Source: Nanobdellota archaeon (GTDB taxonomy: Archaea; Nanobdellota; Nanobdellia; Pacearchaeales; GW2011-AR1). From it: a stretch of DNA of 64,000 nucleotides. The stretch is from positions 96,001 through 160,000 of the forward strand of contig JBBSXC010000003.1 in NCBI GenBank assembly GCA_038045945.1. Direction: 5' to 3'. A program made the translations under genes and the position numbers. Below are positions 1-64,000 of this stretch, piece after piece. The notes beneath the pieces are model-generated. The model had not been told where the DNA came from. It worked only from the letters and a program-made list of their open reading frames with translations, and searched no databases. How positions within the stretch are numbered: position 1 is the stretch's first letter; every line of letters starts with the position of its first letter.

Positions 1-2
1 TG

Positions 3-350
3 AAAACTCCACCAATAAGCAGTAACCCCCCAGCGCCAAGCAGCAGCGGAGGAGGGGGCGGAGGCGGTGGAGGAGGCAGCGGAGGAGGAGGAAGTAGCTC
101 AAGAAATAGGAGTGCTAACATCACAAGCAATAACTCAGTAATTAATAACTCAATAAGTAATAATCAGAATAGTTCACAAAATAACAACACAGAAAGCGAA
201 GAAGCTAACAAAGCGCCCATAACTGGCGCAATTGTAGGAACAGGCACAAAAATAAAGAGAAATTTATGGTTAGGAACAATAATAATATCACTACTAGCAA
301 TAGGAATACTCATAAAAAGTCATTCTAAAAGCATAAAAAAGAAGAAGTAG
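3..350 (+). CDS. C-terminal part of a surface/secreted protein (Gly/Ser/Asn-rich linker, ITGAIVG motif, C-terminal TM anchor); 5' end outside window
   Basis: Frame 3 open from window edge: KTPPISSNPPAPSSSGGGGGGGGGGSGGGG...APITGAIVGTG...LWLGTIIISLLAIGILIK...KKKK* (TAG 348-350). Confidence 0.8.
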   Translation, partial: KTPPISSNPPAPSSSGGGGGGGGGGSGGGGSSSRNRSANITSNNSVINNSISNNQNSSQNNNTESEEANKAPITGAIVGTGTKIKRNLWLGTIIISLLAIGILIKSHSKSIKKKK

Positions 351-399
351 TAGCGCTATTTTAAAAAGGTTTAAAAGGATAAAAGTCATTATTAATTTT

Positions 400-1269
400 A
401 TGAAAAGAGCAGGAGCAATAATATTATTACTTGTTATAACAATATCACTATCATCAATGATTAGTGCTGTTTTTACAACACCAGTATGCGACTTAGACAT
501 ATCACTAGTTAATCAAGACCCAGCAGTAGCAACTCCAGGTGACTACCTAAAACTAGTATTCAAAGTTGATGGAATAAGCCAAGTAGAATGCGGAGACGTA
601 AAACTAAAACTAGCACCACAATTCCCAATAATACTTGAACAAGGAGACAGTGGAGAAAGATCATTAACGTCCGGCGGATTCGTAGCAAACTACGTTGATT
701 ACGCACTAGTACCTTACAGAATAATAATAGATAAAGACACACCAGACGGAGATAACGAAATACGGTTATCATACACGCAAGCAGGAGTAAGCGGAGAAAT
801 AAAAAAATTCTTCAACATAAGCGTAAAAAACCAAGTAGCAGACTTCGAAGTAACAGTTAAAGATTACGACTTAACAACTAACATAATAACTTTCGAAATA
901 CTTAACGTGGGAAAAAGCGACGCTGAAGCATTAACAGTTGATATAGAAAAACAAGAATCATTAGAACTTAAAGGAAACTCAAGAAACATTGTGGGAAGCT
1001 TAGACAAAAACGATGACACAACATTCACTTTCGAAGGAACACCACACAACGGACTTATAATGATGAACATTAAGTACAACGACGAAAACGGCTTTAGAAG
1101 AAACCTAGACGTTAAAGCAAAATATGATGAAAGCTTATACACTGGAAGAAAAAGAGATGAAAAAAAATCACCAATAGGAACAATAGTTGTAATAATACTA
1201 ATATTAGCTTTAGGATCATTCTTCATAATTAGAAGAGTAAGAAAGAAAAAACAAAAGAAAGCATTCTAA
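400..1269 (+). CDS. COG1361-like S-layer/Ig-domain membrane-anchored protein
   Basis: Signal peptide, LVNQDP..PGDY motif, NVGKSDAE motif, C-terminal TM plus basic tail; near MacB-type permeases. Confidence 0.7.
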   Translation: MKRAGAIILLLVITISLSSMISAVFTTPVCDLDISLVNQDPAVATPGDYLKLVFKVDGISQVECGDVKLKLAPQFPIILEQGDSGERSLTSGGFVANYVDYALVPYRIIIDKDTPDGDNEIRLSYTQAGVSGEIKKFFNISVKNQVADFEVTVKDYDLTTNIITFEILNVGKSDAEALTVDIEKQESLELKGNSRNIVGSLDKNDDTTFTFEGTPHNGLIMMNIKYNDENGFRRNLDVKAKYDESLYTGRKRDEKKSPIGTIVVIILILALGSFFIIRRVRKKKQKKAF

Positions 1270-1360
1270 AAAAACAACAAGTTTTATTAATCTAAGATAT
1301 CAACATTAACTATCTGAGGTGTTAGCATTTCAGAGGCTTATTCTGAAAAGGAAAAAATTA

Positions 1361-1960
1361 ATGAAACCAACACTACACATAGTACACCCATACACTTACA
1401 AAGTTAAAGGAGACACTTTACTAGGAGGACCATTCCCAGAATTTAGAGAAAGAGACGAAAAAATATCACTATTAGTAAGAAGAGCAATAAAAAATGGTAC
1501 AGTAATGAGGCATTACAGTAACCCTATGGTTTCAGGGGAAGGATTTTCAGAATTAGGATGCTTACTATTTGACCCATTATTCAAGTGGAGCGTGAATAAA
1601 AAAATAATTGATTTGACAACAAGCTCAGGAGTACCAATTTCTGATGTCAGACCTGAAAAAATAAGTCCAGAAGACTGGGAAATATGTAAAAGACATTGGA
1701 CTACAAAAAAAGAACTTGCGAGGATAGTTAGTGATTCATCACCAAACGTTTTTATTGGAGGATACTTAGAAAACTGCGTTACTAACGCAGTAGGATACCA
1801 CCAAAAAACTTTTAGGAAAAAAGGAGAAGTAGCTTATTATGTTCCAGAATTATGTGCAAGAAGCCCAGATAGTTCGTGGGATGAAATAAAACCAAAACTA
1901 GAAGCTCTGGACGCTAAAGAAATAAGTTTTGAAAAAGCTTTAGGATTATTCGTACCTTAA
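1361..1960 (+). CDS. Hypothetical protein, possibly degenerate cysteine-hydrolase fold
   Basis: ORF; FIGGYLENCV resembles the isochorismatase GxxxxxCV segment; start moved to ATG 1361. Confidence 0.45.
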   Translation: MKPTLHIVHPYTYKVKGDTLLGGPFPEFRERDEKISLLVRRAIKNGTVMRHYSNPMVSGEGFSELGCLLFDPLFKWSVNKKIIDLTTSSGVPISDVRPEKISPEDWEICKRHWTTKKELARIVSDSSPNVFIGGYLENCVTNAVGYHQKTFRKKGEVAYYVPELCARSPDSSWDEIKPKLEALDAKEISFEKALGLFVP

Positions 1961-3160
1961 AGCCTTAACAGTTACAATCTTAGCCGCTCTCATAGCAGGG
2001 AAGGCTCCGCTTATTGCGCCTATTAAGAATGAGAATAATAAGCAAGAGACTATAAGCCACCAAGGAATAGCAGCAGCGAGCAGGTTAGTGCCTAAAAAGT
2101 TCACAGCAATAAATTCTAAAGATTTAGCTAAAAATATTCCTAAGACTACACCTATTGCTCCACCAACTAGGCCGATCATACCAGCCTCAATAATAAAGAT
2201 AGTAAGAATAGAAGAGTTTCTAGCACCTATTGCTTTCATAACACCAATCTCTCTAGTTCTTTCAACAACAGAAGTATACATGGTGTTAGCAATACCTACA
2301 GCACCAACAACTAAAGAAATACCAGCAATACCCAAAAGGAAACCAGTAACAATAGACAAAATACTACCAAAACTCTTAAGTATTTCTTCAGGAGTCATAA
2401 TATTAAAATCCTGATTTTTTTCAGTAACACCCCTATACTGCCTAAGCCTCTTCTCAACCTTCAAAGCAACATCTTTAACATCAGCACCAGGACTAACCTG
2501 AACAGTTACGTAATCAACACGATCATCACTAATATTAAACAAATCCCTAGCAACACTGTCAGGCATGTAAATGTTTTTGTCATCCGCCGGATTACCAATT
2601 CTAGCCATTATCCCACGAACCTTAAACCTTTTATCATTAATCTTAATTGAATCACCAACTTTTACAGGAACAGTGAAAGCTTTACTATAAGAATAATCAT
2701 AACCCAGACCAACATCTGCCTCATCACCAACCATTAAAGCCCTACCATCTTTAACCTTAAACCCGCCAGACTCAAAATAAAGATCAGCTGTTTCCAAATC
2801 AATACCAATAACTATGTTAAACCTTACTTCATTATTAAACTCTAATTTTGCGTTACCAACAACCATGTAAGTAACCTTCTTCACTCCAGGAACCTTACCT
2901 ATTTGCTCGACATCATCAAGAGTGAAGTGAGCACCAGTATCAGTCCCAGGAGGGCCATTATTACCACCAGCACTAACAAAAAACTTGTCAGTGCCCAATT
3001 GACGGAACTGTTCCGTAACAGCATTCTGCAAACCTAAAGACAAACTAATAAGAATAAAAATTGTTGCAATAGAAATAAAAATACCAATCATAGTAAGCCA
3101 TGAACGAACCTTCCTACGCTTAAGATTATTAGTAGCTAAAAAAAAGTAGTCTTCAATCAT
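1946..3160 (-). CDS. ABC transporter permease, MacB/FtsX family
   Basis: RSWLTMIGIFI N-term, large extracellular loop, GIANTMYTSVVERTREIGVMKAIGA, ALRYE end. Confidence 0.92.
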   Translation of the reverse strand: MIEDYFFLATNNLKRRKVRSWLTMIGIFISIATIFILISLSLGLQNAVTEQFRQLGTDKFFVSAGGNNGPPGTDTGAHFTLDDVEQIGKVPGVKKVTYMVVGNAKLEFNNEVRFNIVIGIDLETADLYFESGGFKVKDGRALMVGDEADVGLGYDYSYSKAFTVPVKVGDSIKINDKRFKVRGIMARIGNPADDKNIYMPDSVARDLFNISDDRVDYVTVQVSPGADVKDVALKVEKRLRQYRGVTEKNQDFNIMTPEEILKSFGSILSIVTGFLLGIAGISLVVGAVGIANTMYTSVVERTREIGVMKAIGARNSSILTIFIIEAGMIGLVGGAIGVVLGIFLAKSLEFIAVNFLGTNLLAAAIPWWLIVSCLLFSFLIGAISGAFPAMRAAKIVTVKALRYE

Positions 3161-4374
3161 GATCTTAAAGCCTCCACAGGACTCATCCTAGAAGCCTGTA
3201 TTGATGGAACTATACCAGCAAGTATACCAATAACAAAGGCGAAAAGAGCAGAAAAAATAAGCAAAGGAAAGGATATTTTAACACCAAGATTAAGTCCTGG
3301 CAAAAGAGCCCTAACAGCAGCTGAAGCAGTAATAGCGATTAATAAACCAACAATAGCACCGACAACACCTCCAACAAAACCCATAAGTCCTGATTCAATA
3401 ACAAAAATCTTTATTATATCAGAATTCTTAGCACCAATAGCTTTCATAACACCAATCTCCCGCTTACGCTCAAGAACAGAAGTATATAAAGTGTTAGAAA
3501 TACCAATACCACCAATAAGCAAAGAAATAGTAGCAATACCAACAATAACCAAGTTGATCATGTTAAGAATAGTATTAATAGAACTTAGTGCTTGTTCAGG
3601 AGTCTGAACAGAAAAATCTTCCTTACCCTCTTCCAGCCCCCTATCATCTCTCATAGCATTCCTAATATTATCAGAAACAACTTTGGTCTTATCTTTATCA
3701 CTAACCTGAACAGCAATCAAGTCATGCTCATCACCAAGACTTAATAGTTCCCTCATATCGCTCTCACTCATAAGAACAACAGAATTAACAGTAAAAGTAC
3801 TAGCTCTCTTTAATACACCAACAACATCAAACATTTTACCAGAAATATTAACAGATTTACCAACACTTATCTTTTTATCAAACTTATCATAAGCAATAAA
3901 GTCATTACCCAAAACCACTTTACCACGATCATTACCAGATATTAGCCTACCCTGCTCAACAATAATAGTAAAACTATCATAAATAAAATCTTCACCGCGC
4001 TTATCCTTAGGAATAGAAGCAAGATAAGAAAAAGTCCCAATCTCATTATACTCAAACTTTACAGTCCTAATAACCCTAGGAACAACCAAAGAAACATCAG
4101 AAACACTCCTAATAACCTGCACATCATGATCATTAAGCTTCTTAATAACAGTAGAACCCGGAGGACCAAAACCAGTCTCAGCATTCTGAACAACAAGCCT
4201 ATCAGGAGCAAGATCAGAAAACTGACCAGTAACAGCTAGTCGTAAACCATCACCTAAAGAAATAAGAGAAACAACAGCAGCAATACCAATCATAACACCA
4301 AGTATAGTAAGCCAAGAACGAAGACCCCTATGCTTAACAGACTTAAAAGCAAGAATAAAATAATCACCAATCAT
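3157..4374 (-). CDS. ABC transporter permease, MacB/FtsX family (paralog)
   Basis: RSWLTILGVMIGIAAVV, GISNTLYTSVLERKREIGVMKAIGA, PVEALR; 4-nt overlap with paralog. Confidence 0.92.
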   Translation of the reverse strand: MIGDYFILAFKSVKHRGLRSWLTILGVMIGIAAVVSLISLGDGLRLAVTGQFSDLAPDRLVVQNAETGFGPPGSTVIKKLNDHDVQVIRSVSDVSLVVPRVIRTVKFEYNEIGTFSYLASIPKDKRGEDFIYDSFTIIVEQGRLISGNDRGKVVLGNDFIAYDKFDKKISVGKSVNISGKMFDVVGVLKRASTFTVNSVVLMSESDMRELLSLGDEHDLIAVQVSDKDKTKVVSDNIRNAMRDDRGLEEGKEDFSVQTPEQALSSINTILNMINLVIVGIATISLLIGGIGISNTLYTSVLERKREIGVMKAIGAKNSDIIKIFVIESGLMGFVGGVVGAIVGLLIAITASAAVRALLPGLNLGVKISFPLLIFSALFAFVIGILAGIVPSIQASRMSPVEALRS

Positions 4375-4428
4375 AAAAAAGGATAATCATCAAGCCTTAA
4401 AAATCTAATCAAAAAAGAAAATAAAGCC

Positions 4429-4722
4429 TTATTCAGACTTACTAGAATCATAACGATAACCCATGTTCTTCAAATCAGACTTATAAAGTTCAGAAACACG
4501 CCTAAGATCATGACTTATAGAACCAGAATTAGCAACACTCCCATCAGGACTAACAAAAAACTTATCAACATCAGCCTTATCATGAACAATCTTTTCTAAA
4601 CCACTAAAAAGAAAAATAATAGAACCAACACCAAAAGCTAAAAGAACAGATTTAGCAATAGAAGAGATAGCAAGATCATAAACCTCACTAAAACCATAAG
4701 AGTCGCCACACTTATTTACCAT
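4429..4722 (-). CDS. Hypothetical membrane protein
   Basis: ORF with one TM segment and upstream TATA. Confidence 0.6.
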   Translation of the reverse strand: MVNKCGDSYGFSEVYDLAISSIAKSVLLAFGVGSIIFLFSGLEKIVHDKADVDKFFVSPDGSVANSGSISHDLRRVSELYKSDLKNMGYRYDSSKSE

Positions 4723-4796
4723 AAAACAAAAGCTATTTCAAAGTATTTAAAACTTACTACTTGTAACTACTAAAGAATAACACATATTAATTGATT

Positions 4797-5375
4797 TTAC
4801 ATTCCTTTCTTCTTTTTTAACAAATCAATAATTTTTGGTGAAACAGAGGGCTTTCCATCAATAAGAGGATAACGATAAGGGAGAATTATTGATTCTACAT
4901 CATTAATCCTAACTTCCAACCTATCGCGAAATTTTAGTTCACCAAAAACTTTTTTGTTATTAACAATTTTGTTAACAACCCACACCGCATTATCGGTTGA
5001 TAATTGTTTATCACCAATATTACGAATATCAGCATCTGGCAAAAACTGCGTTAGTTCCTTATTAGTACGCTTCTTAGGAGGATAATCACCTAAGATGCCG
5101 CCAAAAACAAAAAATTTGAATTTTGCGGAATCATCAGGACTCAAGAGTTGATCAGCTTGAGGATCAAGAACACAAGAATAATTAAGACTCATCTTACTAA
5201 CAGAATCCTTAAACACTTTACCAAACTTAGAAATTTTAGACCTATCAGTTTTTGACTTAACATTTGTTAACCACAAATTATCCTTTCCAACAATTGAAGA
5301 AATTCTCTCATACTCAATAAGAACCCACTTAGAAACTCGCGGTTCCAAATGCTCAATAACAAATACGGCACTCAT
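4797..5375 (-). CDS. SPOUT-class SAM-dependent methyltransferase, Sfm1/DUF431-like
   Basis: VIEHLE..WVLIEY, LDP, FVFGGILGDYPP, QLSTDNAV, LPYRY motifs. Confidence 0.85.
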   Translation of the reverse strand: MSAVFVIEHLEPRVSKWVLIEYERISSIVGKDNLWLTNVKSKTDRSKISKFGKVFKDSVSKMSLNYSCVLDPQADQLLSPDDSAKFKFFVFGGILGDYPPKKRTNKELTQFLPDADIRNIGDKQLSTDNAVWVVNKIVNNKKVFGELKFRDRLEVRINDVESIILPYRYPLIDGKPSVSPKIIDLLKKKKGM

Positions 5376-5623
5376 CTTTTAGCCCTTATACTAGCTAAGT
5401 AATCACTCTTACTAACACCATTCTTAGGAACAACGTAAACTTTTGAACCTATCTGCAATCTATCACCAGGCATAACAAAACTCCTTATCTCTCCATCAGG
5501 ACCACCAATGATTAATCCACCACTATGAGAAGAATAATTTAGTCCGCCAGCAATCTCACCATTAAGAGTCGTAACCAGGCCTATCTTACCTTCAAGATCA
5601 TTAACAGTCAATACTGAAACCAT
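5372..5623 (-). CDS. Hypothetical protein
   Basis: ORF overlapping methyltransferase start by 4 nt; upstream TATA. Confidence 0.6.
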   Translation of the reverse strand: MVSVLTVNDLEGKIGLVTTLNGEIAGGLNYSSHSGGLIIGGPDGEIRSFVMPGDRLQIGSKVYVVPKNGVSKSDYLASIRAKR

Positions 5624-5669
5624 AAAAATAACAACAAAAACACTATTTTTATACTTTATTAATAATAAG

Positions 5670-5819
5670 TTACTTTCTTTTCTTCTTAGAACCAGACTTC
5701 TTCCTTAAAGACTTAATAACTTTTTTAACAGTTTTCTTTTTACCTTTAAACAATTTCATAAACTTCTTAATTTTAGAATGCCTAGTCTTTTTCTTATTAC
5801 GCTTAACTCTTTTTGCCAT
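5670..5819 (-). CDS. 49-aa very basic (Lys/Arg-rich) peptide
   Basis: MAKRVKRNKKKTRHSKIKK...KKKRK; 27 of 49 residues K/R, no acidic residue; ATG at 5819. Confidence 0.65.
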   Translation of the reverse strand: MAKRVKRNKKKTRHSKIKKFMKLFKGKKKTVKKVIKSLRKKSGSKKKRK

Positions 5820-5839
5820 TGTTCTTTTTTTGATTTTAA

Positions 5840-6070
5840 AGAGCTGACGATCTGGACTCAGTGAGGAGTGCCTCAACCGGTTCGGATTAATGTGCTTAAC
5901 CTCTCCGCCAGTTATTAAAGGTTATCTCCGTCGTGCTTGTGATGTGCTTAATGAGTACAGGTTTCATAAAGCGAGTTATAGTCCAGTCGCTAAATTAATT
6001 GTTAGCACCCAACATAGGCTTATACAAGTACATCCTTTCCAGGACAACTGATTTATCCCCAGTCAGCTCT
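5840..6070 (-). ncRNA. Putative structured non-coding RNA of unrecognised family (~230 nt)
   Basis: 9-bp terminal helix AGAGCTGAC/GTCAGCTCT, several internal hairpins with G-U pairs favouring the minus strand, TATAAATA 30 nt upstream, no credible ORF. Confidence 0.65.
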
Positions 6071-6092
6071 AAAATAATTCAAGACTAAGAAG

Positions 6093-6100
6093 TATTTATA
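6093..6100 (-). promoter_or_regulatory. TATA box for the putative ncRNA
   Basis: TATAAATA on minus strand; first T is 30 nt from the terminal helix, the same spacing as TATA-to-ATG in leaderless genes here. Confidence 0.6.
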
Positions 6101-6177
6101 GTTGACTTACCACTAAAGAATTACTAGAAAAAGGGCTTTTTGACAAAACTTAAAAACCTGCGATTAGTAAATAATTC

Positions 6178-7404
6178 ATGAGAAGACACCTAACACCAGT
6201 AGGAACAGGAGTTAGCCTAGGATCAATGATCGTACCTAACGAATTCTTAGCAGGACTAGAAGTAGTTGACTTCAAAAAAGGAGCACTAAACCCCGGTGAA
6301 ATAAGCACTCTAACAGTTGAAATAATGCAAAAAGCAAGCGGGGGCGACATGAGCAAAGACGGAAAAGGAGAACTAAAGGGAGATGGAATAGGAATAAAAT
6401 CAAGAAGATGGCTAAGACCCGTAGGAAAAAAAGAAGAACTAAAAGATTTAGCAATTAAAGCAGCAATTAAAGCAGTAGAAAGCACAGGAATGGACCCTAA
6501 AGAATACTTATCAGAATTAAAAGTAATAATGTCAGCCCACGAAAGCAGGATACCAAAATACCCAACACTAGCACAAAGAGTACAAGAAGGACTAACAGAA
6601 CATTATGGAATAAAACTAAACATTGATTACGCACAAAACACATCTTTTGCTTGTGCAGGATTCCCAATAACACTACTAACAGCAAACGCATTAGTAAGAG
6701 CAGGAGAAGTAAACGGTAACGTATTAGTAGTTGGAGCAGAAGACGTTAAAGGCCTGGTAAGAAAAACAAAGGAAGGAAGATACGACGTGAGCATTTACTT
6801 ATTCGGAGTTGGAGCAGCAGCGATGGCATCAAAAACAACAACAGAAGAACACGGAGCACAAACACCAGGATACGTCAAAAGCATGCCCTACATGTCAGAA
6901 GTAGAAAGAAAGGCAAGAATGAGCAATAGTGCAGCATTATATGACGATGTTGACACACACATAACAATGGCTGATGGAGCATTAGTAAAATCAGGAGCAA
7001 TAGACTACATGAGAAGATCAATTATTGATCAAATAAAGAAACACAACCCTAAAGGAGAGAGAAGAGTAGTTGTTTGCCCACACCAAGCTAACGGAAGAAT
7101 CAACGGACCACTAGAAAGAGATTTAAGAAGAGAAGGAATACTAAGAATTACAGACTTATACTACGCTTCCGGACTAGAAGATAATGGGAACATATCAGTA
7201 CCAGCATGCCTAACAGGATTTGACTCTATGGTAAGAGGACAAGACTACCAAAGAAGAGCAGTTAGAGAAGGACAAATACTGCCTAACGACCTAGTAATAA
7301 TAACAGCAGTAGGAGCAGGGATGAGCGGATCAGCAGCATCAATAATAATGCCGCCAAAAGCATTAGCTTACATGCCAGAAATGGTAAGAAGACAATACTC
7401 ATAA
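6178..7404 (+). CDS. fabH: 3-oxoacyl-ACP synthase III (FabH)-like condensing enzyme, divergent
   Basis: GIKSRR, FACAGF (Cys), VLVVGAE, FGVGAAA, HQANGRI (His), GNIS (Asn), AVGAGM. Confidence 0.8.
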   Translation: MRRHLTPVGTGVSLGSMIVPNEFLAGLEVVDFKKGALNPGEISTLTVEIMQKASGGDMSKDGKGELKGDGIGIKSRRWLRPVGKKEELKDLAIKAAIKAVESTGMDPKEYLSELKVIMSAHESRIPKYPTLAQRVQEGLTEHYGIKLNIDYAQNTSFACAGFPITLLTANALVRAGEVNGNVLVVGAEDVKGLVRKTKEGRYDVSIYLFGVGAAAMASKTTTEEHGAQTPGYVKSMPYMSEVERKARMSNSAALYDDVDTHITMADGALVKSGAIDYMRRSIIDQIKKHNPKGERRVVVCPHQANGRINGPLERDLRREGILRITDLYYASGLEDNGNISVPACLTGFDSMVRGQDYQRRAVREGQILPNDLVIITAVGAGMSGSAASIIMPPKALAYMPEMVRRQYS

Positions 7405-7455
7405 AAAAACATTTTTGAGTAAGTTTATTAAGTAAATCTAAGTTTTAAAATAATT

Positions 7456-8142
7456 ATGAAAGAGGACAAAACTGATAAGCGCTGGCTTTACGCAGGAATA
7501 ATATTCTTGTTATTATTCGTACTAACAACTACCAGTGTAACTAAAGGATTATTTTCGGAAATTGATAAATTAACAATAGAAAGAGTATCACTATACCACA
7601 CAAACTTTTTAACATCACTATTCATAATTTATCATTATGCATTCAAAACATCAACATTAGTAATAATAACACTGTTAATGTCAGCAACATTTTATTTACT
7701 TAAAAAGAAGAAAGAAGCAATAACTTTTGCTGGGATAATGATAATTGATGCATTAGCATTATACTTGACAAAAACATTCACTAATATAATAAGACCACTA
7801 GGAAGCATCGTTACAGAATCAACATTATCATTCCCTAGCGGTCACACTACAAGCGCAATAGTATTCATAGGATTATCAACCTACATGTCAATAAAGTACC
7901 TAAGAGGAGAATGGTCTAAAACAAGAATACCATTAGTCTTAGAAATGATAGCACTAAGCATATTCGTAGCTTACTCAAGATTATACCTAGGAATACACTG
8001 GTTTAGCGACATAATAGGAGGAACATTCCTAGGACTCACAATACTATCAATAGGAATATTTATACTAGAAGAAGAAAACATAGGAAAAAAGTTATCACAA
8101 AAAACAAATACGCTTAGAAAGAAAATAATAAGCCATCAATAA
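7456..8142 (+). CDS. PAP2-family membrane phosphatase
   Basis: K...RP, SFPSGH, SRLYLGIHWFSD motifs; multiple TMs. Confidence 0.9.
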   Translation: MKEDKTDKRWLYAGIIFLLLFVLTTTSVTKGLFSEIDKLTIERVSLYHTNFLTSLFIIYHYAFKTSTLVIITLLMSATFYLLKKKKEAITFAGIMIIDALALYLTKTFTNIIRPLGSIVTESTLSFPSGHTTSAIVFIGLSTYMSIKYLRGEWSKTRIPLVLEMIALSIFVAYSRLYLGIHWFSDIIGGTFLGLTILSIGIFILEEENIGKKLSQKTNTLRKKIISHQ

Positions 8143-8499
8143 CCTTAAGGGGAAACTAGTATTTTTCTTAAAAATCATTTCTCTAGGAAAAAAATATGAA
8201 GCTTTTTGCCCATCAATAAGCTTATGAGAAGGATGATTACGACCAATATTCACCCTAAAAACATAAAACCTTTTAAAAAATAAAGAAAAACAAAAAAATA
8301 GGTTAGGAGTTGATGAAAGCTTAAGCTTATACTCCTCTAAAAGTTCCCTCTTCAAAGCAATAAGAGGTTTCTCTCCTTTTCTTAAATGACCGCCAAAAAG
8401 ACCCCACTTAGAAGGAAAAGTATCATCATCCTTAGAACGAAGCTGAAAAAGACACTTATGGTCACTCCTTTCTATAATAACACCAGCATAATCAGACAT
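8095..8499 (-). CDS. NUDIX hydrolase
   Basis: QLR..., WGLFGGH..GE.P..ALKRELLEE Nudix box. Confidence 0.85.
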   Translation of the reverse strand: MSDYAGVIIERSDHKCLFQLRSKDDDTFPSKWGLFGGHLRKGEKPLIALKRELLEEYKLKLSSTPNLFFCFSLFFKRFYVFRVNIGRNHPSHKLIDGQKASYFFPREMIFKKNTSFPLRLLMAYYFLSKRICFL

Positions 8500-8560
8500 A
8501 GAAATAAAACATTAATATTAGTATAATAAACCTTTTATACCAAATTTTTGTTAATAATGA

Positions 8561-8962
8561 ATGAAAACAGAATGGACACATGGAGGAAGAAGGGAAGTAA
8601 GTAATAAACCAAAAAAAGGGTATGATACCCCACAGTCTCTAGAAGGATGGGACTATGTTCTAGCCAGAGACGGAGAAACAGTACTATGCGCTTATAACCC
8701 CCAAATGCAAGAATTAAGAGTTAATAATGACACAGACAACGATTTAGGAGAAATAATTGCGGACTTAGATGAAAGACCAGGATGCGCAGACTTTTTAGTA
8801 TCATTATTAAGTTTAAGAAGACCAGAACCAACTTTTGAAAGAGAATTCGGAGTAACAATCGATGAAAGACTATACTCTAGAGACGGAAGACTAGTAAAAG
8901 CAGGAGTACTAAAACCAGAACAAAAACAATTAGTAAGAAGTGGAGGAATAACAACTGATTAA
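8561..8962 (+). CDS. Hypothetical protein
   Basis: ORF with upstream TATA and strand-typical codon use. Confidence 0.6.
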   Translation: MKTEWTHGGRREVSNKPKKGYDTPQSLEGWDYVLARDGETVLCAYNPQMQELRVNNDTDNDLGEIIADLDERPGCADFLVSLLSLRRPEPTFEREFGVTIDERLYSRDGRLVKAGVLKPEQKQLVRSGGITTD

Positions 8963-8964
8963 CA

Positions 8965-9441
8965 ATGAAGATAATAAGTCCAGCATTCACACATGGAGAA
9001 GAAATGCCAACAAAGTACACAGTAGAAGGAGAAAACATTTCACCACCACTAATAATAAGCGAAGTACCGCAAGGAGCAGCATCATTACTACTAATAGTTT
9101 ATGACCCTGATATACCAAAATACGTAAAAGAAAGGTTTAGCATAAAAGAATGGACTCATTGGGTATTATTCAATATTGACCCAAAAACTATGGAAATACC
9201 CGAAGGTATAGAACCACACTCACATCTTGCTAATCAAGGAATGAACACTAACGGAAAAGCAGGATGGGGAGGACCAAACCCGCCAGACGGAAGACACAGA
9301 TACGCATTTAGACTATACGCACTAAACAAAAAAATATTGATGAATGACGGAGCAACAAGAGAAGGAATAGAAAAAGCAATGGCCAGCAGCGTAATAGCAC
9401 AAACAGAAATGATGGGAACTTATGAAAAACGCAATAAGTAA
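8965..9441 (+). CDS. YbhB/YbcL (PEBP/Raf kinase inhibitor-like) protein
   Basis: NISPPL, DPD, WTHWVLFNI, GPNPPDG.HRY.F.LYAL. Confidence 0.92.
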   Translation: MKIISPAFTHGEEMPTKYTVEGENISPPLIISEVPQGAASLLLIVYDPDIPKYVKERFSIKEWTHWVLFNIDPKTMEIPEGIEPHSHLANQGMNTNGKAGWGGPNPPDGRHRYAFRLYALNKKILMNDGATREGIEKAMASSVIAQTEMMGTYEKRNK

Positions 9442-9526
9442 GACGTTTTTCAACTATAAAAATTCAAAGACAAGAATTTTTACACTAAGACAAGAAAAAC
9501 AAATAAAGTTATTAAATTCTTAAAAA

Positions 9527-10012
9527 TTACTTAACTTTTACACCGTCAATTGTAACGCCACCAATAATAGCGCCGTTTGATGGAACAGGCTCACAATGAT
9601 TCTTTACAGGTTGAGTTATAAGCATTAATATGATAGCTCTCCTTCTTTGCTCTTCCATTTCTTCAGCAGTTAAAACACGAGGCTCATAATTAGAAACTGG
9701 AGCGTTAAGAGCACCGCCGATTTTTATTCCACCAATTTGAGCATGTGATGAACCATCAAGATAAAGAGAACCCCTAATGTTTTCGTCATAGGTATTAACT
9801 GGTCTACCACCATTAGAGAAAATAGAACCAGGAACGTAGTCTTTACCAAGAACCACTTTACCAGAATAATTATTTAGGCCACTAACAACAGGTCTTTGGC
9901 TAACAGGAGAATCTTTTTTAACATAATCAGAATTAGCACTTACGCAAGAAGCTAACAATAAAGGTGCAACTAAAATTTTACTAACTAAACCAAAATTTGT
10001 ATCCCTAACCAT
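9527..10012 (-). CDS. Hypothetical lipoprotein-like protein
   Basis: LLLASC lipobox-like signal; start at ATG 10012. Confidence 0.55.
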   Translation of the reverse strand: MVRDTNFGLVSKILVAPLLLASCVSANSDYVKKDSPVSQRPVVSGLNNYSGKVVLGKDYVPGSIFSNGGRPVNTYDENIRGSLYLDGSSHAQIGGIKIGGALNAPVSNYEPRVLTAEEMEEQRRRAIILMLITQPVKNHCEPVPSNGAIIGGVTIDGVKVK

Positions 10013-10107
10013 AAAAAAAGGCACATTTTATCATACTTAAACCTTTCTAATTATAAAACAACAAATCTACTATCAAGCTTTAAAAACATGAATAAACTAA
10101 AAAAATC

Positions 10108-10857
10108 ATGGGGCTGATAAAACTATCATCAATTCTAATAATAACTTTAGTAATGGTTTCTTTAATAATAAGCCTAAACATATCATTAGGGGTTAAACAG
10201 TTATTATACCCACAACTATACGAAAAAGCAATAGAAAAAATAAACATAAACAAACTATTAGGAGAAGGCGGAACAAACATCACTTATAACGTAAGCGGAC
10301 TCTTAACACAAATAATAGAAAAATCATTAAGTTACGTAAGAGGAGAGTCAGAAAGAGAAAACTTATACTTAGAAATAGAAAAAAATATTACTCCAGAAGG
10401 AAGACTACAACAAAAAATTAATGTTTTAGACTTATTCGACAAAGAAGGAACATTAACAAACGCGAAAACTTACGTAAACTATTACAATAAAGGGATATTA
10501 TTAATAGAAGGACTAATATTATTCTTAACAATAATAATCTTACTTATTAACGGAAAAAACTTTAATTCATCAATAAGGTGGGTAGGAATAGCGCTAATTA
10601 TTGCCGGGATAATAGTAATAATTATTTCAAGCATAATAGGAAACCTCTTATACACACAAATATCTACGAGTTTCCCGATAATTCAGCCAGGAATAACACA
10701 ATTAATAACTCCAATATTCCACGCAATAAAAATTAACGGAATAATAACACTAATAATAGGATTCTTAATGCTGATAACACCAATATTTTTACCTAACAAA
10801 AAAGAGAAAGAAGAACCAGAAGAGAAAAAAAGTGTTAAGGTAACAAAAACTAAATAA
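10108..10857 (+). CDS. Hypothetical multi-pass membrane protein
   Basis: One N-terminal and three C-terminal hydrophobic segments. Confidence 0.7.
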   Translation: MGLIKLSSILIITLVMVSLIISLNISLGVKQLLYPQLYEKAIEKININKLLGEGGTNITYNVSGLLTQIIEKSLSYVRGESERENLYLEIEKNITPEGRLQQKINVLDLFDKEGTLTNAKTYVNYYNKGILLIEGLILFLTIIILLINGKNFNSSIRWVGIALIIAGIIVIIISSIIGNLLYTQISTSFPIIQPGITQLITPIFHAIKINGIITLIIGFLMLITPIFLPNKKEKEEPEEKKSVKVTKTK

Positions 10858-11188
10858 CTAACTTATTAGTTATCCTGCGATTAACTTCCTTATCCAAAGT
10901 ACCTATAAAGAATCCTTCCTGCGACTTGGCAATTAATGACTCATTTGTAGGACCATGACCCATATCAACCCTCTTAAACCTTTTATGGTCACCGAATAAT
11001 TCTAAAGCTTTTTTAGCTAAATCATTATCTCCAACACCAGACTTAACACTGTTAGCAATATCTTTTAATTCATTAAGAATAATCTTAGAAACCCTTATTT
11101 TGTAACCTTTAGACTCTATACTAGTAATGAATGAGTCACCATTTTTCATATGATTCATGATGAATCCAGTATCAATTATTGCTTGCAT
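10850..11188 (-). CDS. PIN-domain protein (Fcf1/Utp24-like), possibly degenerate
   Basis: AIIDTGF, ILNEL, GTLDKE PIN-like motifs. Confidence 0.65.
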   Translation of the reverse strand: MQAIIDTGFIMNHMKNGDSFITSIESKGYKIRVSKIILNELKDIANSVKSGVGDNDLAKKALELFGDHKRFKRVDMGHGPTNESLIAKSQEGFFIGTLDKEVNRRITNKLVI

Positions 11189-11222
11189 AAAACTATTAAA
11201 GCTTAACAGGTTTATAATACTA

Positions 11223-11732
11223 ATGGTTAAAGAAAAAAAGGTGTTGAGAAAGATACTAAAAGTACCATACGATAAACAAAAAACTGATTATACTTGCGGG
11301 CCAGCAAGCCTAAAAATGATTTTAGAATTTTTCGGAATAAAAAAACCAGAAATAATATTAGCACACCAAGCACACACAAAGAAAAAAACAGGAACAACTC
11401 ATGAGCAAATGATTAACCTAGTAAGAAGAGAAGGATTATACTGCTATGTACATAACCAGTCAAACATTAACACAATAAAACACTTCATAACTGCAGGATT
11501 ACCAGTAATAATAAGCTTCAAAAATCCCGAGGATAAAGAAGGACATTACGCTGTTGCAATAGGTTACAATAAAGGAATAATAATCTTAAATGATCCTTGG
11601 AACGGAAAAAACTTCAAAATAGATGACAAAGTACTAAAAAAATTTTGGGTTAGCGAAAACAAAGGAAAAAAGAGCATAATAGTAATATCAAAAAAACCAA
11701 TAATCAGAGGAAAACAGTACAACCCATTATAA
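11223..11732 (+). CDS. Peptidase C39-like cysteine peptidase
   Basis: Q.TDYTCGPASLKM, GHYAV, LNDP catalytic motifs; start at ATG 11223. Confidence 0.88.
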   Translation: MVKEKKVLRKILKVPYDKQKTDYTCGPASLKMILEFFGIKKPEIILAHQAHTKKKTGTTHEQMINLVRREGLYCYVHNQSNINTIKHFITAGLPVIISFKNPEDKEGHYAVAIGYNKGIIILNDPWNGKNFKIDDKVLKKFWVSENKGKKSIIVISKKPIIRGKQYNPL

Positions 11733-11745
11733 TAACAGATAATAA

Positions 11746-12051
11746 TTAACCGGTTCTAGAATTATTATAACTATCAGCTATTCTTTCAAGTATAATCCTA
11801 AAGTTTCTTCTGTCATACCAATCAAGAAGAAATTCTTCACCCTTACGCTTAACATAATCATGAACATTACGACGATCAGTACCAAGCTCTTTAGCAATAC
11901 GAGAAGAGCTATAACCAAGACTTATCATTTCATCTTTACGAGTATTATCAATGTGACCATACCACGGAAGATTCCTAAAATTTCTTACAGTACGTAAATC
12001 AACCTTCCCATCAACACGAATCCTGTAAGCCTTTGCACCAAAACTTACCAT
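11746..12051 (-). CDS. Hypothetical protein with HTH-like segment
   Basis: LGYSSSRIAKELGTDRRNVHDYV resembles an HTH. Confidence 0.55.
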   Translation of the reverse strand: MVSFGAKAYRIRVDGKVDLRTVRNFRNLPWYGHIDNTRKDEMISLGYSSSRIAKELGTDRRNVHDYVKRKGEEFLLDWYDRRNFRIILERIADSYNNSRTG

Positions 12052-12145
12052 AAAAAAGATGATTATTAAAACTTATTAAACTTTTTGATAATAGAAAAAG
12101 TACAATACATTAAAGCTTTTATAGGCCTAGTAATTAACAAAAAAG

Positions 12146-13228
12146 ATGTCAGGTCACACACCAAAAAAAGTAAGAATATATGTTGATGCAATTGGAGGAG
12201 ACACAATAACTGGGAAGGACGGAAAAGAACAAAAAATTGAAGAAAGAGTAGTTAGGGCATCATTGGAATTCTTAGATGAACACAAAGAGGCAAGAATCAT
12301 CCTAGGAGGAGACAGAAAACTTCTTGAAGGAATGGTTGATGGAAGCGACAGAATAGAAGTCGTTGATGGTAGAGCAACACCCTATGGGATTAGTGCCATA
12401 CGTCGAGAAAGAAAGGGCACAGCACTCTATAAAGGTCTTGAAATGTTAGAAGCAGGCGATTGTGACGGATTATACACATCAGGAAACACTCAAGCAGTAG
12501 CGGTTTATGTTGCTACAACAATTGGAAGGTTTAAAGGGATTAAATCAATGCCCCTAGTAGCAAGACTACCGAAAAAAGGAGAAAAACCAGTATACCTCTT
12601 GGATGTTGGCGGAGGAACAGATAATCTGGATGTTAACGGATTTAGAGACTTAGCATTATTAGCACATGCTTATTGTAAGGCTGTGGCAAAAGTAGACAAT
12701 CCAAGATTAGGCTTATTATCAATAGGTAAAGAACCTGAAAAAGGCGGACCAACAATAACAGAAGTAGATAAGAAGTTAAGAGAAACCAGATGTATAAACT
12801 ATAGCGGTTTAGTAGAACCTAAAGACTGGATGATGAAAGAATATGAAGCTGTAATATCCAACGGGTTTGTTGGCAACATCGGGATAAAAACAATCGGAGG
12901 AACGGTTATTCTTGCAAAGAGCGAAATAAAAGAAGCATTAAACAAATATCCAGTTAGAAAATTTTTAGCAAAAGCAATATTAGCGCCAGCGGCAGCAATG
13001 ATCTTAGGGCCAGTGTTTTATCCTCTAAAAGAAAAATATAACCCATCAAGAGCTAATGGTGCAGCATTATTAGTGCCCGGAGTCTTCATTAAGGGTCATG
13101 GGGAATCAGACGTTGAAGGAATACGCCGAGGACTTGGAGCAGTATCAGAACACGTAAATAAAGAAGTACCAAGAAGAATGAAAGAAGAACTAAAAATGGT
13201 AAGAGAACAATTAACAATAACAGAATAA
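12146..13228 (+). CDS. plsX: Phosphate acyltransferase PlsX, divergent
   Basis: VDAIGGD, SGNT, LLDVGG, LLSIGKEPEKG, GFVGNIGIKT, GAALL, KGHG.S match PlsX motifs. Confidence 0.85.
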   Translation: MSGHTPKKVRIYVDAIGGDTITGKDGKEQKIEERVVRASLEFLDEHKEARIILGGDRKLLEGMVDGSDRIEVVDGRATPYGISAIRRERKGTALYKGLEMLEAGDCDGLYTSGNTQAVAVYVATTIGRFKGIKSMPLVARLPKKGEKPVYLLDVGGGTDNLDVNGFRDLALLAHAYCKAVAKVDNPRLGLLSIGKEPEKGGPTITEVDKKLRETRCINYSGLVEPKDWMMKEYEAVISNGFVGNIGIKTIGGTVILAKSEIKEALNKYPVRKFLAKAILAPAAAMILGPVFYPLKEKYNPSRANGAALLVPGVFIKGHGESDVEGIRRGLGAVSEHVNKEVPRRMKEELKMVREQLTITE

Positions 13229-13229
13229 A

Positions 13230-14441
13230 CTATTTTTTTGGGTAAAAATTAACATAAACGTAATCATCAGTTAACAGATTAGCTAATTCTTGCGGAGTTC
13301 TAATAGGGGCAGTTTTAAGATCTATATCAGTTCTTTGAATAATATTACCCCATGTTTTGGCCATAACGCTCAAATACTTACCCACCTCATCAGCGTTAAG
13401 ACCCTTTAAAGCTCTATAACCCTTATCAGTAACACCATATTCACAAACACCCCTAGTAGAAACAACCCTGAAAGATAATTTACCCTCAGGATACTTCCTT
13501 TTAAACCTAAGAGAACGACCGACTATAATTCTTAAGTCACTGACTGATGAAACAGAAAAAACATAATTATCCCTATCTTTAACATGAAGATCAGCCTTCT
13601 TCTTAACATCCCCTAATTCTTCAGCAGTTAACTGGGGATGACCAGAATCTTTTCTGTTATTAACAACTTGTTCAACGATTTGTTCAGCACTAATATTAAG
13701 AGAGAAGTGATGATGATACTGAACAGCTTCTAAACCACTAGAAGCGGCCTTACTTATTAAGAAACCTTCTTCCATAAAAACATTAGACCATCTAATAACA
13801 CGATTATCATACTTTTCCCCATTAACAAGAGTTTCTAACCCATCCCTCAATTCTTTCTTAGGCACATTAATTTTTTCTTTATGAAAAACAAACCTATTAT
13901 CTTCACGAACACCATTCTCATAGGTTTTACCGACTTTAGGAAAATGAACCCAAGCTTCCTCAAAATTAGAGGTTTCACAAAGATCCATCATTTGTTTCTC
14001 TATATCATTTTGAGAACCAGTAAAGACTTCTCTATAAGAATTATCAGTATTAACTGACAATTTATCAACTTCTACTAAAACTCTAGGGTCAACATATACT
14101 GGAGTTATAAGAATAGTATACTTTCCTAGACCTTCATCAACCATATCAACATCATACTTCCCAACACCATATTCTTCATCAATAGATTTCCTTAAATCAG
14201 AAAGTTTTGATTCTGGATCAACATTACTAACAAACCTTTTAGGCAAAAAATCATTAATAGGAAGAACCTCTTTTTGAACAACCCCAGAATTATCCAAACC
14301 CACACCTAAAGAATTATCATAAGCCTTACTAAGACTACGCGGAGGACTAGGCTTAGGAATATCAGGAGACTGGCAAGAAGCAGAAGCTAAAAGAAAAGGA
14401 ATAATTGACAACTTACCCACTAAACCTTTACTAAAAACCAT
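13230..14441 (-). CDS. Hypothetical lipoprotein-like protein
   Basis: LLASASC signal; EEAW...YHHH...SVSD. Confidence 0.6.
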   Translation of the reverse strand: MVFSKGLVGKLSIIPFLLASASCQSPDIPKPSPPRSLSKAYDNSLGVGLDNSGVVQKEVLPINDFLPKRFVSNVDPESKLSDLRKSIDEEYGVGKYDVDMVDEGLGKYTILITPVYVDPRVLVEVDKLSVNTDNSYREVFTGSQNDIEKQMMDLCETSNFEEAWVHFPKVGKTYENGVREDNRFVFHKEKINVPKKELRDGLETLVNGEKYDNRVIRWSNVFMEEGFLISKAASSGLEAVQYHHHFSLNISAEQIVEQVVNNRKDSGHPQLTAEELGDVKKKADLHVKDRDNYVFSVSSVSDLRIIVGRSLRFKRKYPEGKLSFRVVSTRGVCEYGVTDKGYRALKGLNADEVGKYLSVMAKTWGNIIQRTDIDLKTAPIRTPQELANLLTDDYVYVNFYPKK

Positions 14442-14471
14442 GAGAAAGCCTTAGAAAAAGGGGTATATAAA

Positions 14472-14741
14472 CTAACTTCTTCTTCCTGGCTCTTCCTTAA
14501 CTATATACTCTTTGAGGGTTATTTTTCTACCATAAACTTCCTTACCATTCATCTGCGATATTGCCTTATCAGCTGCTTCTTTAGAAGAAAAAGTAACAAA
14601 ACCAAACTCTTTAGGCCTATGAGTTTTCTCATTCATAACTAGACTAGCAGTTACTGGTTTTAATGAAGAAAATAGTTGTTTAAACTCCTTATCAGTATAA
14701 CTAAGGGGTAAATTACCAACAAAAACTTTAACATTAACCAT
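14472..14741 (-). CDS. RRM RNA-binding protein
   Basis: RNP2 VFVGNL, RNP1 KEFGFVTF. Confidence 0.9.
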   Translation of the reverse strand: MVNVKVFVGNLPLSYTDKEFKQLFSSLKPVTASLVMNEKTHRPKEFGFVTFSSKEAADKAISQMNGKEVYGRKITLKEYIVKEEPGRRS

Positions 14742-14897
14742 TAAGAATAAACAACCATCAAGAATATTTAAGCTTATCAGAACACACCAAACCCCTTTTT
14801 TTCTCCAACCTCAAAACACTCAAAAAAAATAATGAGTAAAACAAAAATTTTTTGTGCGAATAAGCTACGAATTAAAGATAGAAACTAAAAATAAATT

Positions 14898-15248
14898 TTA
14901 GTATCTTTCTCTTCTTCCGCCGCCGAATCCGCCACCACGATTACCGCCGCCGAAAGACGATCTTCTAGGACCATCAAAAGATCTTCTTGGTGGTCTATTA
15001 TCAGGGTCCATTGGCTTAGCCTCATTAACCTTGATTTCACGTCCTTCAACTTGCTTACCGTTCATTTCAGTAATAGCTTTCTGGGCTGCTTCGTCGCTTG
15101 TTAAAGTAACGAATCCGAATCCCTTAGATCTACCGCTGAATTTGTCCATGATAACCATAGCTTCTGATACTTCACCATAACTGGCGAACATTTCAGCTAG
15201 CTCTTTGTTACCGACATTGTAAGGCAAATTACCTACATATAACTTCAT
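14898..15248 (-). CDS. RRM RNA-binding protein with Gly/Arg-rich tail
   Basis: LYVGNL, RSKGFGFV, RGG-like tail; AGGAG SD before ATG 15248. Confidence 0.93.
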   Translation of the reverse strand: MKLYVGNLPYNVGNKELAEMFASYGEVSEAMVIMDKFSGRSKGFGFVTLTSDEAAQKAITEMNGKQVEGREIKVNEAKPMDPDNRPPRRSFDGPRRSSFGGGNRGGGFGGGRRERY

Positions 15249-15365
15249 GTTTTTTTTACTCCTATGATTTAATTCCGCACTCATCAACAGAATCAGCTAA
15301 CTTGTTATAATCGCAAAATGCGAACATAAATCAAACTCATCGCTTACCTGCTTACCTAGCACTAA
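15249..15365 (-). promoter_or_regulatory. Long structured 5' leader of RRM gene
   Basis: TATA (TTTTAAATA, 15394-15386) far from ATG; TGATTTA/TAAATCA helix next to SD; TCGCA/TGCGA hairpin; CTGA-N5-TTGATGA. Confidence 0.5.
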
Positions 15366-15470
15366 TAATATGACCAGAATAAGACTATTTAAAACTATGC
15401 AGTAAGGAAAGATTAGTGCACATAAGCAATTAAAAGGCTAAAAATCAAGTATTATAAACTAATAAAGAAA

Positions 15471-15872
15471 ATGGTATCAACAATAACCCAAGAAGAATCA
15501 GAAACATACTATTCTTTAACAAAAGTCTTAGAGATACTTGATGAATCAGGAGTTAACAACGCTTTCCAACCGTTCATTAACGCATACTTAAACAAAAAAC
15601 TAGTAAAGAAAAAGCAAAAAGTTAAGAAAAGACAATTCATTAAACCAGACTGGATTGAGGGAAGCACAAAAAAAGAAGTGGAAACAAGAAACACAAAAAT
15701 TTTATGCTTCTCCAAAAAAGACTTAGAACACGTAATCAAAGGAATAATAGGACGAGGAGTAGCACCAGAAATAAGAAAGTTTGACAGAGCAATATACACA
15801 GGAGTTTGCGAAGAGATCCCAACAAGGTTCAGAAGTTATGATGATGACTCAAAACCCGGAATTTATGACTAA
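15471..15872 (+). CDS. Hypothetical protein
   Basis: ORF with strand-typical codon use. Confidence 0.6.
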   Translation: MVSTITQEESETYYSLTKVLEILDESGVNNAFQPFINAYLNKKLVKKKQKVKKRQFIKPDWIEGSTKKEVETRNTKILCFSKKDLEHVIKGIIGRGVAPEIRKFDRAIYTGVCEEIPTRFRSYDDDSKPGIYD

Positions 15873-15884
15873 ATAACAAAATTC

Positions 15885-16166
15885 TTAAGAAAACATGTCA
15901 ATAACTTTCTTGTAAAGAGGTACATACACTTCGGCGTACATCCCCACTCTCGTAAGACATGCGCAAGCAGCAGCAATACCAACTGTTGAGGCTTTGGATT
16001 CACTAAATATTGGAGCATCACTGCTTTTTAGGATATCATAAAAAGACTTAGTTAAAAAAACTTCACCAACAACAGGAATAGGAGAAACACCAAGAGCCAA
16101 GCTAATACACATCCGCTTTCTTTCACGATCAGATAAACCAATTGGTCTTTTATTCATAGAAAACAT
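15885..16166 (-). CDS. Hypothetical membrane-associated protein
   Basis: ORF; start moved to ATG 16166 (TATA about 30 nt upstream). Confidence 0.55.
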   Translation of the reverse strand: MFSMNKRPIGLSDRERKRMCISLALGVSPIPVVGEVFLTKSFYDILKSSDAPIFSESKASTVGIAAACACLTRVGMYAEVYVPLYKKVIDMFS

Positions 16167-16257
16167 AAAAATAAGACATATATAAACATTACTATTATTG
16201 TTATTAAAAAGTGGTGACAAAAGGAAGGTTTATAAATTGCTTGTCTATTGAGAACTC

Positions 16258-16689
16258 ATGGAAGATGAAGGAACAAATCAAAGACTTGAAATAACACTTA
16301 GTGGAGATACTCAAAAATTGACAATTGGATACTTAATGGAATTCTTCATGACAATTGATAAAAGATATAGAGAATTAGGGGGAAGAGGTCTTAGGATTGA
16401 AGATTTCGTTTCTGGTTTTGAAGTGGAAGTGGCAGAATCACCTTATGAACAACAACTTGGAACACAATTTGCTAATACAAAAAAAGCTATAAGAGAAGAA
16501 CCTTATACAGATTATGAAAAGAGGAAAAGAGCCCATAAAGTTATTGATAAGTATTTCAAAAGAGAAGAAAGAGAGGCAATCAAAGATGATTTAGAAAAAA
16601 GATTCCCTAAAAAAGAATTTGGAGATGAAATACCAATAATTCCCACTGTGATCTATTTATCCAATATAACACCAAAAAAAAGGAAATAA
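16258..16689 (+). CDS. Hypothetical protein
   Basis: ORF with TTTATAAA 30 nt upstream; more T-ending codons than plus-strand neighbours. Confidence 0.6.
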   Translation: MEDEGTNQRLEITLSGDTQKLTIGYLMEFFMTIDKRYRELGGRGLRIEDFVSGFEVEVAESPYEQQLGTQFANTKKAIREEPYTDYEKRKRAHKVIDKYFKREEREAIKDDLEKRFPKKEFGDEIPIIPTVIYLSNITPKKRK

Positions 16690-16691
16690 GT

Positions 16692-17696
16692 CTACTTTTT
16701 CCAGTTATCTCTTATTGGCTTAATGATTTTTTCTAAAGACTCAACTAAAGAATTCTTCAAATCCATAGGATGAATTTTACCGTTTGCATAAGAAGACTCT
16801 AAAGAGTCATAATCACTAAATGATAAGTTACCACCAAACTTTTCAGGCCTCGTAATAACAAACTCATCAAACCTAGGGAAAATTATAAGCTTAATTATTT
16901 GTAAAATAGGATTATCAGCTACATCCTTAGCAGGACAGTATGCTTCACCAATAGTCTTCTTAATTGTAGCATAATCATCAAGAACCGATATACCACTACC
17001 TGGAATTGACTTAGACATTTTTTGTCCAGGACCCTTAAGCGAAGTAATCAGAGGAGTATGAACAGCAACAAAATCATGACCTAACTCACTTTTCATATCC
17101 TTACCCATCATGTGAATCTTCCTCTGCTCTAGACCGCCTTCGGCCACATCAACACCCAAGTGTTTAATATCAACAATTTGCATTAGAGGATACCACAATT
17201 GAGAAACAGTAGCATTATCAACATCCCTAGCAACTTCTTGCATGCTACGAAGTCCACGATTAATAGTCAAGTTTTGAGCAAGCCTCATAACATCCATCTC
17301 GTATTCTGGCTTAAACTCGAAATCACTACCTAAAACAACATCAGCCTTCAGCCCAATAGCCTTAATGGTTCTTCTCCAATTATCAATCTCCTTCTTAATA
17401 TCATCCAGACTACCCTTACGATTAAGCATAGTGTGAACATCAGCTAACAAAAACTTAACCGTAAAACCAGCTTTTTGAAAATCCATAAGTTTAGTAATAG
17501 TAACAAAATGGCCTAAGTGTATCGGGCCATTAATTTCGTAACCACAATAAACGACAGGGTTCTTCTTAGACTTTAACAATTCTTTAAGCTGTTCTTCAGT
17601 AACTATCTCAACAGTATTATGCTTAATAATAGCTAATCGTTCATCAACACTCAAATCATTAACAATTTTTTGTTTATTATCAACCTTTTTAACCAT
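16692..17696 (-). CDS. tyrS: Tyrosine--tRNA ligase (archaeal type)
   Basis: YCGYE..G.IHLGH, YPLMQ..D, GGLEQRKIH, KMSKS, HPMDLK. Confidence 0.96.
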   Translation of the reverse strand: MVKKVDNKQKIVNDLSVDERLAIIKHNTVEIVTEEQLKELLKSKKNPVVYCGYEINGPIHLGHFVTITKLMDFQKAGFTVKFLLADVHTMLNRKGSLDDIKKEIDNWRRTIKAIGLKADVVLGSDFEFKPEYEMDVMRLAQNLTINRGLRSMQEVARDVDNATVSQLWYPLMQIVDIKHLGVDVAEGGLEQRKIHMMGKDMKSELGHDFVAVHTPLITSLKGPGQKMSKSIPGSGISVLDDYATIKKTIGEAYCPAKDVADNPILQIIKLIIFPRFDEFVITRPEKFGGNLSFSDYDSLESSYANGKIHPMDLKNSLVESLEKIIKPIRDNWKK

Positions 17697-17729
17697 AATT
17701 ATTACAACAAAAAGGTAGTATAAAAATCC

Positions 17730-17743
17730 TATGTGCAAGAAAA
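17730..17743 (-). promoter_or_regulatory. TTTTCTTGCACATA element upstream of tyrS TATA box
   Basis: Exact 14-bp match to argS upstream element at identical distance from ATG. Confidence 0.7.
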
Positions 17744-17744
17744 C

Positions 17745-18017
17745 TTAAGCAGAACGACTAAAAGAAGAATAATCATCACTAAAGAGGATTTGTAAATAAG
17801 AATAAACATTCCTGCGAGTAAAACCCTCATCTTTTCTCAGGTTCGAAGAACTAGGATCGCAATTCGACCTAACAATATCAACAGCCCCTTTAAGAGTTAA
17901 AACTCTACCAAAAACAGCCCGAGAGTTAAGAAGATATTTAGTATCACCATCTTCTAAACCACCAGCAACAAAATCAAGAAACTTTTCATCAACCTTTAAA
18001 CCTCGAGCCTTAACCAT
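17745..18017 (-). CDS. Hypothetical protein
   Basis: ORF with GAGG SD-like sequence. Confidence 0.55.
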   Translation of the reverse strand: MVKARGLKVDEKFLDFVAGGLEDGDTKYLLNSRAVFGRVLTLKGAVDIVRSNCDPSSSNLRKDEGFTRRNVYSYLQILFSDDYSSFSRSA

Positions 18018-18095
18018 TACCTCAATAAGTATTTGCTAGTTTAAATAATCAGTGATGATAGAAAAGAATAAAAAACGACAAATTGACATAACAAC

Positions 18096-18344
18096 ATGGA
18101 ACAGAGAGAAAGATACGATTTGACAAACATAAGAGTAACAGCAGGAGAAGACGGAATAATATGGACTGATGCACGCAGAGAAAAAAATAGAAGAGACCTA
18201 GAAATCTTAGCAAACGCACAAATTGAAGAAAAAGATAGTAGAAGACTAGCAAAACTCGCAATATTTATAGGAACAATGAGCATGATGGGAGCAAGTCTTT
18301 ACGGAATTCTAAACTATATTCATTCCCAAGGCTACAACCTTTAA
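18096..18344 (+). CDS. Hypothetical protein with C-terminal TM
   Basis: ORF. Confidence 0.55.
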   Translation: MEQRERYDLTNIRVTAGEDGIIWTDARREKNRRDLEILANAQIEEKDSRRLAKLAIFIGTMSMMGASLYGILNYIHSQGYNL

Positions 18345-18411
18345 AGGTTAAGTATAAAAAGCTAGTTTTTTAACTTTATATAAGTGAAAAGAGTGATTAA
18401 TCAAGAATAAA

Positions 18412-19758
18412 ATGACGAAAACATTTGAAGAATTGGGTTTAAGCAAGGACGTAATAAAAGTCCTCTCAGAACTTGAAATAACTCAACCTACAGAAATACA
18501 AGAAAAAACGATTCCATTAGCACTTGCCGGAAAGGATGTTATTGGAGGAAGCGCAACAGGCAGTGGTAAAACGTTAGCTTTTGGTAGCGCAATCCTAGAA
18601 AACATTAAAGCAAAAAGAATAGTACAAGCATTAGTTATGACACCAACAAGAGAACTAGCCGAACAAGTTAGCGAATCACTAAAAAAATTCTCAAAATACG
18701 TATCCTTACGAGTAACACCAATTTATGGCGGAGTACCAATAGAACCACAAATAAGAAACTTAGCAGTAGCAGACGTGGTTGTTGGAACACCAGGAAGAAT
18801 ACTAGACCACTTACAAAGAGGAACAATAAGACTAGATGACGTTAAAATATTAGTCCTAGACGAAGTTGACAGAATGTTCGACATGGGTTTCCGAGACGAT
18901 GTTGAAAGAATAATAACAAAATGCCCAAAACACAGACAAACAATGTTTTTTTCAGCAACAATAACAAGCGACTTAGACAAATTCTCAAAAAAGTTTGCGA
19001 CTAACCCAGTTGAAGTAATGGTACAAAGCTTTGTTGACCCTACAAAACTAAAACAAGCATATTATGATGTACCAACAGGAATGAAGTTCCCAATGCTCGT
19101 ACACTTACTAAGAAGAGATAATGCTAAACTAGTAATGGTTTTTTGCAACACAAGACATAACGCAGACTTCGTTGCTAACAACTTAAGACTTAATGGAATA
19201 AACGCAGAAGCAATCCACGGCGGATTATCACAAAAGAAAAGAAGTGACACATTAGGAGGATTCACAGAAAGCGAAGTGCACGTACTTGTATGCACAGATG
19301 TAGCAGCTAGAGGATTAGACATCAAAGGAGTATCTCACGTTTACAACTATGACATTCCTAAAACTTTAGACGAAAACACTCACAGAATTGGAAGAACAGC
19401 AAGAGCAGGAGAAGAAGGAATAGCAATACACATACTAACAGAAAGAGACTACGAAAGCTTCAGAAAAATAATGAGAGACTCATCAATGATAATAAAAAGA
19501 GAAGACACACCAATGAACATTGACAGAGTGAAAATGGACACAGGAAGAAGCTTTGGCGGAGGAAGCAGTCACGGAGGATTCGGAAGCAGAAGTAGAAGCA
19601 GAGACGATGAAGAAAGAGGACCTAGCAGAGGCTTCCGAAGAGGACAAAAATTCGAAAGAATAAGCAGAAACAAAAGAGTAGCAGGATACAGAGGCGGAGC
19701 ACACAGGACAACAGGAAACAGAGGCGGAAGCGCAGTAGCAAGCCACAGAGCATACTAA
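18412..19758 (+). CDS. DEAD-box RNA helicase
   Basis: Q motif, ATGSGKT, PTRELA, TPGR, DEVD, SAT, ARGLD, HRIGRTAR; RG-rich tail. Confidence 0.95.
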   Translation: MTKTFEELGLSKDVIKVLSELEITQPTEIQEKTIPLALAGKDVIGGSATGSGKTLAFGSAILENIKAKRIVQALVMTPTRELAEQVSESLKKFSKYVSLRVTPIYGGVPIEPQIRNLAVADVVVGTPGRILDHLQRGTIRLDDVKILVLDEVDRMFDMGFRDDVERIITKCPKHRQTMFFSATITSDLDKFSKKFATNPVEVMVQSFVDPTKLKQAYYDVPTGMKFPMLVHLLRRDNAKLVMVFCNTRHNADFVANNLRLNGINAEAIHGGLSQKKRSDTLGGFTESEVHVLVCTDVAARGLDIKGVSHVYNYDIPKTLDENTHRIGRTARAGEEGIAIHILTERDYESFRKIMRDSSMIIKREDTPMNIDRVKMDTGRSFGGGSSHGGFGSRSRSRDDEERGPSRGFRRGQKFERISRNKRVAGYRGGAHRTTGNRGGSAVASHRAY

Positions 19759-19816
19759 TTAAGTAATACACAATATTATCTAAATCTTATTAAAGTAAGA
19801 ACACCATAACACCAAT

Positions 19817-20617
19817 ATGGATGAGTCAGAAACTTATGATTGTTTTGGAAGAGATGTACCTTTTGATGAATTACCAATAAAAAAACTTTACCAACCAGGA
19901 ATTATAAGTTCAAGAGACTTTTTTGATCCTGAAGCATTAGATGAAGGAGTAAAAGAATCATTATTCTTCAGACCTGAAAAAGTACGAGTATACTTTAACG
20001 ACATCATAGGAGGTATAGGCCCTAAGGATAAACCTAAAGAAAGGCATTGGAGTCAAACATTCCAAGAATTCAAAGAAATATTAAAAGAAGGATTTCCAGC
20101 AGGAATGCAAGTCCTATATGATCACGGTAATGGATCAGGCAAAGCTAGAACTACACCCTTTATTGATCCGCAACAGAGAAAAGATTATGGGTTATACCAA
20201 GCAAGACTCCACTTATTTGATGGAGCAATAAGAGGATTTTCTTGTTTTGTATGGCAAAACGAAGAAGGAATGAGTTTAAGATCAGAAAGAAATACATACG
20301 AAGATGTAGTGGCAAGAAGAACAAAAGAACTATACCATGATGGACTAAGCATGTGGGAAGGAAGAAGCGACGTTTTATTACAAGCAGGAAGAGAACTAGC
20401 TTACTCACTACAAAGAACAAACAGAGATTACACGCGAGGCTTTTGCGGAAGAAACATGAGAAACCCAGAAATACGAATAGTAATACCAGGAAGAGGAGCA
20501 TTAGTATCAAGACTAGTAAAAGATTCTAGTGTAACAGTTAGAGTAACACAAAAAGATTTAGAAGCAGCAGCAAAAGATGTAGAGAGAAGAAGAGAAAAAT
20601 TTGCATTAATACGGTGA
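19817..20617 (+). CDS. Hypothetical protein
   Basis: 266-aa ORF, no recognised motif. Confidence 0.65.
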   Translation: MDESETYDCFGRDVPFDELPIKKLYQPGIISSRDFFDPEALDEGVKESLFFRPEKVRVYFNDIIGGIGPKDKPKERHWSQTFQEFKEILKEGFPAGMQVLYDHGNGSGKARTTPFIDPQQRKDYGLYQARLHLFDGAIRGFSCFVWQNEEGMSLRSERNTYEDVVARRTKELYHDGLSMWEGRSDVLLQAGRELAYSLQRTNRDYTRGFCGRNMRNPEIRIVIPGRGALVSRLVKDSSVTVRVTQKDLEAAAKDVERRREKFALIR

Positions 20618-20677
20618 TTGGTTAAACTTATATAGTTTTATTGGCTTTAACTTTCATTATTGAAAGGAGGGAAAAAA

Positions 20678-21055
20678 ATGTTAAAAAATTTTATGGATAA
20701 GCACTCAGACCGGTTCTACCTAGCATTCAGAGTGTTAGTAGGATTCTTATTCTTACTTCACGGATGGATGAAGATTGGAACCATAATGTCACTAGACCTT
20801 AGCAATCTGATGTTCTACGCCGGAATAATAGAAATAGTTGGAGGAATAATGATAATTTTAGGATTATTCACAAGGTGGGTTGCTATAATAGCAGCTGTTG
20901 AAATGCTTGTAGCTTACTTTAAAGCTCACGCAGGAAGCGCCTTAAGTCCTTTAGTTAACAAGGGAGAACCAGCATTATTATTCTTCGCAGCATTCTTAGT
21001 ACTAATGACTCAAGGAGCAAAGAAGTACTCATTAGACAACCTAAGAAAGAACTAA
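20678..21055 (+). CDS. DoxX family membrane protein
   Basis: RVLVG.LFLLHG..K, EIVGG...LGLFTR, G..KYSLD; AGGAGG SD. Confidence 0.9.
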   Translation: MLKNFMDKHSDRFYLAFRVLVGFLFLLHGWMKIGTIMSLDLSNLMFYAGIIEIVGGIMIILGLFTRWVAIIAAVEMLVAYFKAHAGSALSPLVNKGEPALLFFAAFLVLMTQGAKKYSLDNLRKN

Positions 21056-21083
21056 AAAACAAACTTTTATTTTTTTATTTTAA

Positions 21084-21719
21084 TTATTTTTTGTCCAATA
21101 AAGAACGAGTTGTAAGATAACTCTTATGATAAGGAGGAGTAACCCCACCTTCAAGTAACTTATCAAGCAATAGTCTCTCACCCCTCCTAATACTAACAGC
21201 CCTAGGATTATCACCAACCTCTGTGAAAGGATCAACGAGAATAGTCAACATACCATAACGATTACCAAAAACTATATCAGTAAATAATCTATCACCAAAA
21301 ACAACTAGTCTTTTAGGTTCACAACCAAAATAATCAGTAACACCCCTAATACCAAAAGGCTTCTTCAGTTTATGCCTTATAACATTAATATCCATCAATG
21401 ATTCAATACTAACAGCCTTTTTTTGACCTCTATCGTCATTAGTTCCAGCATCATTGGACATAATAGCTAAGTTTTCTCCAAAAACTCTTTTGTAATCAAT
21501 AAAAGCCTTAGCCACATCTGGGTGTAATTCTAAACTGTAAGGATTTGTTAAAGTATTATCCTTATCAAAAACTACACCTTGAAAACCAGCATCCTTAAGA
21601 GCTGCAGGATTAATACAACCAATATCTTTTGCTAAGAAGTGAGGAATCATCATCTGAGGCCTAAAAAACCTAGCTACAGGATAATAAACAATTGCCGGAA
21701 GATTAATTGATTGAGACAT
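21084..21719 (-). CDS. HAD-IIIA phosphatase, Gep4/PGPP1 (phosphatidylglycerophosphatase)/YqeG-like
   Basis: GFQGVVFDKDNTLT.PY, SNDAG, RH..KKP, GDRLFTDIVFGN. Confidence 0.85.
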   Translation of the reverse strand: MSQSINLPAIVYYPVARFFRPQMMIPHFLAKDIGCINPAALKDAGFQGVVFDKDNTLTNPYSLELHPDVAKAFIDYKRVFGENLAIMSNDAGTNDDRGQKKAVSIESLMDINVIRHKLKKPFGIRGVTDYFGCEPKRLVVFGDRLFTDIVFGNRYGMLTILVDPFTEVGDNPRAVSIRRGERLLLDKLLEGGVTPPYHKSYLTTRSLLDKK

Positions 21720-21778
21720 AGTAGAGGGAATAAAAAACACTGTTAAAAATCTTACTGTCCTTATCTTAATTACCTTTT

Positions 21779-22249
21779 TTATATTTCATCCAGCTTCCAA
21801 GCCCCAAAAAAGTTAGGATTAGTTCTAAGGGGAGAGTAAGTACCGACAAAGCTTAGACCAGAGGGACCTAGATAAGAATAACCCTCATAGTCTACTTCTC
21901 CAAACCTATTAACGGATACGCCGTCAATACCCTCAGGAGCCTTACCACCATAAATTTTCCTAAAAGCTATCTTTCTGTTTTCCTCATCAAAAGTGCCGAC
22001 AATACCAGAGTCTCCAAAAACATCAAAACCTCTAGCGACGAATAATCCAGAAGGTAAATGACGAAAAATAGTAAAATCAAAAGTGTTAGGACCAAGAACT
22101 AAAGGCTCATTAGCTTTCCTACGATCATAATGAACCATATGCTCAGGAGTGTTAAGTGTTTGAGTATGAGCTCTGTAACCTCTAGCATAATCTGAATTAA
22201 CCTCAAAACTACCACGAAAAACCTTACCAGAAAGATCAAGAAATACCAT
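21779..22249 (-). CDS. Hypothetical protein
   Basis: ORF. Confidence 0.6.
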   Translation of the reverse strand: MVFLDLSGKVFRGSFEVNSDYARGYRAHTQTLNTPEHMVHYDRRKANEPLVLGPNTFDFTIFRHLPSGLFVARGFDVFGDSGIVGTFDEENRKIAFRKIYGGKAPEGIDGVSVNRFGEVDYEGYSYLGPSGLSFVGTYSPLRTNPNFFGAWKLDEI

Positions 22250-22252
22250 CAA

Positions 22253-22663
22253 CTAAAGACTATCCTCCAAAGTTTTCAGATCTGAACGAGAAGTAAAATG
22301 AGTTACACCAGCAGTGTAAGCGGGAAGAGAAAAAATAAGAACATTTTCCTTGCTTACATCACCTTGTAAAGCTACACCATAACCAAACGTTGCCCCAGAA
22401 GCTAAACAAAAAAAGTCACGAGCCAAAGTCAAAGAAAAATAATCATTGAAAGGCTTAGACTCAGAAGAACGAGCACTAGAAGCCTGCAGTAAAGTCGAAA
22501 AAGCCCAAGTAACCCCACCAATACTACTTATTAAAGGACTGCCAAAACCAGCTGTTAGGCCAGTAAAAGTTGAGGAAAAAATTCTAAAAGAATCCAGAAG
22601 CCTAACATGTTTTTGAGCAAGCCTCTTATTAAAACCAACACGATAATCATCTGAACCACTCAT
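22253..22663 (-). CDS. Hypothetical membrane protein
   Basis: ORF with hydrophobic segments. Confidence 0.55.
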   Translation of the reverse strand: MSGSDDYRVGFNKRLAQKHVRLLDSFRIFSSTFTGLTAGFGSPLISSIGGVTWAFSTLLQASSARSSESKPFNDYFSLTLARDFFCLASGATFGYGVALQGDVSKENVLIFSLPAYTAGVTHFTSRSDLKTLEDSL

Positions 22664-22759
22664 CAACTAATAATAAGATATTCAGCTTTAAAAATATTAT
22701 TATAACAATGAACAGTGATTTCATAACGCTTAAAAACCTTCATTACTTAATAATCATTA

Positions 22760-23092
22760 ATGGCCCAAAAAGAGAAGAATGATTATACCATGCTAATAGC
22801 AGTACTTTTTGTTATAGCAGTGTTAGCTTTTGGTTATTATGCTCTTAGGGACAAAAAAGAGCCTAATCCTTTAGAAAGCAAAAATGTTATTGATATGAAC
22901 ACTAGCTGTGCTAAAGCCTGGGAAGGAGCAGAATTATTTGCGCAGATCTACGGGATTAACACAACAATAGTAGGAGTAAACCAAATAATTATCGCCCAAT
23001 GCAAAATAGCATGCGAAGACCAAAACAACACTTATTACGATTACAAATGCACATCAAGTGACAAATTCTTATGCTACTGTAACAAAAAATAG
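22760..23092 (+). CDS. Hypothetical membrane-anchored Cys-rich protein
   Basis: N-terminal TM, six Cys in the soluble part. Confidence 0.65.
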   Translation: MAQKEKNDYTMLIAVLFVIAVLAFGYYALRDKKEPNPLESKNVIDMNTSCAKAWEGAELFAQIYGINTTIVGVNQIIIAQCKIACEDQNNTYYDYKCTSSDKFLCYCNKK

Positions 23093-23150
23093 TAAAGCAT
23101 ACTTCTAGAGTGAATGAATGCTTAAAAAGAAAGAATAATTATTTTTATTA

Positions 23151-23873
23151 ATGATTGAGAAAAAAGCTTCAGAATACCAGACCGGAGCTGATGAGGTTTA
23201 TGATAGAGGAAAGATTGGACTTCAGTTCGTGGCATTATTATCAACTTCTAGCAAAGATGAGGATTTTACAACAGCAGCAAACCACAGAGAAATAGGTGGT
23301 AAAGCAGTTACAAAAGTAAGAGAGAGATGGATAGACAGAAATTACAGAAAAGATGCAGAATCATATAATAATGAAGCATTAAGATACGCAATACTAGTAA
23401 GAGACGGAAGAGTAGTAGGCGGAGGAGCAGGAGAAAATTTTGGTTTAGTATACGCAAGAATGTTTCGCCACTTTGTAAATGGAGACTTATCACATGTTAG
23501 AAGAGTAGTAGCATCATTTGATGGAGAATTACAAGAAAAGTATGAAAAAATGATTAAAGCAGGACTTAAAGGAATAAAAATTAGAGCAATTGGACTACCA
23601 AAAAGAGGAAGCCATAGTTCAGAACCACCTGAAAGCGATGATGAAAAAAGATTGGGAATAAGCTTAGTAATAGGAGCAGACATAGCCGCTAAAACTTTAG
23701 GATCAAGAGCTCGTGAAGGAAGACTAGGAGAACTAATAAGAGACGAAAGACTAGCAGGAGTTTGGGTCGGAGAAGAAGAGATATCTTTAGAAGAATTAAG
23801 ACATAAAATAAACGGAAAAGATGTAGGACAAGAAATATTTGAGAGTTACAAAAAGAACAAGATTATAGGATAA
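23151..23873 (+). CDS. Hypothetical protein, possible RNase H-like fold
   Basis: GADE near N-terminus, FDG, GADIAAK acidic pattern. Confidence 0.5.
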   Translation: MIEKKASEYQTGADEVYDRGKIGLQFVALLSTSSKDEDFTTAANHREIGGKAVTKVRERWIDRNYRKDAESYNNEALRYAILVRDGRVVGGGAGENFGLVYARMFRHFVNGDLSHVRRVVASFDGELQEKYEKMIKAGLKGIKIRAIGLPKRGSHSSEPPESDDEKRLGISLVIGADIAAKTLGSRAREGRLGELIRDERLAGVWVGEEEISLEELRHKINGKDVGQEIFESYKKNKIIG

Positions 23874-23944
23874 AAAAGAATTAATTTTATTAATCAATTC
23901 ATAATAACACTCAATTATTTAAAGCGATAATCACTAAATATCTT

Positions 23945-24886
23945 ATGACTAAGACAGCTATAACAGTTATTAGTGTACTAGTAATATTCCTATTATTTAC
24001 TAGTTACTTACTAATAAACACGTTACAAGACCGTTATGGAGGACCGCAAGACTTACTACCCAATAATTATACAGTGGGAATAAGCGACATAGCGAGTTAT
24101 TCAGACTCACAATTACAATTCTACCCTAACATGAGGTTTAATCACAATGACATTACTTATAGGATTAATCCTAGTTGCACTTTCGAACAAGCAGACCAGT
24201 TTGGAAGCGCAGCAGACCTACTAAACGACAAAGTTAAGGGACTAATAATAACTCAAGAACCATGGACTAACGAACAAGCAGACATAGAAGTATTATGCGG
24301 TAAAGAATACTTAGAATCAGACGACTTATACGTAGCAGGAGAAGGAGGACCAAAATTCGTGATGAACCAATCATTATTCACAATAATCCTAGGAGGAAAA
24401 GTAGTATTATACAGGGACTCATGCTCATACAATGTAGAACTACACGAACTATTACACGTATTCGGATTCAAACACTCAAACAACAAACAAAGCGTAATGT
24501 ACAATAATAGCCTATGCAGCCAATTCTTAACAGGAGACATAATAAACGAAATGGCAAGACTATACGCATACGAACCACTACCCGAATTATACTTCGAAGA
24601 AATGGTTGTAGTAAAACACGGAGCATACTTAGACTTTAACACAACAGTAGAAAACCAAGGCATGATAAACGCAAGCGAAATAAGCATGGATTTACTAGTA
24701 GGAGACAAAGTAATACAAAGATTCGAATTAGGAGACGTAAACTTCGGAGGAGGAAGGATCCTAAGAACAAAAAACATCCAGTTACCAAACAGAGACATAA
24801 AAGAAGTAACATTCATAATAGACCCAGACAACAAAACACGAGAATACACAAAAGAAAACAACAAAATAACACTAGAAGTAAAATAA
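23945..24886 (+). CDS. Matrixin-like zinc metalloprotease with C-terminal CARDB domain
   Basis: HELLHVFGFKH, SVMY Met-turn; N.G...A and IDPDN...E..KENN CARDB pattern. Confidence 0.88.
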   Translation: MTKTAITVISVLVIFLLFTSYLLINTLQDRYGGPQDLLPNNYTVGISDIASYSDSQLQFYPNMRFNHNDITYRINPSCTFEQADQFGSAADLLNDKVKGLIITQEPWTNEQADIEVLCGKEYLESDDLYVAGEGGPKFVMNQSLFTIILGGKVVLYRDSCSYNVELHELLHVFGFKHSNNKQSVMYNNSLCSQFLTGDIINEMARLYAYEPLPELYFEEMVVVKHGAYLDFNTTVENQGMINASEISMDLLVGDKVIQRFELGDVNFGGGRILRTKNIQLPNRDIKEVTFIIDPDNKTREYTKENNKITLEVK

Positions 24887-24892
24887 TAATTC

Positions 24893-25171
24893 TTACTTCT
24901 TAGACTTCTTTTTCAAAACTAAATCTAAAGCTTCGTGTAAATCAACGTTTAAAGTATTAGCAGAATTAATAAGACCTAACAATAATTCTCCAAATTCAGA
25001 TTTTATCTCATCACTATACTTATCAGGATTAGCACCATGTTCAGATAGAATAATAATGCTCATAGAATGCTTATCAAAATTACTTAAGAGATTAATAAGC
25101 CTCTCTTTAGGATGCTCATTAAGCTTGTAATCCTCACAAAACTTCCAAACCCTATTCTGAATATCCCTCAT
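24893..25171 (-). CDS. MazG-like protein, apparently degenerate
   Basis: SEFGELL..L...AN.LNVDL.EAL; first ExxE motif eroded. Confidence 0.6.
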   Translation of the reverse strand: MRDIQNRVWKFCEDYKLNEHPKERLINLLSNFDKHSMSIIILSEHGANPDKYSDEIKSEFGELLLGLINSANTLNVDLHEALDLVLKKKSKK

Positions 25172-25223
25172 AAAGAAGTAAAATACTCACTTGTTAATAA
25201 AGATAATTATGATGCAATAATCC

Positions 25224-25583
25224 TCACCTAAGAGCAGCACTCAATTGTTCTTGTGTAAGCTTAAGCCATTCTTCAGCATAATAAGTGCAAAAATAGTTAT
25301 TATCATTAAGCAAACGTTGATCAGCCTTATCTCTTAAACTAAGCCAAGACCTATCAGTGATGATAATACTTCTAAAATCATAATGAGAAGGGTCTAAACC
25401 AAGATTAAGACTATAAGAAGCAGAATAAAACTTGTCAACAACCACTAATTCTCCGCCAACACCAAAACCATGAATCTTTCTCTCAAGCTCCGACTTAACG
25501 GTAAAAATGCCCTTATCAGCACCGCTCTCAGACTTAAAACCCTTAGAAGAAACAATATAGTTAGCAGTTAATAAATCACTCAT
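25224..25583 (-). CDS. Hypothetical protein
   Basis: ORF. Confidence 0.6.
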   Translation of the reverse strand: MSDLLTANYIVSSKGFKSESGADKGIFTVKSELERKIHGFGVGGELVVVDKFYSASYSLNLGLDPSHYDFRSIIITDRSWLSLRDKADQRLLNDNNYFCTYYAEEWLKLTQEQLSAALR

Positions 25584-25677
25584 AAAAAAAATTTGGTTAT
25601 TAAGATATAAAAGTATTATCGTGATCTAAACATAACTAAAAGGCAGATTTTTAAACCAAATTATCAGTAAATAATAA

Positions 25678-27462
25678 ATGATTAATGATAGTGAAGACTC
25701 TAATGAGAAAAAGTCAGCTTTGGTAAACGTGTTTTCACAAGAATGGAAAAACCTAGAAGGAGAGAAAAAATCATTTGCTACTTACACAACACTATTCTTT
25801 ATAGCAGGATTCATAGAATTATTAACGCCATTAGTAGTAGGACTAGTATTCAACTCAATACAAAAAGAGATAATGACAACAGCGCAACTATACCACATAA
25901 TATTCCTAATATCACTATTATTAGTGATTGATCTAGTATTCCAAATAATTCATGGCCTGGGAAGAGTTATAGAAGAAAGAACAGGATTCTTAGTGGGAAG
26001 AAACTATACTAATACAAAAATAAGCCAAGTTTTAGAACTGCCAATAAAATGGCATAAAGACCACCATTCTGGGGACACAATTGACAAAATAAATAAAGGA
26101 AGAGGAGCAATAACGAGGTTCTCACAATCATACACATTCCAAATAATTTATGCGATAATAAACCTCTTCGGATCAGCAATAATAATACTATTCTTCGACT
26201 TCAAAGCAGCAATAGCAGCACTAATATTCTCATTCTTAGTATTAGGAATTATAGTAATCATAGACAAAAAACTAAACAAGAAGTACAAAGAAATAAACAA
26301 GTACGAAAACAAAGCAAGCGCAGCAATATTCGATTATATAAGCAACATAATAACAGTGGTAACACTAAGACTTAAAAAAACAGTTAAGAAAGAAATAAAC
26401 AAAAGAGTAATAGCATCATTCCAGACAGAAAAGAAAGCAGCAGTACTAAACGAAATAAAATGGAGTTTTGCAAACATATCAATAACCATAATGACAGTAG
26501 TAATACTAGCATACAGAGCCTACAGCGACTTTAACAATGACGGAATAATACTAATAGGAACACTATACATACTATACGGATACTTATCAACAATGGGAAG
26601 AACATTCTTCACACTAGCACACGCATACGGAGACATAGTAAGATACGACGCAAACTTCAAAAGCGCAGAAAAAATTGATAAAGAATTCGAAAAAATAGAA
26701 GAAAAAACAGTAACATCATTACCAAAAAACTGGGAAAAAATAACCATTAAAGGATTAGAATTCAAGTACGACCAAGAAGGAAAGAAAAGACACCTAGAAA
26801 ACATAAACTTAGAAATAAAAAAAGGAGAAAGAATAGCATTAGTAGGAGAAAGCGGAAGCGGAAAAAGCACAGTACTATCACTAATAAGAGGACTATACGA
26901 ACCAGACAAAGGAAAAATTTATTGTGATCGAAAGATGATAAGTAACGGATTCCACGCAATAGGAGAAATAACAACACTAATACCACAAGACCCGGAAATA
27001 TTCAACAACACAATAAAGTACAATGTAGGAATGGACTTATCAAACAATAAACAAATAATGAAAGCCATAAAAATGGCAGAGTTCGAAAAAGTAGTAAAAA
27101 GATTAGACAAAGGACTAAGAACAAACGTTTTAGAAAAAGGAGTATCACTAAGCGGAGGAGAAAAACAAAGACTAGCACTAGCAAGAGGAATACTAGCAGC
27201 TAAAGATAGCCAAATAATACTACTAGACGAACCAACAAGCAGCGTTGACAGCATAAACGAAACAAAAATACACGAAAACTTATTCAAAAAATTCAAAGGT
27301 AAAACAATAATTTCATCAATTCACAGACTACACTTACTAAACAAGTTTGATAGGATAGTATTCTTCAAAAGAGGAAAAATAATAACTCAAGGAACACTAA
27401 AAGAATTAAAGAACAATAAAGAGTTCAGAACAATAATTGACAAATACAACAACAAAAAATAA
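25678..27462 (+). CDS. ABC exporter, fused TMD plus ATPase
   Basis: TM N-domain; GESGSGKS, LSGGEKQR, LLDEPT, H-loop. Confidence 0.93.
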   Translation: MINDSEDSNEKKSALVNVFSQEWKNLEGEKKSFATYTTLFFIAGFIELLTPLVVGLVFNSIQKEIMTTAQLYHIIFLISLLLVIDLVFQIIHGLGRVIEERTGFLVGRNYTNTKISQVLELPIKWHKDHHSGDTIDKINKGRGAITRFSQSYTFQIIYAIINLFGSAIIILFFDFKAAIAALIFSFLVLGIIVIIDKKLNKKYKEINKYENKASAAIFDYISNIITVVTLRLKKTVKKEINKRVIASFQTEKKAAVLNEIKWSFANISITIMTVVILAYRAYSDFNNDGIILIGTLYILYGYLSTMGRTFFTLAHAYGDIVRYDANFKSAEKIDKEFEKIEEKTVTSLPKNWEKITIKGLEFKYDQEGKKRHLENINLEIKKGERIALVGESGSGKSTVLSLIRGLYEPDKGKIYCDRKMISNGFHAIGEITTLIPQDPEIFNNTIKYNVGMDLSNNKQIMKAIKMAEFEKVVKRLDKGLRTNVLEKGVSLSGGEKQRLALARGILAAKDSQIILLDEPTSSVDSINETKIHENLFKKFKGKTIISSIHRLHLLNKFDRIVFFKRGKIITQGTLKELKNNKEFRTIIDKYNNKK

Positions 27463-27470
27463 GATTATTC

Positions 27471-27884
27471 TTAGTATTCTGTACCGTAATGAAGTGATTC
27501 CGCAGGATTATCCATTAAGGCCGTTCTTTGTTCTTCAGTAAGATCTAACATTTCAGTAATCTGACAACGAACCAAACGGTAAGGTTTATTATCAAGACTA
27601 GCCTCAGAGACCTTCATCAAAACCTCATACTCAGAAGGCGCATGAAAAAATAATGCTTTAGGACGATCAGAAACAACCCGAGGGAAAATTTCGTAAACCT
27701 CACAATAAACAGTCTCACTAATCCTCAAAGGAGTATCAATGCCACCCTTATCTAAACGATCAATAATACTAAGCCTAACCTTCTCAGCAACCCCCCTAGC
27801 CTCAATAGGGTCCTTACCACTACCGTTAATGTAAAGGTTTTCATTACCTCTTTCATCCATCTTACCTAATAACTTTAATTCCAT
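27471..27884 (-). CDS. Hypothetical protein
   Basis: ORF. Confidence 0.6.
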   Translation of the reverse strand: MELKLLGKMDERGNENLYINGSGKDPIEARGVAEKVRLSIIDRLDKGGIDTPLRISETVYCEVYEIFPRVVSDRPKALFFHAPSEYEVLMKVSEASLDNKPYRLVRCQITEMLDLTEEQRTALMDNPAESLHYGTEY

Positions 27885-27959
27885 CAAAAAGTACCAAGAA
27901 TTAAGCCTTTAAAACCTTATGATGTTTAAAGAAAAACTACAAAAGATCGTTAATGAGAC

Positions 27960-27979
27960 TTGCACAATAACTTTAAATA
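27960..27979 (+). promoter_or_regulatory. tRNA-Tyr promoter: TTGCACA element plus TATA box
   Basis: TTGCACA-ataac-TTTAAATA, same spacing as in aaRS promoters. Confidence 0.6.
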
Positions 27980-28006
27980 TCATCAGAAACATTATAAAAT
28001 CGTTAT

Positions 28007-28224
28007 CCCCTGGTAGCTCAGTGGTAGAGCGGTCGGCTGTAGAATAATACTTCAAGATTTTACAATCTTGAGGCCCTAAAATCCCAAGGATTTTAGAGTT
28101 CTAACACGGACAGACCAACAATGATTGGTTTATGTATGAAGTGCGATTAGCCGAATGATCAAGTTCACATTTGGAAAGAAATGCAGAACCCGACAGATCC
28201 CCGGTTCAATCCCGGGCCGGGGGA
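28007..28224 (+). tRNA. tRNA-Tyr(GTA) with intron at 37/38
   Basis: CCCCTGG/CCGGGGG acceptor (C1-G72, A73), GCTC/GAGC D stem, GTCGG/CCGAC anticodon stem, GTA at 28039-28041, CCCGG-TTCAATC-CCGGG T arm; CCA not encoded. Confidence 0.93.
28043..28188 (+). other. 146-nt tRNA intron with BHB-type splice motif
   Basis: Central helix CTGT/GCAG flanked by 3-nt bulges AG|A and AA|C. Confidence 0.85.
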
Positions 28225-28293
28225 TAAAAAATATAATATTCTAAAGTTTAACAAAAAGGAAAGAATTAAAAGGCTAGTTTTCTTACGCGAGAA

Positions 28294-30150
28294 ATGGCTA
28301 AAACAAACAAAAAAGCAGAGGAAGAAAAAACAGAAGAAAAAAGCAAAGAGGAAACAATAATTTATCACGACAAAAACCTAAAAATAGTAGAAGAATTCTC
28401 AAAAAACGATAGTAAAATACTAGAAAAAATCAAGAATAAACAATTCGAAGAAAGAAAAACCTTCGATATAAGAATGAAAGCAGAACAAGCAGCACATAGC
28501 GCAGAAATAACAAAACTAATATCGTACCCAATAATAAAGAAGAACCTAGCATACAACCTACCGCACCAACAAGAAGGAGCACTAAAAATACTAAAAGACT
28601 TTGACGGAAGAGCACTACTAGCAGACGAAGTAGGCCTAGGAAAAACAATAACTGCTGGAATGGTGCTAAAAGAATGCATAATGAGAGGATTCGTAAGAAA
28701 AGCACTAATACTAACACCACCGTCTCTGGTAAACCAGTGGAAAGAAGAACTAGAAACAAAATTCGAACTAAAATTTGTTGAAGTAAACAAAGAATCAGAA
28801 TGGGAAAACGCACAGTTAGCAATAGCATCAATAGACAAAGTAAAAAACTTCAACACAAAAACAAACGAATTCAAACACACAAAAGCACACGAAATATACT
28901 GGGACATAATAATAATTGATGAAGCACACAAACTAAAAGACAAAAAAACTTATAGGTGGAGGTTCGTAGACAAACTACAAAAGAAAAGACTATTATTACT
29001 AACAGCAACACCATTCCAAAACGACCTAATAGAACTATACAACCTATTATCATTACTAAAAAGAGGACACTTAGGAACAATAAGCGAATTTCGATCAAGC
29101 TTCCTGGTAAACGGAAACGAAAGACAACCACTAAACCCAAGAGAACTAAAACAAAAACTATCAGAAGTAATGATAAGAAGAAGAAGAGACGAAGTAAAAG
29201 GAATAAAATACATGAAAAGAATACCAAAAATATACTCAATAGACCTAAGCTGGCAAGAAAGAAGAGCTTATGAGCAAGTAGTAGACTTATTACTAGCACA
29301 CTACCTAGACTTCAAAGGAGAAGCAATAAACACCAACCTAGCAGCATACTCAGTCCTGCCAAAAATCACAAGTTCATCAAGATCATCGGTAGAATTCTTA
29401 GAAAACATAAGTGAAAGCCCAAAATACCACACAACAACAAAAGAAATAGCAAGAGAAATAATAAAATATTTTGAAGAAATAAAACACGACACAAAAATAG
29501 AAAAATTATTATGGTTAATAGACGAAATAAACAAAAAAGACAAAGGAGGGAAAATATTACTATATACTAAACACCCAACAACACTAAGATACATAGCAGA
29601 AATGCTAAGAAAACAAAAATACAAAATAACAGAATTCAGAGGAGGACTAACAAACGATGAAAAAACAGCAAGAATAAAAGAATTCAAAGAAAAAACACAA
29701 ATACTAATAAGTACAGAAACAGGGGCAGAAGGACTAAACTTTCAATTCTGCTCAAACTTAATAAATTATGATTTACCATGGAACCCAATGTCAGTTGAGC
29801 AAAGAATAGGAAGACTAGACAGAATAGGACAAAAAAAGAACATTTACGTATACAACCTAGCAACAAAAGACACAATGGAAGAACACGTAGTAGACCTAAT
29901 AATAAACAAAATGTGCTGCATTGGTCTCGTAATGGGAGAATTACCAATAATACTATTCAATATGGGACTGGACTCAAACGGCAAAGGAGGAGGAAACAAA
30001 TTCGAAGAAAAAGTAATGAACGCATTCCTAGACTCAAAAAACAACCTAAACAAGTTCGCAAACGAAATAGACAAAGTAGGAATGGAAATAAACAAAGGAA
30101 TAAAAGACTACGAACAAACAAAAAAATACACTTCGGAGTTATTAGACTAA
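28294..30150 (+). CDS. SNF2-family helicase (YqhH-like)
   Basis: LADEVGLGKT, DEAH, TATPFQN, EGLNFQ, DLPWNP, QRIGRLDR. Confidence 0.92.
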   Translation: MAKTNKKAEEEKTEEKSKEETIIYHDKNLKIVEEFSKNDSKILEKIKNKQFEERKTFDIRMKAEQAAHSAEITKLISYPIIKKNLAYNLPHQQEGALKILKDFDGRALLADEVGLGKTITAGMVLKECIMRGFVRKALILTPPSLVNQWKEELETKFELKFVEVNKESEWENAQLAIASIDKVKNFNTKTNEFKHTKAHEIYWDIIIIDEAHKLKDKKTYRWRFVDKLQKKRLLLLTATPFQNDLIELYNLLSLLKRGHLGTISEFRSSFLVNGNERQPLNPRELKQKLSEVMIRRRRDEVKGIKYMKRIPKIYSIDLSWQERRAYEQVVDLLLAHYLDFKGEAINTNLAAYSVLPKITSSSRSSVEFLENISESPKYHTTTKEIAREIIKYFEEIKHDTKIEKLLWLIDEINKKDKGGKILLYTKHPTTLRYIAEMLRKQKYKITEFRGGLTNDEKTARIKEFKEKTQILISTETGAEGLNFQFCSNLINYDLPWNPMSVEQRIGRLDRIGQKKNIYVYNLATKDTMEEHVVDLIINKMCCIGLVMGELPIILFNMGLDSNGKGGGNKFEEKVMNAFLDSKNNLNKFANEIDKVGMEINKGIKDYEQTKKYTSELLD

Positions 30151-30154
30151 AAAA

Positions 30155-31135
30155 ATGGAAGAAAAAAACACAAAAAAACTAATACAAGAATTCTTCAAAG
30201 AAGCAGTAATAAAAGAAGAGAAAGAACTAATAACAATAAGTGAGGTAAAACCAGAATTTGAAGAATTCATAGGGAAAAAATCACCATACAAGCTAGTATT
30301 CGACATAGAAACACACAACAAAATAAGAGATAGCGAACTAATAATGCAAGGAAGCTACTTCTTACAAGCAATAAGAGACTACCTAAACGACAAGGGAGAA
30401 ACAAGCAAACAAAAAATATTAATAAAACCAGAAATTAATGAAATAAAAATACCTAAAGGGTACAAAGTAGAAGAAATAAAAGAAGAGGGGTTGCAATACT
30501 TCGCAGAATTAACATTCTTAACAACGTACCAATACCTAAACGAAAAAAAACAAATAATAAGAAAAACAATAACAAAAGGAAAAGAAATACTTGAAATAAA
30601 AACAGAAGATTATAAGACACAAGAGGGAATAAACCAAGAATTAGAAAATACTGGACTAGATGAAGAATACAAAACAGCAAAAAACAAGCTAAAAACACAA
30701 ATAAATAGTGAAACAAAACAAATAAGGTCACACTTGAGAGAAAAACTAGAAAAAGAGTTAGAAAGAATAAGAACACACTACCATAAACAAATAAAAGAAA
30801 AAGATGAAGAATTAGAAAGATGCGAAGAAAAAATAAAGAAGCTAAAAAGCAAACTAAAACACACATATTATGACAGAGACATAAGAATACTAACCATGCT
30901 AATAAAAGAATCAATTGAAAGACTAGAAAACCTAAAAAAGAAAAGTTATAAAGAAAGACTAATAGCAGAAGAAAAATTCCACTTAGTAGACGCAATAGAA
31001 AAACACGTACTATCAATAAAAAATAGTCTAATGAACATAACAATATTCTACTACCAAACTTACGAATTAACAATAAAGAAAGAAGGAAAAACAAAAAAGA
31101 TTATTTATGACCCAATACTAAAAAAGCAAGAATAA
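30155..31135 (+). CDS. Coiled-coil partner of SNF2 helicase (YqhG-like)
   Basis: 4 nt after helicase; ELI..GS..L motif and long coiled coil ELERIR.HY. Confidence 0.6.
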   Translation: MEEKNTKKLIQEFFKEAVIKEEKELITISEVKPEFEEFIGKKSPYKLVFDIETHNKIRDSELIMQGSYFLQAIRDYLNDKGETSKQKILIKPEINEIKIPKGYKVEEIKEEGLQYFAELTFLTTYQYLNEKKQIIRKTITKGKEILEIKTEDYKTQEGINQELENTGLDEEYKTAKNKLKTQINSETKQIRSHLREKLEKELERIRTHYHKQIKEKDEELERCEEKIKKLKSKLKHTYYDRDIRILTMLIKESIERLENLKKKSYKERLIAEEKFHLVDAIEKHVLSIKNSLMNITIFYYQTYELTIKKEGKTKKIIYDPILKKQE

Positions 31136-31174
31136 TCTAACATTTTATATACCTTTTAAACCTTTAAGTCAGTA

Positions 31175-31651
31175 ATGAAGAGGTCGTTTTTTAATTCGAA
31201 ATCTAAAAAAGTGAATAAAAGATTTTTTGATTTCAATAAAGAAATAATAACAGCAGAAATAGGCGCAATAATCGGCGCACCAATAGCATCAACAATAGCA
31301 GCAAGAGTATCAAGCAACCCCTCAATAATATCAGGATGGGCAGTTGTAGGAGGAATGATAGGAGGAGGATTATTCTGGCTAATAACAAGACTAAGAGACC
31401 ACATAAAAGAAAAACAATATGCTAAGAAAAAATTATTAAAAGACATATTATACATCGTGCCCATGAATGCAGCAGCAAGTTGGACGGTGTATCAACCAAC
31501 ACTATTCTTCCTATCAAGATACTTACTAACACTAAAAGTAGCAGTAGTACCAGCAGTACTCACAAGCCAAATAATAGGATTTTCATTATACTTATGGGTT
31601 CTGGACACTTACAGAACATGGGTTGACAAAAAATTCAAAAAAAACCTATAA
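31175..31651 (+). CDS. Hypothetical membrane protein
   Basis: About four TM segments. Confidence 0.65.
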   Translation: MKRSFFNSKSKKVNKRFFDFNKEIITAEIGAIIGAPIASTIAARVSSNPSIISGWAVVGGMIGGGLFWLITRLRDHIKEKQYAKKKLLKDILYIVPMNAAASWTVYQPTLFFLSRYLLTLKVAVVPAVLTSQIIGFSLYLWVLDTYRTWVDKKFKKNL

Positions 31652-31717
31652 GACTGATATAACCGATAAGTAATAACACACACAAGGTTTTATAAAGTTG
31701 GAGTTCCTAATTCATTA

Positions 31718-31978
31718 ATGGAATTTGATGATAACAAGCTGGCAAGTCTATTCTCTGATAAGTCTAAAAGAAAATCATTAACATCAAGACAAAAAATATA
31801 TTTTTGGGAAAACCCAAGACAATACACTAGAACATGCAGTATATGCCAAGAAAGAATTATAAAAATACCAGATGTTGAAATAGACAGAACTAAAGAATTC
31901 TCGAGCAACAACAACAAACTATTACTAACTCACAAAGAATGCAACAGAATGATAATGAAAGCAGAAAAAAGAAACTAA
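31718..31978 (+). CDS. Small HNH-like zinc-binding protein with degenerate active site
   Basis: CSIC...EIDR...HKECN. Confidence 0.55.
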   Translation: MEFDDNKLASLFSDKSKRKSLTSRQKIYFWENPRQYTRTCSICQERIIKIPDVEIDRTKEFSSNNNKLLLTHKECNRMIMKAEKRN

Positions 31979-32188
31979 TCTCTCTTTCCCTCAACCACCA
32001 TAGCTTTCCAATATAAACCATCAACATTGTAATAAGAAAAATCTTTAATCTTTACTGTTTATACCAAAAACTTTTCTTTTAGACATAAAAGATTTAAGCA
32101 AAAGACCGTTTTAAAACATTCGTATTTGTAACCACTACATAGTAACATGATAGTAAAGCTTTAAAAGGGTGGAAAGATTTCTTGGTGT

Positions 32189-32905
32189 ATGGTAAGAAAA
32201 GCAATAATAATGGGAATTAACCTAGGCAGAATGCTAGTTAACGGCATACCTGAAATGGTTACAGCATTCAAAGGCATTGATGACCCCAAAAGAGGACCAT
32301 TATCTTATAAAGAAATGGTTCAGAAGTATAAAGTAAAAGAATTTTTAAAAATAGGTGATGAAGGGATAGTAGAGAGTGCAGTAAGGTATGCAATGATAGG
32401 ATATAATGGAAGATGTAGTGAAAATTATGAAGGACAAATACCAAAAGAAAGGGTAGGCTACTGGATAAATAAAAGGGAAATGTTTATCTCCTCAAGAAAA
32501 GCTAAAGAACAAAACGGTACTGGAAACTCCCTCGTTGAGAGACTAAGCACTAAAGAACTAAGAAATAACGGAAGGGCAGGACTGATACAGAGAGGCAGAA
32601 AACCAGCAGTTGAAAGAATTGAGACAGAGTACATGACTTTCATAAAAGATAGGAAAGAAACAGAATACATGACAATTCTGGGGGAATATGATACGATATG
32701 GCAATTAATAAACAACAATGATTATAAGATTAAAGAAGGAAGAACAGCTGGAAAGATAAACCCGGAAAAGGTTAGAATGAAAATTAACGAGTTATTCCAT
32801 GAGGGAAAGGATGAAAGATCATACTACGGAATTAACTGCATGATTGGAAGAGTTAGAAGAAAACATAGGATAATTAAGACTAAAACACGAGCTATAGCAG
32901 CCTAA
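32189..32905 (+). CDS. Hypothetical protein (paralog of downstream ORF)
   Basis: Shares LG....PE.......GY/GF.G and G...E.E.Y pattern with 32911..33618. Confidence 0.65.
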   Translation: MVRKAIIMGINLGRMLVNGIPEMVTAFKGIDDPKRGPLSYKEMVQKYKVKEFLKIGDEGIVESAVRYAMIGYNGRCSENYEGQIPKERVGYWINKREMFISSRKAKEQNGTGNSLVERLSTKELRNNGRAGLIQRGRKPAVERIETEYMTFIKDRKETEYMTILGEYDTIWQLINNNDYKIKEGRTAGKINPEKVRMKINELFHEGKDERSYYGINCMIGRVRRKHRIIKTKTRAIAA

Positions 32906-32910
32906 CAAAA

Positions 32911-33618
32911 ATGATTTTAGAACAAGTAGTGGCTATGAATTCTTGCGCCAGACTAGGAGAAAGAATACAACAAGATTTTCCTGAAATAGCTGAAATGTAT
33001 AGGTCAGGAATAACAGCGGAGTTTATAGCTAGAACAATAATAATGCCGCATTATGGAGTATCAGAAGATTATGCCAGAGTAGGAACTCAAAGAGCACTAG
33101 GAGGATTCAAAGGAAGTAAGGATGTTAAAACATACTACGGACTAATACCAAAATTCGAAATGAGAGAGCTAGAAAAAGCTCACAAAAGTGATTCTGGAAA
33201 AAGAGTAGTAGGAGAAAGAATGAGAGAAAAAGTTAACATGACACAAACATTAACAAACGAAGAATTAGTAAGGCTTGGAAGAATTGGAGGAACAAAATCA
33301 TTATCAGAAGGACTAGGAATACATGATCAATCAAGAATTAAAGAATACATTGAAGCAAAAGGGCAAGCAAGGTGGACAGAAGAAGAAAAAATGTACGCTT
33401 TAGAAAGATATGAAGATGAAAGGTATAAAAAAACAATAATAGGGCACAAAAGGGCAACTGATTTAGATGAAGTGACAAAAGTCGTAAACTACGTTTTTAG
33501 AGGAGAAAGAACGAAGGCAACAGTAGCAACGGTTGTAACAAGATACAAAAAAGAGAGAAAGAAGTTGTTAGGAGAAATATCAAGACTAGTAAGTAGCATA
33601 ATTAACGTAACTACCTAG
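32911..33618 (+). CDS. Hypothetical protein (paralog of upstream ORF)
   Basis: DFPEIAEMYRSG..., WTEEEK segment. Confidence 0.65.
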   Translation: MILEQVVAMNSCARLGERIQQDFPEIAEMYRSGITAEFIARTIIMPHYGVSEDYARVGTQRALGGFKGSKDVKTYYGLIPKFEMRELEKAHKSDSGKRVVGERMREKVNMTQTLTNEELVRLGRIGGTKSLSEGLGIHDQSRIKEYIEAKGQARWTEEEKMYALERYEDERYKKTIIGHKRATDLDEVTKVVNYVFRGERTKATVATVVTRYKKERKKLLGEISRLVSSIINVTT

Positions 33619-33664
33619 TAATAACAAACAAAAGCTTTAAATATAGCCTAGTGTTATAATAATT

Positions 33665-34609
33665 ATGGGATTTTTTGCGACTCTAGCAGGTAAAGTAAGC
33701 AATGCTGTTAATTCAATAAAAGGATCACCGAATACCAATAATAGGATTAGAGATAAACTTGATTCTAACACTGTAGCGACTAATTCAAAATCTTATAATA
33801 GAAGTCCCAAACCTCAAGACCCAAGATTTTATGCTAAAACAATTGATTATAGTAGCAAGATTGATTACAAAACCACTAATACTTTCCCTTATAAAGAATT
33901 AGACAATGGACAAGTAGAAGTTAGAATAAAGCCCTCAGTAAACTTGAATGACCACAAACCAGGTTATGACTTATTCAATAACAGGGTTGACGCTCTAGAA
34001 AGTATTGTTGAAAAAGACGAAGTAGAAGGAATAAGAAGAATTGAAAGAGCTTATGAAGAAATTACCTCTTTAAGCAATATGACGAATTATGATGGAGTTT
34101 CAAGCAGAATTGACCATCAAGTATCAAGAATGCAGGAAGCTAGAAGGAGAATAAACAAAATATTATCTACCGGGGACATAAAAGATGGAATGATTGTTCG
34201 TTACGATAGCAACAGCAAAAAACTTATCTATTTTAATGTTCAAGTATTATCAGAACTTGCAGACTCATTAAATAACAAAATTAACGAATTCAAATGTTAC
34301 GAAGAAAGAACTAATAAAGTTAAAAGATTCTTATTAAATAAAACTCGCGAAAATTATGGCGAGAGAATAGAATTACCAAACCCTGACTCCCAAGAAATTG
34401 TTGGAGAAACCCCCCTTTCAAGAGTAAGTTCCTATTTTAAGCTAATGAGCAGAATAAACAAAAAATTATTAGAATCAGGAAATGCATCAAAAATGGGAAA
34501 ACAAGAAACTTTCCTAGAAGATAGAGCAAGATATCTAGAAATTGAAAGGAATTACCCAGAATTAGCTGCAAAAAAACTAACTTTTAATTTTTTCACCCAA
34601 GAATCTTAA
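33665..34609 (+). CDS. Hypothetical protein
   Basis: 314-aa ORF with TATA. Confidence 0.65.
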   Translation: MGFFATLAGKVSNAVNSIKGSPNTNNRIRDKLDSNTVATNSKSYNRSPKPQDPRFYAKTIDYSSKIDYKTTNTFPYKELDNGQVEVRIKPSVNLNDHKPGYDLFNNRVDALESIVEKDEVEGIRRIERAYEEITSLSNMTNYDGVSSRIDHQVSRMQEARRRINKILSTGDIKDGMIVRYDSNSKKLIYFNVQVLSELADSLNNKINEFKCYEERTNKVKRFLLNKTRENYGERIELPNPDSQEIVGETPLSRVSSYFKLMSRINKKLLESGNASKMGKQETFLEDRARYLEIERNYPELAAKKLTFNFFTQES

Positions 34610-36310
34610 GTAGTCGTTATTGTTACCCCTAGCCATCTTCTCAATTATTAATTCTGGTGTTGAACGAGCAAGCCTCCCAATTACAGGATTATGATCGACG
34701 ATTAACTCATTATCAGCTGACAACCCTTTAGCTTCAATACCATCAATACGACTAAAAGGAGGGAGATGATCTTTAATTTCTTGACCAAGATGAGTAGCAA
34801 CTATCATAAAACATCCTTTCTTAATAAAGAATTCTGCAGTAGCACAAATAAGTCTGCTCGCAACTCCTGGTTCAGTAACGGCCTCTATTTCATCAGCAAG
34901 AATTAAAGTTTTATTATTTGATGTCTTAATATCAGACATTTGAGTTAGTAAAGTCTCAAAAGCACCCTTAGTCATACTACCTTTATTCTTAGCAAAATAA
35001 TAAATTTCTGAGAATAACGGAGCCTGGAAACCCCCACGCATAGGAAGACCAAGATTCATTATTGATATTGCTTGAATTAAGTGCTCAATAAGGGTTGTTT
35101 TACCACCAGAATTAGCACCAGTTAGTATTGAGCAACGCGAAGCATTATCCAAATAAAAATTTATCGGTTGAGGCTTCTCTAAGAAAAGGTTTTCTAAATT
35201 ATTAAAATGAATTTTTTCTGAGATAGAAGGATGATGATCATTATTCCTAATCATTTGTTTAATCCCAGAAAAAAAGTCGAATAATAATAACTCTTGCGAA
35301 AGTTGAGACAAAAGACTTGGAATAGCTCTTAATAATTCGCTGTGGAGCTTAACCTTTTCAGCAATACTTGTAAACTCATCAGAATCCTGACTTTTAACAA
35401 ACCTTTCAAATTCCGAATCATCTAAACGTACAGGAATACTAACTTTTAACAAGTGAGTAGGTATACCAGAATTAGAAATTTCTGACTCAATAATATCTAA
35501 TACTTCCTTAGGAATCTTGCCTTGAGAAAGCATTGAAAAAACTGATGCTCCTGAAAGATTCATAAGTTCAAGCCGCATAGAAATACCTTCATTAATCCTC
35601 TCTAAAGCAGAATCAACATCATTTAAGGATATTTTCTTAACAACATCAGATTTAAGTAACTGGAGAGCTGGGGAAAGTTTAGAAACAATATTAAGAATTC
35701 TTTCATTAATAATTCCAGAACTATTAATAACATCAATATTAGCAGACCATGAGGACAAAAGTTCCAAATACCTTTCTAAGTATGCGTCATCACTAGAGGA
35801 CAAAAATACGCTTTGGGGAAGACGTTCTAAAGAAGAACTAAAATTATCACAATCAACAACTTGCACTAAATCATAACTTTCAAGACTCATCAAATCATTA
35901 TCAGTTAACAATAATTGTGCAGGACAATCAGCCTTAGTAAGATTAAGATAAGTCTTCTCATCCTCAGTAGCCACTACAACACCATACTTGGGCTTCCACC
36001 AAGACTTTGGCTTCTTTAAAGACTTTAAAAAAGAATTATTATTAACATCCTTAGATAAAGAAAGGTGGAAAAATTCTTGCCTCCTAAGAATCTCCTTAGG
36101 ATCATCAGTTAAGGGGAAAGCATGCCATAAATCATCAGTTGATGGAAGAACAAATTTTTCGCTAACAGCCCTAATAGTTCTTTGGTGAACTAACTTTGCA
36201 TCTTTAGTTATGAACAAATTCTTTGATTCAGGCTTTATTACAGTTCCCGCCGCTTTATCAAAAGGAGTAATTTTGTTATCAATAATAATCTTAGTCAACT
36301 CTTTAATCAT
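34577..36310 (-). CDS. MutS-family ATPase (archaeal MutS2/MutS5-like)
   Basis: TGANSGGKTT, GAFET, LADEIEAVTEPG, ATHL. Confidence 0.85.
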   Translation of the reverse strand: MIKELTKIIIDNKITPFDKAAGTVIKPESKNLFITKDAKLVHQRTIRAVSEKFVLPSTDDLWHAFPLTDDPKEILRRQEFFHLSLSKDVNNNSFLKSLKKPKSWWKPKYGVVVATEDEKTYLNLTKADCPAQLLLTDNDLMSLESYDLVQVVDCDNFSSSLERLPQSVFLSSSDDAYLERYLELLSSWSANIDVINSSGIINERILNIVSKLSPALQLLKSDVVKKISLNDVDSALERINEGISMRLELMNLSGASVFSMLSQGKIPKEVLDIIESEISNSGIPTHLLKVSIPVRLDDSEFERFVKSQDSDEFTSIAEKVKLHSELLRAIPSLLSQLSQELLLFDFFSGIKQMIRNNDHHPSISEKIHFNNLENLFLEKPQPINFYLDNASRCSILTGANSGGKTTLIEHLIQAISIMNLGLPMRGGFQAPLFSEIYYFAKNKGSMTKGAFETLLTQMSDIKTSNNKTLILADEIEAVTEPGVASRLICATAEFFIKKGCFMIVATHLGQEIKDHLPPFSRIDGIEAKGLSADNELIVDHNPVIGRLARSTPELIIEKMARGNNNDYLRFLGEKIKS

Positions 36311-36417
36311 AATTGGATAACCATTACTCACGTTTAAGAACTTTATTGGGGTCAACCCTCATAAACATATAATCTAAGCTAATAGATTTTAAATAGACAG
36401 AAAATTCTTTGTTAATC

Positions 36418-36699
36418 ATGAGTTTTAGAGAAAACGTAAGAAAAGGAATAAGCGCTTTAGGCCTTGCAGGGATAGTTGGAGGATTAGGAGGAATAGCTTA
36501 CGCAGGACTAGTTGGAGAAGTAAAATCAAACATTTTAGCTTATAGCGACTCACAAACAGTTACTTCTGAGGATATAGAATCAATACAGAGTAAGTACAAG
36601 TGTAGAAATATGAGCGGATTAACAGTACTAGCAGGAATAGGATTATTATACGCTGCTAATCGTAAGAGAAGAGATGATGACGATGACGAACCAAAATAA
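36418..36699 (+). CDS. Hypothetical two-TM protein
   Basis: ORF. Confidence 0.55.
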   Translation: MSFRENVRKGISALGLAGIVGGLGGIAYAGLVGEVKSNILAYSDSQTVTSEDIESIQSKYKCRNMSGLTVLAGIGLLYAANRKRRDDDDDEPK

Positions 36700-36705
36700 A
36701 ATGTT

Positions 36706-38082
36706 TTATACTTCTTTACTTCTTTCTAACAAATCAATAGGGTAAACCCCATCAAAACACGATAAACTAAGCTTTTCTCTTGGTAAACCAACACCTTTTA
36801 CTAATCCTTCAATTGATAAATAATTAAGACTCGTAGCACCCAAAAACTGCCTTATTTCCTCAACACTTTTAGAAGAAGCAACTAATTGATCTTTTTTAGG
36901 AGTATCAATACCATAAAAGTCAGGAAAACGAACAGGAGGTGAAGAAACTAAGAAGTGTACTTCAACAGCACCAGCATCAAACAACGCCTTAACTATCTGA
37001 GCTGAAGTAGTACCCCTAACAATTGAGTCATCAACAACAGCAACTCTCTTACCCTTAATAATAGAAGTTAAAGGATTAAGTTTAAGCTTAACCCCCAACT
37101 GCCTAGAACGAGAATCAGGCTCAATAAATGTTCTGTGAATATAACGATTCTTAACAAGAGCCATTTCTAAAGGAATACCACTAATAGCAGAATAACCAAC
37201 AGCCACAGGAATAGCAGTTTCAGGCACAGGAATAATAATATCAACGTTTAAAGGGCTCTCAACAGCTAATATTTCACCAAACTTCCTACGAACATCATAA
37301 ACAGGCCTGCCAAGAATTATACTATCAGGCCTAGAAAAATAAACGAATTCGAAAACATCAAACTTTTGGTCAGGATCAGCAAGTTGAACGCAGCGCACAC
37401 CACTAGAATTAATAATAATCATTTCACCAGGCCTAACCTCACGAATAAATTCTGCACCGATAGTGTTAAAGGCACAAGTTTCAGAAGCAACAACATATCC
37501 ACCATCAATCTTACCAAGAGCTAAAGGCCTAATACCGCAATGATCCTTAAAAGCAACAAGAGTATCCTTAGACATAGCAACAACTGAGAAAGCACCAGTA
37601 AACAAAGGATAAGCCTCCATAACAGCCTCACCAATACTACGACCCTGCTCCATAAAATAACCAACAGCATCAGTCATCATCTGCGAATCATTCCTGCTAG
37701 AAACATCAATATCTTTACTTGACAAAAAACTTTGCAAAGCCATAACAGAAGGAAGATTACCATTATGAGACAAAGCAAGTCTCCCATCACGAGAAATAAT
37801 AGGAGAAGCATGATTAATACCAGTACCACCAAAAGTCGAGTAACGATTATGACCAACAGAAATATGACCTTTAAGAGAAGAAATATCACTTTCAGAATAA
37901 GCCTGAGTTACCAGGCCAACATTTTTGAAACAATCAATTTTCCAACCGTTGGATACAGCAATACCGCTAGACTCCTGACCCCTATGCTGTAAAGCAAAAA
38001 GACCATAAAAAGAGAGTCTGCTAACGTCTAAACCCTTACCAAAAATACCAATAACACCACACTTTTCATTAAGTTCATCCAT
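36706..38082 (-). CDS. purF: Amidophosphoribosyltransferase
   Basis: Propeptide then CGVIG, QHRGQ, GHNRYST, HNGNL, FEFVYFSRPDS, VDDSIVRGTT, YGID. Confidence 0.96.
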   Translation of the reverse strand: MDELNEKCGVIGIFGKGLDVSRLSFYGLFALQHRGQESSGIAVSNGWKIDCFKNVGLVTQAYSESDISSLKGHISVGHNRYSTFGGTGINHASPIISRDGRLALSHNGNLPSVMALQSFLSSKDIDVSSRNDSQMMTDAVGYFMEQGRSIGEAVMEAYPLFTGAFSVVAMSKDTLVAFKDHCGIRPLALGKIDGGYVVASETCAFNTIGAEFIREVRPGEMIIINSSGVRCVQLADPDQKFDVFEFVYFSRPDSIILGRPVYDVRRKFGEILAVESPLNVDIIIPVPETAIPVAVGYSAISGIPLEMALVKNRYIHRTFIEPDSRSRQLGVKLKLNPLTSIIKGKRVAVVDDSIVRGTTSAQIVKALFDAGAVEVHFLVSSPPVRFPDFYGIDTPKKDQLVASSKSVEEIRQFLGATSLNYLSIEGLVKGVGLPREKLSLSCFDGVYPIDLLERSKEV

Positions 38083-38180
38083 AAAAATCACCCTTGAAAA
38101 AATATCAACATTACAGTATTTAAGGATTATAGTGATTAAGCCATAATAAGACTTATTAACACACAAAAATTAGCAAGGTA

Positions 38181-38423
38181 ATGGGTGAAGTAATAAGATC
38201 AACAAAGTTTATGGCGGACATAATAAACACAGGAACAATAAAGAATTATCAACAAGAAAAACCATTTCTGCCAGAAAAAGATGAATTTCTAGAAAGAAAC
38301 ATTACATTAGGAAATGAAGAACTAATAGAAAAGAAAAAAAGAGACAGAAGAAACGCATTAGCAGTAGCATTGATAGTAGTATTATCAATAATCATAGTAA
38401 TGTTCGGATTATTCACAGCATAA
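38181..38423 (+). CDS. Hypothetical protein with C-terminal TM
   Basis: ORF. Confidence 0.55.
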   Translation: MGEVIRSTKFMADIINTGTIKNYQQEKPFLPEKDEFLERNITLGNEELIEKKKRDRRNALAVALIVVLSIIIVMFGLFTA

Positions 38424-38434
38424 AAAAATTTCTT

Positions 38435-39172
38435 TTAGTGAGAATGAGCATGAGATCTACTCCTCAAACCCACAGAAGCACTCTTATAACGAGAAGAAAC
38501 AACATTATTAAGTAAAGCAATAGCAACAGAGCGATCAGAAGAAGAACTTGAAGAATCACAACTAATAAATAATGCTTCATCACCAGAAGGAATTTTAAGA
38601 TAAGAAGGAGAAACCCTACCATTAGGACCAACCTCACCCTTAAACATAGCAGTTAAGTAATAAGGACCATCCTGACAATAAAAATCAGATAATAACCTAA
38701 CACCACTAGGCTTAGCAACAGCATTAACCAAAGCATTAGACTCAAAATCAGAACTCTTCTTATCAAAAGAAACAGGAAAAGAGTAGGATAAAGACCTAAC
38801 CTTTCCCAAATTTTCATTCCAAGTAATACCATTAGCATCAGGATGACAACCACTAAGAAAAAAATCACAAGTATTCTGACAAATAGAAAGTTTACCATCA
38901 GCATCAGTTTCAGGACTATCCCAAACGTAAACCTTATCAGGAGTCCAAAGAACACCAGTGTTAGAAAGAAAACGGTGATGAGTCATAGAAAGAAGTGCCG
39001 AAGCACCACTAGAATGAGACTCTTCACAAAGAGCAAGAACTTCCACAAGACCAGAAAAATCAACCATTCTAAGACCATCCTTATAGATTTCACTTCTAAA
39101 ATGGTCAAAACTATCATGACCGTGATAAACCCTAAAACGAGCCTTACTAACCTCGCACTCATAACTATCCAT
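38435..39172 (-). CDS. Hypothetical protein
   Basis: 245-aa ORF, strand-typical codon use. Confidence 0.65.
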   Translation of the reverse strand: MDSYECEVSKARFRVYHGHDSFDHFRSEIYKDGLRMVDFSGLVEVLALCEESHSSGASALLSMTHHRFLSNTGVLWTPDKVYVWDSPETDADGKLSICQNTCDFFLSGCHPDANGITWNENLGKVRSLSYSFPVSFDKKSSDFESNALVNAVAKPSGVRLLSDFYCQDGPYYLTAMFKGEVGPNGRVSPSYLKIPSGDEALFISCDSSSSSSDRSVAIALLNNVVSSRYKSASVGLRSRSHAHSH

Positions 39173-39280
39173 AAAAAGTTTATATTTTATCCCTATATAA
39201 AACTAACAAAAACATATAATTGTATCTGCACAGTAGTAACAAATAGCAAGCTTTATATAGGCTCAAACCCTTGTCCGAGC

Positions 39281-39823
39281 ATGGATGAACACCATACAAA
39301 CACTGATGAAAAGGAGTGGAGAGAATATGCCAATAGAGAATTTGCAGATGAGAACGGGAAATTCTCAATACATAAACTTTTATTAAGTTTTGCTAAAGAA
39401 GACCAAGCAGTTTTAGATGTAACTAGAAGACTAGATGAGCTAACTGCACAAGTCGAGCAACACCCAAAATGTAAGAGGCCATATGAGGACTTATGGAGAC
39501 TTGTTACAGACAATGCTCATAGAATGACAGATAAAGAAGAAGTAAAAGGAGATTTAGGAAGAGTCGTTAGAGGAAGATTTGGAACAAGCTATAGAACATC
39601 AATAGAAAGTGGGAGAGTCTTAGTACCAAGTTTTATGCCAATAATCTCCCTAGGAATGTCTAATATAGTCCAAATTGAAAAGGGAGTTAGACCAGTAAAG
39701 GACACTTATAGAGGAGTAATCATAAGGAGAATTACTTCAGGATTAGCAAAAGGAAAATTAGAAGGAATGCCATTCTACTATCAAGACTCTAAACTAGTAG
39801 AAGAACCAGGTTACTCAGACTAA
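39281..39823 (+). CDS. Hypothetical protein
   Basis: Likely start ATG 39281 (TTTATATA 30 nt upstream); the upstream extension is a shadow of the minus-strand gene. Confidence 0.6.
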   Translation: MDEHHTNTDEKEWREYANREFADENGKFSIHKLLLSFAKEDQAVLDVTRRLDELTAQVEQHPKCKRPYEDLWRLVTDNAHRMTDKEEVKGDLGRVVRGRFGTSYRTSIESGRVLVPSFMPIISLGMSNIVQIEKGVRPVKDTYRGVIIRRITSGLAKGKLEGMPFYYQDSKLVEEPGYSD

Positions 39824-39843
39824 GATTCTTATCAAAATACAAA

Positions 39844-40218
39844 ATGCCAAATAAAGATAAAAACGGCAATGAGAAAAGAAGATTATTTTTTAGAGCAAAT
39901 AAGAATTTTGATGCAGGACTTAAAGAAGTTTTAGCCAAAAGATCAGACTCAGAAGATGATGCTAAAATAATAATTCTTACTAGAAAACTAGAAGGAGAAA
40001 AATCTAGAAAAATTCTTTATGATTTAGGAATATCCCACAGCTTAAGGGGATTAAATGGAGACTACGAAAAGGCAAAAACTTACCTTAATAGAGCTTTAGA
40101 GTTAGAAGAAAGTGAAAAGGACAAGGAAGAAGGATTAAGCGACATGGAGATATATGGAGGATTAAGAATGATAGTAACCCTTGAAGAGCAAAGAAAGGCG
40201 AAAGGAGCAAAACAATAA
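39844..40218 (+). CDS. Hypothetical protein with TPR-like segment
   Basis: LYDLG......GDYEKAKTYLNRALE. Confidence 0.55.
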   Translation: MPNKDKNGNEKRRLFFRANKNFDAGLKEVLAKRSDSEDDAKIIILTRKLEGEKSRKILYDLGISHSLRGLNGDYEKAKTYLNRALELEESEKDKEEGLSDMEIYGGLRMIVTLEEQRKAKGAKQ

Positions 40219-40273
40219 GTTTATATATTTCCTTACTATTAGTCATTTTATCAAAAGGTGTGATGATTAATTA

Positions 40274-40582
40274 ATGACTATTGATCCAACTCTTTTTAGA
40301 GAACTCTTACTGCCAGCTATTCTTGGAGGAGTTGGTGGACTTACTCGAGGACTTATAGGACTTCTAAAAGCCTTATCACTAAGGAGGAGAATAATTTGGA
40401 ATTATTACGCAATAACAGTAATAGTTGCAGCAATTATTGGAGTATTTATCGGAGTAGTATTCAATTTTGATTATCGCCTAAGCTTACTAGCAGGATACGC
40501 AGGAACAGACGTACTAGAAGGAATTTATAAGAGCTTCCAAGTCCAGAAAATATATGTTAGCAGCTCTAAGGGAAGAAAATGA
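40274..40582 (+). CDS. Small membrane protein
   Basis: Gly-rich TMs, LAGYAGTD. Confidence 0.65.
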   Translation: MTIDPTLFRELLLPAILGGVGGLTRGLIGLLKALSLRRRIIWNYYAITVIVAAIIGVFIGVVFNFDYRLSLLAGYAGTDVLEGIYKSFQVQKIYVSSSKGRK

Positions 40583-40797
40583 CGAAACTATACTTAGAAA
40601 TTGACACAAAACTATACAACGACCTAAAAAACAGAGCTAAAAAGAATTATTTAGAAGTAGAAAAATTATCAGAGGACATCATTAGAAGAAGCATGATAAC
40701 CTACAAGAAAAACTCTATTTCTCAAACAGACAAAAAAGTTGATGATTCATTAGTAAACATTTTCTCAAGACAAAACAAAGGAAGAAAGAGAAAATAA
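40579..40797 (+). CDS. Ribbon-helix-helix-like small DNA-binding protein
   Basis: LYLEID..LY..LK.RAKK....VE.L...II. Confidence 0.55.
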   Translation: MTKLYLEIDTKLYNDLKNRAKKNYLEVEKLSEDIIRRSMITYKKNSISQTDKKVDDSLVNIFSRQNKGRKRK

Positions 40798-40799
40798 GT

Positions 40800-41285
40800 T
40801 TAGTACCCTTTAGGAGGAAGCTGTTTTTTGCCCAAATAACTAAAGTTTAAGTCTCTCAATTGAGACATAATGTTCTCAACCTCAATCTTAACAACTTCGG
40901 GATCAAGGCCCTTATTCTTAATTATTACAAAGACATCTTCTTTGACCTTATCAAAATCGTTATTGTACTTTTGGTTAATATCTTTCCAAGGAATTCCCTT
41001 TAGAGCCTCACAAACCCCTTTATCATAATTGACCATACCCAGATTCATGAGTAAAGCTATTGCTGGATAACTCAAATAACCTTTATAGTAAGCCGTATTA
41101 TCATTAGACATAATACTCATGCTTAACTTATCAAAAGAAACATCATAATACTTGTTCCTAGATGAAGAATAAACCTTAGCTCTAATAATCCCTGAATCAT
41201 CAGTACCAGTAACTTCTAACCTACCATCAGCTAAGCAACCTAAAGCCTCATAAACCTGTTTTTTAGGAGGAGTATTCCAAAACAT
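40800..41285 (-). CDS. Conserved-looking hypothetical protein
   Basis: W..PP...VYEALG..ADGR, SSS..K.Y, SNDN, GYLSYPAIA. Confidence 0.7.
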   Translation of the reverse strand: MFWNTPPKKQVYEALGCLADGRLEVTGTDDSGIIRAKVYSSSRNKYYDVSFDKLSMSIMSNDNTAYYKGYLSYPAIALLMNLGMVNYDKGVCEALKGIPWKDINQKYNNDFDKVKEDVFVIIKNKGLDPEVVKIEVENIMSQLRDLNFSYLGKKQLPPKGY

Positions 41286-41335
41286 AAAGAAATAATACTA
41301 CACATCTTAATAAATCCTTTATTCTAGAGTAAAAT

Positions 41336-41551
41336 ATGATAAAAGTAGACGATGATGAAGAGTGCGCGTACGGAGATTTTTACACATTAGTAAGACACCT
41401 AGACGGGGAAGAATTAGAGGATTATACTAATGATGAAGAAAACTCTCACTATGAAGAGTTACAAGCAATACTGGCAAAATATCCTCAATTCATAGATAAA
41501 TATAAGAAAGAAGACATAAAATTTAGAGAATCAATAAAAGACATAAAATAG
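41336..41551 (+). CDS. Hypothetical acidic protein
   Basis: ORF. Confidence 0.5.
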   Translation: MIKVDDDEECAYGDFYTLVRHLDGEELEDYTNDEENSHYEELQAILAKYPQFIDKYKKEDIKFRESIKDIK

Positions 41552-41625
41552 AAGTTATTCCTTTGTAACACATTCTCTTTTAGTCTACAATAATGCTTAT
41601 AAAATAGTATTTCTAAAAAAAGGTA

Positions 41626-42039
41626 ATGGATCACACAAGAACACACGACCCACAAGAGAGATATAGTTTCCAAGGCATGAGAGAGGGAAATTCCCCACCA
41701 GGACACGAAAGACACTATGATGACTCAGTCAGAAGTAATACTTCATCACACGGAGGCCACAGCATGAGAGTAACACTAGCCGACAAAATAGTTGCCGGAG
41801 GATCAGACTTTTATTGTCCTAGAGTAAAACGTAATGGAACATGGTATAGAAGACCAAAAAGTTCACAGTTAAGAAGAGATCATGAAAGCACGCTGCGAGG
41901 CCAAGAAAAGTCAGGAAACTTAAATGTTTACCAAGCCTTAAACATAATCGGCTATACAGGTTGGAAACCAAGTAAGCGTAAAGTTAAAGGAAACACAGAT
42001 GAGGATCAAGAAATGTCCGCACACCAACCTCTGTACTAA
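41626..42039 (+). CDS. Hypothetical protein
   Basis: ORF with TATA. Confidence 0.55.
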   Translation: MDHTRTHDPQERYSFQGMREGNSPPGHERHYDDSVRSNTSSHGGHSMRVTLADKIVAGGSDFYCPRVKRNGTWYRRPKSSQLRRDHESTLRGQEKSGNLNVYQALNIIGYTGWKPSKRKVKGNTDEDQEMSAHQPLY

Positions 42040-42082
42040 ATCCCTTCATAATCCTTTTAAACGCTGTTAATAGTCTTATTTT

Positions 42083-44077
42083 ATGAGTGAGACTTGGAGC
42101 CTATACGAAGAAAAAGACGGTGTAGAAAGATTACTACCGCCATTAATGTTTAGTAATGGTAAAACTCAAGAAGACGTAGTTAAAGAAATAATAAAAGCTA
42201 TAGAAGAAGGAAACAAACTAATATTCTTAAGAGGAATGTGCGGTACAGGAAAAAGCGCAATAGCACTAAACTTAGCAAAAGCATTCGGAAGAGCAAGCAT
42301 AGTAGTACCAGTAAAAAACTTACAAAAACAATACGAAGAAGACTACAGCAAAAACAAATACATAAAAAAAGATAACGGGGAAAGACTAAAAATATCAACA
42401 ATTAAAGGAAGACAAAACTTCGAGTGCAGATACATAGCAGAATCAGGAAAGAAGTTTGATGAATTAATAACAAAAAAGTCAACATACGAAAACAATAACT
42501 ACACAAGTAATAAAGAAGCTAACAGAAACGTATTCTCATTCACAAGCGGAATAAAAGTTGACAAAGAAAAAAGATCAACAGAAGCAATACCAGATGACAA
42601 AAGCGCAGATAACGACTTCATACCTTGCAAAATAGAAATTAAAGAAAAAAATGGCGGAATAATAAGAGAATACGTAAAAGAAGCAGAAAGAATAAGCCTG
42701 GACAGAATAAGAAAGATTTCACAAGTAAGAAGAGGAAGCGTAGCACCAGCATGCCCGTACTGGTCACCAATAGCACCTAGCGAAAAAGATTTAGGACTAA
42801 ACGGAATAAAAAGAGACTACATGGGACTTAACAACATAAAATACAGTTATTACGAAAGAAAACCAGGATGCAAATATTACGAACAATTCAAAGCATACTT
42901 AGACGCAGACGTAATAATATTCAACAGCCAAAAATACAGAGTAGAAAGCCTACTAAACAGAAAACCAGCAACAAACATAGAAATAATAGATGAATGCGAC
43001 GAATTCTTAGACAGCTTCTCAAACACAAAAAAAATAAATTTGGGGTGGCTCTCATCAGCACTTGAAAGACTATTCTTCGAAGACCCAAAAGCAGAAAGAA
43101 TAGTAAAAGAAATTAATATGTTAATAAGAAACATTTACGAAGATAAGGGAATAAACTCGCAAATAATACGTGAAGAAATAATGCACATTAAAGACACACC
43201 AATAATACAACTAGTAAAATATTTCTTAGAAACAGACTTTTTAGAAAAAGCGGACTATGACGAAGAAAACTACGCTTATGATTGCGAAGAAACAGCATTA
43301 ACATTTGATAACTTCTTAGACGAAACATACGTATCATTCGAAAAAGAAGGAAACAACATATCAGTAAAACTAGTAACAATAAACCTAGAAAAAAGGTTTA
43401 GAGAAGAACTATTAGACAAAAACAAAGTAGTAGTACTAATGAGCGGCACAATACACTCAGAAAAAGTCCTAAAAGACGTATTTGGTCTTGACCAATTCAA
43501 AGTAGTTGATGCAGAAACAGCAGTTAGCGGGACAATAACAAAGAAAAGAACAGGAATGGAGTTTAATTGCAGATACGAAAACTTCAAAAGCGGAGGAGTA
43601 AGCAGAGAACACTACCTAAAAGTATTAGACGAATGTGTTAAACAATCAGTTAAACCAACACTAGTACACGTTAACTCTTTCGCAGACTTACCAACAGAGG
43701 AAGAAAGAAATAATCAAGGGTTAGAACTGATGAGTCAAGAAAACCTTCGCAGTATTCAGGACGATGACTCAGAAGGAGCATTAGTTGCAGAGTTCAAAAG
43801 CGGCAAAACAAAAATTTTGTACTCAACTAAGTGTAACAGAGGAGTTGACTTCCCCGGAGAAACATGCAACAGCATAATAATAACCAAGTATCCTTACCCT
43901 AACGTAGACTCATTATTCTGGAAGATTTTCAGAAAAGTAAAACCAGAACAATACAACGAATTCTACATTGACAAAGCAAAAAGAGAATTCTTACAAAGAC
44001 TATACAGAGGACTGCGAAGAAAAGACGACCACATATACCTAATGTCGCCAGACGTTAGAATATTCTACGGGGTGTAA
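42083..44077 (+). CDS. SF2 DNA helicase, XPD/Rad3/DinG-like
   Basis: CGTGKS, DECD, MSGT, RGVDFPG, QRLYRGLR; four scattered Cys consistent with an FeS domain. Confidence 0.8.
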   Translation: MSETWSLYEEKDGVERLLPPLMFSNGKTQEDVVKEIIKAIEEGNKLIFLRGMCGTGKSAIALNLAKAFGRASIVVPVKNLQKQYEEDYSKNKYIKKDNGERLKISTIKGRQNFECRYIAESGKKFDELITKKSTYENNNYTSNKEANRNVFSFTSGIKVDKEKRSTEAIPDDKSADNDFIPCKIEIKEKNGGIIREYVKEAERISLDRIRKISQVRRGSVAPACPYWSPIAPSEKDLGLNGIKRDYMGLNNIKYSYYERKPGCKYYEQFKAYLDADVIIFNSQKYRVESLLNRKPATNIEIIDECDEFLDSFSNTKKINLGWLSSALERLFFEDPKAERIVKEINMLIRNIYEDKGINSQIIREEIMHIKDTPIIQLVKYFLETDFLEKADYDEENYAYDCEETALTFDNFLDETYVSFEKEGNNISVKLVTINLEKRFREELLDKNKVVVLMSGTIHSEKVLKDVFGLDQFKVVDAETAVSGTITKKRTGMEFNCRYENFKSGGVSREHYLKVLDECVKQSVKPTLVHVNSFADLPTEEERNNQGLELMSQENLRSIQDDDSEGALVAEFKSGKTKILYSTKCNRGVDFPGETCNSIIITKYPYPNVDSLFWKIFRKVKPEQYNEFYIDKAKREFLQRLYRGLRRKDDHIYLMSPDVRIFYGV

Positions 44078-44211
44078 ATAATAATAGAGGAAGAAGAAAC
44101 CTGGGTAAAGGCCACAGACGCGATGGGGAAAGTATTAGTAGAAGAGCAGTGAGCGCAATAGAGAAATTAGCAAGAGAAGAATCTGAGGATTAATATTTTA
44201 TTCTTTAATAA

Positions 44212-44601
44212 TTATTTTGTTAGTACTTCTTCTAAGACCCAAACAGCGATTATAACCCACAAGACCAGATACCACCAATAATCGCGAGTTCTAAGATTAT
44301 TAATTAAAGATTCCCTAAATGTGACCAATTCTTTATTGAATAAGTGCATACCAGCAATGAAAAGCAGAAATAAAAACATACCAGAAACAAAAATTTGTGT
44401 AATAGTTATCTCTCTAAGAAGAAAACTCAAAACTACTAAGGAAAGAATGAATGCAAGCCAAGAAACAATTTTAGGATAAGAGAAAAGTGGTTTTGTCAGA
44501 TTAAACCAAGGCTTAGGAGCAGTGAATAAGAAAAGAACCTTGATAAGAACAAGAACAGATAAAACAATAGCGACCACCTCAACACTTGTGTATAACACCA
44601 T
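44212..44601 (-). CDS. Hypothetical membrane protein
   Basis: Four TM segments. Confidence 0.65.
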   Translation of the reverse strand: MVLYTSVEVVAIVLSVLVLIKVLFLFTAPKPWFNLTKPLFSYPKIVSWLAFILSLVVLSFLLREITITQIFVSGMFLFLLFIAGMHLFNKELVTFRESLINNLRTRDYWWYLVLWVIIAVWVLEEVLTK

Positions 44602-44625
44602 GGTAATTACTAAACAAGAGAGTTT

Positions 44626-45129
44626 TTAAGAGTTACTAATAAATTCTTTCAACCTAAAATAAGCATTGTCAAGATTATTAGTATCAAGAACTATCAGGCT
44701 AAAATCATAATTTTCCTCAAGATCAGAATAATACTTGTCAGAAAAAGAGAATTGGTAATCCAAATAACTCTTATTAATCTTCCTTTCGCGCGACTCCATC
44801 CTCAAATCACAAATTTTTCTATCACACTTACAATAAACAACAACTACATCAAAAGACTTTAATGCATCTAAAACTTTTGGTAAGTATTCACCAGTTGCAA
44901 ACTCTAAAACATCAAAAGACTTATGAGCAAAAGAATCAATAAACTTGCCCACGACTTCATCTAACAACCCCTTATTACTGTTAGTGACATGACCATACTT
45001 GTCAAGATATGGTTGCATAACTTCCATAATGTCATAAAACTTCAATTTTTTCTCACTAACAAACTCATTAATAATCGTTGTTTTACCAGAACAAGCAGGA
45101 CCAACAAAGACATACTTCTTATTACTCAT
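44626..45129 (-). CDS. P-loop nucleoside/nucleotide kinase-like protein
   Basis: GPACSGKTT; RxxxR lid (RMESR). Confidence 0.75.
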   Translation of the reverse strand: MSNKKYVFVGPACSGKTTIINEFVSEKKLKFYDIMEVMQPYLDKYGHVTNSNKGLLDEVVGKFIDSFAHKSFDVLEFATGEYLPKVLDALKSFDVVVVYCKCDRKICDLRMESRERKINKSYLDYQFSFSDKYYSDLEENYDFSLIVLDTNNLDNAYFRLKEFISNS

Positions 45130-45272
45130 AAAATCAAAAGTTTTTAACGATATATAAAACGTTAGGTTTTATCATTTCTACTAGCGAATAACAGCAAGGA
45201 AGGCGATAGCTTTAAAAGAGAAGACTTTATTACATTTATAACAAATTTAGGTGGGAGAAAAGTAAAAATAAT

Positions 45273-45698
45273 ATGTTTAAAGTATTAGACCAACAAAAAA
45301 TAAGATTCTTAACAGTATTCGGAAGAGTAAGCAGAATACCAGTTAGTGACTGCTTCATGTACAACAACAAAGTAGTATTCGCAGTACCGCAAGCAAGACT
45401 AGCAATGGCCATTGGAGAAAACGCAAACAACATAAAAAGAGCAAGCGAAATGCTAATGAGAAAAGTAAGAGTAGTAGCATTACCAAGACCTGGAAACGAC
45501 AGCGACATACCATCATTCATAAGTTCAATAATACACCCAGTAGAATTCAAAAATTTGGAAGTAGTAGGTGAAGAAATACAAATAGTTGCTAACGGAATGG
45601 AAAACAAAGCAGAAATGATGGGAAGAAACAAAGTAAGACTTAAAGAATTACAAGACATAGCAAAACAATACTTCAACAAAAACCTAAGAATAATATAA
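45273..45698 (+). CDS. nusA: Archaeal NusA (KH-domain transcription factor)
   Basis: DCF, AIGENANNI, MGRNKVRL two-KH pattern. Confidence 0.85.
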   Translation: MFKVLDQQKIRFLTVFGRVSRIPVSDCFMYNNKVVFAVPQARLAMAIGENANNIKRASEMLMRKVRVVALPRPGNDSDIPSFISSIIHPVEFKNLEVVGEEIQIVANGMENKAEMMGRNKVRLKELQDIAKQYFNKNLRII

Positions 45699-45710
45699 TT
45701 TCTAAAAACA

Positions 45711-46445
45711 ATGACATTTTATCTAATAGGATTAGGACTAAATGAGAATTCAATAACAAAAGAATCATTAGACATAATAAACAAAACAAAAAAACTATAT
45801 TTAGAAGGATACACAGTAGCATTCCCATACAACATAGAAACACTAGAAAAAAACTTAGGAAGAAAAGTCACACAACTAAAAAGAGAAGCAGTAGAAAAAG
45901 AAGAATTCCTCAGTGATGCAAAAAAAGAAGACGTGAGCCTACTAGTCTATGGAGCACCACTAAGCGCAACAACACATTACTCAATAATAGAAAAATGCAA
46001 AAAAGAAGGAATAAATTACCAAGTATTATATAACGGCAGCGTAATTGACGCAGTAGCAGAATCAGGATTACAACTTTACAAGTTTGGAAAAACAGCAAGT
46101 ATGCCAAGATGGATAAGCGGAAAGTACGAACCGGACAGCTTCCTAGAAATAATAAAAGACAACAACAAAATCAAAGCGCACACGCTTCTACTAATAGACA
46201 TAGGAATGAGTGCCGATGAAGCAGTCGAACAATTAATGAACGCTCTAAAAAAGAAGTCGCAAAAGATTGACGAAATAATGATTTGTTCAAGATTAGGGAC
46301 GGCAGAAGCAAAATTTTATTATGGTAACGTAGAAAAATTGTTAACACTAACCCATAAAGTTAAAGAACCATTCTGCTTCATAATACCAAGCGAAGAATTA
46401 CACTTTGCTGAAGAAGAAGCACTAGAATTACACAAAAAAGAATAA
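45711..46445 (+). CDS. dph5: Diphthine synthase
   Basis: LIGLGL, YLEGYT, G.PLSATTH, GLQLYKFGKT, HTLLLIDI. Confidence 0.93.
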   Translation: MTFYLIGLGLNENSITKESLDIINKTKKLYLEGYTVAFPYNIETLEKNLGRKVTQLKREAVEKEEFLSDAKKEDVSLLVYGAPLSATTHYSIIEKCKKEGINYQVLYNGSVIDAVAESGLQLYKFGKTASMPRWISGKYEPDSFLEIIKDNNKIKAHTLLLIDIGMSADEAVEQLMNALKKKSQKIDEIMICSRLGTAEAKFYYGNVEKLLTLTHKVKEPFCFIIPSEELHFAEEEALELHKKE

Positions 46446-46451
46446 AAAACA

Positions 46452-47465
46452 ATGAATAAAATATCATTTTACGGATTTGGAGCGTTCAACAGTGCACTAG
46501 CACACTACTTTGACAAAGAAAAAAACTTCTCGATGAGTTGTTACGATAAAGACGAGAAAGTAAAAGAATCAATAGACAAAGAAAGAAGACACCCACACCA
46601 CTTCACAAATATGACTTATAGTAAAAAATTATCAGTAACAAATGACCTAAAAGAATTATTATTAGCCGCAGAATTCTTAATAATTGGACTACCAACACAA
46701 ATAATCAGAGAAAACCTAAAACCAATAAAAGACCTCCTAAACAAAGAAACAACAATAATCATAGTATCAAAGGGACTCGAAATAGGAACTAACAAAAGAA
46801 TTAGCGAAATAGTAAAAGAAGAATTAGGACACAGAAAAATAGCCGTTTTTGCTGGAGGAACAGTAGCATCAGACATAGCTAACAGAATACCACTAATAGC
46901 AGAAGTAGCAAGCGAGGATAAAGAAACAAGAGAAAAAGTAGCAGGACTATTCCACAGCGAATCATTAAGAATATACACTAACCCAGACGTAGTATCAGTA
47001 GAACTATCAAGCGCACTAAAAAACATAGTATCAATAGGAGCAGGAATTTGTGACGGTTTAGGATTCACTATAGGAACTAAAGCATCATTCATAACACGAG
47101 CAACCAGAGACATATACAAAATAGCCAAGGCAATGGGGGCACATGACAAAACATTCCTGCCAGGAAGCGCATCAGTGTGGGGAGACATAATACTATCGGC
47201 ATTCGGACCAACAAGAAACTACGAATTCGGAAAAAGACTATGCTCAAAAAACCCAAAAGAGGTATTAGAATTGATGAATAAAGAACACAAAACAATTGAA
47301 GGATACTGGACAGTTAAAGCAGTAAGAACAATGAGCAAAGAAAAAGGAATAGACACACCATGTATAGAACAAGTATACAAAATAGTACACGAAGAAGTAA
47401 AACCGTTAGTTGCACTAAAAGAATTATTCGAAAGAAAAAGAACAAGCATAGACTCAAACGATTAA
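46452..47465 (+). CDS. gpsA: NAD(P)H-dependent glycerol-3-phosphate dehydrogenase
   Basis: GFGAF Rossmann, SKGLE, ALKN, GD...S....RNY, EG motifs. Confidence 0.9.
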   Translation: MNKISFYGFGAFNSALAHYFDKEKNFSMSCYDKDEKVKESIDKERRHPHHFTNMTYSKKLSVTNDLKELLLAAEFLIIGLPTQIIRENLKPIKDLLNKETTIIIVSKGLEIGTNKRISEIVKEELGHRKIAVFAGGTVASDIANRIPLIAEVASEDKETREKVAGLFHSESLRIYTNPDVVSVELSSALKNIVSIGAGICDGLGFTIGTKASFITRATRDIYKIAKAMGAHDKTFLPGSASVWGDIILSAFGPTRNYEFGKRLCSKNPKEVLELMNKEHKTIEGYWTVKAVRTMSKEKGIDTPCIEQVYKIVHEEVKPLVALKELFERKRTSIDSND

Positions 47466-47471
47466 AAATAA

Positions 47472-48218
47472 TTATTTTTTAGAATAATATTTCTCGGCCC
47501 TCTTTCTTAATGAAGGCTTACCAATATCTGACCAAAAACCATCATTTTGCTCCCAAACATAAAAATCCTTCCACCAATTATGAACAGCGCTACCTAAACC
47601 CGCCTCGCCACGCTCACCCATATCTAAGAAGAAAGGAATATTAGAAGAATGGATCATGTGTACATCGAGAATAACTCTTTGCGAATCAAGACTAGTCTGC
47701 GGAGCAAAAGATTAAGAAGCACCAGTAACCTTGCCAAGATTATCAAAACGACACATACCAAAATTCATACTCCCTCCTTCATCAGCATCACAAATCTTGC
47801 CAATATCTCTAACAGGCAGAAGATTAGCACTACCCTCAGACCTATTAAGATCATAAAACCTTCTCATCATAGGAACTAAGGAAAAATCGTAGAGGTTATC
47901 ATCAGCAGCAACTAAAGCATGATTGCCAGTACCAAACTCCTTCAGAGCAGCACAATAAACAAGCAAGGGGGCCTGAGAACCACTATACTCCTTAACATCA
48001 ATAGGTAAACTAAAACTCTTCTTAGCCTCTTCATAAGCAGATTTATGTTCAGGGTTAGTATAAACAAGAACAGGAGTCGTAACCCCTAACTCTAAAAACC
48101 TGTCAAGTTGATGAGCAATAACAGGCCGGTCAGCAAACTTTACAAGTCCACGAATCTCGCCAAGTCTATCATTACCTAAAGAATCATTAGATCCAACCGC
48201 ATTAATGAAAGCTTTCAT
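47472..48218 (-). pseudogene. Sugar-phosphate nucleotidyltransferase-like gene interrupted by in-frame TAA
   Basis: MKAFINAVG...RPVIAH...ADDNLY...GAS*SFAP...GFWSDIGKP; one frame, single TAA at 47714-47712. Confidence 0.7.
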
Positions 48219-48230
48219 ATAACTGGAAAG

Positions 48231-48250
48231 TTGTACATTAGCTTTATAAA
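48231..48250 (+). promoter_or_regulatory. ileS promoter: TTGTACAT element plus TATA box
   Basis: TTGTACAT-tagc-TTTATAAA; TTG is 42 nt before ATG as for tyrS and argS. Confidence 0.65.
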
Positions 48251-48272
48251 TTCTATTGGGGGTAATAAGATT

Positions 48273-51098
48273 ATGAACATATCTAACAGTCAAACAGAGA
48301 AAGAAATACTTGCTTTTTGGGAAGAAAAAAGAATATTCCAAAAATTAAGAGAGAAAAACAAAGGAAAGAAGAAGTGGTCATTCATAGATGGACCAATAAC
48401 AGCAAACAACCCAATGGGAGTACACCACGCATGGGGAAGAACATACAAAGACTTATATCAAAGGTTCAAAGCAATGCAAGGATACGACCAAAGATACCAA
48501 AACGGATTTGACTGCCAAGGATTATGGATAGAAAGAGAAGAAGAAAAAGAAAGAGGACTAAAAAACAAGTCAGACATAGAAAAGTTCGGAATACTAAACT
48601 TTGTAAACGCATGCAAAGCAAGAGTAGAAAAATTCTCAAAAGTACAAAGAGACCAATCAATAAGACTAGGTCAATGGATGGACTGGGACAACTCTTATTA
48701 CACAATGACAGACAATAACAACTTACACAACTGGCACCTAATAAAAAAATATCATAATAATGGATGGTTATACAAAGGAAAAGACTCAGTACCATGGTGC
48801 CCAAGATGCGGAACAGCAAGCTCAAAACACGACATAGCAACAGAAGGATACAAAGAAGTAACACACACGAGCCTATACATGAAATTTCCAGTAAAAGGAG
48901 AAGAAAACACATATTTTTTAATATTCACAACAACACCATGGACCGTACCAGTAAACGTAGCCATAGCATTAAACAAAGAATTAGAATATGTTAAAGTAGA
49001 AAATGAGGGATCAAAATATTGGATAGCTGAAAGCAGATTATCAGAACTTAAAGGAGAATACAAAATAATTGAGAAAAAGAAAGGATCAGAACTAAAGGGA
49101 AAAGAGTACTTGATGCCATACGCAAATTTAGAAATACAAAAAACATCACCACACAAAGTGTTATTATGGGAATTAGCAAGCGGAGAAGAAGGAACAGGAA
49201 TAGTACACATAGCACCAGGGTGCGGATCAGAAGACTTTGACCTAGGAAAAAGAGAAAAATTGACACCAATATCCCCACTAAACGAAGATGGAACATACAC
49301 TAACGGATTTGAAGAATTCAGCACAAAAAAATATTATGAAGTGAACAAAATGGTATTAGGAGACTTAGAAGAAAGAAAATTCATTTACAAAAAACAACAA
49401 ATAAAACACAGATACCCACATTGTTGGAGATGCGGAGAAGAATTAGTTTTCAGACTAGTTGACGAATGGTACGTAAGCTGCAAAGAAATAAGAAAAAAAC
49501 TAATAACAGCAAACAAAAAAATAAAGTGGTACCCAGAATACGGGAAGGTCAGACAAGAAACATGGTTTGAAAACATGGGAGACTGGTTAATATCAAGAAA
49601 AAGGTATTGGGGATTACCATTACCAATATGGGAATGCGAATGCGGACACACAGAAGTAGTAGGAAGCTTAGAAGAACTAAAAGAAAAAGCAATAAACAAG
49701 AAAAAAGTCGATGAACTACCAGAAATCCATAGGCCATGGATTGATGAAATAAAAATAAAATGCGAAAAGTGCGGAAAAGAATCAGAAAGAATAAAAGATG
49801 TTGGAGACGCATGGCTTGACGCAGGAATAGTAATGTTCTCAACACTCAACTACCTAAAAGACAAAAAATATTGGGGAGAATGGTACCCTGCAGATTTCAT
49901 AACAGAAAACATGCCAGGACAACAAAGAGGATGGTTCAACGCAATAATGTGGGCAGGAATAACACTATCAGAAAAAGCACCATTCAAAACAATACTAGGA
50001 TACGAATCTTTAAGAGATGAGAAAGGAGAGGAAATGCACAAAAGCAAAGGAAACGCAATATGGTTTGACGACGCAGCAGAAAAAATCGGAGCAGACCCAA
50101 TGAGAATGCTATACATGCTACAAGACCCAGGACAAGAACTAAAATTCGGTTATGGAGCACTAAAAGAACCACAAAACAACCTAAACATATTATACAACTT
50201 AGGAAAACTAGTCGAGAATTCACCAAAAGGAGAATTAAGAATCGAAGACAAATGGATAATGAGCAAGTTTAGCACTCTAACAGAAAAAGTTACAGAAGAA
50301 TTAGAAAACTTACACCCACACCTAGCAATGAGAGCCCTACAAAACTTTTGGCTAAACGACTTATCAAGAGGATACATACAGATGATAAGAGAAAGACTAT
50401 CAGAAAACGACCTAGCAGCAAAAACAGTAATTAAAGAAATATATTTAGGATTACTAAAATTATTATCACCAATAATACCATTCACAACAGAGAGAGTATG
50501 GCAGGAACTAAGAGAAAGAAAAACAGTTAGCGAAGAAAGCGTCCACTTGTGCGATTGGCCTAAATCAAACCCTAAACTAGTGGACATAGGACTAGAAGGA
50601 AGATTCGAAAACATAATGACAATAATAGAAGCAGGAATGAGAGAACGTGACAGAGCACAAATAGGACTAAAATGGCCACTAAAAACACTAGACATAACGG
50701 CAAAATTCAACATCGATGAAGAAATGATAGAAGTAATAAAAAGACAACTAAACGTAAAAGAAGTAGTAGCAGAAAAAGAAAAAAATTCAGAAGAATTATC
50801 ATTACAATTCGACACGAAAATGACACCAATACTAGAAGCAGAAGGGTTTGCACGCGAAATTTCTCGCGGAGTGCAAGCAGAAAGAAAGAAAACAGGACTA
50901 GTAAAAACAGACATAATAAACCTAGAAGTAGTAGTGCCAGAAAAATTAGCAAAAAATATTGTTAAGTTCGAAAAATCAATAAAAGAAAGAACAAACGCTA
51001 AAGAAATAGAGATATCCGACGAGAAAAGCATAAAAAAAGAGTATGTAGAAATAAAAATAAAAAATAATTCTTTCTACCTCTACATAAAAAAGATTTAA
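48273..51098 (+). CDS. ileS: Isoleucine--tRNA ligase (type 2)
   Basis: DGP, GVHH, GFDCQG, TTTPWT, GTGIVHIAP, YPHCWRC, DWLISR.RYWG, RGWF, EMHKS. Confidence 0.95.
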   Translation: MNISNSQTEKEILAFWEEKRIFQKLREKNKGKKKWSFIDGPITANNPMGVHHAWGRTYKDLYQRFKAMQGYDQRYQNGFDCQGLWIEREEEKERGLKNKSDIEKFGILNFVNACKARVEKFSKVQRDQSIRLGQWMDWDNSYYTMTDNNNLHNWHLIKKYHNNGWLYKGKDSVPWCPRCGTASSKHDIATEGYKEVTHTSLYMKFPVKGEENTYFLIFTTTPWTVPVNVAIALNKELEYVKVENEGSKYWIAESRLSELKGEYKIIEKKKGSELKGKEYLMPYANLEIQKTSPHKVLLWELASGEEGTGIVHIAPGCGSEDFDLGKREKLTPISPLNEDGTYTNGFEEFSTKKYYEVNKMVLGDLEERKFIYKKQQIKHRYPHCWRCGEELVFRLVDEWYVSCKEIRKKLITANKKIKWYPEYGKVRQETWFENMGDWLISRKRYWGLPLPIWECECGHTEVVGSLEELKEKAINKKKVDELPEIHRPWIDEIKIKCEKCGKESERIKDVGDAWLDAGIVMFSTLNYLKDKKYWGEWYPADFITENMPGQQRGWFNAIMWAGITLSEKAPFKTILGYESLRDEKGEEMHKSKGNAIWFDDAAEKIGADPMRMLYMLQDPGQELKFGYGALKEPQNNLNILYNLGKLVENSPKGELRIEDKWIMSKFSTLTEKVTEELENLHPHLAMRALQNFWLNDLSRGYIQMIRERLSENDLAAKTVIKEIYLGLLKLLSPIIPFTTERVWQELRERKTVSEESVHLCDWPKSNPKLVDIGLEGRFENIMTIIEAGMRERDRAQIGLKWPLKTLDITAKFNIDEEMIEVIKRQLNVKEVVAEKEKNSEELSLQFDTKMTPILEAEGFAREISRGVQAERKKTGLVKTDIINLEVVVPEKLAKNIVKFEKSIKERTNAKEIEISDEKSIKKEYVEIKIKNNSFYLYIKKI

Positions 51099-51166
51099 CA
51101 AAAAATTAGTCTTTATATAATAATAACAAGAAAAAGGTTTATATACTACTACTACAATCCTAATAC

Positions 51167-51991
51167 ATGATTGTTAAAGAGGAGTTCTTGAGTAGACTAA
51201 GAAAAATATTCGATCTAAACTTATACGAAGTAAGAGTTTGGACAGCATTGTTATCAAGAGGAACAAGCACAGCAGGCGAATTAAGCAACATCAGCGACGT
51301 GCCAAGAAGCAGAACATACGATATTCTAGAATCATTAGAAAAGAGAGGGTTCATAATAATGAAATTAGGCAAACCAATAAAGTTTGTAGCACTAAAACCA
51401 GGAGAAGTTATTGAAAGAGCAAAAAAGAACCTAGTATTTGACGCACAAGAAAAAAGCAAGAGGCTAGAAAAACTAAAAGACGACAGCGTTCTAGATGAAC
51501 TTAACTCATTATTCACAGAAGGAGTAAAATTTGTAGAACCAAGCGACTTATCAGGAAGTTTACGTGGAAGACAAAACATGTACAACCACTTAGACATGAT
51601 GATTAGAGAAGCAGGAAAAACAGTAACGATAGTAACAACGGCTGAAGGACTAAACAGAAAAATGGAAGCATTAATGCCATCACTGATGAAAGCTAAGAAA
51701 AGAGGAGTAATAATAAGAATAGCAGCAGAAATAAACTCCAGCAACATGAAAATAGCTAAAGAAATGGAAAAAGTAGCAGATATTAGAGACGTTGAAGGAT
51801 TCAAAGGAAGATTCGCAATAATTGATGGTGAACAATTAATGTTCATGCTACTAGACGACGCACAAGTACACCCTAGCTACGACGTAGGAGTATGGATAAG
51901 CACACCATTCTTTGCTCAAGCAATGGAAAAAATGTTTGAGTTAGCATGGAGTAATTTCACACCACTAAGTAAAGTAAGAATCAAGAAGTAA
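51167..51991 (+). CDS. TrmB-family transcriptional regulator
   Basis: LNLYE...W.ALL, VPRSRTYDILESLEKRG wHTH plus PLD-like C-domain. Confidence 0.92.
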   Translation: MIVKEEFLSRLRKIFDLNLYEVRVWTALLSRGTSTAGELSNISDVPRSRTYDILESLEKRGFIIMKLGKPIKFVALKPGEVIERAKKNLVFDAQEKSKRLEKLKDDSVLDELNSLFTEGVKFVEPSDLSGSLRGRQNMYNHLDMMIREAGKTVTIVTTAEGLNRKMEALMPSLMKAKKRGVIIRIAAEINSSNMKIAKEMEKVADIRDVEGFKGRFAIIDGEQLMFMLLDDAQVHPSYDVGVWISTPFFAQAMEKMFELAWSNFTPLSKVRIKK

Positions 51992-52026
51992 AGAACTAAT
52001 TCTTTTAAGAACACAACTAGACAACT

Positions 52027-52500
52027 ATGAAAATTGATCATAAATACTTAAATGGAGAGATAGAATGGTTAGCAAGAAACCACGGACAAAAAAGATCAAG
52101 AACTGTTGAGGGAACAAAAATTTATACTTACGAAGTAAAAATTGGGGGAAGAATAGCATTATACTTACAAGAAGAAGACGGAAAAGTAACAGAAAGAAGA
52201 GCAGAAACAATAATAGGCTGTAACAGAAAAACATTTTATCGATCAGGAGTAAGAATACCAGGAAGTAAAACTTATGAAGCAATAAAACCACAAGACGAAG
52301 AAAAAATCTATTTATTAGAAGAAAAACTTAGTCAAAGATGGTTAGAATTCCCAGACTGGAAAATTTACAGAGAATACAACTACGAACCAATTAATGAACT
52401 AATGAAAGAAACAAGAATATACAAAAGAAAAATCGATAAAAGCAAGCTAATCAGAGGAAAACAACTACTATTACCATTCAAGAAAAGAACAACTGCATAA
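52027..52500 (+). CDS. Hypothetical protein
   Basis: ORF. Confidence 0.6.
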   Translation: MKIDHKYLNGEIEWLARNHGQKRSRTVEGTKIYTYEVKIGGRIALYLQEEDGKVTERRAETIIGCNRKTFYRSGVRIPGSKTYEAIKPQDEEKIYLLEEKLSQRWLEFPDWKIYREYNYEPINELMKETRIYKRKIDKSKLIRGKQLLLPFKKRTTA

Positions 52501-52566
52501 TAAGATGCTTAAGATATAGCATTATCTTGACATAAAGGATTTAAAGCCAAAGTTTCATGAGTAATA

Positions 52567-53109
52567 ATGGACTTATTAAGAACAGACAGAGCAGAAGAAT
52601 TAGTGTTAAGCTTAGAACGACAACACGAAATAAAATTACACCCTGGAAGAAGAGAGGAATTAGTTGAGAGGTTAGCAACAATGCCGGGAATACCAGGAAC
52701 AGATTTTGATCAAACCTTTGACTTTGGAAAAATTTATGCTTCTTCAGTTAATGAATCACCAATAACTTATCGTGTTTACCCAACAGTTTTATTAACAAAT
52801 TACGCAGCCACAAACAAAAAAGCACCAACTAAAGGCGAAATGTACGGCGCAGCTCATGATGAAGTTTTTAGAAAAGGACTAAGAGGATTATGGAAAAGCA
52901 CAGCAAACTTTGTCAACTCAGCCTTAATGGACAGACAACTATTAGCCATCATGGAGAGCGTAGGAAGAGAACACCCATATTCATTACTTGGAAGAATAAC
53001 AATAATTAATGGTGGAAAGTTAAGAGTACCATTTATAGCAGTACCAGGAATAACTCACCATATGGACCTAGATATGATAAGAAAGTTTGGAAAACCAACA
53101 GGATACTAA
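52567..53109 (+). CDS. Hypothetical protein (paralog of next ORF)
   Basis: EELV, YSLLG, AVPGI shared with 53194..53808. Confidence 0.65.
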   Translation: MDLLRTDRAEELVLSLERQHEIKLHPGRREELVERLATMPGIPGTDFDQTFDFGKIYASSVNESPITYRVYPTVLLTNYAATNKKAPTKGEMYGAAHDEVFRKGLRGLWKSTANFVNSALMDRQLLAIMESVGREHPYSLLGRITIINGGKLRVPFIAVPGITHHMDLDMIRKFGKPTGY

Positions 53110-53193
53110 TACCCATTAACCTCTAAAGACCAAATATTCTGCCCTTTTAACCCTTTAGTAACTTTTTTAAGCTCCTTTTTCTTAAAGTTAATA

Positions 53194-53808
53194 ATGGTTT
53201 ATGAAACAAGAAGGGATTTCGAAAAATCCTTATTAAACGTTGGAAGAATCCAAGCAGGAACACTAGTCGGAACATTACAACAGAGAATAGGACTAATAGT
53301 ACCGGATGAGGAACTAGTAACAAACTTATCCATAGAAAGCACCCCTAAAGGAGAACAATTCTCAAAAAATCTCGGTTACAATGACAGCACCATAATAATC
53401 CCTAACAGTGAAAACTATGTTATTTTATCATTAGGATCATTACTAAACAATGAAAAACAGGCTCACGAACAACCAAGCCTCTTAGAAATAGCACTAAACA
53501 GAGCCATAACCCTAAGAACAGGAATAAACCTTGACAGACTAGTAGAAAAATTAAGAGAAGAAAGAGAAATATTAGAATTAATGAATAAAGATGCCCAAAC
53601 AGCTTATTCTTTATTAGGACTAGCAAAAACTATGGAAGTTGAAAGAAACGGAGCAGCTTATTCAGCAACAAGACCAATACTGGCAATCCCAGGAATAGGA
53701 AGTAATGAAAGAGTATCTGATTGGGAAAGAAAAAATACTGTTTATAGAAGAGAAGGAAGCTTTAGTTCAACAATAATAAGTGAAGAAGAATACAAAAAAG
53801 CAGCTTAA
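53194..53808 (+). CDS. Hypothetical protein (paralog of previous ORF)
   Basis: EELV, YSLLG, AIPGI. Confidence 0.65.
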   Translation: MVYETRRDFEKSLLNVGRIQAGTLVGTLQQRIGLIVPDEELVTNLSIESTPKGEQFSKNLGYNDSTIIIPNSENYVILSLGSLLNNEKQAHEQPSLLEIALNRAITLRTGINLDRLVEKLREEREILELMNKDAQTAYSLLGLAKTMEVERNGAAYSATRPILAIPGIGSNERVSDWERKNTVYRREGSFSSTIISEEEYKKAA

Positions 53809-53821
53809 AAATTCTTTATTA

Positions 53822-55525
53822 TCACATTTCACTAATTGCTTCTATACCTAAAAGCCATAAAGCATTATTCATAACTGTTCTAAACGACTGAACAAGTGCT
53901 AAACGAAAGTCTTCTTTATCACCACTGCCAATAACTGGGCATTCTTGATAAAAATCATTAAAAGCTTTAGCCAAATCATAATTATAAGAAGCAATAACGC
54001 TAGAATCTAACCTTTTTGATGCTTCTGTAACGACACTTGAGAATTCTCCAAGTTTCTTAACAAGCTCATACTCCTTCTTCTCAACACTAACAACTTTGTA
54101 CTTACCAACCTTTTTCTTAGACTTCTTCAAAATACTACAAGCACGAGCATAAGAATACTGTAAGTAAGGACCAGTATTACCTTCAAAAGATATTGACTCT
54201 TTAGGATTATAAGTCATGTCTCTCTCAACACCAACTTTTAGTAAATGATACTTAATAGCAGACATGGCAATACTTAAACTTCTACTATCAATTTCTTTAT
54301 CCTTTAGTTCTGCATAACGACTCTTAATCTCCCCCTTAACAAGTGTCCTTACTTCGTTAATGAAATCATCAGCATCAACAACTGTCCCTTCACGAGACTT
54401 CATACGACCTTCTGGAAGATAGACCATCCCGTATGATAAGTGGTTTATTGGAGACTTAATTCCAAGAATTTTACAAACTTGTGCTAATACTTTGAAATGA
54501 TGGTTTTGTTCGCTAGCAACAACTATGAGCGACCTATTCGGCTTGAATTCGTCATACTTCATCTTAGCTAGAGCAATATCTTGAGTGATATAGATGGATG
54601 TTCCATCTCCTCTGAGTAAAACCTTTTTACCCAAACCTTCTTTTTCTAAATCAACAATTATTCCACCATTATCATCTTTAGTGAATTTGCCTTCATTAAA
54701 ACCTTTAACAACTAAATCCTTACCATCGTCATAAATCTTGCTTTCAAAATAGTTTTTATCATGCTTAACGTTAAACAACTTGTATGTTTCTTTAAATCCA
54801 TCTAGCGCCCACTTATTCATTTGCTTCCATAATACTATAACTTTTTTGTCTTTTGACTCCCATTTTTGAAGAATCACTTGAGCTTCTTCTTCTAACTTGG
54901 GATCATCTTTTGCCTTTTGAGAAAACAAAACATAATACTTTCCAACAAAATGGTCTGATTTCATATTAGACTTCTGTGGCGTATCTCCTTCCCCCCATCT
55001 TTCATAAGCTAACATTGATTTGCAAATATGAACTCCGCGATCATTGTTAAGATTAACCCTAACAACTTTTTTACCATTAAACTCTAGAATTCTTGAAACG
55101 CTCTCACCTATCGACATATTCCTCATGTGACCCAAGTGTAAGGGTTTATTAGTATTAGGTGAAGGGAACTCAATAAGAACCTTCTCCTTTTCATTAGACT
55201 TACCATAATTGGACTTTTGCTTTAAAACTTCCTTCAAAACTTCCGCAGTTATTGCTTTCTTATTCATAAAAAAGTTTACGTAAGGACCGCTCGCTCTTAT
55301 TTCTTCAAAATGCTTAAGCGTAGAAAAATCAGCAGAAATCTTAGTAGTTAACAAAACAGCAATATCAACAGGACTTTTCTTTAAAGATTTAGATAAAACA
55401 AAACAAGGAAAAGCAAAATCACCAAGATCACTACTAGGTGGAGCAGTCAACAATTTTGACACTTCATCAAGGGACAAACCAGTATTTTTTGATAATGCAT
55501 CAACAATCAACCCTTTAGCATCCAT
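53822..55525 (-). CDS. argS: Arginine--tRNA ligase
   Basis: SPNTNKPLHLGH, MKSREG, GNTGPYLQYSYAR, C-terminal EM. Confidence 0.96.
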   Translation of the reverse strand: MDAKGLIVDALSKNTGLSLDEVSKLLTAPPSSDLGDFAFPCFVLSKSLKKSPVDIAVLLTTKISADFSTLKHFEEIRASGPYVNFFMNKKAITAEVLKEVLKQKSNYGKSNEKEKVLIEFPSPNTNKPLHLGHMRNMSIGESVSRILEFNGKKVVRVNLNNDRGVHICKSMLAYERWGEGDTPQKSNMKSDHFVGKYYVLFSQKAKDDPKLEEEAQVILQKWESKDKKVIVLWKQMNKWALDGFKETYKLFNVKHDKNYFESKIYDDGKDLVVKGFNEGKFTKDDNGGIIVDLEKEGLGKKVLLRGDGTSIYITQDIALAKMKYDEFKPNRSLIVVASEQNHHFKVLAQVCKILGIKSPINHLSYGMVYLPEGRMKSREGTVVDADDFINEVRTLVKGEIKSRYAELKDKEIDSRSLSIAMSAIKYHLLKVGVERDMTYNPKESISFEGNTGPYLQYSYARACSILKKSKKKVGKYKVVSVEKKEYELVKKLGEFSSVVTEASKRLDSSVIASYNYDLAKAFNDFYQECPVIGSGDKEDFRLALVQSFRTVMNNALWLLGIEAISEM

Positions 55526-55558
55526 AAAAAAGCTAACATAACAAGAGCTTATAAAGAT

Positions 55559-55572
55559 TATGTGCAAGAAAA
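55559..55572 (-). promoter_or_regulatory. TTTTCTTGCACATA element upstream of argS TATA box
   Basis: Exact 14-bp match to tyrS upstream element. Confidence 0.7.
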
Positions 55573-55573
55573 A

Positions 55574-55936
55574 TTATTCATCAGCCGCAATATACAAATC
55601 ACCATCAATGTAAGGACTTAACCTTTGACCGTCAAGATCACAAGAACTAACAACAATAAAATAATTATTATCATTAAGGTATCTTTGACAAGCATCCCTA
55701 AAGTTTTCTTCAACACCCTTATCACGATAAGCAATAGAAGGTTTAGAAGAATCAGGGATAACAACCTTAACCACTAATGATTCACTAGAAGAACATTCTT
55801 CAACATTAATTCTACCAGCAAGAATTAAACGACCAGGCAATTCACTAAATGGTTTAACTCTAGAAAAACTAAGCCTATCAGCAAAAGATAAACCCAGAAT
55901 TTTACGACCACCATCATTACGTGTACTAACCTCCAT
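55574..55936 (-). CDS. Hypothetical protein
   Basis: ORF; weak resemblance to adjacent ORF (I.G.LY). Confidence 0.6.
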   Translation of the reverse strand: MEVSTRNDGGRKILGLSFADRLSFSRVKPFSELPGRLILAGRINVEECSSSESLVVKVVIPDSSKPSIAYRDKGVEENFRDACQRYLNDNNYFIVVSSCDLDGQRLSPYIDGDLYIAADE

Positions 55937-55938
55937 AA

Positions 55939-56355
55939 CTACCCTTTCCTCTTATTTGACTCCTTAACCTTCTTCCCAACCTTTTCCTGAGGCTCTGCAG
56001 CAGGCTTTCTTTCGTAAAGAGTCCCAATAATCCTAGGAACAGTTAAACCATCCCTAACTTGACTATAATGACTAACACCAACAAGATAACGACCACTAGT
56101 AAACAAGTAAGAATCAACCTTATTAGGAAAAGGGTAAGCAGTTTGTCCATCAGAAGTAAACAACTCTTGAGGGTTTTCGTCAATACGAACAGTAAGCTTA
56201 TTCATGTTAAAAGCATCCTCATAAATTTCTGCAGCACCAACACAAAAAACTTCATCATGACTCAAACCTAATTGTTCAAGACCACCAGTAGCAAACAAAC
56301 GAGAACCATGATAATTAACCTTCAGAACTGCTAAACCATCACGACTAGTAGTCAT
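55939..56355 (-). CDS. Hypothetical protein
   Basis: ORF. Confidence 0.6.
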   Translation of the reverse strand: MTTSRDGLAVLKVNYHGSRLFATGGLEQLGLSHDEVFCVGAAEIYEDAFNMNKLTVRIDENPQELFTSDGQTAYPFPNKVDSYLFTSGRYLVGVSHYSQVRDGLTVPRIIGTLYERKPAAEPQEKVGKKVKESNKRKG

Positions 56356-56445
56356 TAATAAGCTATTAAGAAACCCTTTATAACCATTTATTTAATGAAA
56401 GAGATACTTCATAAGATTCTTAAATGATGAATAATTCCCATTATT

Positions 56446-56616
56446 ATGGCTCACAAATGCGAGTTTTGTAAAGAAAAAATTGAAGAAGACGAAAGAGGAA
56501 AAATAGTTGGAACAATAATAAAAGTAAGAAAAGCAAAAGGAGAAAAAAACGAGTACAAATACTTCTGCAACAAGTGCCAAAAAGAAGGAAAAGATAAAGA
56601 AATAGCAAGAAAATAA
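56446..56616 (+). CDS. 56-aa zinc-finger protein (CxxC...FCxxC; TRASH/L24e-like), absent from ORF track
   Basis: MAHKCEFCKEKI...YKYFCNKCQKEGKDKEIARK*. Confidence 0.75.
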   Translation: MAHKCEFCKEKIEEDERGKIVGTIIKVRKAKGEKNEYKYFCNKCQKEGKDKEIARK

Positions 56617-56669
56617 GAGAAAATTATTAATTCATAAGGTTTTAAAATACTCAAAGTCTAAGGGTAATC

Positions 56670-57056
56670 ATGAAGTATAAAGCATTATTCATAATATTTG
56701 GCTTATGCCTAATAGCGTCATTAATACTAGCAATAACACCAACACCACTAATATGCGCTAATGGATGCGACCTAGTACAAACATCAAAATACGCTTATAC
56801 ATTCGGAATAAAAAATAGTTGGGCAGGAGTAGTAATATTTGCAGCACTATTAATAATGGTCTTAGTGTACAAAGCAGAAAAGAGTGTTAAAGTAAAGCAC
56901 ACAATACACACAGGACTAGTCATCGGAAGCATGATAGCAATATACTTCTTATACTTACAAGTATACATACTAAAATCATACTGCAAATACTGCTTAGTAG
57001 TAGACATAGGACTATTATTAGCCATGGCTGTAGCAATATGGAAATGGGAAGACTAA
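56670..57056 (+). CDS. Vitamin K epoxide reductase (VKOR) family protein
   Basis: C...C..V.TS.YA..FGI, YCKYC redox motif, TMs. Confidence 0.88.
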   Translation: MKYKALFIIFGLCLIASLILAITPTPLICANGCDLVQTSKYAYTFGIKNSWAGVVIFAALLIMVLVYKAEKSVKVKHTIHTGLVIGSMIAIYFLYLQVYILKSYCKYCLVVDIGLLLAMAVAIWKWED

Positions 57057-57105
57057 GAATACCGATAAAGAAAACAATTAAATAACTATCATTCTAACAG
57101 TTATA

Positions 57106-57600
57106 ATGGAGAATATACAAGTATCCGTATCAAGACAAGACTTCGAAGGAGATAAAATACCAATATGGTACAAAGGAGACTTAATTGAAGGAGCAATAAG
57201 CATAACCCCAGAACAATCATACAGCAAAACAAACAATAAAGGAAAAAATTTTACTAAAGAAGGAAAAGCAACATACCAAATAAGAGGATTGTTAAAATAC
57301 AAAGCCAACAACTGTTTCGTTATAGACTTCGGAGTATTAGGAGTAAGCACAAGCCCCATACCAGAACAAATAAGCCCGCAAATAAGTGTAGGAGAACACA
57401 TAAACGGAAAGTTCAGATTATCAATAAGTTGTTTAATGGAAAAAATGGAAAGGTTAGGAAGAGAATCATCACAAAAACTAATACAAAAATTTAGAATAGA
57501 AAAAATATATTCTCCAACAGGAGCAGAAATAAACGAAATAAAGGGCGGAATGCAAGGCGCGAGCGGAATAATAATAGAATTAAACGCACTAAAGTTCTAG
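57106..57600 (+). CDS. Hypothetical protein
   Basis: ORF. Confidence 0.6.
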   Translation: MENIQVSVSRQDFEGDKIPIWYKGDLIEGAISITPEQSYSKTNNKGKNFTKEGKATYQIRGLLKYKANNCFVIDFGVLGVSTSPIPEQISPQISVGEHINGKFRLSISCLMEKMERLGRESSQKLIQKFRIEKIYSPTGAEINEIKGGMQGASGIIIELNALKF

Positions 57601-57629
57601 GTGTCTACACTTTCAAAAACGTAGACACC
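57600..57629. repeat. Inverted repeat GGTGTCTAC-N12-GTAGACACC
   Basis: Perfect 9-bp arms; same motif recurs upstream of the Fic gene. Confidence 0.8.
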
Positions 57630-57670
57630 CAACAAACATCGACGGATAAATTAATTCTCTGAGAAAAAAA

Positions 57671-57712
57671 TTATTTTTTGAATTTCTTCCTTAAAGTACG
57701 ATACTCTTTAAT
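57671..57712 (-). pseudogene. Relic second copy of Fic gene 3' end
   Basis: Encodes IKEYRTLRKKFKK* versus LKEYRTLRKKFKK* of Fic, with synonymous differences. Confidence 0.8.
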
Positions 57713-57727
57713 AAACATCTAAAAAGA

Positions 57728-58669
57728 CTACTTTTTAAATTTCTTTCTAAGGGTTCTATACTCTTTAAGAATTAATTCAATAGTAGGCCTAATATTACCA
57801 GTGTTTTGGAATTCTCGTAAAGTCTTATAATACTTTTTTCTACTATCAAAAGAAATATTCACAGGAGGAAGATGATGCTTAAGCAAAATATTATTAAGAA
57901 TAAGCCTACCAACCCTACCATTACCATCCTCAAAAGGGTGAATATACTCAAACTGGTTATGAACAACAGCAGCTAAAACAATACCAGGAAGCTTACGCTT
58001 ATTCTTATCATACCAAGTAACAAGCTCAGAAAGAAGAGAAGAAACCCTACTTGATGGAGCACCAAGGTGAATAATATTACCTAAACCATCACGAATACCA
58101 ACCTCAACACCCTTATTCCTAAACTTACCAGCAAAAGCCTTAGAGTTCTCAAAAACAGTTTTGTGCAAATCAAGCATCAACTTTAAAGATAAATGAACTT
58201 TCGTCTTACGAATATACCTAATAGCCTTAGCAACACCATAAGTTTCAGAAATTTCTCCCTTAGGCTTAGTAATAGGCCACTTATTACGACCTAAAATACC
58301 AACAACTTCACTCTGAGTAACAGTTGAACCCTCAATAGCGTTAGTATGATAAGCAAAAATTTCTGTGAAAGCATTCCATTCACTATCAGAAAGATGAAAA
58401 ATCTTAAACTTAGACTTATCCTTTAACAACTTAACAAGATCTAACTCTCGCTTAGTAAAACGATAATTAATAGGACTTCTAATAATTTTAAAACTATTAA
58501 GTTGTTGTATAAGCAAAGTTTTGGCTTTCTCAACACGACCATCAAGAATTTTCTTCTTAAGATTAACACCAATGTAAACTCTAGTCTTCTTAACCTTCCC
58601 ACCCTCACGAAAAGAGTGAGAAAGATAATACTTCAGCCCATGAACAGTTTTACGCTTTTCAAGATACAT
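57728..58669 (-). CDS. Fic-domain protein (class II, N-terminal inhibitory motif)
   Basis: HPFEDGNGRVGR catalytic motif; TNAIEG inhibitory motif. Confidence 0.93.
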   Translation of the reverse strand: MYLEKRKTVHGLKYYLSHSFREGGKVKKTRVYIGVNLKKKILDGRVEKAKTLLIQQLNSFKIIRSPINYRFTKRELDLVKLLKDKSKFKIFHLSDSEWNAFTEIFAYHTNAIEGSTVTQSEVVGILGRNKWPITKPKGEISETYGVAKAIRYIRKTKVHLSLKLMLDLHKTVFENSKAFAGKFRNKGVEVGIRDGLGNIIHLGAPSSRVSSLLSELVTWYDKNKRKLPGIVLAAVVHNQFEYIHPFEDGNGRVGRLILNNILLKHHLPPVNISFDSRKKYYKTLREFQNTGNIRPTIELILKEYRTLRKKFKK

Positions 58670-58719
58670 TAGTGCTTTAACCTCTTATTATAATACATTA
58701 CTACTTGCATATAAATATA

Positions 58720-58763
58720 TAGGTGTCTACATATTTAAATATGTCTACAAAAGGTGTCTACAC
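58720..58763. repeat. Three TGTCTACA direct repeats around an ATATTTAAATAT palindrome in the Fic promoter region
   Basis: TGTCTACA at 58724, 58742 and 58755. Confidence 0.8.
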
Positions 58764-58833
58764 AGGGCTACAAGTAAAAAGGTATGCTTTTAGTAAGCGA
58801 TTTGTTTAAATATTAAATTATTCTTGCTTTATT

Positions 58834-59262
58834 ATGGTAGAATCACTTGTCGAAATACTTAACTATCAATCACCTACTTACACTCAAACTTTTGATAGAG
58901 AGGTTGAAGCAGATGAAGGACACAGGTTTTTTTATAATAATGACCCTAAAGATAAAATTTGCGAATGGCTAAAAAATAATTCTTTATGCACCATCCCTCA
59001 AGCAGTACCAGGAGAAGTACCAACTCACACCGGATACTTAATTAATGGTCAAGATGGTTCTTCATGCATTGTTAGAATGAAATTTTACGATTTTTCTGAT
59101 AAGTCTAATGAAGAAAGAAAAGCAATGGTGCCAGAAGGAAGTAGAGACAGACCTTACAAAGTTAGACTGACTATTCGCTCACAACCAGCAAATAGAAGCA
59201 TGCCCAGAGAATTAAGGATTATTCTTAGCCAAATGAATTACGAAAAAATAAAAGAATTATAA
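58834..59262 (+). CDS. Hypothetical protein
   Basis: ORF with TATA. Confidence 0.6.
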   Translation: MVESLVEILNYQSPTYTQTFDREVEADEGHRFFYNNDPKDKICEWLKNNSLCTIPQAVPGEVPTHTGYLINGQDGSSCIVRMKFYDFSDKSNEERKAMVPEGSRDRPYKVRLTIRSQPANRSMPRELRIILSQMNYEKIKEL

Positions 59263-59326
59263 TAACAAACTTAGCAAAAGCCGCATAATAAGTATTAAAA
59301 GCATTATAATACAACAAAACATATAC

Positions 59327-59399
59327 GCCTTCGTAGCTCAATGGTTAGAGCGATTGCTTCGTAAGCAATAGGTTGAGGGTTCAATTCCCTTCGAAGGCT
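59327..59399 (+). tRNA. tRNA-Thr(CGT)
   Basis: GCCTTCG/CGAAGGC acceptor, ATTGC-TT CGT AA-GCAAT, GAGGG-TTCAATT-CCCTT. Confidence 0.95.
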
Positions 59400-59447
59400 T
59401 TGCCTAATAGTTAAGTTTAAATTAGTAAAAAATTTGGTGATATTTAC

Positions 59448-59519
59448 GCCTCAGTAGCTCAGTAGTAGAGCACGAGTTTAGTAAACTCGGGGTCGGGGGT
59501 TCAATTCCCTCCTGAGGCT
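59448..59519 (+). tRNA. tRNA-Thr(AGT)
   Basis: GCCTCAG/CTGAGGC acceptor, CGAGT-TT AGT AA-ACTCG (anticodon 59480-59482), GGGGG-TTCAATT-CCCTC. Confidence 0.9.
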
Positions 59520-59597
59520 TTAATATTATTTTATCTCATAAATACTTATAAACTAGATAATTTTCTCCAACAAGTAAAAAGGTGTTTGATAAAAAAA

Positions 59598-61055
59598 ATG
59601 GTTTATGATTGGCAATTAATAGGAGCAGAATGGGGAGATGAAGGAAAGGGTAGAGGAGTTCAAAACATAGTAAGAAACCAAAACATAAAGCACGTAGCAA
59701 AATACCAGGGCGGAGCTAATTCCGGGCATACGCAATACATAAAAGAGGATATAAAAATAGCTTTACACATGTTGCCCGATGGAGTAACAGAAACGGGAAC
59801 ATTCAACTATTTAACCCAAGGAGTCGCCCTAGACCTCGTACAAACTTTCAAAGAGATAGATGAACTCAAGGGTCACAAAATCTCACTTGATGGGAGATTA
59901 TTCATTAGCCATAGAGCAACAGTAGTAATGGCCGGAGACGTAGTTTCAGATTTCTTAAGCGATGGAAACGGAAGTACAGCAAAAGGAATAAGATATTGTT
60001 ACGGTAGACAATCAAGACCAAGACTGAACATAAGAGTGGAAGACTTATATGGAAAAGTAGGAAACGACGGAAAGCTATCAGAACCAAGAATTTCACAACA
60101 CCTCGAAAGATTTTTAAGAACATATGAAGGAGATCTTGCACAAAGATTAGAGTTAGAAATAGAAAGACTAAAAGAATTAAGATCCTCAAGTGACGAAAAG
60201 ACAAAGATTGAAAGAAGATTAGAAAGAGGTATTAAGTTAAGAGAAGAATTAAGATCTGAAAATGAAGCTACAAGACTTCTAAGACAAGCGGATAGACTTC
60301 TACCATATGTTGCAGACACGACAAAAATGTTAGAAGACGTAGTTAATGGAGATAGAGAAGGAATATTATACGATGGTTCACAAGCAGCACTACTTGATAA
60401 AGATTCAGGCCCAGGAGATGATTTAACATCTTCATCATCAAGTGGAGCAGCATTATTTGCTAATCTAGGATTTTCTTATAATAACAGACAAATGGGCAGA
60501 CTAATTAGAATAGGAGTAGTAAAACACTTACCTACAAGAGTCGGAAGAGCAGGGCACGGTTTCCCAACAAGAGATGAAAAATTAGAAACCGCATTAAGAG
60601 AAAAAGGCGATGAAAGAGGAGCAACAACAGGAAGACCCAGAGAAATGGGACACCCAGATGCCGTAGCAGTTGCTTACGCAGTTAGAATTAGTGGAATTGA
60701 CGGGTTATTCTACACAAAAGCAGACTTAGTAGATGGACAGGGAGAGCAAAAAATAGCCATAGCCTACAAGGACGATGATACAGGAGTAGTTTATCCTAGA
60801 ATGATCACTCATAGAGAAATATTCGACAGTACCAGACTAAAACCAATTTTTGAAACTCATTCTGGATGGGATAAACTTCAAGGCGCTAGAAAAGAAGAAG
60901 ACACACCAGAAAGCTTCAAAAGATTCTTAGGAAGATATACAGATATAATATCAGAAAAAGTCAATAGATACGTCCCAATAGTCGCAATATCCACAAGCCC
61001 AAAAAGCGAAGACTTTATTGATTTATTAGATAGACTACAATTGCAAGAGAGATAA
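59598..61055 (+). CDS. purA: Adenylosuccinate synthetase, divergent long form
   Basis: GAEWGDEGKG, QGGANSGHT, TRVG, GATTGRPR, TKAD. Confidence 0.88.
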   Translation: MVYDWQLIGAEWGDEGKGRGVQNIVRNQNIKHVAKYQGGANSGHTQYIKEDIKIALHMLPDGVTETGTFNYLTQGVALDLVQTFKEIDELKGHKISLDGRLFISHRATVVMAGDVVSDFLSDGNGSTAKGIRYCYGRQSRPRLNIRVEDLYGKVGNDGKLSEPRISQHLERFLRTYEGDLAQRLELEIERLKELRSSSDEKTKIERRLERGIKLREELRSENEATRLLRQADRLLPYVADTTKMLEDVVNGDREGILYDGSQAALLDKDSGPGDDLTSSSSSGAALFANLGFSYNNRQMGRLIRIGVVKHLPTRVGRAGHGFPTRDEKLETALREKGDERGATTGRPREMGHPDAVAVAYAVRISGIDGLFYTKADLVDGQGEQKIAIAYKDDDTGVVYPRMITHREIFDSTRLKPIFETHSGWDKLQGARKEEDTPESFKRFLGRYTDIISEKVNRYVPIVAISTSPKSEDFIDLLDRLQLQER

Positions 61056-61097
61056 GTTTACCATAAAACTTATAAGTTTCAGTTTAACCTTAATCGT

Positions 61098-61877
61098 ATG
61101 CTTGACTTATCTCCCCATTCTTTTAGAGGAATGAGACCCGATTCTAGGAGCATTATTCCAGACACTACTCTTTGCATGATTGTTCGTGATGAATTAATGA
61201 ATTCTGCTGGAGGAATAGAAAGAATGCTTAGGCATCACATCCCGCACTTCACACAAGTAGACGTTGCTGATACAGGATCAGTTGATGGAACCAGAGAAAA
61301 ACTCGCAGAACTAGAAAAAGAATACGAGCAACTAAGAGTTTATGACCACGCTTTCGATGGTTACGGACCTAGCAGAAACTTCATAAAAAGCAAAGCAAGA
61401 ACAAGACTTGTAGCAATGCTAGATGCAGACGAACTAATAACTCACCAAGACCTATCAAGAATAAGAAGAATAATAAACAATAGAGAAGGACTTGTAGGAA
61501 TACATTTTCCCTTTAGACAAGTAAAAAAAACTATTGGTGAACCAAACTACGAGTTTGGCCACAACCCAAGAATTTATAGAAATTTACCAGACTACAATTA
61601 TAGAGGAAAAGTTTGGGAAAACCTGTTCGACGAAGATGAAGAAGAACAAGTAAGATACACAGTAGGTGATGGAATAGAGAGAGAAAACCTACCAATGGTT
61701 AAAGTACCAATTTACCACTTCGAACCACAAGATGAAGAAGTTTATTTGGATAAAAGAAAAGAATTATACACTGATTTGCAACTAAAAGGAAGGTTTGATG
61801 TACCACCATCAAGAGTTAAAGGCTTCAAATTATGGAAAGCTTTTAATCCCTTGCGAAACGCACCACAGTTTAACTAA
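61098..61877 (+). CDS. Glycosyltransferase family 2
   Basis: LCMIVRDE, DTGSVDGT, RN, LDADE. Confidence 0.85.
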   Translation: MLDLSPHSFRGMRPDSRSIIPDTTLCMIVRDELMNSAGGIERMLRHHIPHFTQVDVADTGSVDGTREKLAELEKEYEQLRVYDHAFDGYGPSRNFIKSKARTRLVAMLDADELITHQDLSRIRRIINNREGLVGIHFPFRQVKKTIGEPNYEFGHNPRIYRNLPDYNYRGKVWENLFDEDEEEQVRYTVGDGIERENLPMVKVPIYHFEPQDEEVYLDKRKELYTDLQLKGRFDVPPSRVKGFKLWKAFNPLRNAPQFN

Positions 61878-61893
61878 AAAATCCTTTTGAAGC

Positions 61894-62208
61894 TTATTTC
61901 TTATTAACTAAGTATTCTTGCATTTGCAAAGCTAAATCAAGACCTAATTTTTTAAGTAATGGGATAGTGAACCTAAAAGTAACAACGCCTACCCCGAAAT
62001 CATCATTATTTAAGTCGAGAAAAATATTTTCGTTAGTGGTATAAGCTAAACTATTAAGATTTTTATCAGTTATAACAAATCTTTGCCCTAATGAATCATC
62101 ACCAACTTTTTTTGATGAAGCATATATCCTAAAAAAGTCTGATAATGACTTATCATCTTTAACTTTAGCAAAAAACTTTTCTTTAATACTACTAATGGAC
62201 TCTACCAT
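61894..62208 (-). CDS. Hypothetical protein
   Basis: ORF. Confidence 0.55.
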   Translation of the reverse strand: MVESISSIKEKFFAKVKDDKSLSDFFRIYASSKKVGDDSLGQRFVITDKNLNSLAYTTNENIFLDLNNDDFGVGVVTFRFTIPLLKKLGLDLALQMQEYLVNKK

Positions 62209-62259
62209 GGAAAAATAAAGATTAATTAAGCCTTTTTAAACTCTTTTAATAAAGAAAAA

Positions 62260-62343
62260 TGCGGGGGGAAGGAATCGAACCTTCGCAGGCACTAAGCCAT
62301 TGGATCTTAAGTCCAACCCGTTTGACCGCTCCGGCACTCCCGC
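62260..62343 (-). tRNA. tRNA-Leu(TAA)
   Basis: GCGGGAG...TTGGA-CT TAA GA-TCCAA, long variable arm, GAAGG-TTCGATT-CCTTC, CCCCCGCA. Confidence 0.95.
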
Positions 62344-62365
62344 ATATAATTAAAACATTAAAACA

Positions 62366-63397
62366 TCACTTATAAGGTTTTCTAGAACCAAACTTTTTCT
62401 TAACTACAGCCTTAATAAAGTTCACAGTTTTGTTAACAACTCTCTTGTCATGCATAGCGTAAAGGATGCTAGAAGGGAAAAAGTTTGTTGAAGAAAGATT
62501 GTGGGGCGCCCTAGAAAAAAATTCTAGTTTGTGATTACCAAAAACTTCTATTTCTCTCTCATAATCTTTTTCTTTATCAATACTTCCACGCAAATCCTTA
62601 ACAGAAAAATTATGGTGGTCTTTACCACCAAGGATGAATAGTTTAGGGATACTCCTAAAATCATTAATAGTTTTTGAAGCCTTCTCATCGCCAAGACTGC
62701 TCAAAACTTGTAAGTAATCAATGTAATACCTAGGGTCTTTAGCAACAGAAAAGTATGATTCTAACTCCTTCATATCCCTTAAGAAGAAGTGTGCAAGCTG
62801 GATAGGATAATTCTTCTTAACATAATTAGTTCGGTTAATAGTTCTTGAAAGGTTTATTCTGTGAAAAATAAATTGTGCAATAGGCACAGGCTTTATCAAA
62901 CCATCAAATTTTATAGCTTTAATTAATTCATAAACAGAACCTTTAATGTCCCTGGCAAAACCACCAAGAATTAAAGCATCAAAAACAGGTTTATGATAAA
63001 CTGATAAGGACTTTTTTTTGGAAAAATAGTCTCTTTCTGCTTTAACATCATAATTAGCAGCAGCAAATATCCCAGAATTAGCACCAAAAGAGTACCCCCC
63101 ACCAAAAACTATTTTTGCTCCAAGATTCTTACGCAAATGATTAGCAGCCTTTATTTGTTCTTGCGCAGCCCTGCCAAAAGTGAATTCTTCATCCCACTCT
63201 TGGTGTGATGGAAGATCTAAAGAAATAACGTTAGCATTAACCCTTTTCATTATAGCAACAATATACTTTTCTAAACATGACCAGTTAGGAGTGAAACCTG
63301 CTTGCAAAACAATACCGACCTTTTCATTATTCCCACGAGTAAATAATACGCCATGAATTCCTTTATTAGCTAATGATTTATAAATTATTTTAGTCAT
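62366..63397 (-). CDS. Alpha/beta-hydrolase fold protein
   Basis: DLPSH, GYSFG nucleophile elbow, GGKD, APH. Confidence 0.7.
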   Translation of the reverse strand: MTKIIYKSLANKGIHGVLFTRGNNEKVGIVLQAGFTPNWSCLEKYIVAIMKRVNANVISLDLPSHQEWDEEFTFGRAAQEQIKAANHLRKNLGAKIVFGGGYSFGANSGIFAAANYDVKAERDYFSKKKSLSVYHKPVFDALILGGFARDIKGSVYELIKAIKFDGLIKPVPIAQFIFHRINLSRTINRTNYVKKNYPIQLAHFFLRDMKELESYFSVAKDPRYYIDYLQVLSSLGDEKASKTINDFRSIPKLFILGGKDHHNFSVKDLRGSIDKEKDYEREIEVFGNHKLEFFSRAPHNLSSTNFFPSSILYAMHDKRVVNKTVNFIKAVVKKKFGSRKPYK

Positions 63398-63435
63398 AAA
63401 AACCCTTTTTTACCTAAACAATTATTAAAAATTTC

Positions 63436-64000
63436 TTATGGTAATTCACCACTACCAAGCTGTGGAGTGTTCAAAGATGAAGCATCTGCTTTGTAGTAAT
63501 CTTTACTAGAGAAACCAAACATTCCAGCAATTATGTTTGATGGGAATCTCTTAATAGCAGTGTTGTATTCTTGAACTGTTTGAATGTATCTTCCTCTAGC
63601 AACAGTTATTCTGTTCGCAGTACCAGCAAGTTCATCAGTTAAAGAAGTGTATTGTTTGTTAGCTTGAAAAGTAGGATATTGTTCAGCAACAGCGTTAACG
63701 AAAGCAGCAACACCATTACTCATTGCTACACCAGCAGAATCCTTCTGGGCAACAGTTACAGCATCTCTCCAAGCATTCCTAGCAGCAATGACATCCTTAA
63801 CAAAAGCTGTTTCAGCCTTAACAGAACTTGAAGTTACTGAAACAAGATTTGGTATTAGGTCAGCTTGCCTTTGATACTGACTTTCAACTTCACTCCACTT
63901 AGCATTAACATCTTGATCTAGCTTAACAAAGCGATTATAACCGCTAACAAAGTATAATAACAAAATTATAACTAATAATGCTGCAACGATTAAAGAAATC
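63436..64000 (-). CDS. lemA: LemA family protein (5' end outside window)
   Basis: YN..V, W..VE.QYQRQADLIPNLV, E.YP, NRI.VAR, FPSNIIA; frame open to window edge. Confidence 0.9.
   Translation of the reverse strand, partial: ISLIVAALLVIILLLYFVSGYNRFVKLDQDVNAKWSEVESQYQRQADLIPNLVSVTSSSVKAETAFVKDVIAARNAWRDAVTVAQKDSAGVAMSNGVAAFVNAVAEQYPTFQANKQYTSLTDELAGTANRITVARGRYIQTVQEYNTAIKRFPSNIIAGMFGFSSKDYYKADASSLNTPQLGSGELP

Follow-up and report, generated by a model that had tools for sequence, protein, structure and literature searches.

Splicing of the tRNA type yields stable circles, and both the tRNA-intron circular RNAs (tricRNAs) and the archaeal circular RNAs are of this kind. To our knowledge, no such circle has been reported to have a conserved complex fold together with its own promoter and its own protein gene. 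As far as we know, the large structured RNA classes of archaea are also few beyond rRNA, tRNA, RNase P RNA and SRP RNA, and we know of none confined to the DPANN symbionts, organisms whose biology has been inferred almost wholly from protein genes.

The maturation pathway that concerns us here is itself already known. [quoted passage not shown] In the archaeal circular pre-rRNAs and the circular 23S rRNA, a BHB in a processing stem made by the flanks leads to excision and ligation (PMC12918454, PMC7714728). Finally, the SRP RNA of Thermoproteus is permuted, and its maturation involves circularization (PMC4731332). The RNA described here resembles each of these systems in part. With the HVO_1309 intron, it would share the excision from an mRNA leader at a BHB, where the splicing endonuclease cuts, and the circular product (PMC7714728). 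For that short intron, neither a conserved fold nor a dedicated partner is reported (PMC7714728). In the present RNA, the excised part measures about 200 nt, is conserved in other orders of the class, folds into at least seven covarying helices plus two tertiary ones, and is inherited along with a small protein. As in circular pre-rRNA, its flanks form a processing stem with a BHB, and excision and ligation would lead to a circle, here with the junction in a 7-nt loop that would engage in loop-loop pairing; unlike circular rRNA, it matches no rRNA model, is patchily distributed and has a protein gene downstream. The likeness to the Thermoproteus SRP RNA is that of a structured RNA maturing through circularization. 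That RNA, however, belongs to a known universal family, whereas the present RNA belongs to none and the SRP RNA match of its genome lies elsewhere.

The window, i.e., the whole stretch of 64,000 nucleotides that was analyzed, is part of a genome (G000) of 847 kb in 7 contigs that is 93% complete. At positions 5840-6070 of its minus strand lies the gene of a new, conserved and highly structured RNA of Nanoarchaeota-type archaea. The sequence-only reading had placed a structured RNA on this stretch and strand, and the comparison of homologs, together with their covariation, bears it out. Homologs were found by blastn in 12 of 60 relatives, belonging to five families of the order and 69-79% identical, and nhmmer, which had been proposed as a check along with covariation, recovered ten full-length copies. 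A covariance model (R1) was built, and further copies were gathered.

5840..6070, minus strand: precursor RNA, from P1 to P1' (covariance model R1 matches 5837-6071 with 184.8 bits)
6093..6100, minus strand: putative TATA box TATAAATA, 30 nt upstream, centered about 26 nt ahead of the P1 start

The TATA-like box TATAAATA had already been taken for a promoter, and boxes of this kind recur at an equal distance in most of the 43 homologous loci that were inspected, which is consistent with that role. The folding energy of the single sequence is of less help: its z-score is -2.15 on either strand, so that it discriminates neither the strand nor the reality of the RNA. Concerning composition, the region had been said to lack the A-bias of the flanking DNA; its GC content is indeed somewhat raised (0.41-0.43 vs 0.20-0.35 on the ORF side), but this modest rise is uninformative as evidence.

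The RNA could be assigned to no known family. A scan of the window at Rfam gathering scores returned three tRNAs only and nothing on the RNA, a scan of 5750-6200 at E up to 10 gave no credible match, including to ribozyme families, and the loci of six relatives matched no family at E up to 1; in the region and in these six relatives, none of the rRNA models in Rfam matches the RNA either. We found no description of it in the literature searched, which included surveys of circular and of non-coding RNAs (their supplementary tables lay outside this search). The earlier suggestion of a new class of non-coding RNA is thus supported, and, as far as searches of this literature and of Rfam 15 show, neither the RNA family nor its fold nor its association with a dedicated protein has been described before.

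Another earlier suggestion was that of a highly reduced RNase P RNA or SRP RNA, to which a permuted form of either may be added. The terminal helix, the long-range pseudoknot and the size of about 200 nt would agree with it, and a circularized permuted SRP RNA is known in Thermoproteus (PMC4731332). However, the models for RNase P RNA (RF00373 and its clan) and for SRP RNA (RF01857) give zero matches on 5750-6200, not even local ones, at E up to 10. The genome, which was to be checked for other RNase P and SRP RNAs, has separate full-length matches to both: RNase P RNA at C4:2325-2672 (49.4 bits, E 2e-13, below the Rfam cut-off of 84) and SRP RNA at C3:162915-163175 (84.1 bits, E 9e-20, below the cut-off of 96.5). 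Moreover, the present RNA is not found in most near-complete relatives. The suggestion is therefore left unsupported, and we regard it as hardly credible.

The structure of the RNA was defined by covariation, and its nested helices are the following.

6062..6070, minus strand: 5' strand of P1, the outer helix of the BHB, which would remain in the 5' exon; pairs with 5840-5848
5840..5848, minus strand: 3' strand of P1, which would remain in the 3' exon; pairs with 6062-6070
6047..6051, minus strand: 5' strand of P2, the inner helix of the BHB; pairs with 5858-5862
6032..6045, minus strand: P3 hairpin, capped by a GNRA-type loop (GGAA); paired in 98% of cells, with UA, CG and GC replacing one another
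6025..6031, minus strand: 5' strand of P4; pairs with 5933-5938, both-sided changes in 6/6 pairs
6005..6011, minus strand: 5' strand of P5; pairs with 5952-5958, both-sided changes in 7/7 pairs
5967..5994, minus strand: P6 hairpin; both-sided changes in 6/7 stem pairs
5863..5932, minus strand: P7 arm, made of P7a, an internal loop AUAA/CA, P7b, P7c and an apical loop, and resting on covariation

From a plain MAFFT alignment of 11 sequences, RNAalifold obtained 70 pairs, 41 of which show compensatory changes. With 62 distinct sequences, 94.2% of the cells of the whole structure are paired (76.9% in shuffles), and both-sided changes are found at 63 of 71 pairs, which 0 of 500 shuffles reach; in slid controls, the paired share is 32-40%. 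The alignments were fitted to the nested helices of the model, and the counts for these helices lean towards it. The two tertiary helices (PK1 and PK2) and the central helix of the BHB are absent from the search models, so that their counts are free of this bias. Both-sided changes affect all 8 of the 8 modeled pairs of P1, and P2 is paired in 99-100% of the cells, with one pair that is GC in 47 sequences and AU in 15. Taken together, P2, P3, P4-P6 and P7 meet in a four-way junction. The P6 loop contains CUGGAC (5981-5986) followed by a conserved UAUAACU, and many unpaired nucleotides are invariant (UAUAACU, GAUAAC, AAGCC, UAAGC).

Several elements of this fold had been drawn from the single sequence. 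The pairing of the ends corresponds to P1, the hairpin GUCCU-GGAA-AGGAU to P3, and the GCGA/UCGC stem to part of P6. The helices UAAAUCAGUUGU/ACAAUUAAUUUA, GCCUA/UGGGU, AACCUUU/AGAGGUU and UGAGG/CCUCA, on the other hand, do not covary: jointly, 71.9% of their cells pair, which is close to the shuffled value of 71.6% and is equaled in 147 of 500 shuffles. The covarying P2, P5 and P7 take their place. A weak apical hairpin of P7 proposed by RNAalifold, GUUAA/UUGAU, was dropped for the covarying PK2.

The ends of the RNA form a BHB that reads P1 / AGA / GGAU-GUCC / AAA / P2, and this is also the minimum-energy fold of the two flanks in the window. The hBHBh' geometry consists of a 4-bp helix, two 3-nt bulges on opposite strands and two further helices (PMC7714728). 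The ends of the RNA fall within this definition, and the predicted structure of the flanks is a canonical archaeal BHB motif.

6055..6058, minus strand: 5' strand of the central 4-bp helix of the BHB, GGAU, in the 5' exon; pairs with GUCC at 5854-5857
6052..6054, minus strand: 5' bulge AAA; predicted cut between 6053 and 6052, which fits the circular junction
5851..5853, minus strand: 3' bulge AGA; predicted cut between 5852 and 5851, which fits the circular junction

In the canonical BHB of tRNA introns, each bulge is cut after its second nucleotide. The GGAU of the window reads GGAC in most relatives, the 5' bulge is 3 nt long in the homologs that have the motif, and of the 34 homologs that a script classed as BHB-bearing, 23 have AGA as their 3' bulge. 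Concerning the central helix, all four pairs can form in 44 of 62 distinct homologs, three of four in 6, and two or fewer in 12. The motif is also present in the distant homologs L050-L053, which come from other orders, and L021 (GAAC/GUUC) and L038 (GGGU/GCCC) show joint covariation of its central helix and PK1. A strict search that recovers this BHB found none at the ends of the SRP and RNase P RNAs of the same genome. The genome encodes both the tRNA-splicing endonuclease EndA (C4:267035-267277; PF01974, 91.6 bits) and the ligase RtcB (PF01139, 556.8 bits).

The product expected from such a motif can be recognized in public sequencing runs. The inner 201 nt appear to occur as a closed circle in metatranscriptomes, and the contigs that show this circle were assembled from relatives 95-99% alike.

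5852..6052, minus strand: mature 201-nt circular RNA, as seen in the permuted contigs of X3 and X7

Public runs were searched with words sampled from 5600-6200 of the window; 24 runs from 21 studies were listed, 22 of them recorded as RNA, and each contained 13-21% of these words. The contigs of four runs (X1, X2, X3 and X7) were mapped; the small word shares of the other 20 are no evidence. X3 and X7, which belong to different studies, each contain one 231-nt contig that is a circular permutation, at depths of 19.3 and 37.2. In both, the joint leads from 6049 back to 5849, i.e., it goes back 201, with 3 ambiguous letters, and is compatible with a junction 6052|5852, which corresponds to the predicted BHB cut sites. 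A 201-nt circle should yield contigs of just this length when the assembly uses 31-letter words (231 = 201 + 30). With each bulge cut after its second nucleotide, the circle would run from A6052 to G5852, and the resulting junction sequence is identical to that in the contigs. X1 and X2 contain a linear 258-nt contig (depth 3.1) that covers 5837-6058 and whose loose ends hold the 5' strand of P1 and, on the downstream side, the first part of a small ORF; it may stem from the precursor or from carried-over DNA. Levels of RNA cannot be read from contigs, whose depth is a poor guide to them; likewise, the absence of contig cover over the ORF and the flanks carries no information on their transcription. 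A tandem duplication in the DNA was considered as a source of the permuted contigs: no genomic copy is duplicated, and the fact that two sequence variants join exactly at the predicted sites counts against it. The circles predicted for the homologs measure 186-211 nt, with a median of 202. Rolling-circle translation was also rejected, as there is no conserved stop-free frame, and such a frame exists in only 1 of 36 predicted circles. Metatranscriptome hunts for viroid-like circles will encounter chromosomally encoded circles such as these.

The GUCC of the BHB is also part of a tertiary contact. The P6 loop had been noted as complementary to a segment near the 3' end, and this candidate pseudoknot is confirmed as PK1, a helix that the search model did not contain.

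5852..5857, minus strand: 3' strand of PK1, GUCCAG; pairs with CUGGAC of the P6 loop, 5981-5986
5959..5963, minus strand: 5' strand of PK2, AACCU, in the linker from P6 to P5; its partner is AGGUU (5898-5902) of the P7 apical loop

PK1 is the top signal of a mutual-information scan. In a set of 36 distinct sequences, 96.3% of its cells pair and 4 of 6 pairs show both-sided changes; in the set of 62, these figures are 97.3% and 5 of 6. Examples of its covariation are CGGAC/GUCCG, GGGC/GCCC and GAAC/GUUC. PK2 was discovered by the same scan, with 94% of its cells paired and both-sided changes in 4 of 5 pairs. This second tertiary helix had been missed when the sequence was first read, as had the BHB, the circle and the small basic ORF.

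PK1 and the central helix of the BHB have GUCC in common, so that the two pairings are mutually exclusive. From the sequence and the covariation, it would follow that GUCC is engaged first in the BHB and, after excision, in PK1, which would constitute a built-in switch. We consider the biogenesis as a whole, with an own promoter, a BHB, an excision, a circle and a refolding, to be well supported. By analogy with the known pathway, EndA would cut both bulges and RtcB would seal the ends into a circle. The GGAU/GGAC of the exon would hold the 3' GUCC in the BHB until the cut and then stay behind in the exon. In the circle, P2 would become a hairpin capped by the 7-nt loop GUCCAGA, which consists of GUCCAG plus one bulge nucleotide and would be free to pair with the CUGGAC of the P6 loop (PK1), and PK2 and the four-way junction would complete a compact fold. 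The same four nucleotides would thus serve as a processing signal and later as a tertiary contact, which is a testable mechanism. Among BHB-excised circles, we know of no earlier one that has a conserved, complex fold and a protein gene belonging to it. If this reading is right, the present circle would be the first such BHB product, neither a discarded intron nor an intermediate of rRNA.

What the circle does is bound up with the gene that follows it.

5670..5819, minus strand: small ORF of 49 aa, 55% Lys+Arg, starting 18-20 nt after P1'

A small Lys/Arg-rich ORF lies just downstream of the RNA, on the same strand, in all 11 of the first 11 loci, and an ORF of this type, of 40-90 aa, is found downstream in 55 of 58 further loci. 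A total of 39 protein sequences align around the motif GRxPSxKSKxSKVxKLIxLAK, and the ORF of the window is a divergent member of this family. There are variations on this arrangement: the downstream ORF of L050 is basic and has 27 aa, L052 and L053 have a different small ORF with Cys and Lys, and in L044 and L048 the RNA is followed by T-runs with no adjacent ORF. Among the 151 genomes sampled in the order, the protein was found in 31, all within the 38 RNA carriers, and in 0 of the 113 RNA-negative genomes; in a sensitivity control, this protein search detected 4 of 5 known carriers. Each of the 34 protein matches has an RNA match directly upstream of it. No other neighbor is conserved, the commonest being common to 5 of 61 loci. 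As for its identity, the protein matches no Pfam or NCBIfam family, its relatives in a search of 5.8 billion proteins are named "hypothetical protein" only, and in the ESM Atlas it falls in an unnamed archaeal cluster with no function.

In most loci, the gap from P1' to the ATG is between -14 and +29 nt, and a Shine-Dalgarno sequence precedes the ORF at several of them. As these gaps are mostly too short for a promoter, the RNA and the ORF are most likely one transcript, in which the RNA is formally a 5'-UTR intron. A small ORF on the same strand also means that the cis-leader, which the sequence-only reading had listed among its options, stays a live rival. According to this view, the structured RNA would control the small basic ORF, and the circle would be an excised by-product; in one variant, a ligand or the basic protein itself would stabilize PK1, block the BHB and hence splicing, so that the whole would act as a splicing switch. 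The arrangement on one strand, with little room for a separate promoter, and the Shine-Dalgarno sequences of some loci speak for it, as does the fact that PK1 and the BHB helix, while mutually exclusive, both covary. There is also a precedent in the 46-nt BHB intron of the HVO_1309 5' UTR (PMC7714728). Further support comes from the 12 of 62 homologs that lack the 5' GGAC, in which a BHB is impossible and PK1 is kept. In about half of them, the TATA box is about 20 nt nearer to P2, and in about half, the ATG of the ORF is within a few nt of PK1, the RNA abutting or overlapping the start codon; here the RNA is probably linear, at the head of the mRNA, as a 5' UTR. An alternative BHB with sequence beyond the ORF was sought in the GGAC-less homologs, and no recurrent pairing was found. 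The existence of homologs without the central helix means that circularity is not essential and that a role in cis is plausible.

Several observations nevertheless go against a purely regulatory leader. Conservation is much higher for the RNA than for the protein that it would regulate: within the genus, the RNA is 79% identical and the small protein 43%. Seven or more helices and two tertiary helices are elaborate for the control of one 50-aa protein, and in L044 and L048 the RNA persists although no ORF adjoins it. In addition, the circle contigs reach depths of 19-37 in two runs, although depth poorly reflects level. We hold the regulatory leader to be the main rival, yet a rather unlikely one. 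From its conservation relative to the protein and from the two ORF-less loci, the RNA looks like the primary product of the locus.

We are thus somewhat inclined to see the BHB-excised circle as a stable trans-acting RNA that works in a particle with the Lys/Arg-rich protein of 40-90 aa encoded downstream in the same transcript, the functional part of this statement being what we infer. It is favored by the better conservation of the RNA compared with the protein, by the strong conservation of its unpaired nucleotides, by the assembly of the closed circle in two studies and by the ability of the RNA to stand alone with a T-run terminator (L044, L048). One may go further and propose that the circle and the Lys-rich protein form a new RNP of Nanoarchaeota-type symbionts whose maturation is a conformational switch, and, in the boldest form, that a regulated splicing switch sets the amounts of circle and of protein; this extension is tentative, and we would doubt it in its full form. 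In any case, the fold of the family is rich and well supported, there is evidence of its expression in several environments, and its route of maturation is defined. At this size, the RNA lends itself to chemical probing, crystallography or cryo-EM, and its partner protein can be synthesized.

The invariant unpaired nucleotides and the compact, doubly pseudoknotted fold would also suit a small-molecule riboswitch or a self-acting ribozyme, in which the conserved unpaired stretches would be the ligand pocket or the active site. However, the recurrent downstream gene is a small basic ORF (55 of 58 loci), with no metabolic or transport genes, which makes the RNA unlike the known riboswitch classes. 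The riboswitch and ribozyme families of Rfam are without a match, and the processing sites belong to the BHB motif of a protein enzyme rather than to a self-cleavage site. This makes a riboswitch or ribozyme quite improbable, and the trans-acting circle remains the reading that we retain.

The distribution of the RNA is that of an accessory. It was found in 38 of 151 genomes of the order (11 of 69 among the high-quality ones), in 13 of 151 genomes of the class sample and, with a broader model (R2), in 14 of the 151 near-complete genomes that were sampled from the phylum. The latter figure shows that the RNA is not universal; it is a patchy accessory of the lineage and not core machinery. The confirmed public matches are labeled Nanoarchaeota, Nanoarchaeia, Woesearchaeota and Pacearchaeota, and four carry "Micrarchaeota", a label given here as recorded. 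We also scanned genome and viral contigs for a motif pattern, which is loose, so that its counts are no estimate of the distribution: among the pattern matches listed, 26 of the 120 scored genome loci are true, and 0 of the 80 scored viral loci match the model (L254-L290, 37 loci, are unscored). Patchiness, the presence of two copies in some genomes (genus g105) and the circular form could suggest a mobile or selfish element, be it a MITE, a viroid-like replicon or a virus-borne RNA. Many scattered copies had been named as the sign of a MITE, yet there is one match in the genome of the window and one or two per genome elsewhere, each with its own promoter and ORF, and the flanks are ordinary chromosomal genes that vary between loci. 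Against a viroid-like replicon speaks that the RNA is DNA-encoded in every carrier and that the Rfam scan found no ribozyme motif, and against a virus-borne RNA the absence of matches among the scored viral loci just mentioned. We consider such an origin extremely improbable.

A last feature lies upstream of the RNA, beyond the TATA box.

6109..6114, minus strand: AGTGGT element, preceding the TATA box by about 10 nt

This element was considered as a genome-wide signal and rejected, as it shows no enrichment (14 sites vs 10-19 in shuffles), and as a signal of stable RNAs, since none is found upstream of the 38 tRNA genes, the RNase P RNA or the SRP RNA of the same genome. At many homologous loci, it recurs as AGTGGT, AGTAGT or AGTGAT, and from this we infer a possible role as a promoter element.

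The promoter of the structured RNA gene (window 5840-6070, minus strand) carries, next to its TATA box, a short conserved element that can be located as follows.

Window 6101-6117, minus strand: conserved AGTGGT/AGTAGT(N)AG element of the RNA gene, about 10 nt before its TATA box

Among the homologous loci L004-L045 this element recurs at the equivalent position in many lineages. In G000, the genome to which the window belongs, no element of the AGTGGT type was found at promoters of tRNA genes or of the RNase P and SRP RNA genes, and no genome-wide enrichment of it was detected. The element is a candidate binding site, which may serve a dedicated regulator.

The RNA gene can be present more than once per genome: in genus g105, two copies were found in each of 5 of the 6 sampled genomes (G070, G087, G093, G094 and G098), and both copies are accompanied by a separate small ORF in G070, G093 and G094. 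The copies of G070 are the following.

G070:C42:2310-2542: first RNA copy
G070:C42:10683-10913: second RNA copy

As for the RNA itself, in one homolog, L021, the 3' bulge of the BHB motif and the 3' strand of P1, the outer helix of that motif, are separated by an inserted hairpin of about 50 nt; the outer helix therefore forms across the insert.

Downstream of the small ORF, the window contains a gene that is also a neighbour of the RNA in L004, a locus of the same genus.

Window 4797-5375, minus strand: SFM1-like protein arginine methyltransferase gene (PF04252, E 1.4e-51)

Among the distant carriers, L052 has, on the same strand as the RNA and about 40 nt before it, a 5S rRNA gene (59.1 bits; L052:1772-1885, minus strand), so that the gene order is 5S rRNA, RNA and small basic ORF, in this one case only. 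In L052 and L053, which hold the two most divergent RNA copies, the small ORF downstream is of a different kind, with 60 and 66 aa, respectively.

L052:1320-1499, minus strand: different small ORF downstream of the RNA
L053:151-348, minus strand: different small ORF downstream of the RNA

Both products combine an N-terminal MVCxKLxKGxC, several Cys and a Lys-rich tail, and neither matched a Pfam family. Some small proteins of the main family have a CxxC directly before the conserved motif, and these Cys features may represent a vestigial zinc knuckle. A tRNA match adjoins the distant RNA copy in two loci.

L050:840-964: tRNA match, 125 nt
L053:682-792: tRNA match, 111 nt

The lengths of these matches suggest that both tRNAs contain introns.

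Other RNA genes were located in the window and in G000, where about 1.2 kb separates the 3' end of the 23S rRNA gene from the RNase P RNA match downstream (G000:C4:2325-2672, locus L001).

Window 59327-59519: tRNA Thr-CGU and Thr-AGU, in tandem
Window 62259-62344, minus strand: tRNA Leu-UAA
G000:C4:825-1114 (L001): 23S rRNA gene, cut off by the contig start

Follow-up and report, generated by a model that had tools for sequence, protein, structure and literature searches.

Five dispersed bacterial-type lipid-metabolism genes in a tiny, lipid-auxotrophic DPANN-type archaeon

Related enzymes in bacteria and archaea

Bacterial PlsX, an acyl-ACP:phosphate transacylase, is represented by the families PF02504 and TIGR00182 and by structures from B. 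subtilis (1VI1, 6A1K) and E. faecalis (1U7N); the PlsX-like protein described here has the same fold and length. It is at most 32% identical to bacterial PlsX among the matches listed, and 17 of 46 conserved columns are altered; unlike the bacterial enzyme, it is encoded in a genome from which the ACP, PlsY and Fak partners are absent, and its gene does not adjoin fabH, rpmF or acpP. Bacterial FabH, or KAS III (E. coli 6X7R and 1EBL, S. aureus 1ZOW), has its thiolase fold in common with the predicted model of the FabH-like protein (TM 0.83-0.86 relative to the target), which retains the FabH Cys-His-Asn triad and the HQAN motif. The two differ in that the FabH-like protein is only ~22% identical to bacterial FabH, has ~90 extra residues, scores far under the NCBIfam cut-offs and belongs to a genome without ACP. 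The phosphatase found here passes the cut-offs of both Gep4/bacterial YqeG HAD-IIIA families (PF09419, TIGR01668); unlike the setting of Gep4, the genome holds no PgsA-type enzyme to make phosphatidylglycerophosphate.

GpsA is reported in Woesearchaeota and other DPANN in passages of Yokobori 2016 (PMC5059525), Coleman 2019 (PMC6431249) and Castelle 2021 (PMC8204110). The protein described here is likewise a bona fide GpsA whose nearest relatives are labelled archaeal or Patescibacteria; in contrast to the reported cases it sits in a species-specific 1.8-kb insertion (0 of 60 other genomes of the order), and it does not adjoin MEP or fatty-acid genes, unlike the description in the relevant part of Castelle 2021 (PMC8204110). 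Asgard and MG-II/III archaea are described in sections of PMC9385802 and Coleman 2019 (PMC6431249) as having PlsY/PlsC but no PlsX, and the CPR lineage Nealsonbacteria has PlsY and PlsC without PlsX or ACP (Probst 2020, PMC7242380). Like these uncultured lineages, the archaeon studied here has an incomplete PlsX/Y/C set and no ACP; however, it is their mirror image, with PlsX present and PlsY and PlsC missing. A PlsX-type enzyme is present in this archaeon although the print literature calls PlsX missing from archaea.

The five genes and their insertion slots

The window, a stretch of 64,000 nucleotides, comes from a genome of 0.85 Mb (~847 kb; completeness 93.07%, contamination 1.06%) of a tiny, host-dependent, lipid-auxotrophic archaeon of DPANN type. 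Pfam scans find e-type ribosomal proteins, TBP, TFB, MCM, Cdc6, RadA and RFC, which mark it as archaeal; the label DPANN is based on this gene profile and on the source names of GpsA homologues, rather than on a phylogeny of its own. The genome encodes five bacterial-type lipid-metabolism genes, namely those for a KAS III/FabH-like enzyme, a PAP2 phosphatase, PlsX, GpsA and a Gep4/YqeG-type phosphatase, which are real, intact and dispersed (Table 1). The initial annotation had their coordinates and families right, including the Cys-His-Asn triad, the co-orientation of the FabH-like, PAP2 and PlsX genes within 7 kb, and the dispersed placing of genes from bacterial-type families.

The genes occupy four separate species-specific slots in a backbone syntenic with a same-genus comparison genome (G001); they are not one operon, adjacency being limited to the KAS III-like and PAP2 genes. 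Their codon usage is native (percentiles 46-84 of 629 genes) and their GC3 genome-typical. Family searches for PlsX, GpsA and PGP_phosphatase each return 0 of 60 same-order genomes, G001 included, and the slots in G001 are empty or filled with unrelated genes, which contradicts the earlier suggestion that the set is long-resident; a lone sub-threshold match, in G046, is a PTA_PTB protein. The studied genome and the one nearest to it differ in about half of their ORFs, so accessory genes are plentiful.

Table 1. Features of the window (strand and supporting detail where given)
Feature	Position	Strand	Detail
Structured-RNA-like element, left border of slot 1	5845..6075	+	77% identical to G001
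Insertion slot 1, four genes	6120..8960		~2.85 kb; absent from G001
KAS III (FabH)-like thiolase-fold enzyme	6178..7404	+	408 aa; Pfam, triad, model
PAP2-family membrane phosphatase	7456..8142	+	228 aa; Pfam 54.4 bits
NUDIX hydrolase ORF, slot 1	8095..8499	-	convergent with and overlapping PAP2
Final ORF of slot 1	8561..8962	+	133 aa; no family match
Variable slot 2	11746..14741		HTH ORF, PlsX, 403-aa lipobox-like ORF, 89-aa RRM ORF
PlsX-like phosphate acyltransferase	12146..13228	+	360 aa; Pfam FA_synthesis 118.8 bits
Variable slot 3	21084..22666		phosphatase and two ORFs without known family
HAD-IIIA phosphatase, PGP_phosphatase (Gep4)/YqeG family	21084..21740	-	218 aa
Insertion slot 4	46446..48230		~1.8 kb; GpsA and 766 nt; between TP_methylase gene and IleRS
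GpsA, NAD(P)H-dependent glycerol-3-phosphate dehydrogenase	46452..47465	+	337 aa; both Pfam domains

The FabH-like protein scores 34.5 bits with Pfam ACP_syn_III (cut-off 24) and 23.1 bits with ACP_syn_III_C, under the cut-off of 26.6; the NCBIfam fabH models give 86 and 75 bits against cut-offs of 249 and 292. C159, H302 and N338 fall at the FabH triad positions in alignments with PDB entries, and these columns are invariant or near-invariant in an alignment of 62 sequences. The AlphaFold model has a pLDDT of 87.6 and E. coli FabH 6x7r as its top fold match (E 6.5e-26), the extra residues forming poorly modelled insertions. Among 1.84 billion cluster representatives the FabH-like protein stands as a singleton, its closest relative reaching no more than 71.5 bits. 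PAP2 starts 52 nt downstream in the same insertion; it reaches only 30-40 bits with the UppP, SepP and PgpB models, far under their cut-offs, and has homologues (21-35% identity) in 20 of 60 relatives from the order, with none in G001. At the site of slot 1 G001 has a PEBP gene ~250 nt after the conserved RNA-like element, which has a fold z-score of -2.74 and no Rfam match; no direct repeats were found flanking the slot.

The PlsX-like gene is monocistronic, with a minus-strand gene on either side, and its product aligns over its full length with B. subtilis PlsX 1vi1 (111 bits), scoring 155 against the TIGR00182 equivalog cut-off of 243. The motifs DxxGGD, LLDVG, GxExxKG, GFxGN...K and K.HG are retained, as are 29 of the 46 columns with conservation of 90% or more among 59 bacterial PlsX; alterations common to the whole DPANN clade include G116, R134, P135, N157 and E251. 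It has a single close relative, at 51% identity, and the invariant residues that the two have in common suggest purifying selection. In a rapidly built tree, whose branches are long and whose bacterial sampling leans towards the best hits of the query, the protein groups with P0002 within nine DPANN rows (SH-aLRT 96), separate from 40 bacterial rows; PlsX-like genes, which occur in 13 of the 400 genomes sampled from the phylum and are syntenic within family f12, would thus form a DPANN clade, which is a new point. Slot 2 is bordered by a C39 peptidase and a 129-aa RRM gene, and G001 carries ~7 kb of unrelated ORFs in its place. It is parted from slot 1 by backbone genes common to G001, which speaks against reading the FabH-like and PlsX genes as a remnant of a bacterial plsX-fabH neighbourhood.

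The phosphatase scores 128 bits with Pfam and 117.5 bits with TIGR01668 (cut-off 89.1); by language-model features, taken as a lead only, eukaryotic mitochondrial PGP phosphatase clusters lie nearest (0.97) and bacterial YqeG clusters follow (0.92). Slot 3 is bordered by DoxX and a 110-aa ORF at 22760, and holds two unrelated ORFs in G001. GpsA scores 215.8 bits with NF000940 (cut-off 202); its nearest homologues are 44-68% identical and, where named, come from an archaeon, Nanoarchaeota or Patescibacteria, and beyond this group identity falls to 36% or less. In place of slot 4, G001 has a methylase gene whose end is overlapped by that for IleRS.

Missing partners and distribution across the phylum

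PlsY, PlsC, ACP, CdsA and CDP-OH transferases are missing from the window, as the initial annotation had stated, and six-frame family searches with positive controls show them to be absent from the whole genome. The same searches find none of the archaeal GGGPS, UbiA and G1PDH type, in keeping with the earlier view of an archaeon without its own lipid synthesis, and no DegV, AMP-binding, or acetate/butyrate kinase family. FakB and acyl-CoA synthetase were not found in the 93%-complete genome, no malonyl-CoA source was seen there, and Pfam scans of 815 ORFs revealed no FAS, acyltransferase or CDP-DAG enzyme. This 93%-complete genome contains no complete lipid pathway of bacterial or archaeal type; the five genes do not constitute the bacterial PlsX/PlsY/PlsC pathway and cannot carry out de novo phospholipid synthesis. 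Neither an acyl acceptor enzyme nor an acyl-activating enzyme was found that would account for the source and fate of an acyl-phosphate. The initial annotation had named the lack of other pathway genes as grounds for giving up its interpretation, and the genome-wide hunt found none; of that interpretation, the real, dispersed, bacterial-type, non-chimeric genes of a lipid auxotroph stand, while the module for making ester lipids, for which acyltransferase, ACP, acyl-activating and CDP-DAG enzymes are missing, falls away, as do long residence and direct bacterial donors.

No conserved five-gene module exists across 400 phylum genomes. All four families (PlsX-like, KAS III-like, GpsA and phosphatase) occur together in the studied genome alone (1 of 401 sampled, a post hoc count), where the four slots cover 41 kb of 847 kb (random-placement simulation p = 4e-4, also post hoc). 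In family f12, seven of eight KAS III-positive genomes have PlsX-like genes (hypergeometric p 0.003, the genomes being kin and non-independent), with PlsY in 1 and ACP in 2 of 41 genomes; in genus g111 GpsA and KAS III-like genes lie in tandem, their proteins being 25% and 23% identical to the counterparts studied here. PlsX-like genes co-occur with GpsA in 1 of 13 genomes and with the phosphatase family in none of 13; GpsA accompanies KAS III in 7 of 49 and the phosphatase in 8 of 37, neither exceeding the GpsA base rate of 84 of 400.

Possible roles of the genes

In the leading account, given a little under even chances, the five intact genes are accessory genes of this lipid auxotroph whose most likely role would be the salvage or remodelling of scavenged acyl-glycerolipids by ACP-independent enzymes. 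Two patatin-like phospholipases and one GDSL lipase encoded in the genome would release acyl groups and lysolipids, and GpsA would supply glycerol-3-phosphate from glycolytic DHAP, of which TIM and lower glycolysis, also encoded, are a possible source. The PlsX-like enzyme, in which the catalytic scaffold is retained and bacterially invariant positions are altered, may interconvert acyl-thioester (of CoA type, not ACP) and acyl-phosphate; Cys159 of the KAS III-like enzyme would accept an acyl group and donate it onward, either in a transfer or in a condensation reaction. The Gep4-type phosphatase may take the terminal phosphate off a glycerophospho-compound; PAP2 could do the same, though the recycling of polyprenyl diphosphate for glycosylation is its more probable task. 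Remodelling of ester lipids, as the initial annotation proposed, may occur. As parts of the same tentative explanation, four separate acquisitions may have brought the genes into 41 kb of chromosome that is otherwise conserved, and PlsX and GpsA at least, which group with DPANN/Patescibacteria homologues, may derive from a gene pool common to Patescibacteria and ultra-small archaea rather than straight from ordinary bacteria. A joint lipid role is supported by the all-four count, the 41-kb clustering, the f12 co-occurrence, the g111 tandem, the lipolytic enzymes and the DHAP source; it is weakened by the absent module, the lack of a single operon, the low g111 identities, the ordinary role open to PAP2 and the post hoc nature of the tests.

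Somewhat less probable, and still a serious contender, is that these are functionally unrelated accessory genes with no common pathway: GpsA would keep glycerol-phosphate/DHAP redox in balance or provide glycerol-3-phosphate for non-lipid uses, protein glycosylation would depend on PAP2 for the recycling of polyprenyl diphosphate, the HAD protein would be a generic phosphatase of the YqeG type, and small acyl compounds would be the substrates of the PlsX-like and KAS III-like proteins. The four separate slots, the missing partner enzymes, and a phylum in which GpsA is common alone and neither it nor the phosphatase tracks PlsX-like genes fit this account, as does the glycosylation carrier-lipid cycle of the genome (cis-prenyltransferase, AglB/STT3 and others), for which a homologue search and Pfam scans show no second PAP2 or BacA; G3P dehydrogenases in archaea are also described as not exclusive to lipid synthesis in part of Coleman 2019 (PMC6431249). 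It sits poorly with four families that are otherwise unseen in the 60 order relatives yet gather in one genome within 41 kb, with the f12 and g111 pairings, and with the adjoining, co-oriented KAS III-like and PAP2 genes of one insertion. The strong form of the initial annotation, a working bacterial-type route to G3P ester phospholipids, with missing steps performed by unrecognised enzymes (such as the KAS III-like protein as G3P acyltransferase) or encoded in the unassembled 7%, is improbable; the families are functionally coherent, their catalytic residues intact, many ORFs lack any family match in Pfam scans and the g111 tandem is suggestive, but six-frame searches with controls or proteome scans lack PlsY, PlsC, any PlsB-type acyltransferase domain, ACP, CdsA, CDP-alcohol transferase, FAS, FakB and acyl-CoA synthetase. 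Such a route would need one new enzyme each for the second acylation and for head-group activation, and the PlsX-bearing DPANN family f12 nearly always lacks PlsY and ACP as well.

It is a shade less probable again that the genes are functionless passengers, recently acquired and heading for loss, as their species-specific presence, a KAS III-like protein that has diverged to an extreme degree and the absent partners might suggest; five full-length ORFs with catalytic residues retained, the high-confidence fold of the FabH-like model, native codon usage and the invariant residues of PlsX and its relative argue otherwise, and reduced genomes of this kind are known to shed useless DNA fast. An assembly chimera or binning contamination, with genes from another organism, would accord with a metagenome assembly and bacterial-type families and is very unlikely. 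The contig is not chimeric: two runs from two samples each give a Logan contig, 61,296 nt long, that covers window positions 4001-15500 with 0 differences and flat depth, and short contigs from two further runs bridge both slot 1 junctions, all runs being from one study and possibly including the source sample. The contamination estimate is 1.06%, codon usage and GC3 are those of the genome, the genes alternate with backbone genes of archaeal type along a contig of 252 kb, and records of the proteins exist for two contigs, of which the longer measures 506 kb.

Insertion slots and assembly support

The five lipid-type genes of the studied genome (G000) were confirmed as initially annotated; their coordinates are right, the reading frames are uninterrupted, and the Pfam families match.

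Features of the window and of a related tandem in another DPANN genus (g111), with profile scores against thresholds where available
Feature	Position (strand)	Match or description
Structured-RNA-like element	5845-6075 (+)	~230 nt, flanked by a small basic ORF and by the FabH-like gene; left border of slot 1
KAS III (FabH)-like	6178-7404	PF08545 ACP_syn_III (Pfam), 34.5 bits vs 24, passed
PAP2	7456-8142	Pfam, 54.4 bits vs 27.2
PEBP/YbhB family	8965-9441 (+)	phosphatidylethanolamine-binding protein fold; borders slot 1
Possible lipoprotein	9527-10024 (-)	no family match
PlsX-like	12146-13228	FA_synthesis (Pfam), 118.8 bits vs gathering 29.1; profile positions 2-323 of 324
Possible lipoprotein	13230-14441 (-)	no family match
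Two small RRM_1 proteins	14472-14741, 14898-15287 (-)	78-81 bits
Class Ib aaRS	16692-17738
PGP_phosphatase (Gep4)/YqeG HAD-IIIA	21084-21740	PF09419, 128 bits vs 20.4
GpsA	46452-47465	PF01210 107.2 bits and PF07479 122.7 bits (Pfam)
IleRS	48231-51098
ArgRS	53822-55567
g111 tandem (G103)	L076:6000-8036	shortened GpsA 290 aa + KAS III-like 386-387 aa
g111 tandem (G114)	L077:5677-7765	shortened GpsA 290 aa + KAS III-like 386-387 aa

Protein-level synteny with G001, the one genome of the same genus among 60 sampled from the same order (36 from the same family), displays a conserved backbone interrupted by four differing slots. Slot 1 holds the KAS III-like, PAP2, NUDIX and ORF133 genes between an SFM1-like gene with the conserved RNA-like element and the PEBP gene; in G001 the element and PEBP are ~250 nt apart. 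The KAS III-like and PAP2 genes share one insertion, in the same orientation. Slot 2, flanked by a C39 peptidase and an RRM gene, contains an HTH gene, the PlsX-like gene, ORF403 and a small RRM gene, and is occupied in G001 by 7 kb of unrelated ORFs; slot 3 features the phosphatase and two ORFs between DoxX and ORF110. Slot 4 comprises GpsA and 766 nt between TP_methylase and IleRS, two genes that overlap in G001. As the plsX and fabH-like genes occupy separate slots in this backbone, they are no relic of a bacterial plsX-fabH neighbourhood. An attachment-site search found no direct repeats at the slot 1 flanks, and in codon usage and GC3 none of the five genes stands out from the rest of the genome.

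Chimeric assembly had been named as a way in which the gene set could prove artefactual; it is very unlikely given contigs from two runs and a 506-kb contig on which the proteins are also recorded. Logan contigs of these two runs span window positions 4001-15500 with zero differences, and in another two runs short contigs cross both slot 1 junctions; the four runs stem from a single study, and the source sample may be among them. Two contig 'joints' have sides of just 21-22 nt and were taken as chance matches from other organisms.

The element at the left border of slot 1 is a candidate for an unannotated structured RNA: it is 77% identical in G001, has closing-stem complementarity and a fold z of -2.74 against shuffles, and matches no Rfam family at the gathering threshold or at E up to 1. 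The PEBP gene on the other border belongs to the backbone (57% identical in G001). Two ORFs without family matches, one of which abuts PlsX, are possible lipoproteins, judging by eye from signal peptides with a lipobox-like motif at their end (…LLASASC… at 13230-14441, …LLLASC… at 9527-10024). The larger of the two small RRM_1 proteins is 81% identical in G001. IleRS, which directly adjoins the GpsA insertion, the class Ib synthetase and ArgRS are 38%, 33% and 43% identical to their G001 counterparts, while their neighbouring genes are 61-86% identical; the low identity hints at xenologous synthetase replacement in the G000 or G001 lineage.

Membrane-lipid routes in the genome

G000 is archaeal; its genome measures 0.85 Mb, with a completeness of 93% and a contamination of 1%. 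The initial annotation had left the rest of this genome to be searched for plsY, plsC, ACP, cdsA and pgsA genes as well as for G1PDH and GGGPS; none was found. Six-frame family searches of the whole assembly, every one of which gave matches in named control genomes, found no PlsY, PlsC-type acyltransferase, ACP, CdsA or CDP-alcohol phosphatidyltransferase; no GGGPS, UbiA/DGGGPS or G1PDH-type dehydrogenase; and no DegV/FakB, AMP-binding acyl-CoA synthetase, or acetate or butyrate kinase. A Pfam scan covered 815 ORFs, 85 in the window and 730 elsewhere (the 894 ORFs available outside the window were 70 aa or longer; 164 of <120 or >1100 aa were left out, plus one 2539-aa ORF). No fatty-acid synthase component, acetyl-CoA carboxylase, AcpS, mevalonate or MEP enzyme was found among these at thresholds of E <= 1e-5 to 1e-10, which small or weakly matching proteins may escape; the separate six-frame search covers ACP.

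Of the bacterial PlsX/PlsY (or PlsB)/PlsC/CdsA and ACP system, the PlsX-like protein alone is present; of the archaeal ether-lipid pathway, none of G1PDH, GGGPS, DGGGPS (UbiA) and an activation enzyme was found, the last being searched by the CdsA family. With these enzymes missing from both pathways, no known route to a membrane lipid of either type is open to the archaeon, and its five genes amount to isolated edges within glycerolipid metabolism. The isoprenoid side consists of a polyprenyl synthase and a cis-prenyltransferase; the synthase domain (contig C3, ~68.8-70.3 kb) sits in an unusually long ORF of 495-507 aa, of which the profile matches only the middle. A polyprenol-linked glycosylation set (STT3/AglB, GT4 phosphotransferase, PMT_2, GtrA and a flippase) is encoded, as are triose-phosphate isomerase and lower glycolysis.

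The protein families and their relatives

The PlsX-like protein can be aligned end to end with PlsX of B. subtilis (1vi1), and scores under the TIGR00182 equivalog cut-off of NCBIfam (155.1 vs 243.4 bits). Across 59 bacterial PlsX, 46 columns show a conservation of 90% or more; the G000 protein keeps 29 of these, most of the strictly invariant ones among them, and departs at G116, R134, P135, N157 and E251. DPANN proteins retain the strictly invariant columns and have these five changes in common. A single close relative, P0002, was found in 5.8 billion clusters (51% identity, encoded on a 934-kb NCBI contig), and all other listed relatives are at most 32% identical. When P0002 was used as query against genome contigs no relative was confirmed, and one PlsX-like protein from the DPANN family f12 matched only its own record.

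Among 400 genomes sampled from the phylum, 13 further genomes carry a PlsX-like gene; 12 of these belong to f12, in which 12/29 genomes are positive (a count that takes in the unpublished G303 and G452). All nine fetched loci contain a true FA_synthesis domain (62-186 bits). The f12 genes (L056-L063, of which L060 and L061 come from unpublished genomes) encode 358-484 aa and adjoin an archaeal Hel308-type helicase and a small gene of 84-100 aa that matches only the first 56 positions of a diphthamide-synthesis profile; this constant neighbourhood suggests vertical maintenance. In a quick ML tree, G000 and P0002 group together (support 100) inside a set of nine sequences from DPANN (support 96) that stands separate from the 40 bacterial PlsX; the branches are long, the bacterial sample is biased to the best hits of the query, and the DPANN set includes G303 and G452. 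PlsY occurs in 1/41 and a PP-binding domain in 2/41 f12 genomes (one of the two being G303), so that PlsX without PlsY or ACP is the rule for these archaea and no accident of G000.

The PlsX, GpsA and PGP_phosphatase families were each found in none of the 60 same-order genomes, leaving G000 alone positive; the lone sub-threshold 'PlsX' match in the order (G046) is a PTA_PTB protein. Coleman 2019 (PMC6431249) states that PlsB and PlsX were not detected in Archaea, and a 2022 review (PMC9385802) notes just one member of the PlsXY pair, PlsY, for Lokiarchaea. Literature searches, including one for DPANN with FabH, returned no description of an archaeal PlsX clade, though supplements (e.g. Castelle 2021 Supplementary Table 4) may list PlsX-like families. 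The orphan DPANN PlsX-like clade and the unique combination of families in G000 appear new relative to print.

GpsA passes its NCBIfam subfamily cut-off (NF000940, 215.8 vs 202) and has 18 cluster relatives at 44-68% identity, those with a named source being labelled 'archaeon', 'Nanoarchaeota archaeon' or 'Patescibacteria'; beyond these, identity falls to 36% or less (Omnitrophota, Firmicutes). The family is widespread in the phylum (84 of the 400 high-quality genomes sampled, the unpublished G304, G391 and G416 among them). GpsA of Woesearchaeota is described in earlier papers (Coleman 2019 PMC6431249; Yokobori 2016 PMC5059525; Castelle 2021 PMC8204110), the last of which mentions bacterial fatty-acid genes in Woesearchaeota, G3P dehydrogenase among them; the G000 protein is another member of a kind already known.

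The KAS III-like protein falls just under the cut-off for the C-terminal domain PF08541 (23.1 vs 26.6 bits) and far below those of NCBIfam fabH (NF006829, 86.2 vs 249; TIGR00747, 75.2 vs 292.1); in the alignment, C159, H302 and N338 match the catalytic Cys-His-Asn triad of FabH. With 62 remote homologues as input, AlphaFold (pLDDT 87.6, pTM 0.91) predicts a thiolase fold closest to solved FabH structures, the top 10 PDB matches all being FabH (E 6.5e-26 to 5e-24). The protein is a singleton: of 1.84 billion representatives searched exhaustively with HMMER, 92 matched it at E <= 1e-3, and the best non-self match reached 71.5 bits. The family as such occurs in 49/400 phylum genomes.

PAP2 reaches 30-40 bits against the UppP, SepP and PgpB equivalogs of NCBIfam, whose cut-offs are 229-261, and has homologues of only 21-35% identity in 20/60 same-order genomes; the HAD enzyme passes the YqeG-family cut-off (TIGR01668, 117.5 vs 89.1).

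Co-occurrence and possible function

Four observations speak for a module. All four families (KAS III, PlsX, GpsA and PGP_phosphatase) occur together in G000 alone among 401 genomes, and three only in G103. The four slots fall inside 41 kb of the 847 kb (p = 4e-4 in a simulation made post hoc). In f12, 7/8 KAS III-positive genomes are also PlsX-positive (p = 0.003, kinship ignored). In the two g111 genomes sampled, a GpsA and KAS III-like tandem immediately follows an Lhr-type helicase, its proteins being only 25% and 23% identical to those of G000. Against a module, PlsX-like genes accompany GpsA in 1/13 genomes and the phosphatase family in 0/13, the remaining pairings are at or under base rates, and G000 has no acyl acceptor or acyl activator. 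Taken jointly, the evolutionary statements, that these are accessory genes acquired in four gains from a DPANN/CPR gene pool and form no pathway, are highly probable.

Several conventional roles were weighed. The triad and fold of the KAS III-like protein resemble those of FabH, but for a malonyl-ACP extender route there is no ACP in the genome and no FabD or acetyl-CoA carboxylase domain in the 815 scanned ORFs. An HMG-CoA synthase/NphT7-type role feeding isoprenoid synthesis was set aside, since neither mevalonate nor MEP enzymes appear in the scanned ORFs and every fold match is a FabH. The acyl-ACP and PlsY partners of PlsX are likewise absent (PP-binding/ACP, PlsY and DegV/FakB by six-frame family searches), and a Pta/Ptb-like, ATP-yielding role was rejected as the genome has no acetate or butyrate kinase. 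PGP_phosphatase has no CDP-alcohol phosphatidyltransferase to form PGP, by the same six-frame search; for PAP2, polyprenyl-diphosphate recycling is a plausible ordinary job, its common insertion and orientation with the KAS III-like gene notwithstanding.

The favoured proposal is that ACP-independent enzymes may salvage or remodel acyl lipids which the archaeon scavenges. It is in line with the idea of CPR and DPANN organisms taking up and modifying the lipids of others (Probst 2020, PMC7242380). This functional statement is weak, and the explanation overall, evolutionary and functional together, is tentative, falling a little to the doubtful side of even. A more specific version is improbable: some DPANN would have an ACP- and PlsY-independent acyl-phosphate system, in which a DPANN-specific PlsX-like transacylase and a KAS III-like acyltransferase load scavenged acyl groups onto glycerol-3-phosphate made by GpsA. 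If true, an archaeon would assemble or repair ester lipids of bacterial type along a route without described counterpart, its parts brought together in G000 by four separate gene gains.

Whether archaea can deal with acyl lipids of bacterial type matters for the 'lipid divide' and for the question of how ultra-small symbionts come by their membranes. Against surveys denying archaeal PlsX, such as Coleman 2019, there stands a divergent PlsX-like clade in DPANN without PlsY or ACP, and in G000 the PlsX-like protein is joined by GpsA, two phosphatases of lipid type and a KAS III-like enzyme that is unique; these are concrete, clonable candidates for ACP-independent acyl-phosphate chemistry. The case also cautions against taking lone 'bacterial lipid genes' in MAGs as evidence that an organism makes ester lipids or has a bacterial host.

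G000 also encodes two patatin-like phospholipases and a GDSL lipase/acylhydrolase (C1 ~109.5 kb, C3 ~199 kb and C4 ~19.4 kb); in a genome without lipid synthesis, they may be tools to attack or harvest ester lipids.

Follow-up and report, generated by a model that had tools for sequence, protein, structure and literature searches.

The window analysed here, a stretch of 64,000 nucleotides, carries on its plus strand a 72-nt gene for a threonine tRNA with the anticodon AGT (59448..59519), which ends in U73 and is without an encoded CCA. The gene is recognised by ARAGORN and by the Rfam model RF00005, on which it scores 67.4 bits (E 1.7e-12, model positions 1-71; gathering score 29 bits) with no non-canonical pairs flagged, and this score ranks seventh among the 40 tRNA matches of the genome found by Infernal. 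Both RF00005 and ARAGORN give it the features of a canonical elongator tRNA cloverleaf, namely stems of 7 bp (acceptor), 4 bp (D), 5 bp (anticodon) and 5 bp (T), an anticodon loop of 7 nt that includes U33, and the T-loop motif TTCRA. Read from the sequence, the acceptor stem is GCCTCAG/CTGAGGC with the discriminator T at 59519, and the anticodon loop is TT-AGT-AA, which places the anticodon at 59480..59482 and A34 at 59480. The intact cloverleaf with an AGT anticodon given in the preliminary description therefore stands. Threonine identity is specified by G1-C72, C2-G71, C3-G70, U73 and G35-U36 in tRNAs, and the Thr-type acceptor (GCC.../...GGC), T73 and xGT anticodon of this gene are common to the Thr tRNAs at the best-matching loci of relatives.

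A second threonine tRNA gene, tRNA-Thr(CGT), lies 48 nt upstream on the same strand (59327..59399; ARAGORN, Rfam score 74.2 bits), in the tandem arrangement that had been noted at the outset. Within the 48-nt spacer that follows it, a TTTAAA box occupies 59416..59421 on the plus strand, at -32..-27 relative to the start of Thr(AGT). The motifs TTTAAA, TTTATA or TTTTAA occur at -40..-21 in 31 of the 41 tRNA genes of the genome and in 2.2% of 20,000 random 20-nt stretches, and on these motif counts the box presumably acts as an archaeal TATA-type promoter element, from which the Thr(AGT) gene would be expressed. Directly 3' of the gene, on the plus strand, a T-rich tail, ttaatattattttatc (59520..59535), may function as a transcription stop, judging by its sequence only.

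The D-loop of Thr(AGT) reads AGTAGTA in place of the expected AGTGGTA, so that canonical position 18 is A (59464..59464, plus strand) and G19 is retained, in agreement with the earlier observation of A in place of G18. The G at position 18 makes a near-universal tertiary contact to the T-loop. By a crude string test with an additional check by eye, the D-loop region lacks GG in Thr(AGT) and in none of the other 40 tRNA genes of this genome, and GG is likewise kept in the Thr tRNAs at the best-matching loci of relatives. The loss of G18 where the other 40 tRNAs keep it speaks against function, and the presence of A18 and A34 together in one redundant copy could reflect early decay. Among the features that would mark a pseudogene, however, the loss of G18 is the only one seen; the stems are intact, the promoter box is present, and the genome has no other Thr tRNA with a purine at position 34.

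The base at 59480 is A in two Logan contigs, X1 (word depth 19.6) and X2 (depth 12), neither of which has a differing letter in the anticodon or elsewhere over 59000-59900. These contigs derive from two runs and two samples, both possibly the assembly's own source and hence not fully independent support, and their agreement excludes a one-off assembly slip. It is very improbable that a sequencing or assembly artefact conceals a true G or T at 59480: although the gene comes from one metagenome-assembled genome only, X1 and X2 match it letter for letter, its body is not of the GGT type, so that G34 would be equally odd, and the GGT gene's own site is empty, as described below.

The host genome, that of an archaeon from groundwater, comprises 847,022 bp in 7 contigs with 34-37% G+C and is 93% complete; the window lies on contig C3. 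Its tRNA set includes intron-containing genes and Arg-GCG, not Arg-ACG, and the closest relatives of its proteins are named Woesearchaeota, Nanoarchaeota or Pacearchaeota, which together identify the host as a DPANN archaeon and bear out its assignment to the Archaea. That an archaeon carries an intact tRNA-Thr gene with an A34 anticodon is hereby confirmed. The genome has 41 tRNA genes by ARAGORN with intron search and 40 by Infernal. Its threonine tRNAs are CGT, AGT and TGT, the last interrupted by a 31-nt intron and located on the minus strand of contig C4 (C4:241869-241971; ARAGORN), and neither ARAGORN with introns nor Infernal found a Thr-GGT in the 7 contigs of this 93%-complete genome. 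An encoded A34 is therefore present in a four-codon box without a G34 isoacceptor, and the box consists of AGT with its U34 partner TGT and with CGT. The leucine tRNAs are TAA, CAA, TAG and AAG (Leu-AAG at C4:175505-175588; ARAGORN); Leu-GAG and Leu-CAG were not found by ARAGORN with introns in the 93%-complete genome. A look for other ANN tRNAs accordingly adds one to the gene in the window, and Leu-AAG and Thr-AGT are the only two of the genome. G34 is retained in the remaining four-codon boxes and in Ile (Ser GGA, Pro GGG, Ala GGC, Val GAC, Gly GCC, Arg GCG, Ile GAT). ARAGORN likewise found no gene for Ala-TGC, Arg-CCG, Pro-CGG or Val-CAC, so the tRNA set is incomplete.

In relatives, Thr-GGT adjoins a conserved small gene homologous to C1:71250-71768 of this genome, and a homologue of that gene is present in 55 of 61 genomes (60 relatives and the window's genome). 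Thr-GGT lies within 23 of the 29 loci fetched from relatives, 20 as ARAGORN calls and three as intron-bearing genes read by eye (L108, L110 and L125); three of the six loci without it are shorter and cut at a contig end. The same-genus relative G001 (locus L107) has Thr-GGT between both flanking genes, followed by an insertion of about 1 kb. In the window's genome the upstream flanking gene ends at C1:71170 and the downstream one starts at 71250, leaving a 79-bp spacer without a tRNA inside an intact contig of 139,679 bp. Since the spacer is empty on an intact contig and relatives have Thr-GGT at this site, the GGT gene has been deleted at this conserved, ancestral position and is not merely unassembled. 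A relocated GGT copy could still lie in the missing 7% of the genome. The absence of Thr-GGT, singled out beforehand as a point to check, is thus seen both in the genome as assembled and at the conserved site.

A BLAST search with the AGT gene against 60 relatives gives 29 best loci, which hold Thr-TGT (13), Thr-CGT (7), Thr-GGT (6) and Lys/Met (3) tRNAs. AGT is found in none of these 29 best-matching loci. The nearest match to the gene is the Thr-TGT of G001 (88% identity), whose anticodon stem (CGAGT/ACTCG) and T-loop (TTCAATT) are identical to its own, whereas the Thr-GGT of G001 differs from it in the anticodon stem and T-arm. The TGT-like stem and T-loop indicate that the AGT gene is a TGT-type gene in which T34 has changed to A. 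An origin as a G-to-A mutant of Thr-GGT was considered and rejected, the gene body being of the TGT type and the GGT site empty. Positional orthology with the same-genus Thr-TGT was likewise rejected: the G001 TGT locus is syntenic with the intron-bearing TGT locus of the window's genome and not with the window, which means that this genome has two TGT-type genes and that the one beside Thr-CGT carries A34. Relative to the spliced TGT of the same genome, AGT shows three compensated pair changes (6:67, 7:66 and 28:42) and further differs by its A18, at positions 20 and 34, and in a single base of the T-loop.

Downstream of the tRNA pair lie genes for adenylosuccinate synthetase (purA) and a family-2 glycosyltransferase, and upstream lies a Fic-domain gene. 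The neighbourhood is accessory, because a purA homologue occurs in only 4 of the 60 relatives, at 29-37% identity; the window purA was sought in G001 for a comparison of the tandem locus, and no homologue was found there. An integrated element was considered as an explanation for this setting and rejected, as no att-like direct repeat of the tRNA 3' end occurs in 57500-63500.

How rare the gene is was assessed with a class-I A34 pattern (YTANNRA, 14 nt, GTTCRANNCC) that needs Y32, T33, R37, A38 and a 5-nt variable loop, and that atypical A34 tRNAs escape. It matched 72 of 301 genomes of the order, with a backwards control pattern matching at a similar order of frequency. Matches reading AGT came from four genomes, the window's own, G003, G135 and G229; the G003 match was read as the junction at which intron and exon of an Ile(GAT) gene meet, and those in G135 and G229, with nearly the same string, were assumed to be the same junction. 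Six other tRNA-like matches were fetched, five of which are intron-containing tRNAs with other anticodons according to ARAGORN, and the sixth (L153) received no call. Within the limits of the pattern, the Thr(AGT) of this genome is the only confirmed class-I A34 tRNA among the 301 order genomes searched. Orthologues in relatives, which had been named as a further check, are thus lacking, and the gene is a singleton; no conservation supports its function. An exact-pattern scan of assembled genome contigs, from which the window's own records were possibly left out, returned 0 matches, and the same kind of scan of metagenome contigs returned 27 contigs with Thr(AGT), the bodies of which are all unlike the window gene. 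Many of these genes lie in dense tRNA arrays with encoded CCA or beside eukaryote-type ANN tRNAs, and the 27 contigs do not bear on this lineage. A full-text search, thin on subscription journals, found no paper on A34 tRNAs in DPANN archaea.

Codon usage was counted over 764 long ORFs, which make up 82% of the genome, and gives 4606 ACU, 652 ACC, 6312 ACA and 674 ACG. The dominant pyrimidine-ending threonine codon, ACU, pairs Watson-Crick with A34. The ratio ACC/(ACU+ACC) is 0.124 and CUC/(CUU+CUC) is 0.128; C/(U+C) is 0.098-0.126 in the G34-served Val, Ala, Pro and Ser-UCN boxes and 0.38-0.50 in two-codon boxes. The same preference for U and A is found in all four-codon boxes, whether served by G34 or by A34, and codon usage was consequently rejected as a discriminator between models. 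The earlier remark that ACT-rich genes fit an A34 tRNA is correct as to the richness in ACT, but the fit is unspecific, with C/(U+C) at 0.10-0.13 in all four-codon boxes.

These counts bear on the possibility that the gene is a redundant tRNA-Thr(UGU) copy drifting to a pseudogene, with UGU reading ACU and ACC by four-way wobble after the loss of GGU. ACC is no rarer than the NNC codons of other four-codon boxes, and no special decoder is demanded; one copy has changed twice, to A18 and A34, at sites that normally do not vary or are avoided, a second and syntenically conserved Thr-TGT stands at C4:241869-241971, the AGT gene is absent from the relatives searched, and its surroundings, with a purA homologue in 4 of 60 relatives, are accessory. 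Such drift would nevertheless have to be reconciled with four perfectly paired stems and three compensated changes relative to the paralogue, with an Infernal score among the highest of the genome and with a TTTAAA box intact at the right distance, and it would leave unexplained why the rare loss of GGT should coincide with a uniquely gained purine-34 Thr tRNA. We regard it as improbable. Because a unique gain and a rare loss coincide, because structure and promoter box are kept, and because the group tolerates A34 (see below), it is likely that the Thr(AGT) gene works.

Whether A34 would be edited depends in part on the deaminases available. The genome encodes a single CDA-fold protein, a deaminase of 155 aa with HAE...PCPMC zinc motifs on the minus strand of contig C4 (C4:114542-115006; domain and motif search); it has no other HxE...PCxxC protein, and no match to the ADAR/ADAT1-type deaminase (PF02137) was found in it. 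The deaminase scores 83.3 bits over residues 8-150 on the NCBIfam TadA equivalog, for which the cut-off is 150, and no other NCBIfam model matches it with E below 1e-10. Against solved structures it scores 108 bits with the B. subtilis guanine deaminase, 88 with Aquifex TadA, 77 with S. aureus TadA and 59 with E. coli TadA; matching folds would not tell TadA and guanine deaminase apart. Close homologues are variously named "tRNA(adenine34) deaminase", "nucleoside deaminase" and "guanine deaminase". Homologues occur in 11 of the 60 relatives, not including G001, and the relatives with clear homologues (G057, G036, G017 and G021) have an ordinary Thr-GGT; a PF00383 domain of any kind is encoded by 42 of the 61 genomes of the relatives sample, the window's genome included. 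These scores and this distribution would point to a putative role in nucleobase salvage, and the presence of the gene keeps the option of I34 open for Thr(AGT). The general statement that archaea lack TadA accordingly cannot be taken for granted here, where one gene resembling TadA and guanine deaminase is present, although this gene fails the TadA cut-off (83 vs 150).

Eukaryotic tRNA-Thr(IGU) reads ACU, ACC and ACA, and a working Thr(AGU) would do the same if the enzyme encoded at C4:114542-115006 converted its A34 to inosine. This is unlikely in our judgement, even though a CDA-fold deaminase with the zinc motifs is present, the TadA equivalog is its only NCBIfam match below the E value given above, and some close homologues bear the name of the tRNA enzyme. 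The homologue is found in only 11 of 60 relatives and yet in the genome with Thr-AGT, which is mildly suggestive, and the G34 isoacceptor is missing, which is the rule wherever I34 is used, as stated in the accessible text of PMC8879553. The score far under the TadA cut-off and the guanine deaminase as best solved relative argue the other way, as do the four relatives that pair a deaminase homologue with Thr-GGT, in which the usual job of the family is not tied to extra A34 tRNAs. The accessory purA beside the tRNA would, moreover, fit a purine-salvage role for the deaminase.

The other ANN tRNA of the genome offers a wider view of how A34 fares in this group. A BLAST search with its Leu(AAG) against the 60 relatives gave 29 loci, at the centre of which lie AAG in 21 (20 ARAGORN calls and one intron-bearing gene read by eye), TAG in 5, CAA in 1 and GAG in 2. 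Besides the window's family, other families of the order contribute to these Leu(AAG) loci, and compensatory changes are seen in the anticodon stem among the relatives' Leu loci. In a class-wide sample of 401 genomes from one class, each at least 90% complete, a D-arm-plus-anticodon pattern detected Leu(AAG) in 84 genomes, with some noise, and Leu(GAG) in 198, and a PF00383 domain is present in 302; the corresponding counts in the window's family (f1) are 24, 2 and 14 of 27. Both f1 genomes with GAG belong to the three f1 genomes without AAG. Outside f1, Leu(AAG) was also detected in family f25, in all five genomes sampled, and in family f31, in 7 of 12 genomes. The class-wide tallies take in five genomes flagged as unpublished (G558, G559, G629, G659 and G690); the f1 counts are without them, and none of the conclusions depends on these five. 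In the CUN box, then, A34 has replaced G34 across a large part of an archaeal class.

Among the 24 f1 genomes that carry Leu(AAG), eleven, at 91-98% completeness, gave no match to PF00383 at E<=0.01 (G061, G063, G073, G077, G082, G090, G092, G034, G095, G097 and G104), which shows that Leu(AAG) is independent of any recognisable enzyme of the TadA type. The same-genus G001 (79% complete) also has Leu(AAG), at locus L035, and no match to the deaminase of the window's genome or to PF00383. The A34 of Leu(AAG) is either unmodified or acted on by an enzyme of unrecognised kind. Both the 11 near-complete genomes and G001 weigh against inosine in Thr(AGU) as well. The window's genome nonetheless has a TadA/GuaD-like deaminase, unlike 49 of the 60 relatives, and "unmodified" is for this reason less safe for Thr(AGU) than for the Leu(AAG) of relatives without a deaminase.

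Given a working gene, A34 is probably unmodified. Taking the parts together, we lean towards a working tRNA-Thr(AGU) with an unmodified A34 that took over the decoding of ACU and ACC, and we infer that this tRNA is aminoacylated, decodes in the pattern set out here and lacks modification. In this species-level lineage, a second copy of a UGU-type tRNA-Thr would have undergone a change of U34 to A, and the resulting Thr(AGU) would fill the place of the deleted tRNA-Thr(GGU). The codon ACU, used seven times as often as ACC, would be read by a Watson-Crick A:U pair, and ACC would be covered by a weaker A:C reading, by tRNA-Thr(UGU), or by both; ACA and ACG would be read by the UGU and CGU tRNAs. 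Throughout, A34 would most likely stay unmodified, like that of the tRNA-Thr(AGU) of Mycoplasma capricolum.

The M. capricolum tRNA appears to be the closest known parallel, by analogy, and the comparison with Mycoplasma drawn in the preliminary description is apt. According to the accessible text of PMC3711424, the A34-bearing tRNA-Thr(AGU) of M. capricolum decodes the entire ACN box, although ACA only poorly, with a tRNA-Thr(UGU) as its partner. The two organisms have in common a Thr AGU anticodon, an AT-rich reduced genome, the lack of a G34 isoacceptor and the UGU partner. M. capricolum is bacterial, however, whereas the window's genome is archaeal, and the latter differs further in its extra CGU isoacceptor, in the derivation of its A34 gene from a UGU-type copy and in A18. 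In the Leuconostocaceae, the available part of PMC8007984 describes Leu-AAG and Thr-AGT in place of GNN tRNAs, so that the Leu CUN and Thr ACN boxes are switched from G34 to A34 as they are here; the Lactobacillales tRNA-Leu is reported as IAG in the text available from PMC13249217. The Leuconostocaceae keep TadA for tRNA-Arg(ACG), whereas the window's genome uses Arg-GCG and many of its Leu-AAG relatives are without any CDA-fold deaminase. The I34 systems of TadA and ADAT2-ADAT3 also resemble this genome in an encoded A34, a four-codon box, an absent G34 and the presence of a TadA-like gene. Unlike in those systems, the deaminase here falls under the TadA cut-off and is nearer to guanine deaminase, and the distribution of the deaminase does not follow that of the A34 tRNAs.

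Reviews state, in the portions accessible (PMC8007984, PMC11066159 and PMC8879553), that Archaea are without ANN tRNA genes and without an A34 deaminase, and this statement anchors models of the evolution of the genetic code and of the wobble rules. We give an even chance to the wider reading that DPANN archaea of the Nanoarchaeia type decode four-codon boxes with unmodified A34 tRNAs or with a non-CDA-fold A34 deaminase, Leu(AAG) having replaced Leu(GAG) across families and the window's genome showing the onset of such a takeover in another box. Were A34 read in either of these ways, the rule excluding ANN anticodons from Archaea would be overturned. To our knowledge, very few systems for A34 decoding exist, and if A34 is unmodified, these organisms would provide a natural archaeal one; editing, on the other hand, would imply an archaeal enzyme yet to be discovered. 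For the threonine box, the proposed course, in which a U34 gene is duplicated and altered at position 34 and the G34 gene is lost, would constitute a route of anticodon turnover that differs from a simple G-to-A flip.

A TTTAAA-type box is located at positions 59416-59421 of the window, upstream of the tRNA-Thr(AGT) gene, and boxes of this type precede 31 of the 41 tRNA genes of the genome to which the window belongs (G000), at approximately -35 to -25, compared with 2.2% of random windows. This box is probably the TATA element of G000 tRNA promoters.

The region also encodes several proteins. A Fic-domain gene on the negative strand (57728-58669) is flanked by a 28-nt inverted repeat (57602-57629 and 58722-58749) that is 75% complementary with core GGTGTCTACA, and which is also detected as a 38-nt direct-repeat pair; together, the gene and its repeats may constitute a small mobile or regulatory cassette. 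Downstream, on the positive strand, are genes encoding an adenylosuccinate synthetase of 489 amino acids (59586-61055) and, adjoining it, a family-2 glycosyltransferase (61098-61877). The Pfam match to the synthetase spans residues 11-477 against a model of 416 positions, indicating that the protein contains extra inserted sequence. Homologues were identified in only four of the 60 relatives, with 29-37% identity, and on these sequence comparisons the synthetase is likely an acquired accessory gene.

Comparison with a same-genus relative, G001, reveals further differences among the threonine tRNA loci. The syntenic tRNA-Thr(TGT) gene contains a 31-nt intron in G000 (C4:241869-241971, negative strand) and is intronless in G001 (locus L004, 1500-1573), an intron gain or loss within the genus. 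In G001, approximately 1 kb separates tRNA-Thr(GGT) from a downstream conserved gene (locus L107, ~420-1400); this sequence is absent from G000.

The metagenome contigs matched in the pattern scan (L154-L180) carry tRNA-Thr(AGT) genes, many of them within dense arrays of tRNA genes that encode CCA (e.g., L163, L170 and L161), and these arrays look phage-like. Contig L161 additionally encodes Pro(AGG), Ser(AGA) and Ile(AAT) tRNAs of eukaryote- or giant-virus-like appearance. These metagenome Thr(AGT) genes are unrelated to the lineage of the window.

On contig C4 of G000, at around 114.5-116.5 kb, a TadA/guanine-deaminase-like gene (locus L001, 1339-1806, negative strand) overlaps the 3′ end of an ORF on the same strand (L001, 1787-3277), named uvrC-like from its translation as read by eye; the 20-nt overlap suggests that the two may be co-transcribed.

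Across the whole G000 genome, C/(U+C) is 0.10-0.23 in all four-codon boxes, mostly ~0.12, whereas it is 0.38-0.50 in the two-codon boxes, and this sharp split suggests that NNY codons are under differing decoding or selection regimes in the two types of box.

Outside the window, G000 also encodes a tRNA-Leu(AAG) (C4:175505-175588; locus L033, 1501-1584) that is conserved throughout the order and is present in several further families of the class, with Leu(AAG) and Leu(GAG) alternating among genomes. Within the family of the window, Leu(AAG) is present in 24 of the 27 near-complete genomes (at least 90% complete), and a CDA-fold deaminase was not found in 11 of these 24. Leu(AAG) departs further than the Thr(AGT) gene from the rule that Archaea have no ANN anticodons.
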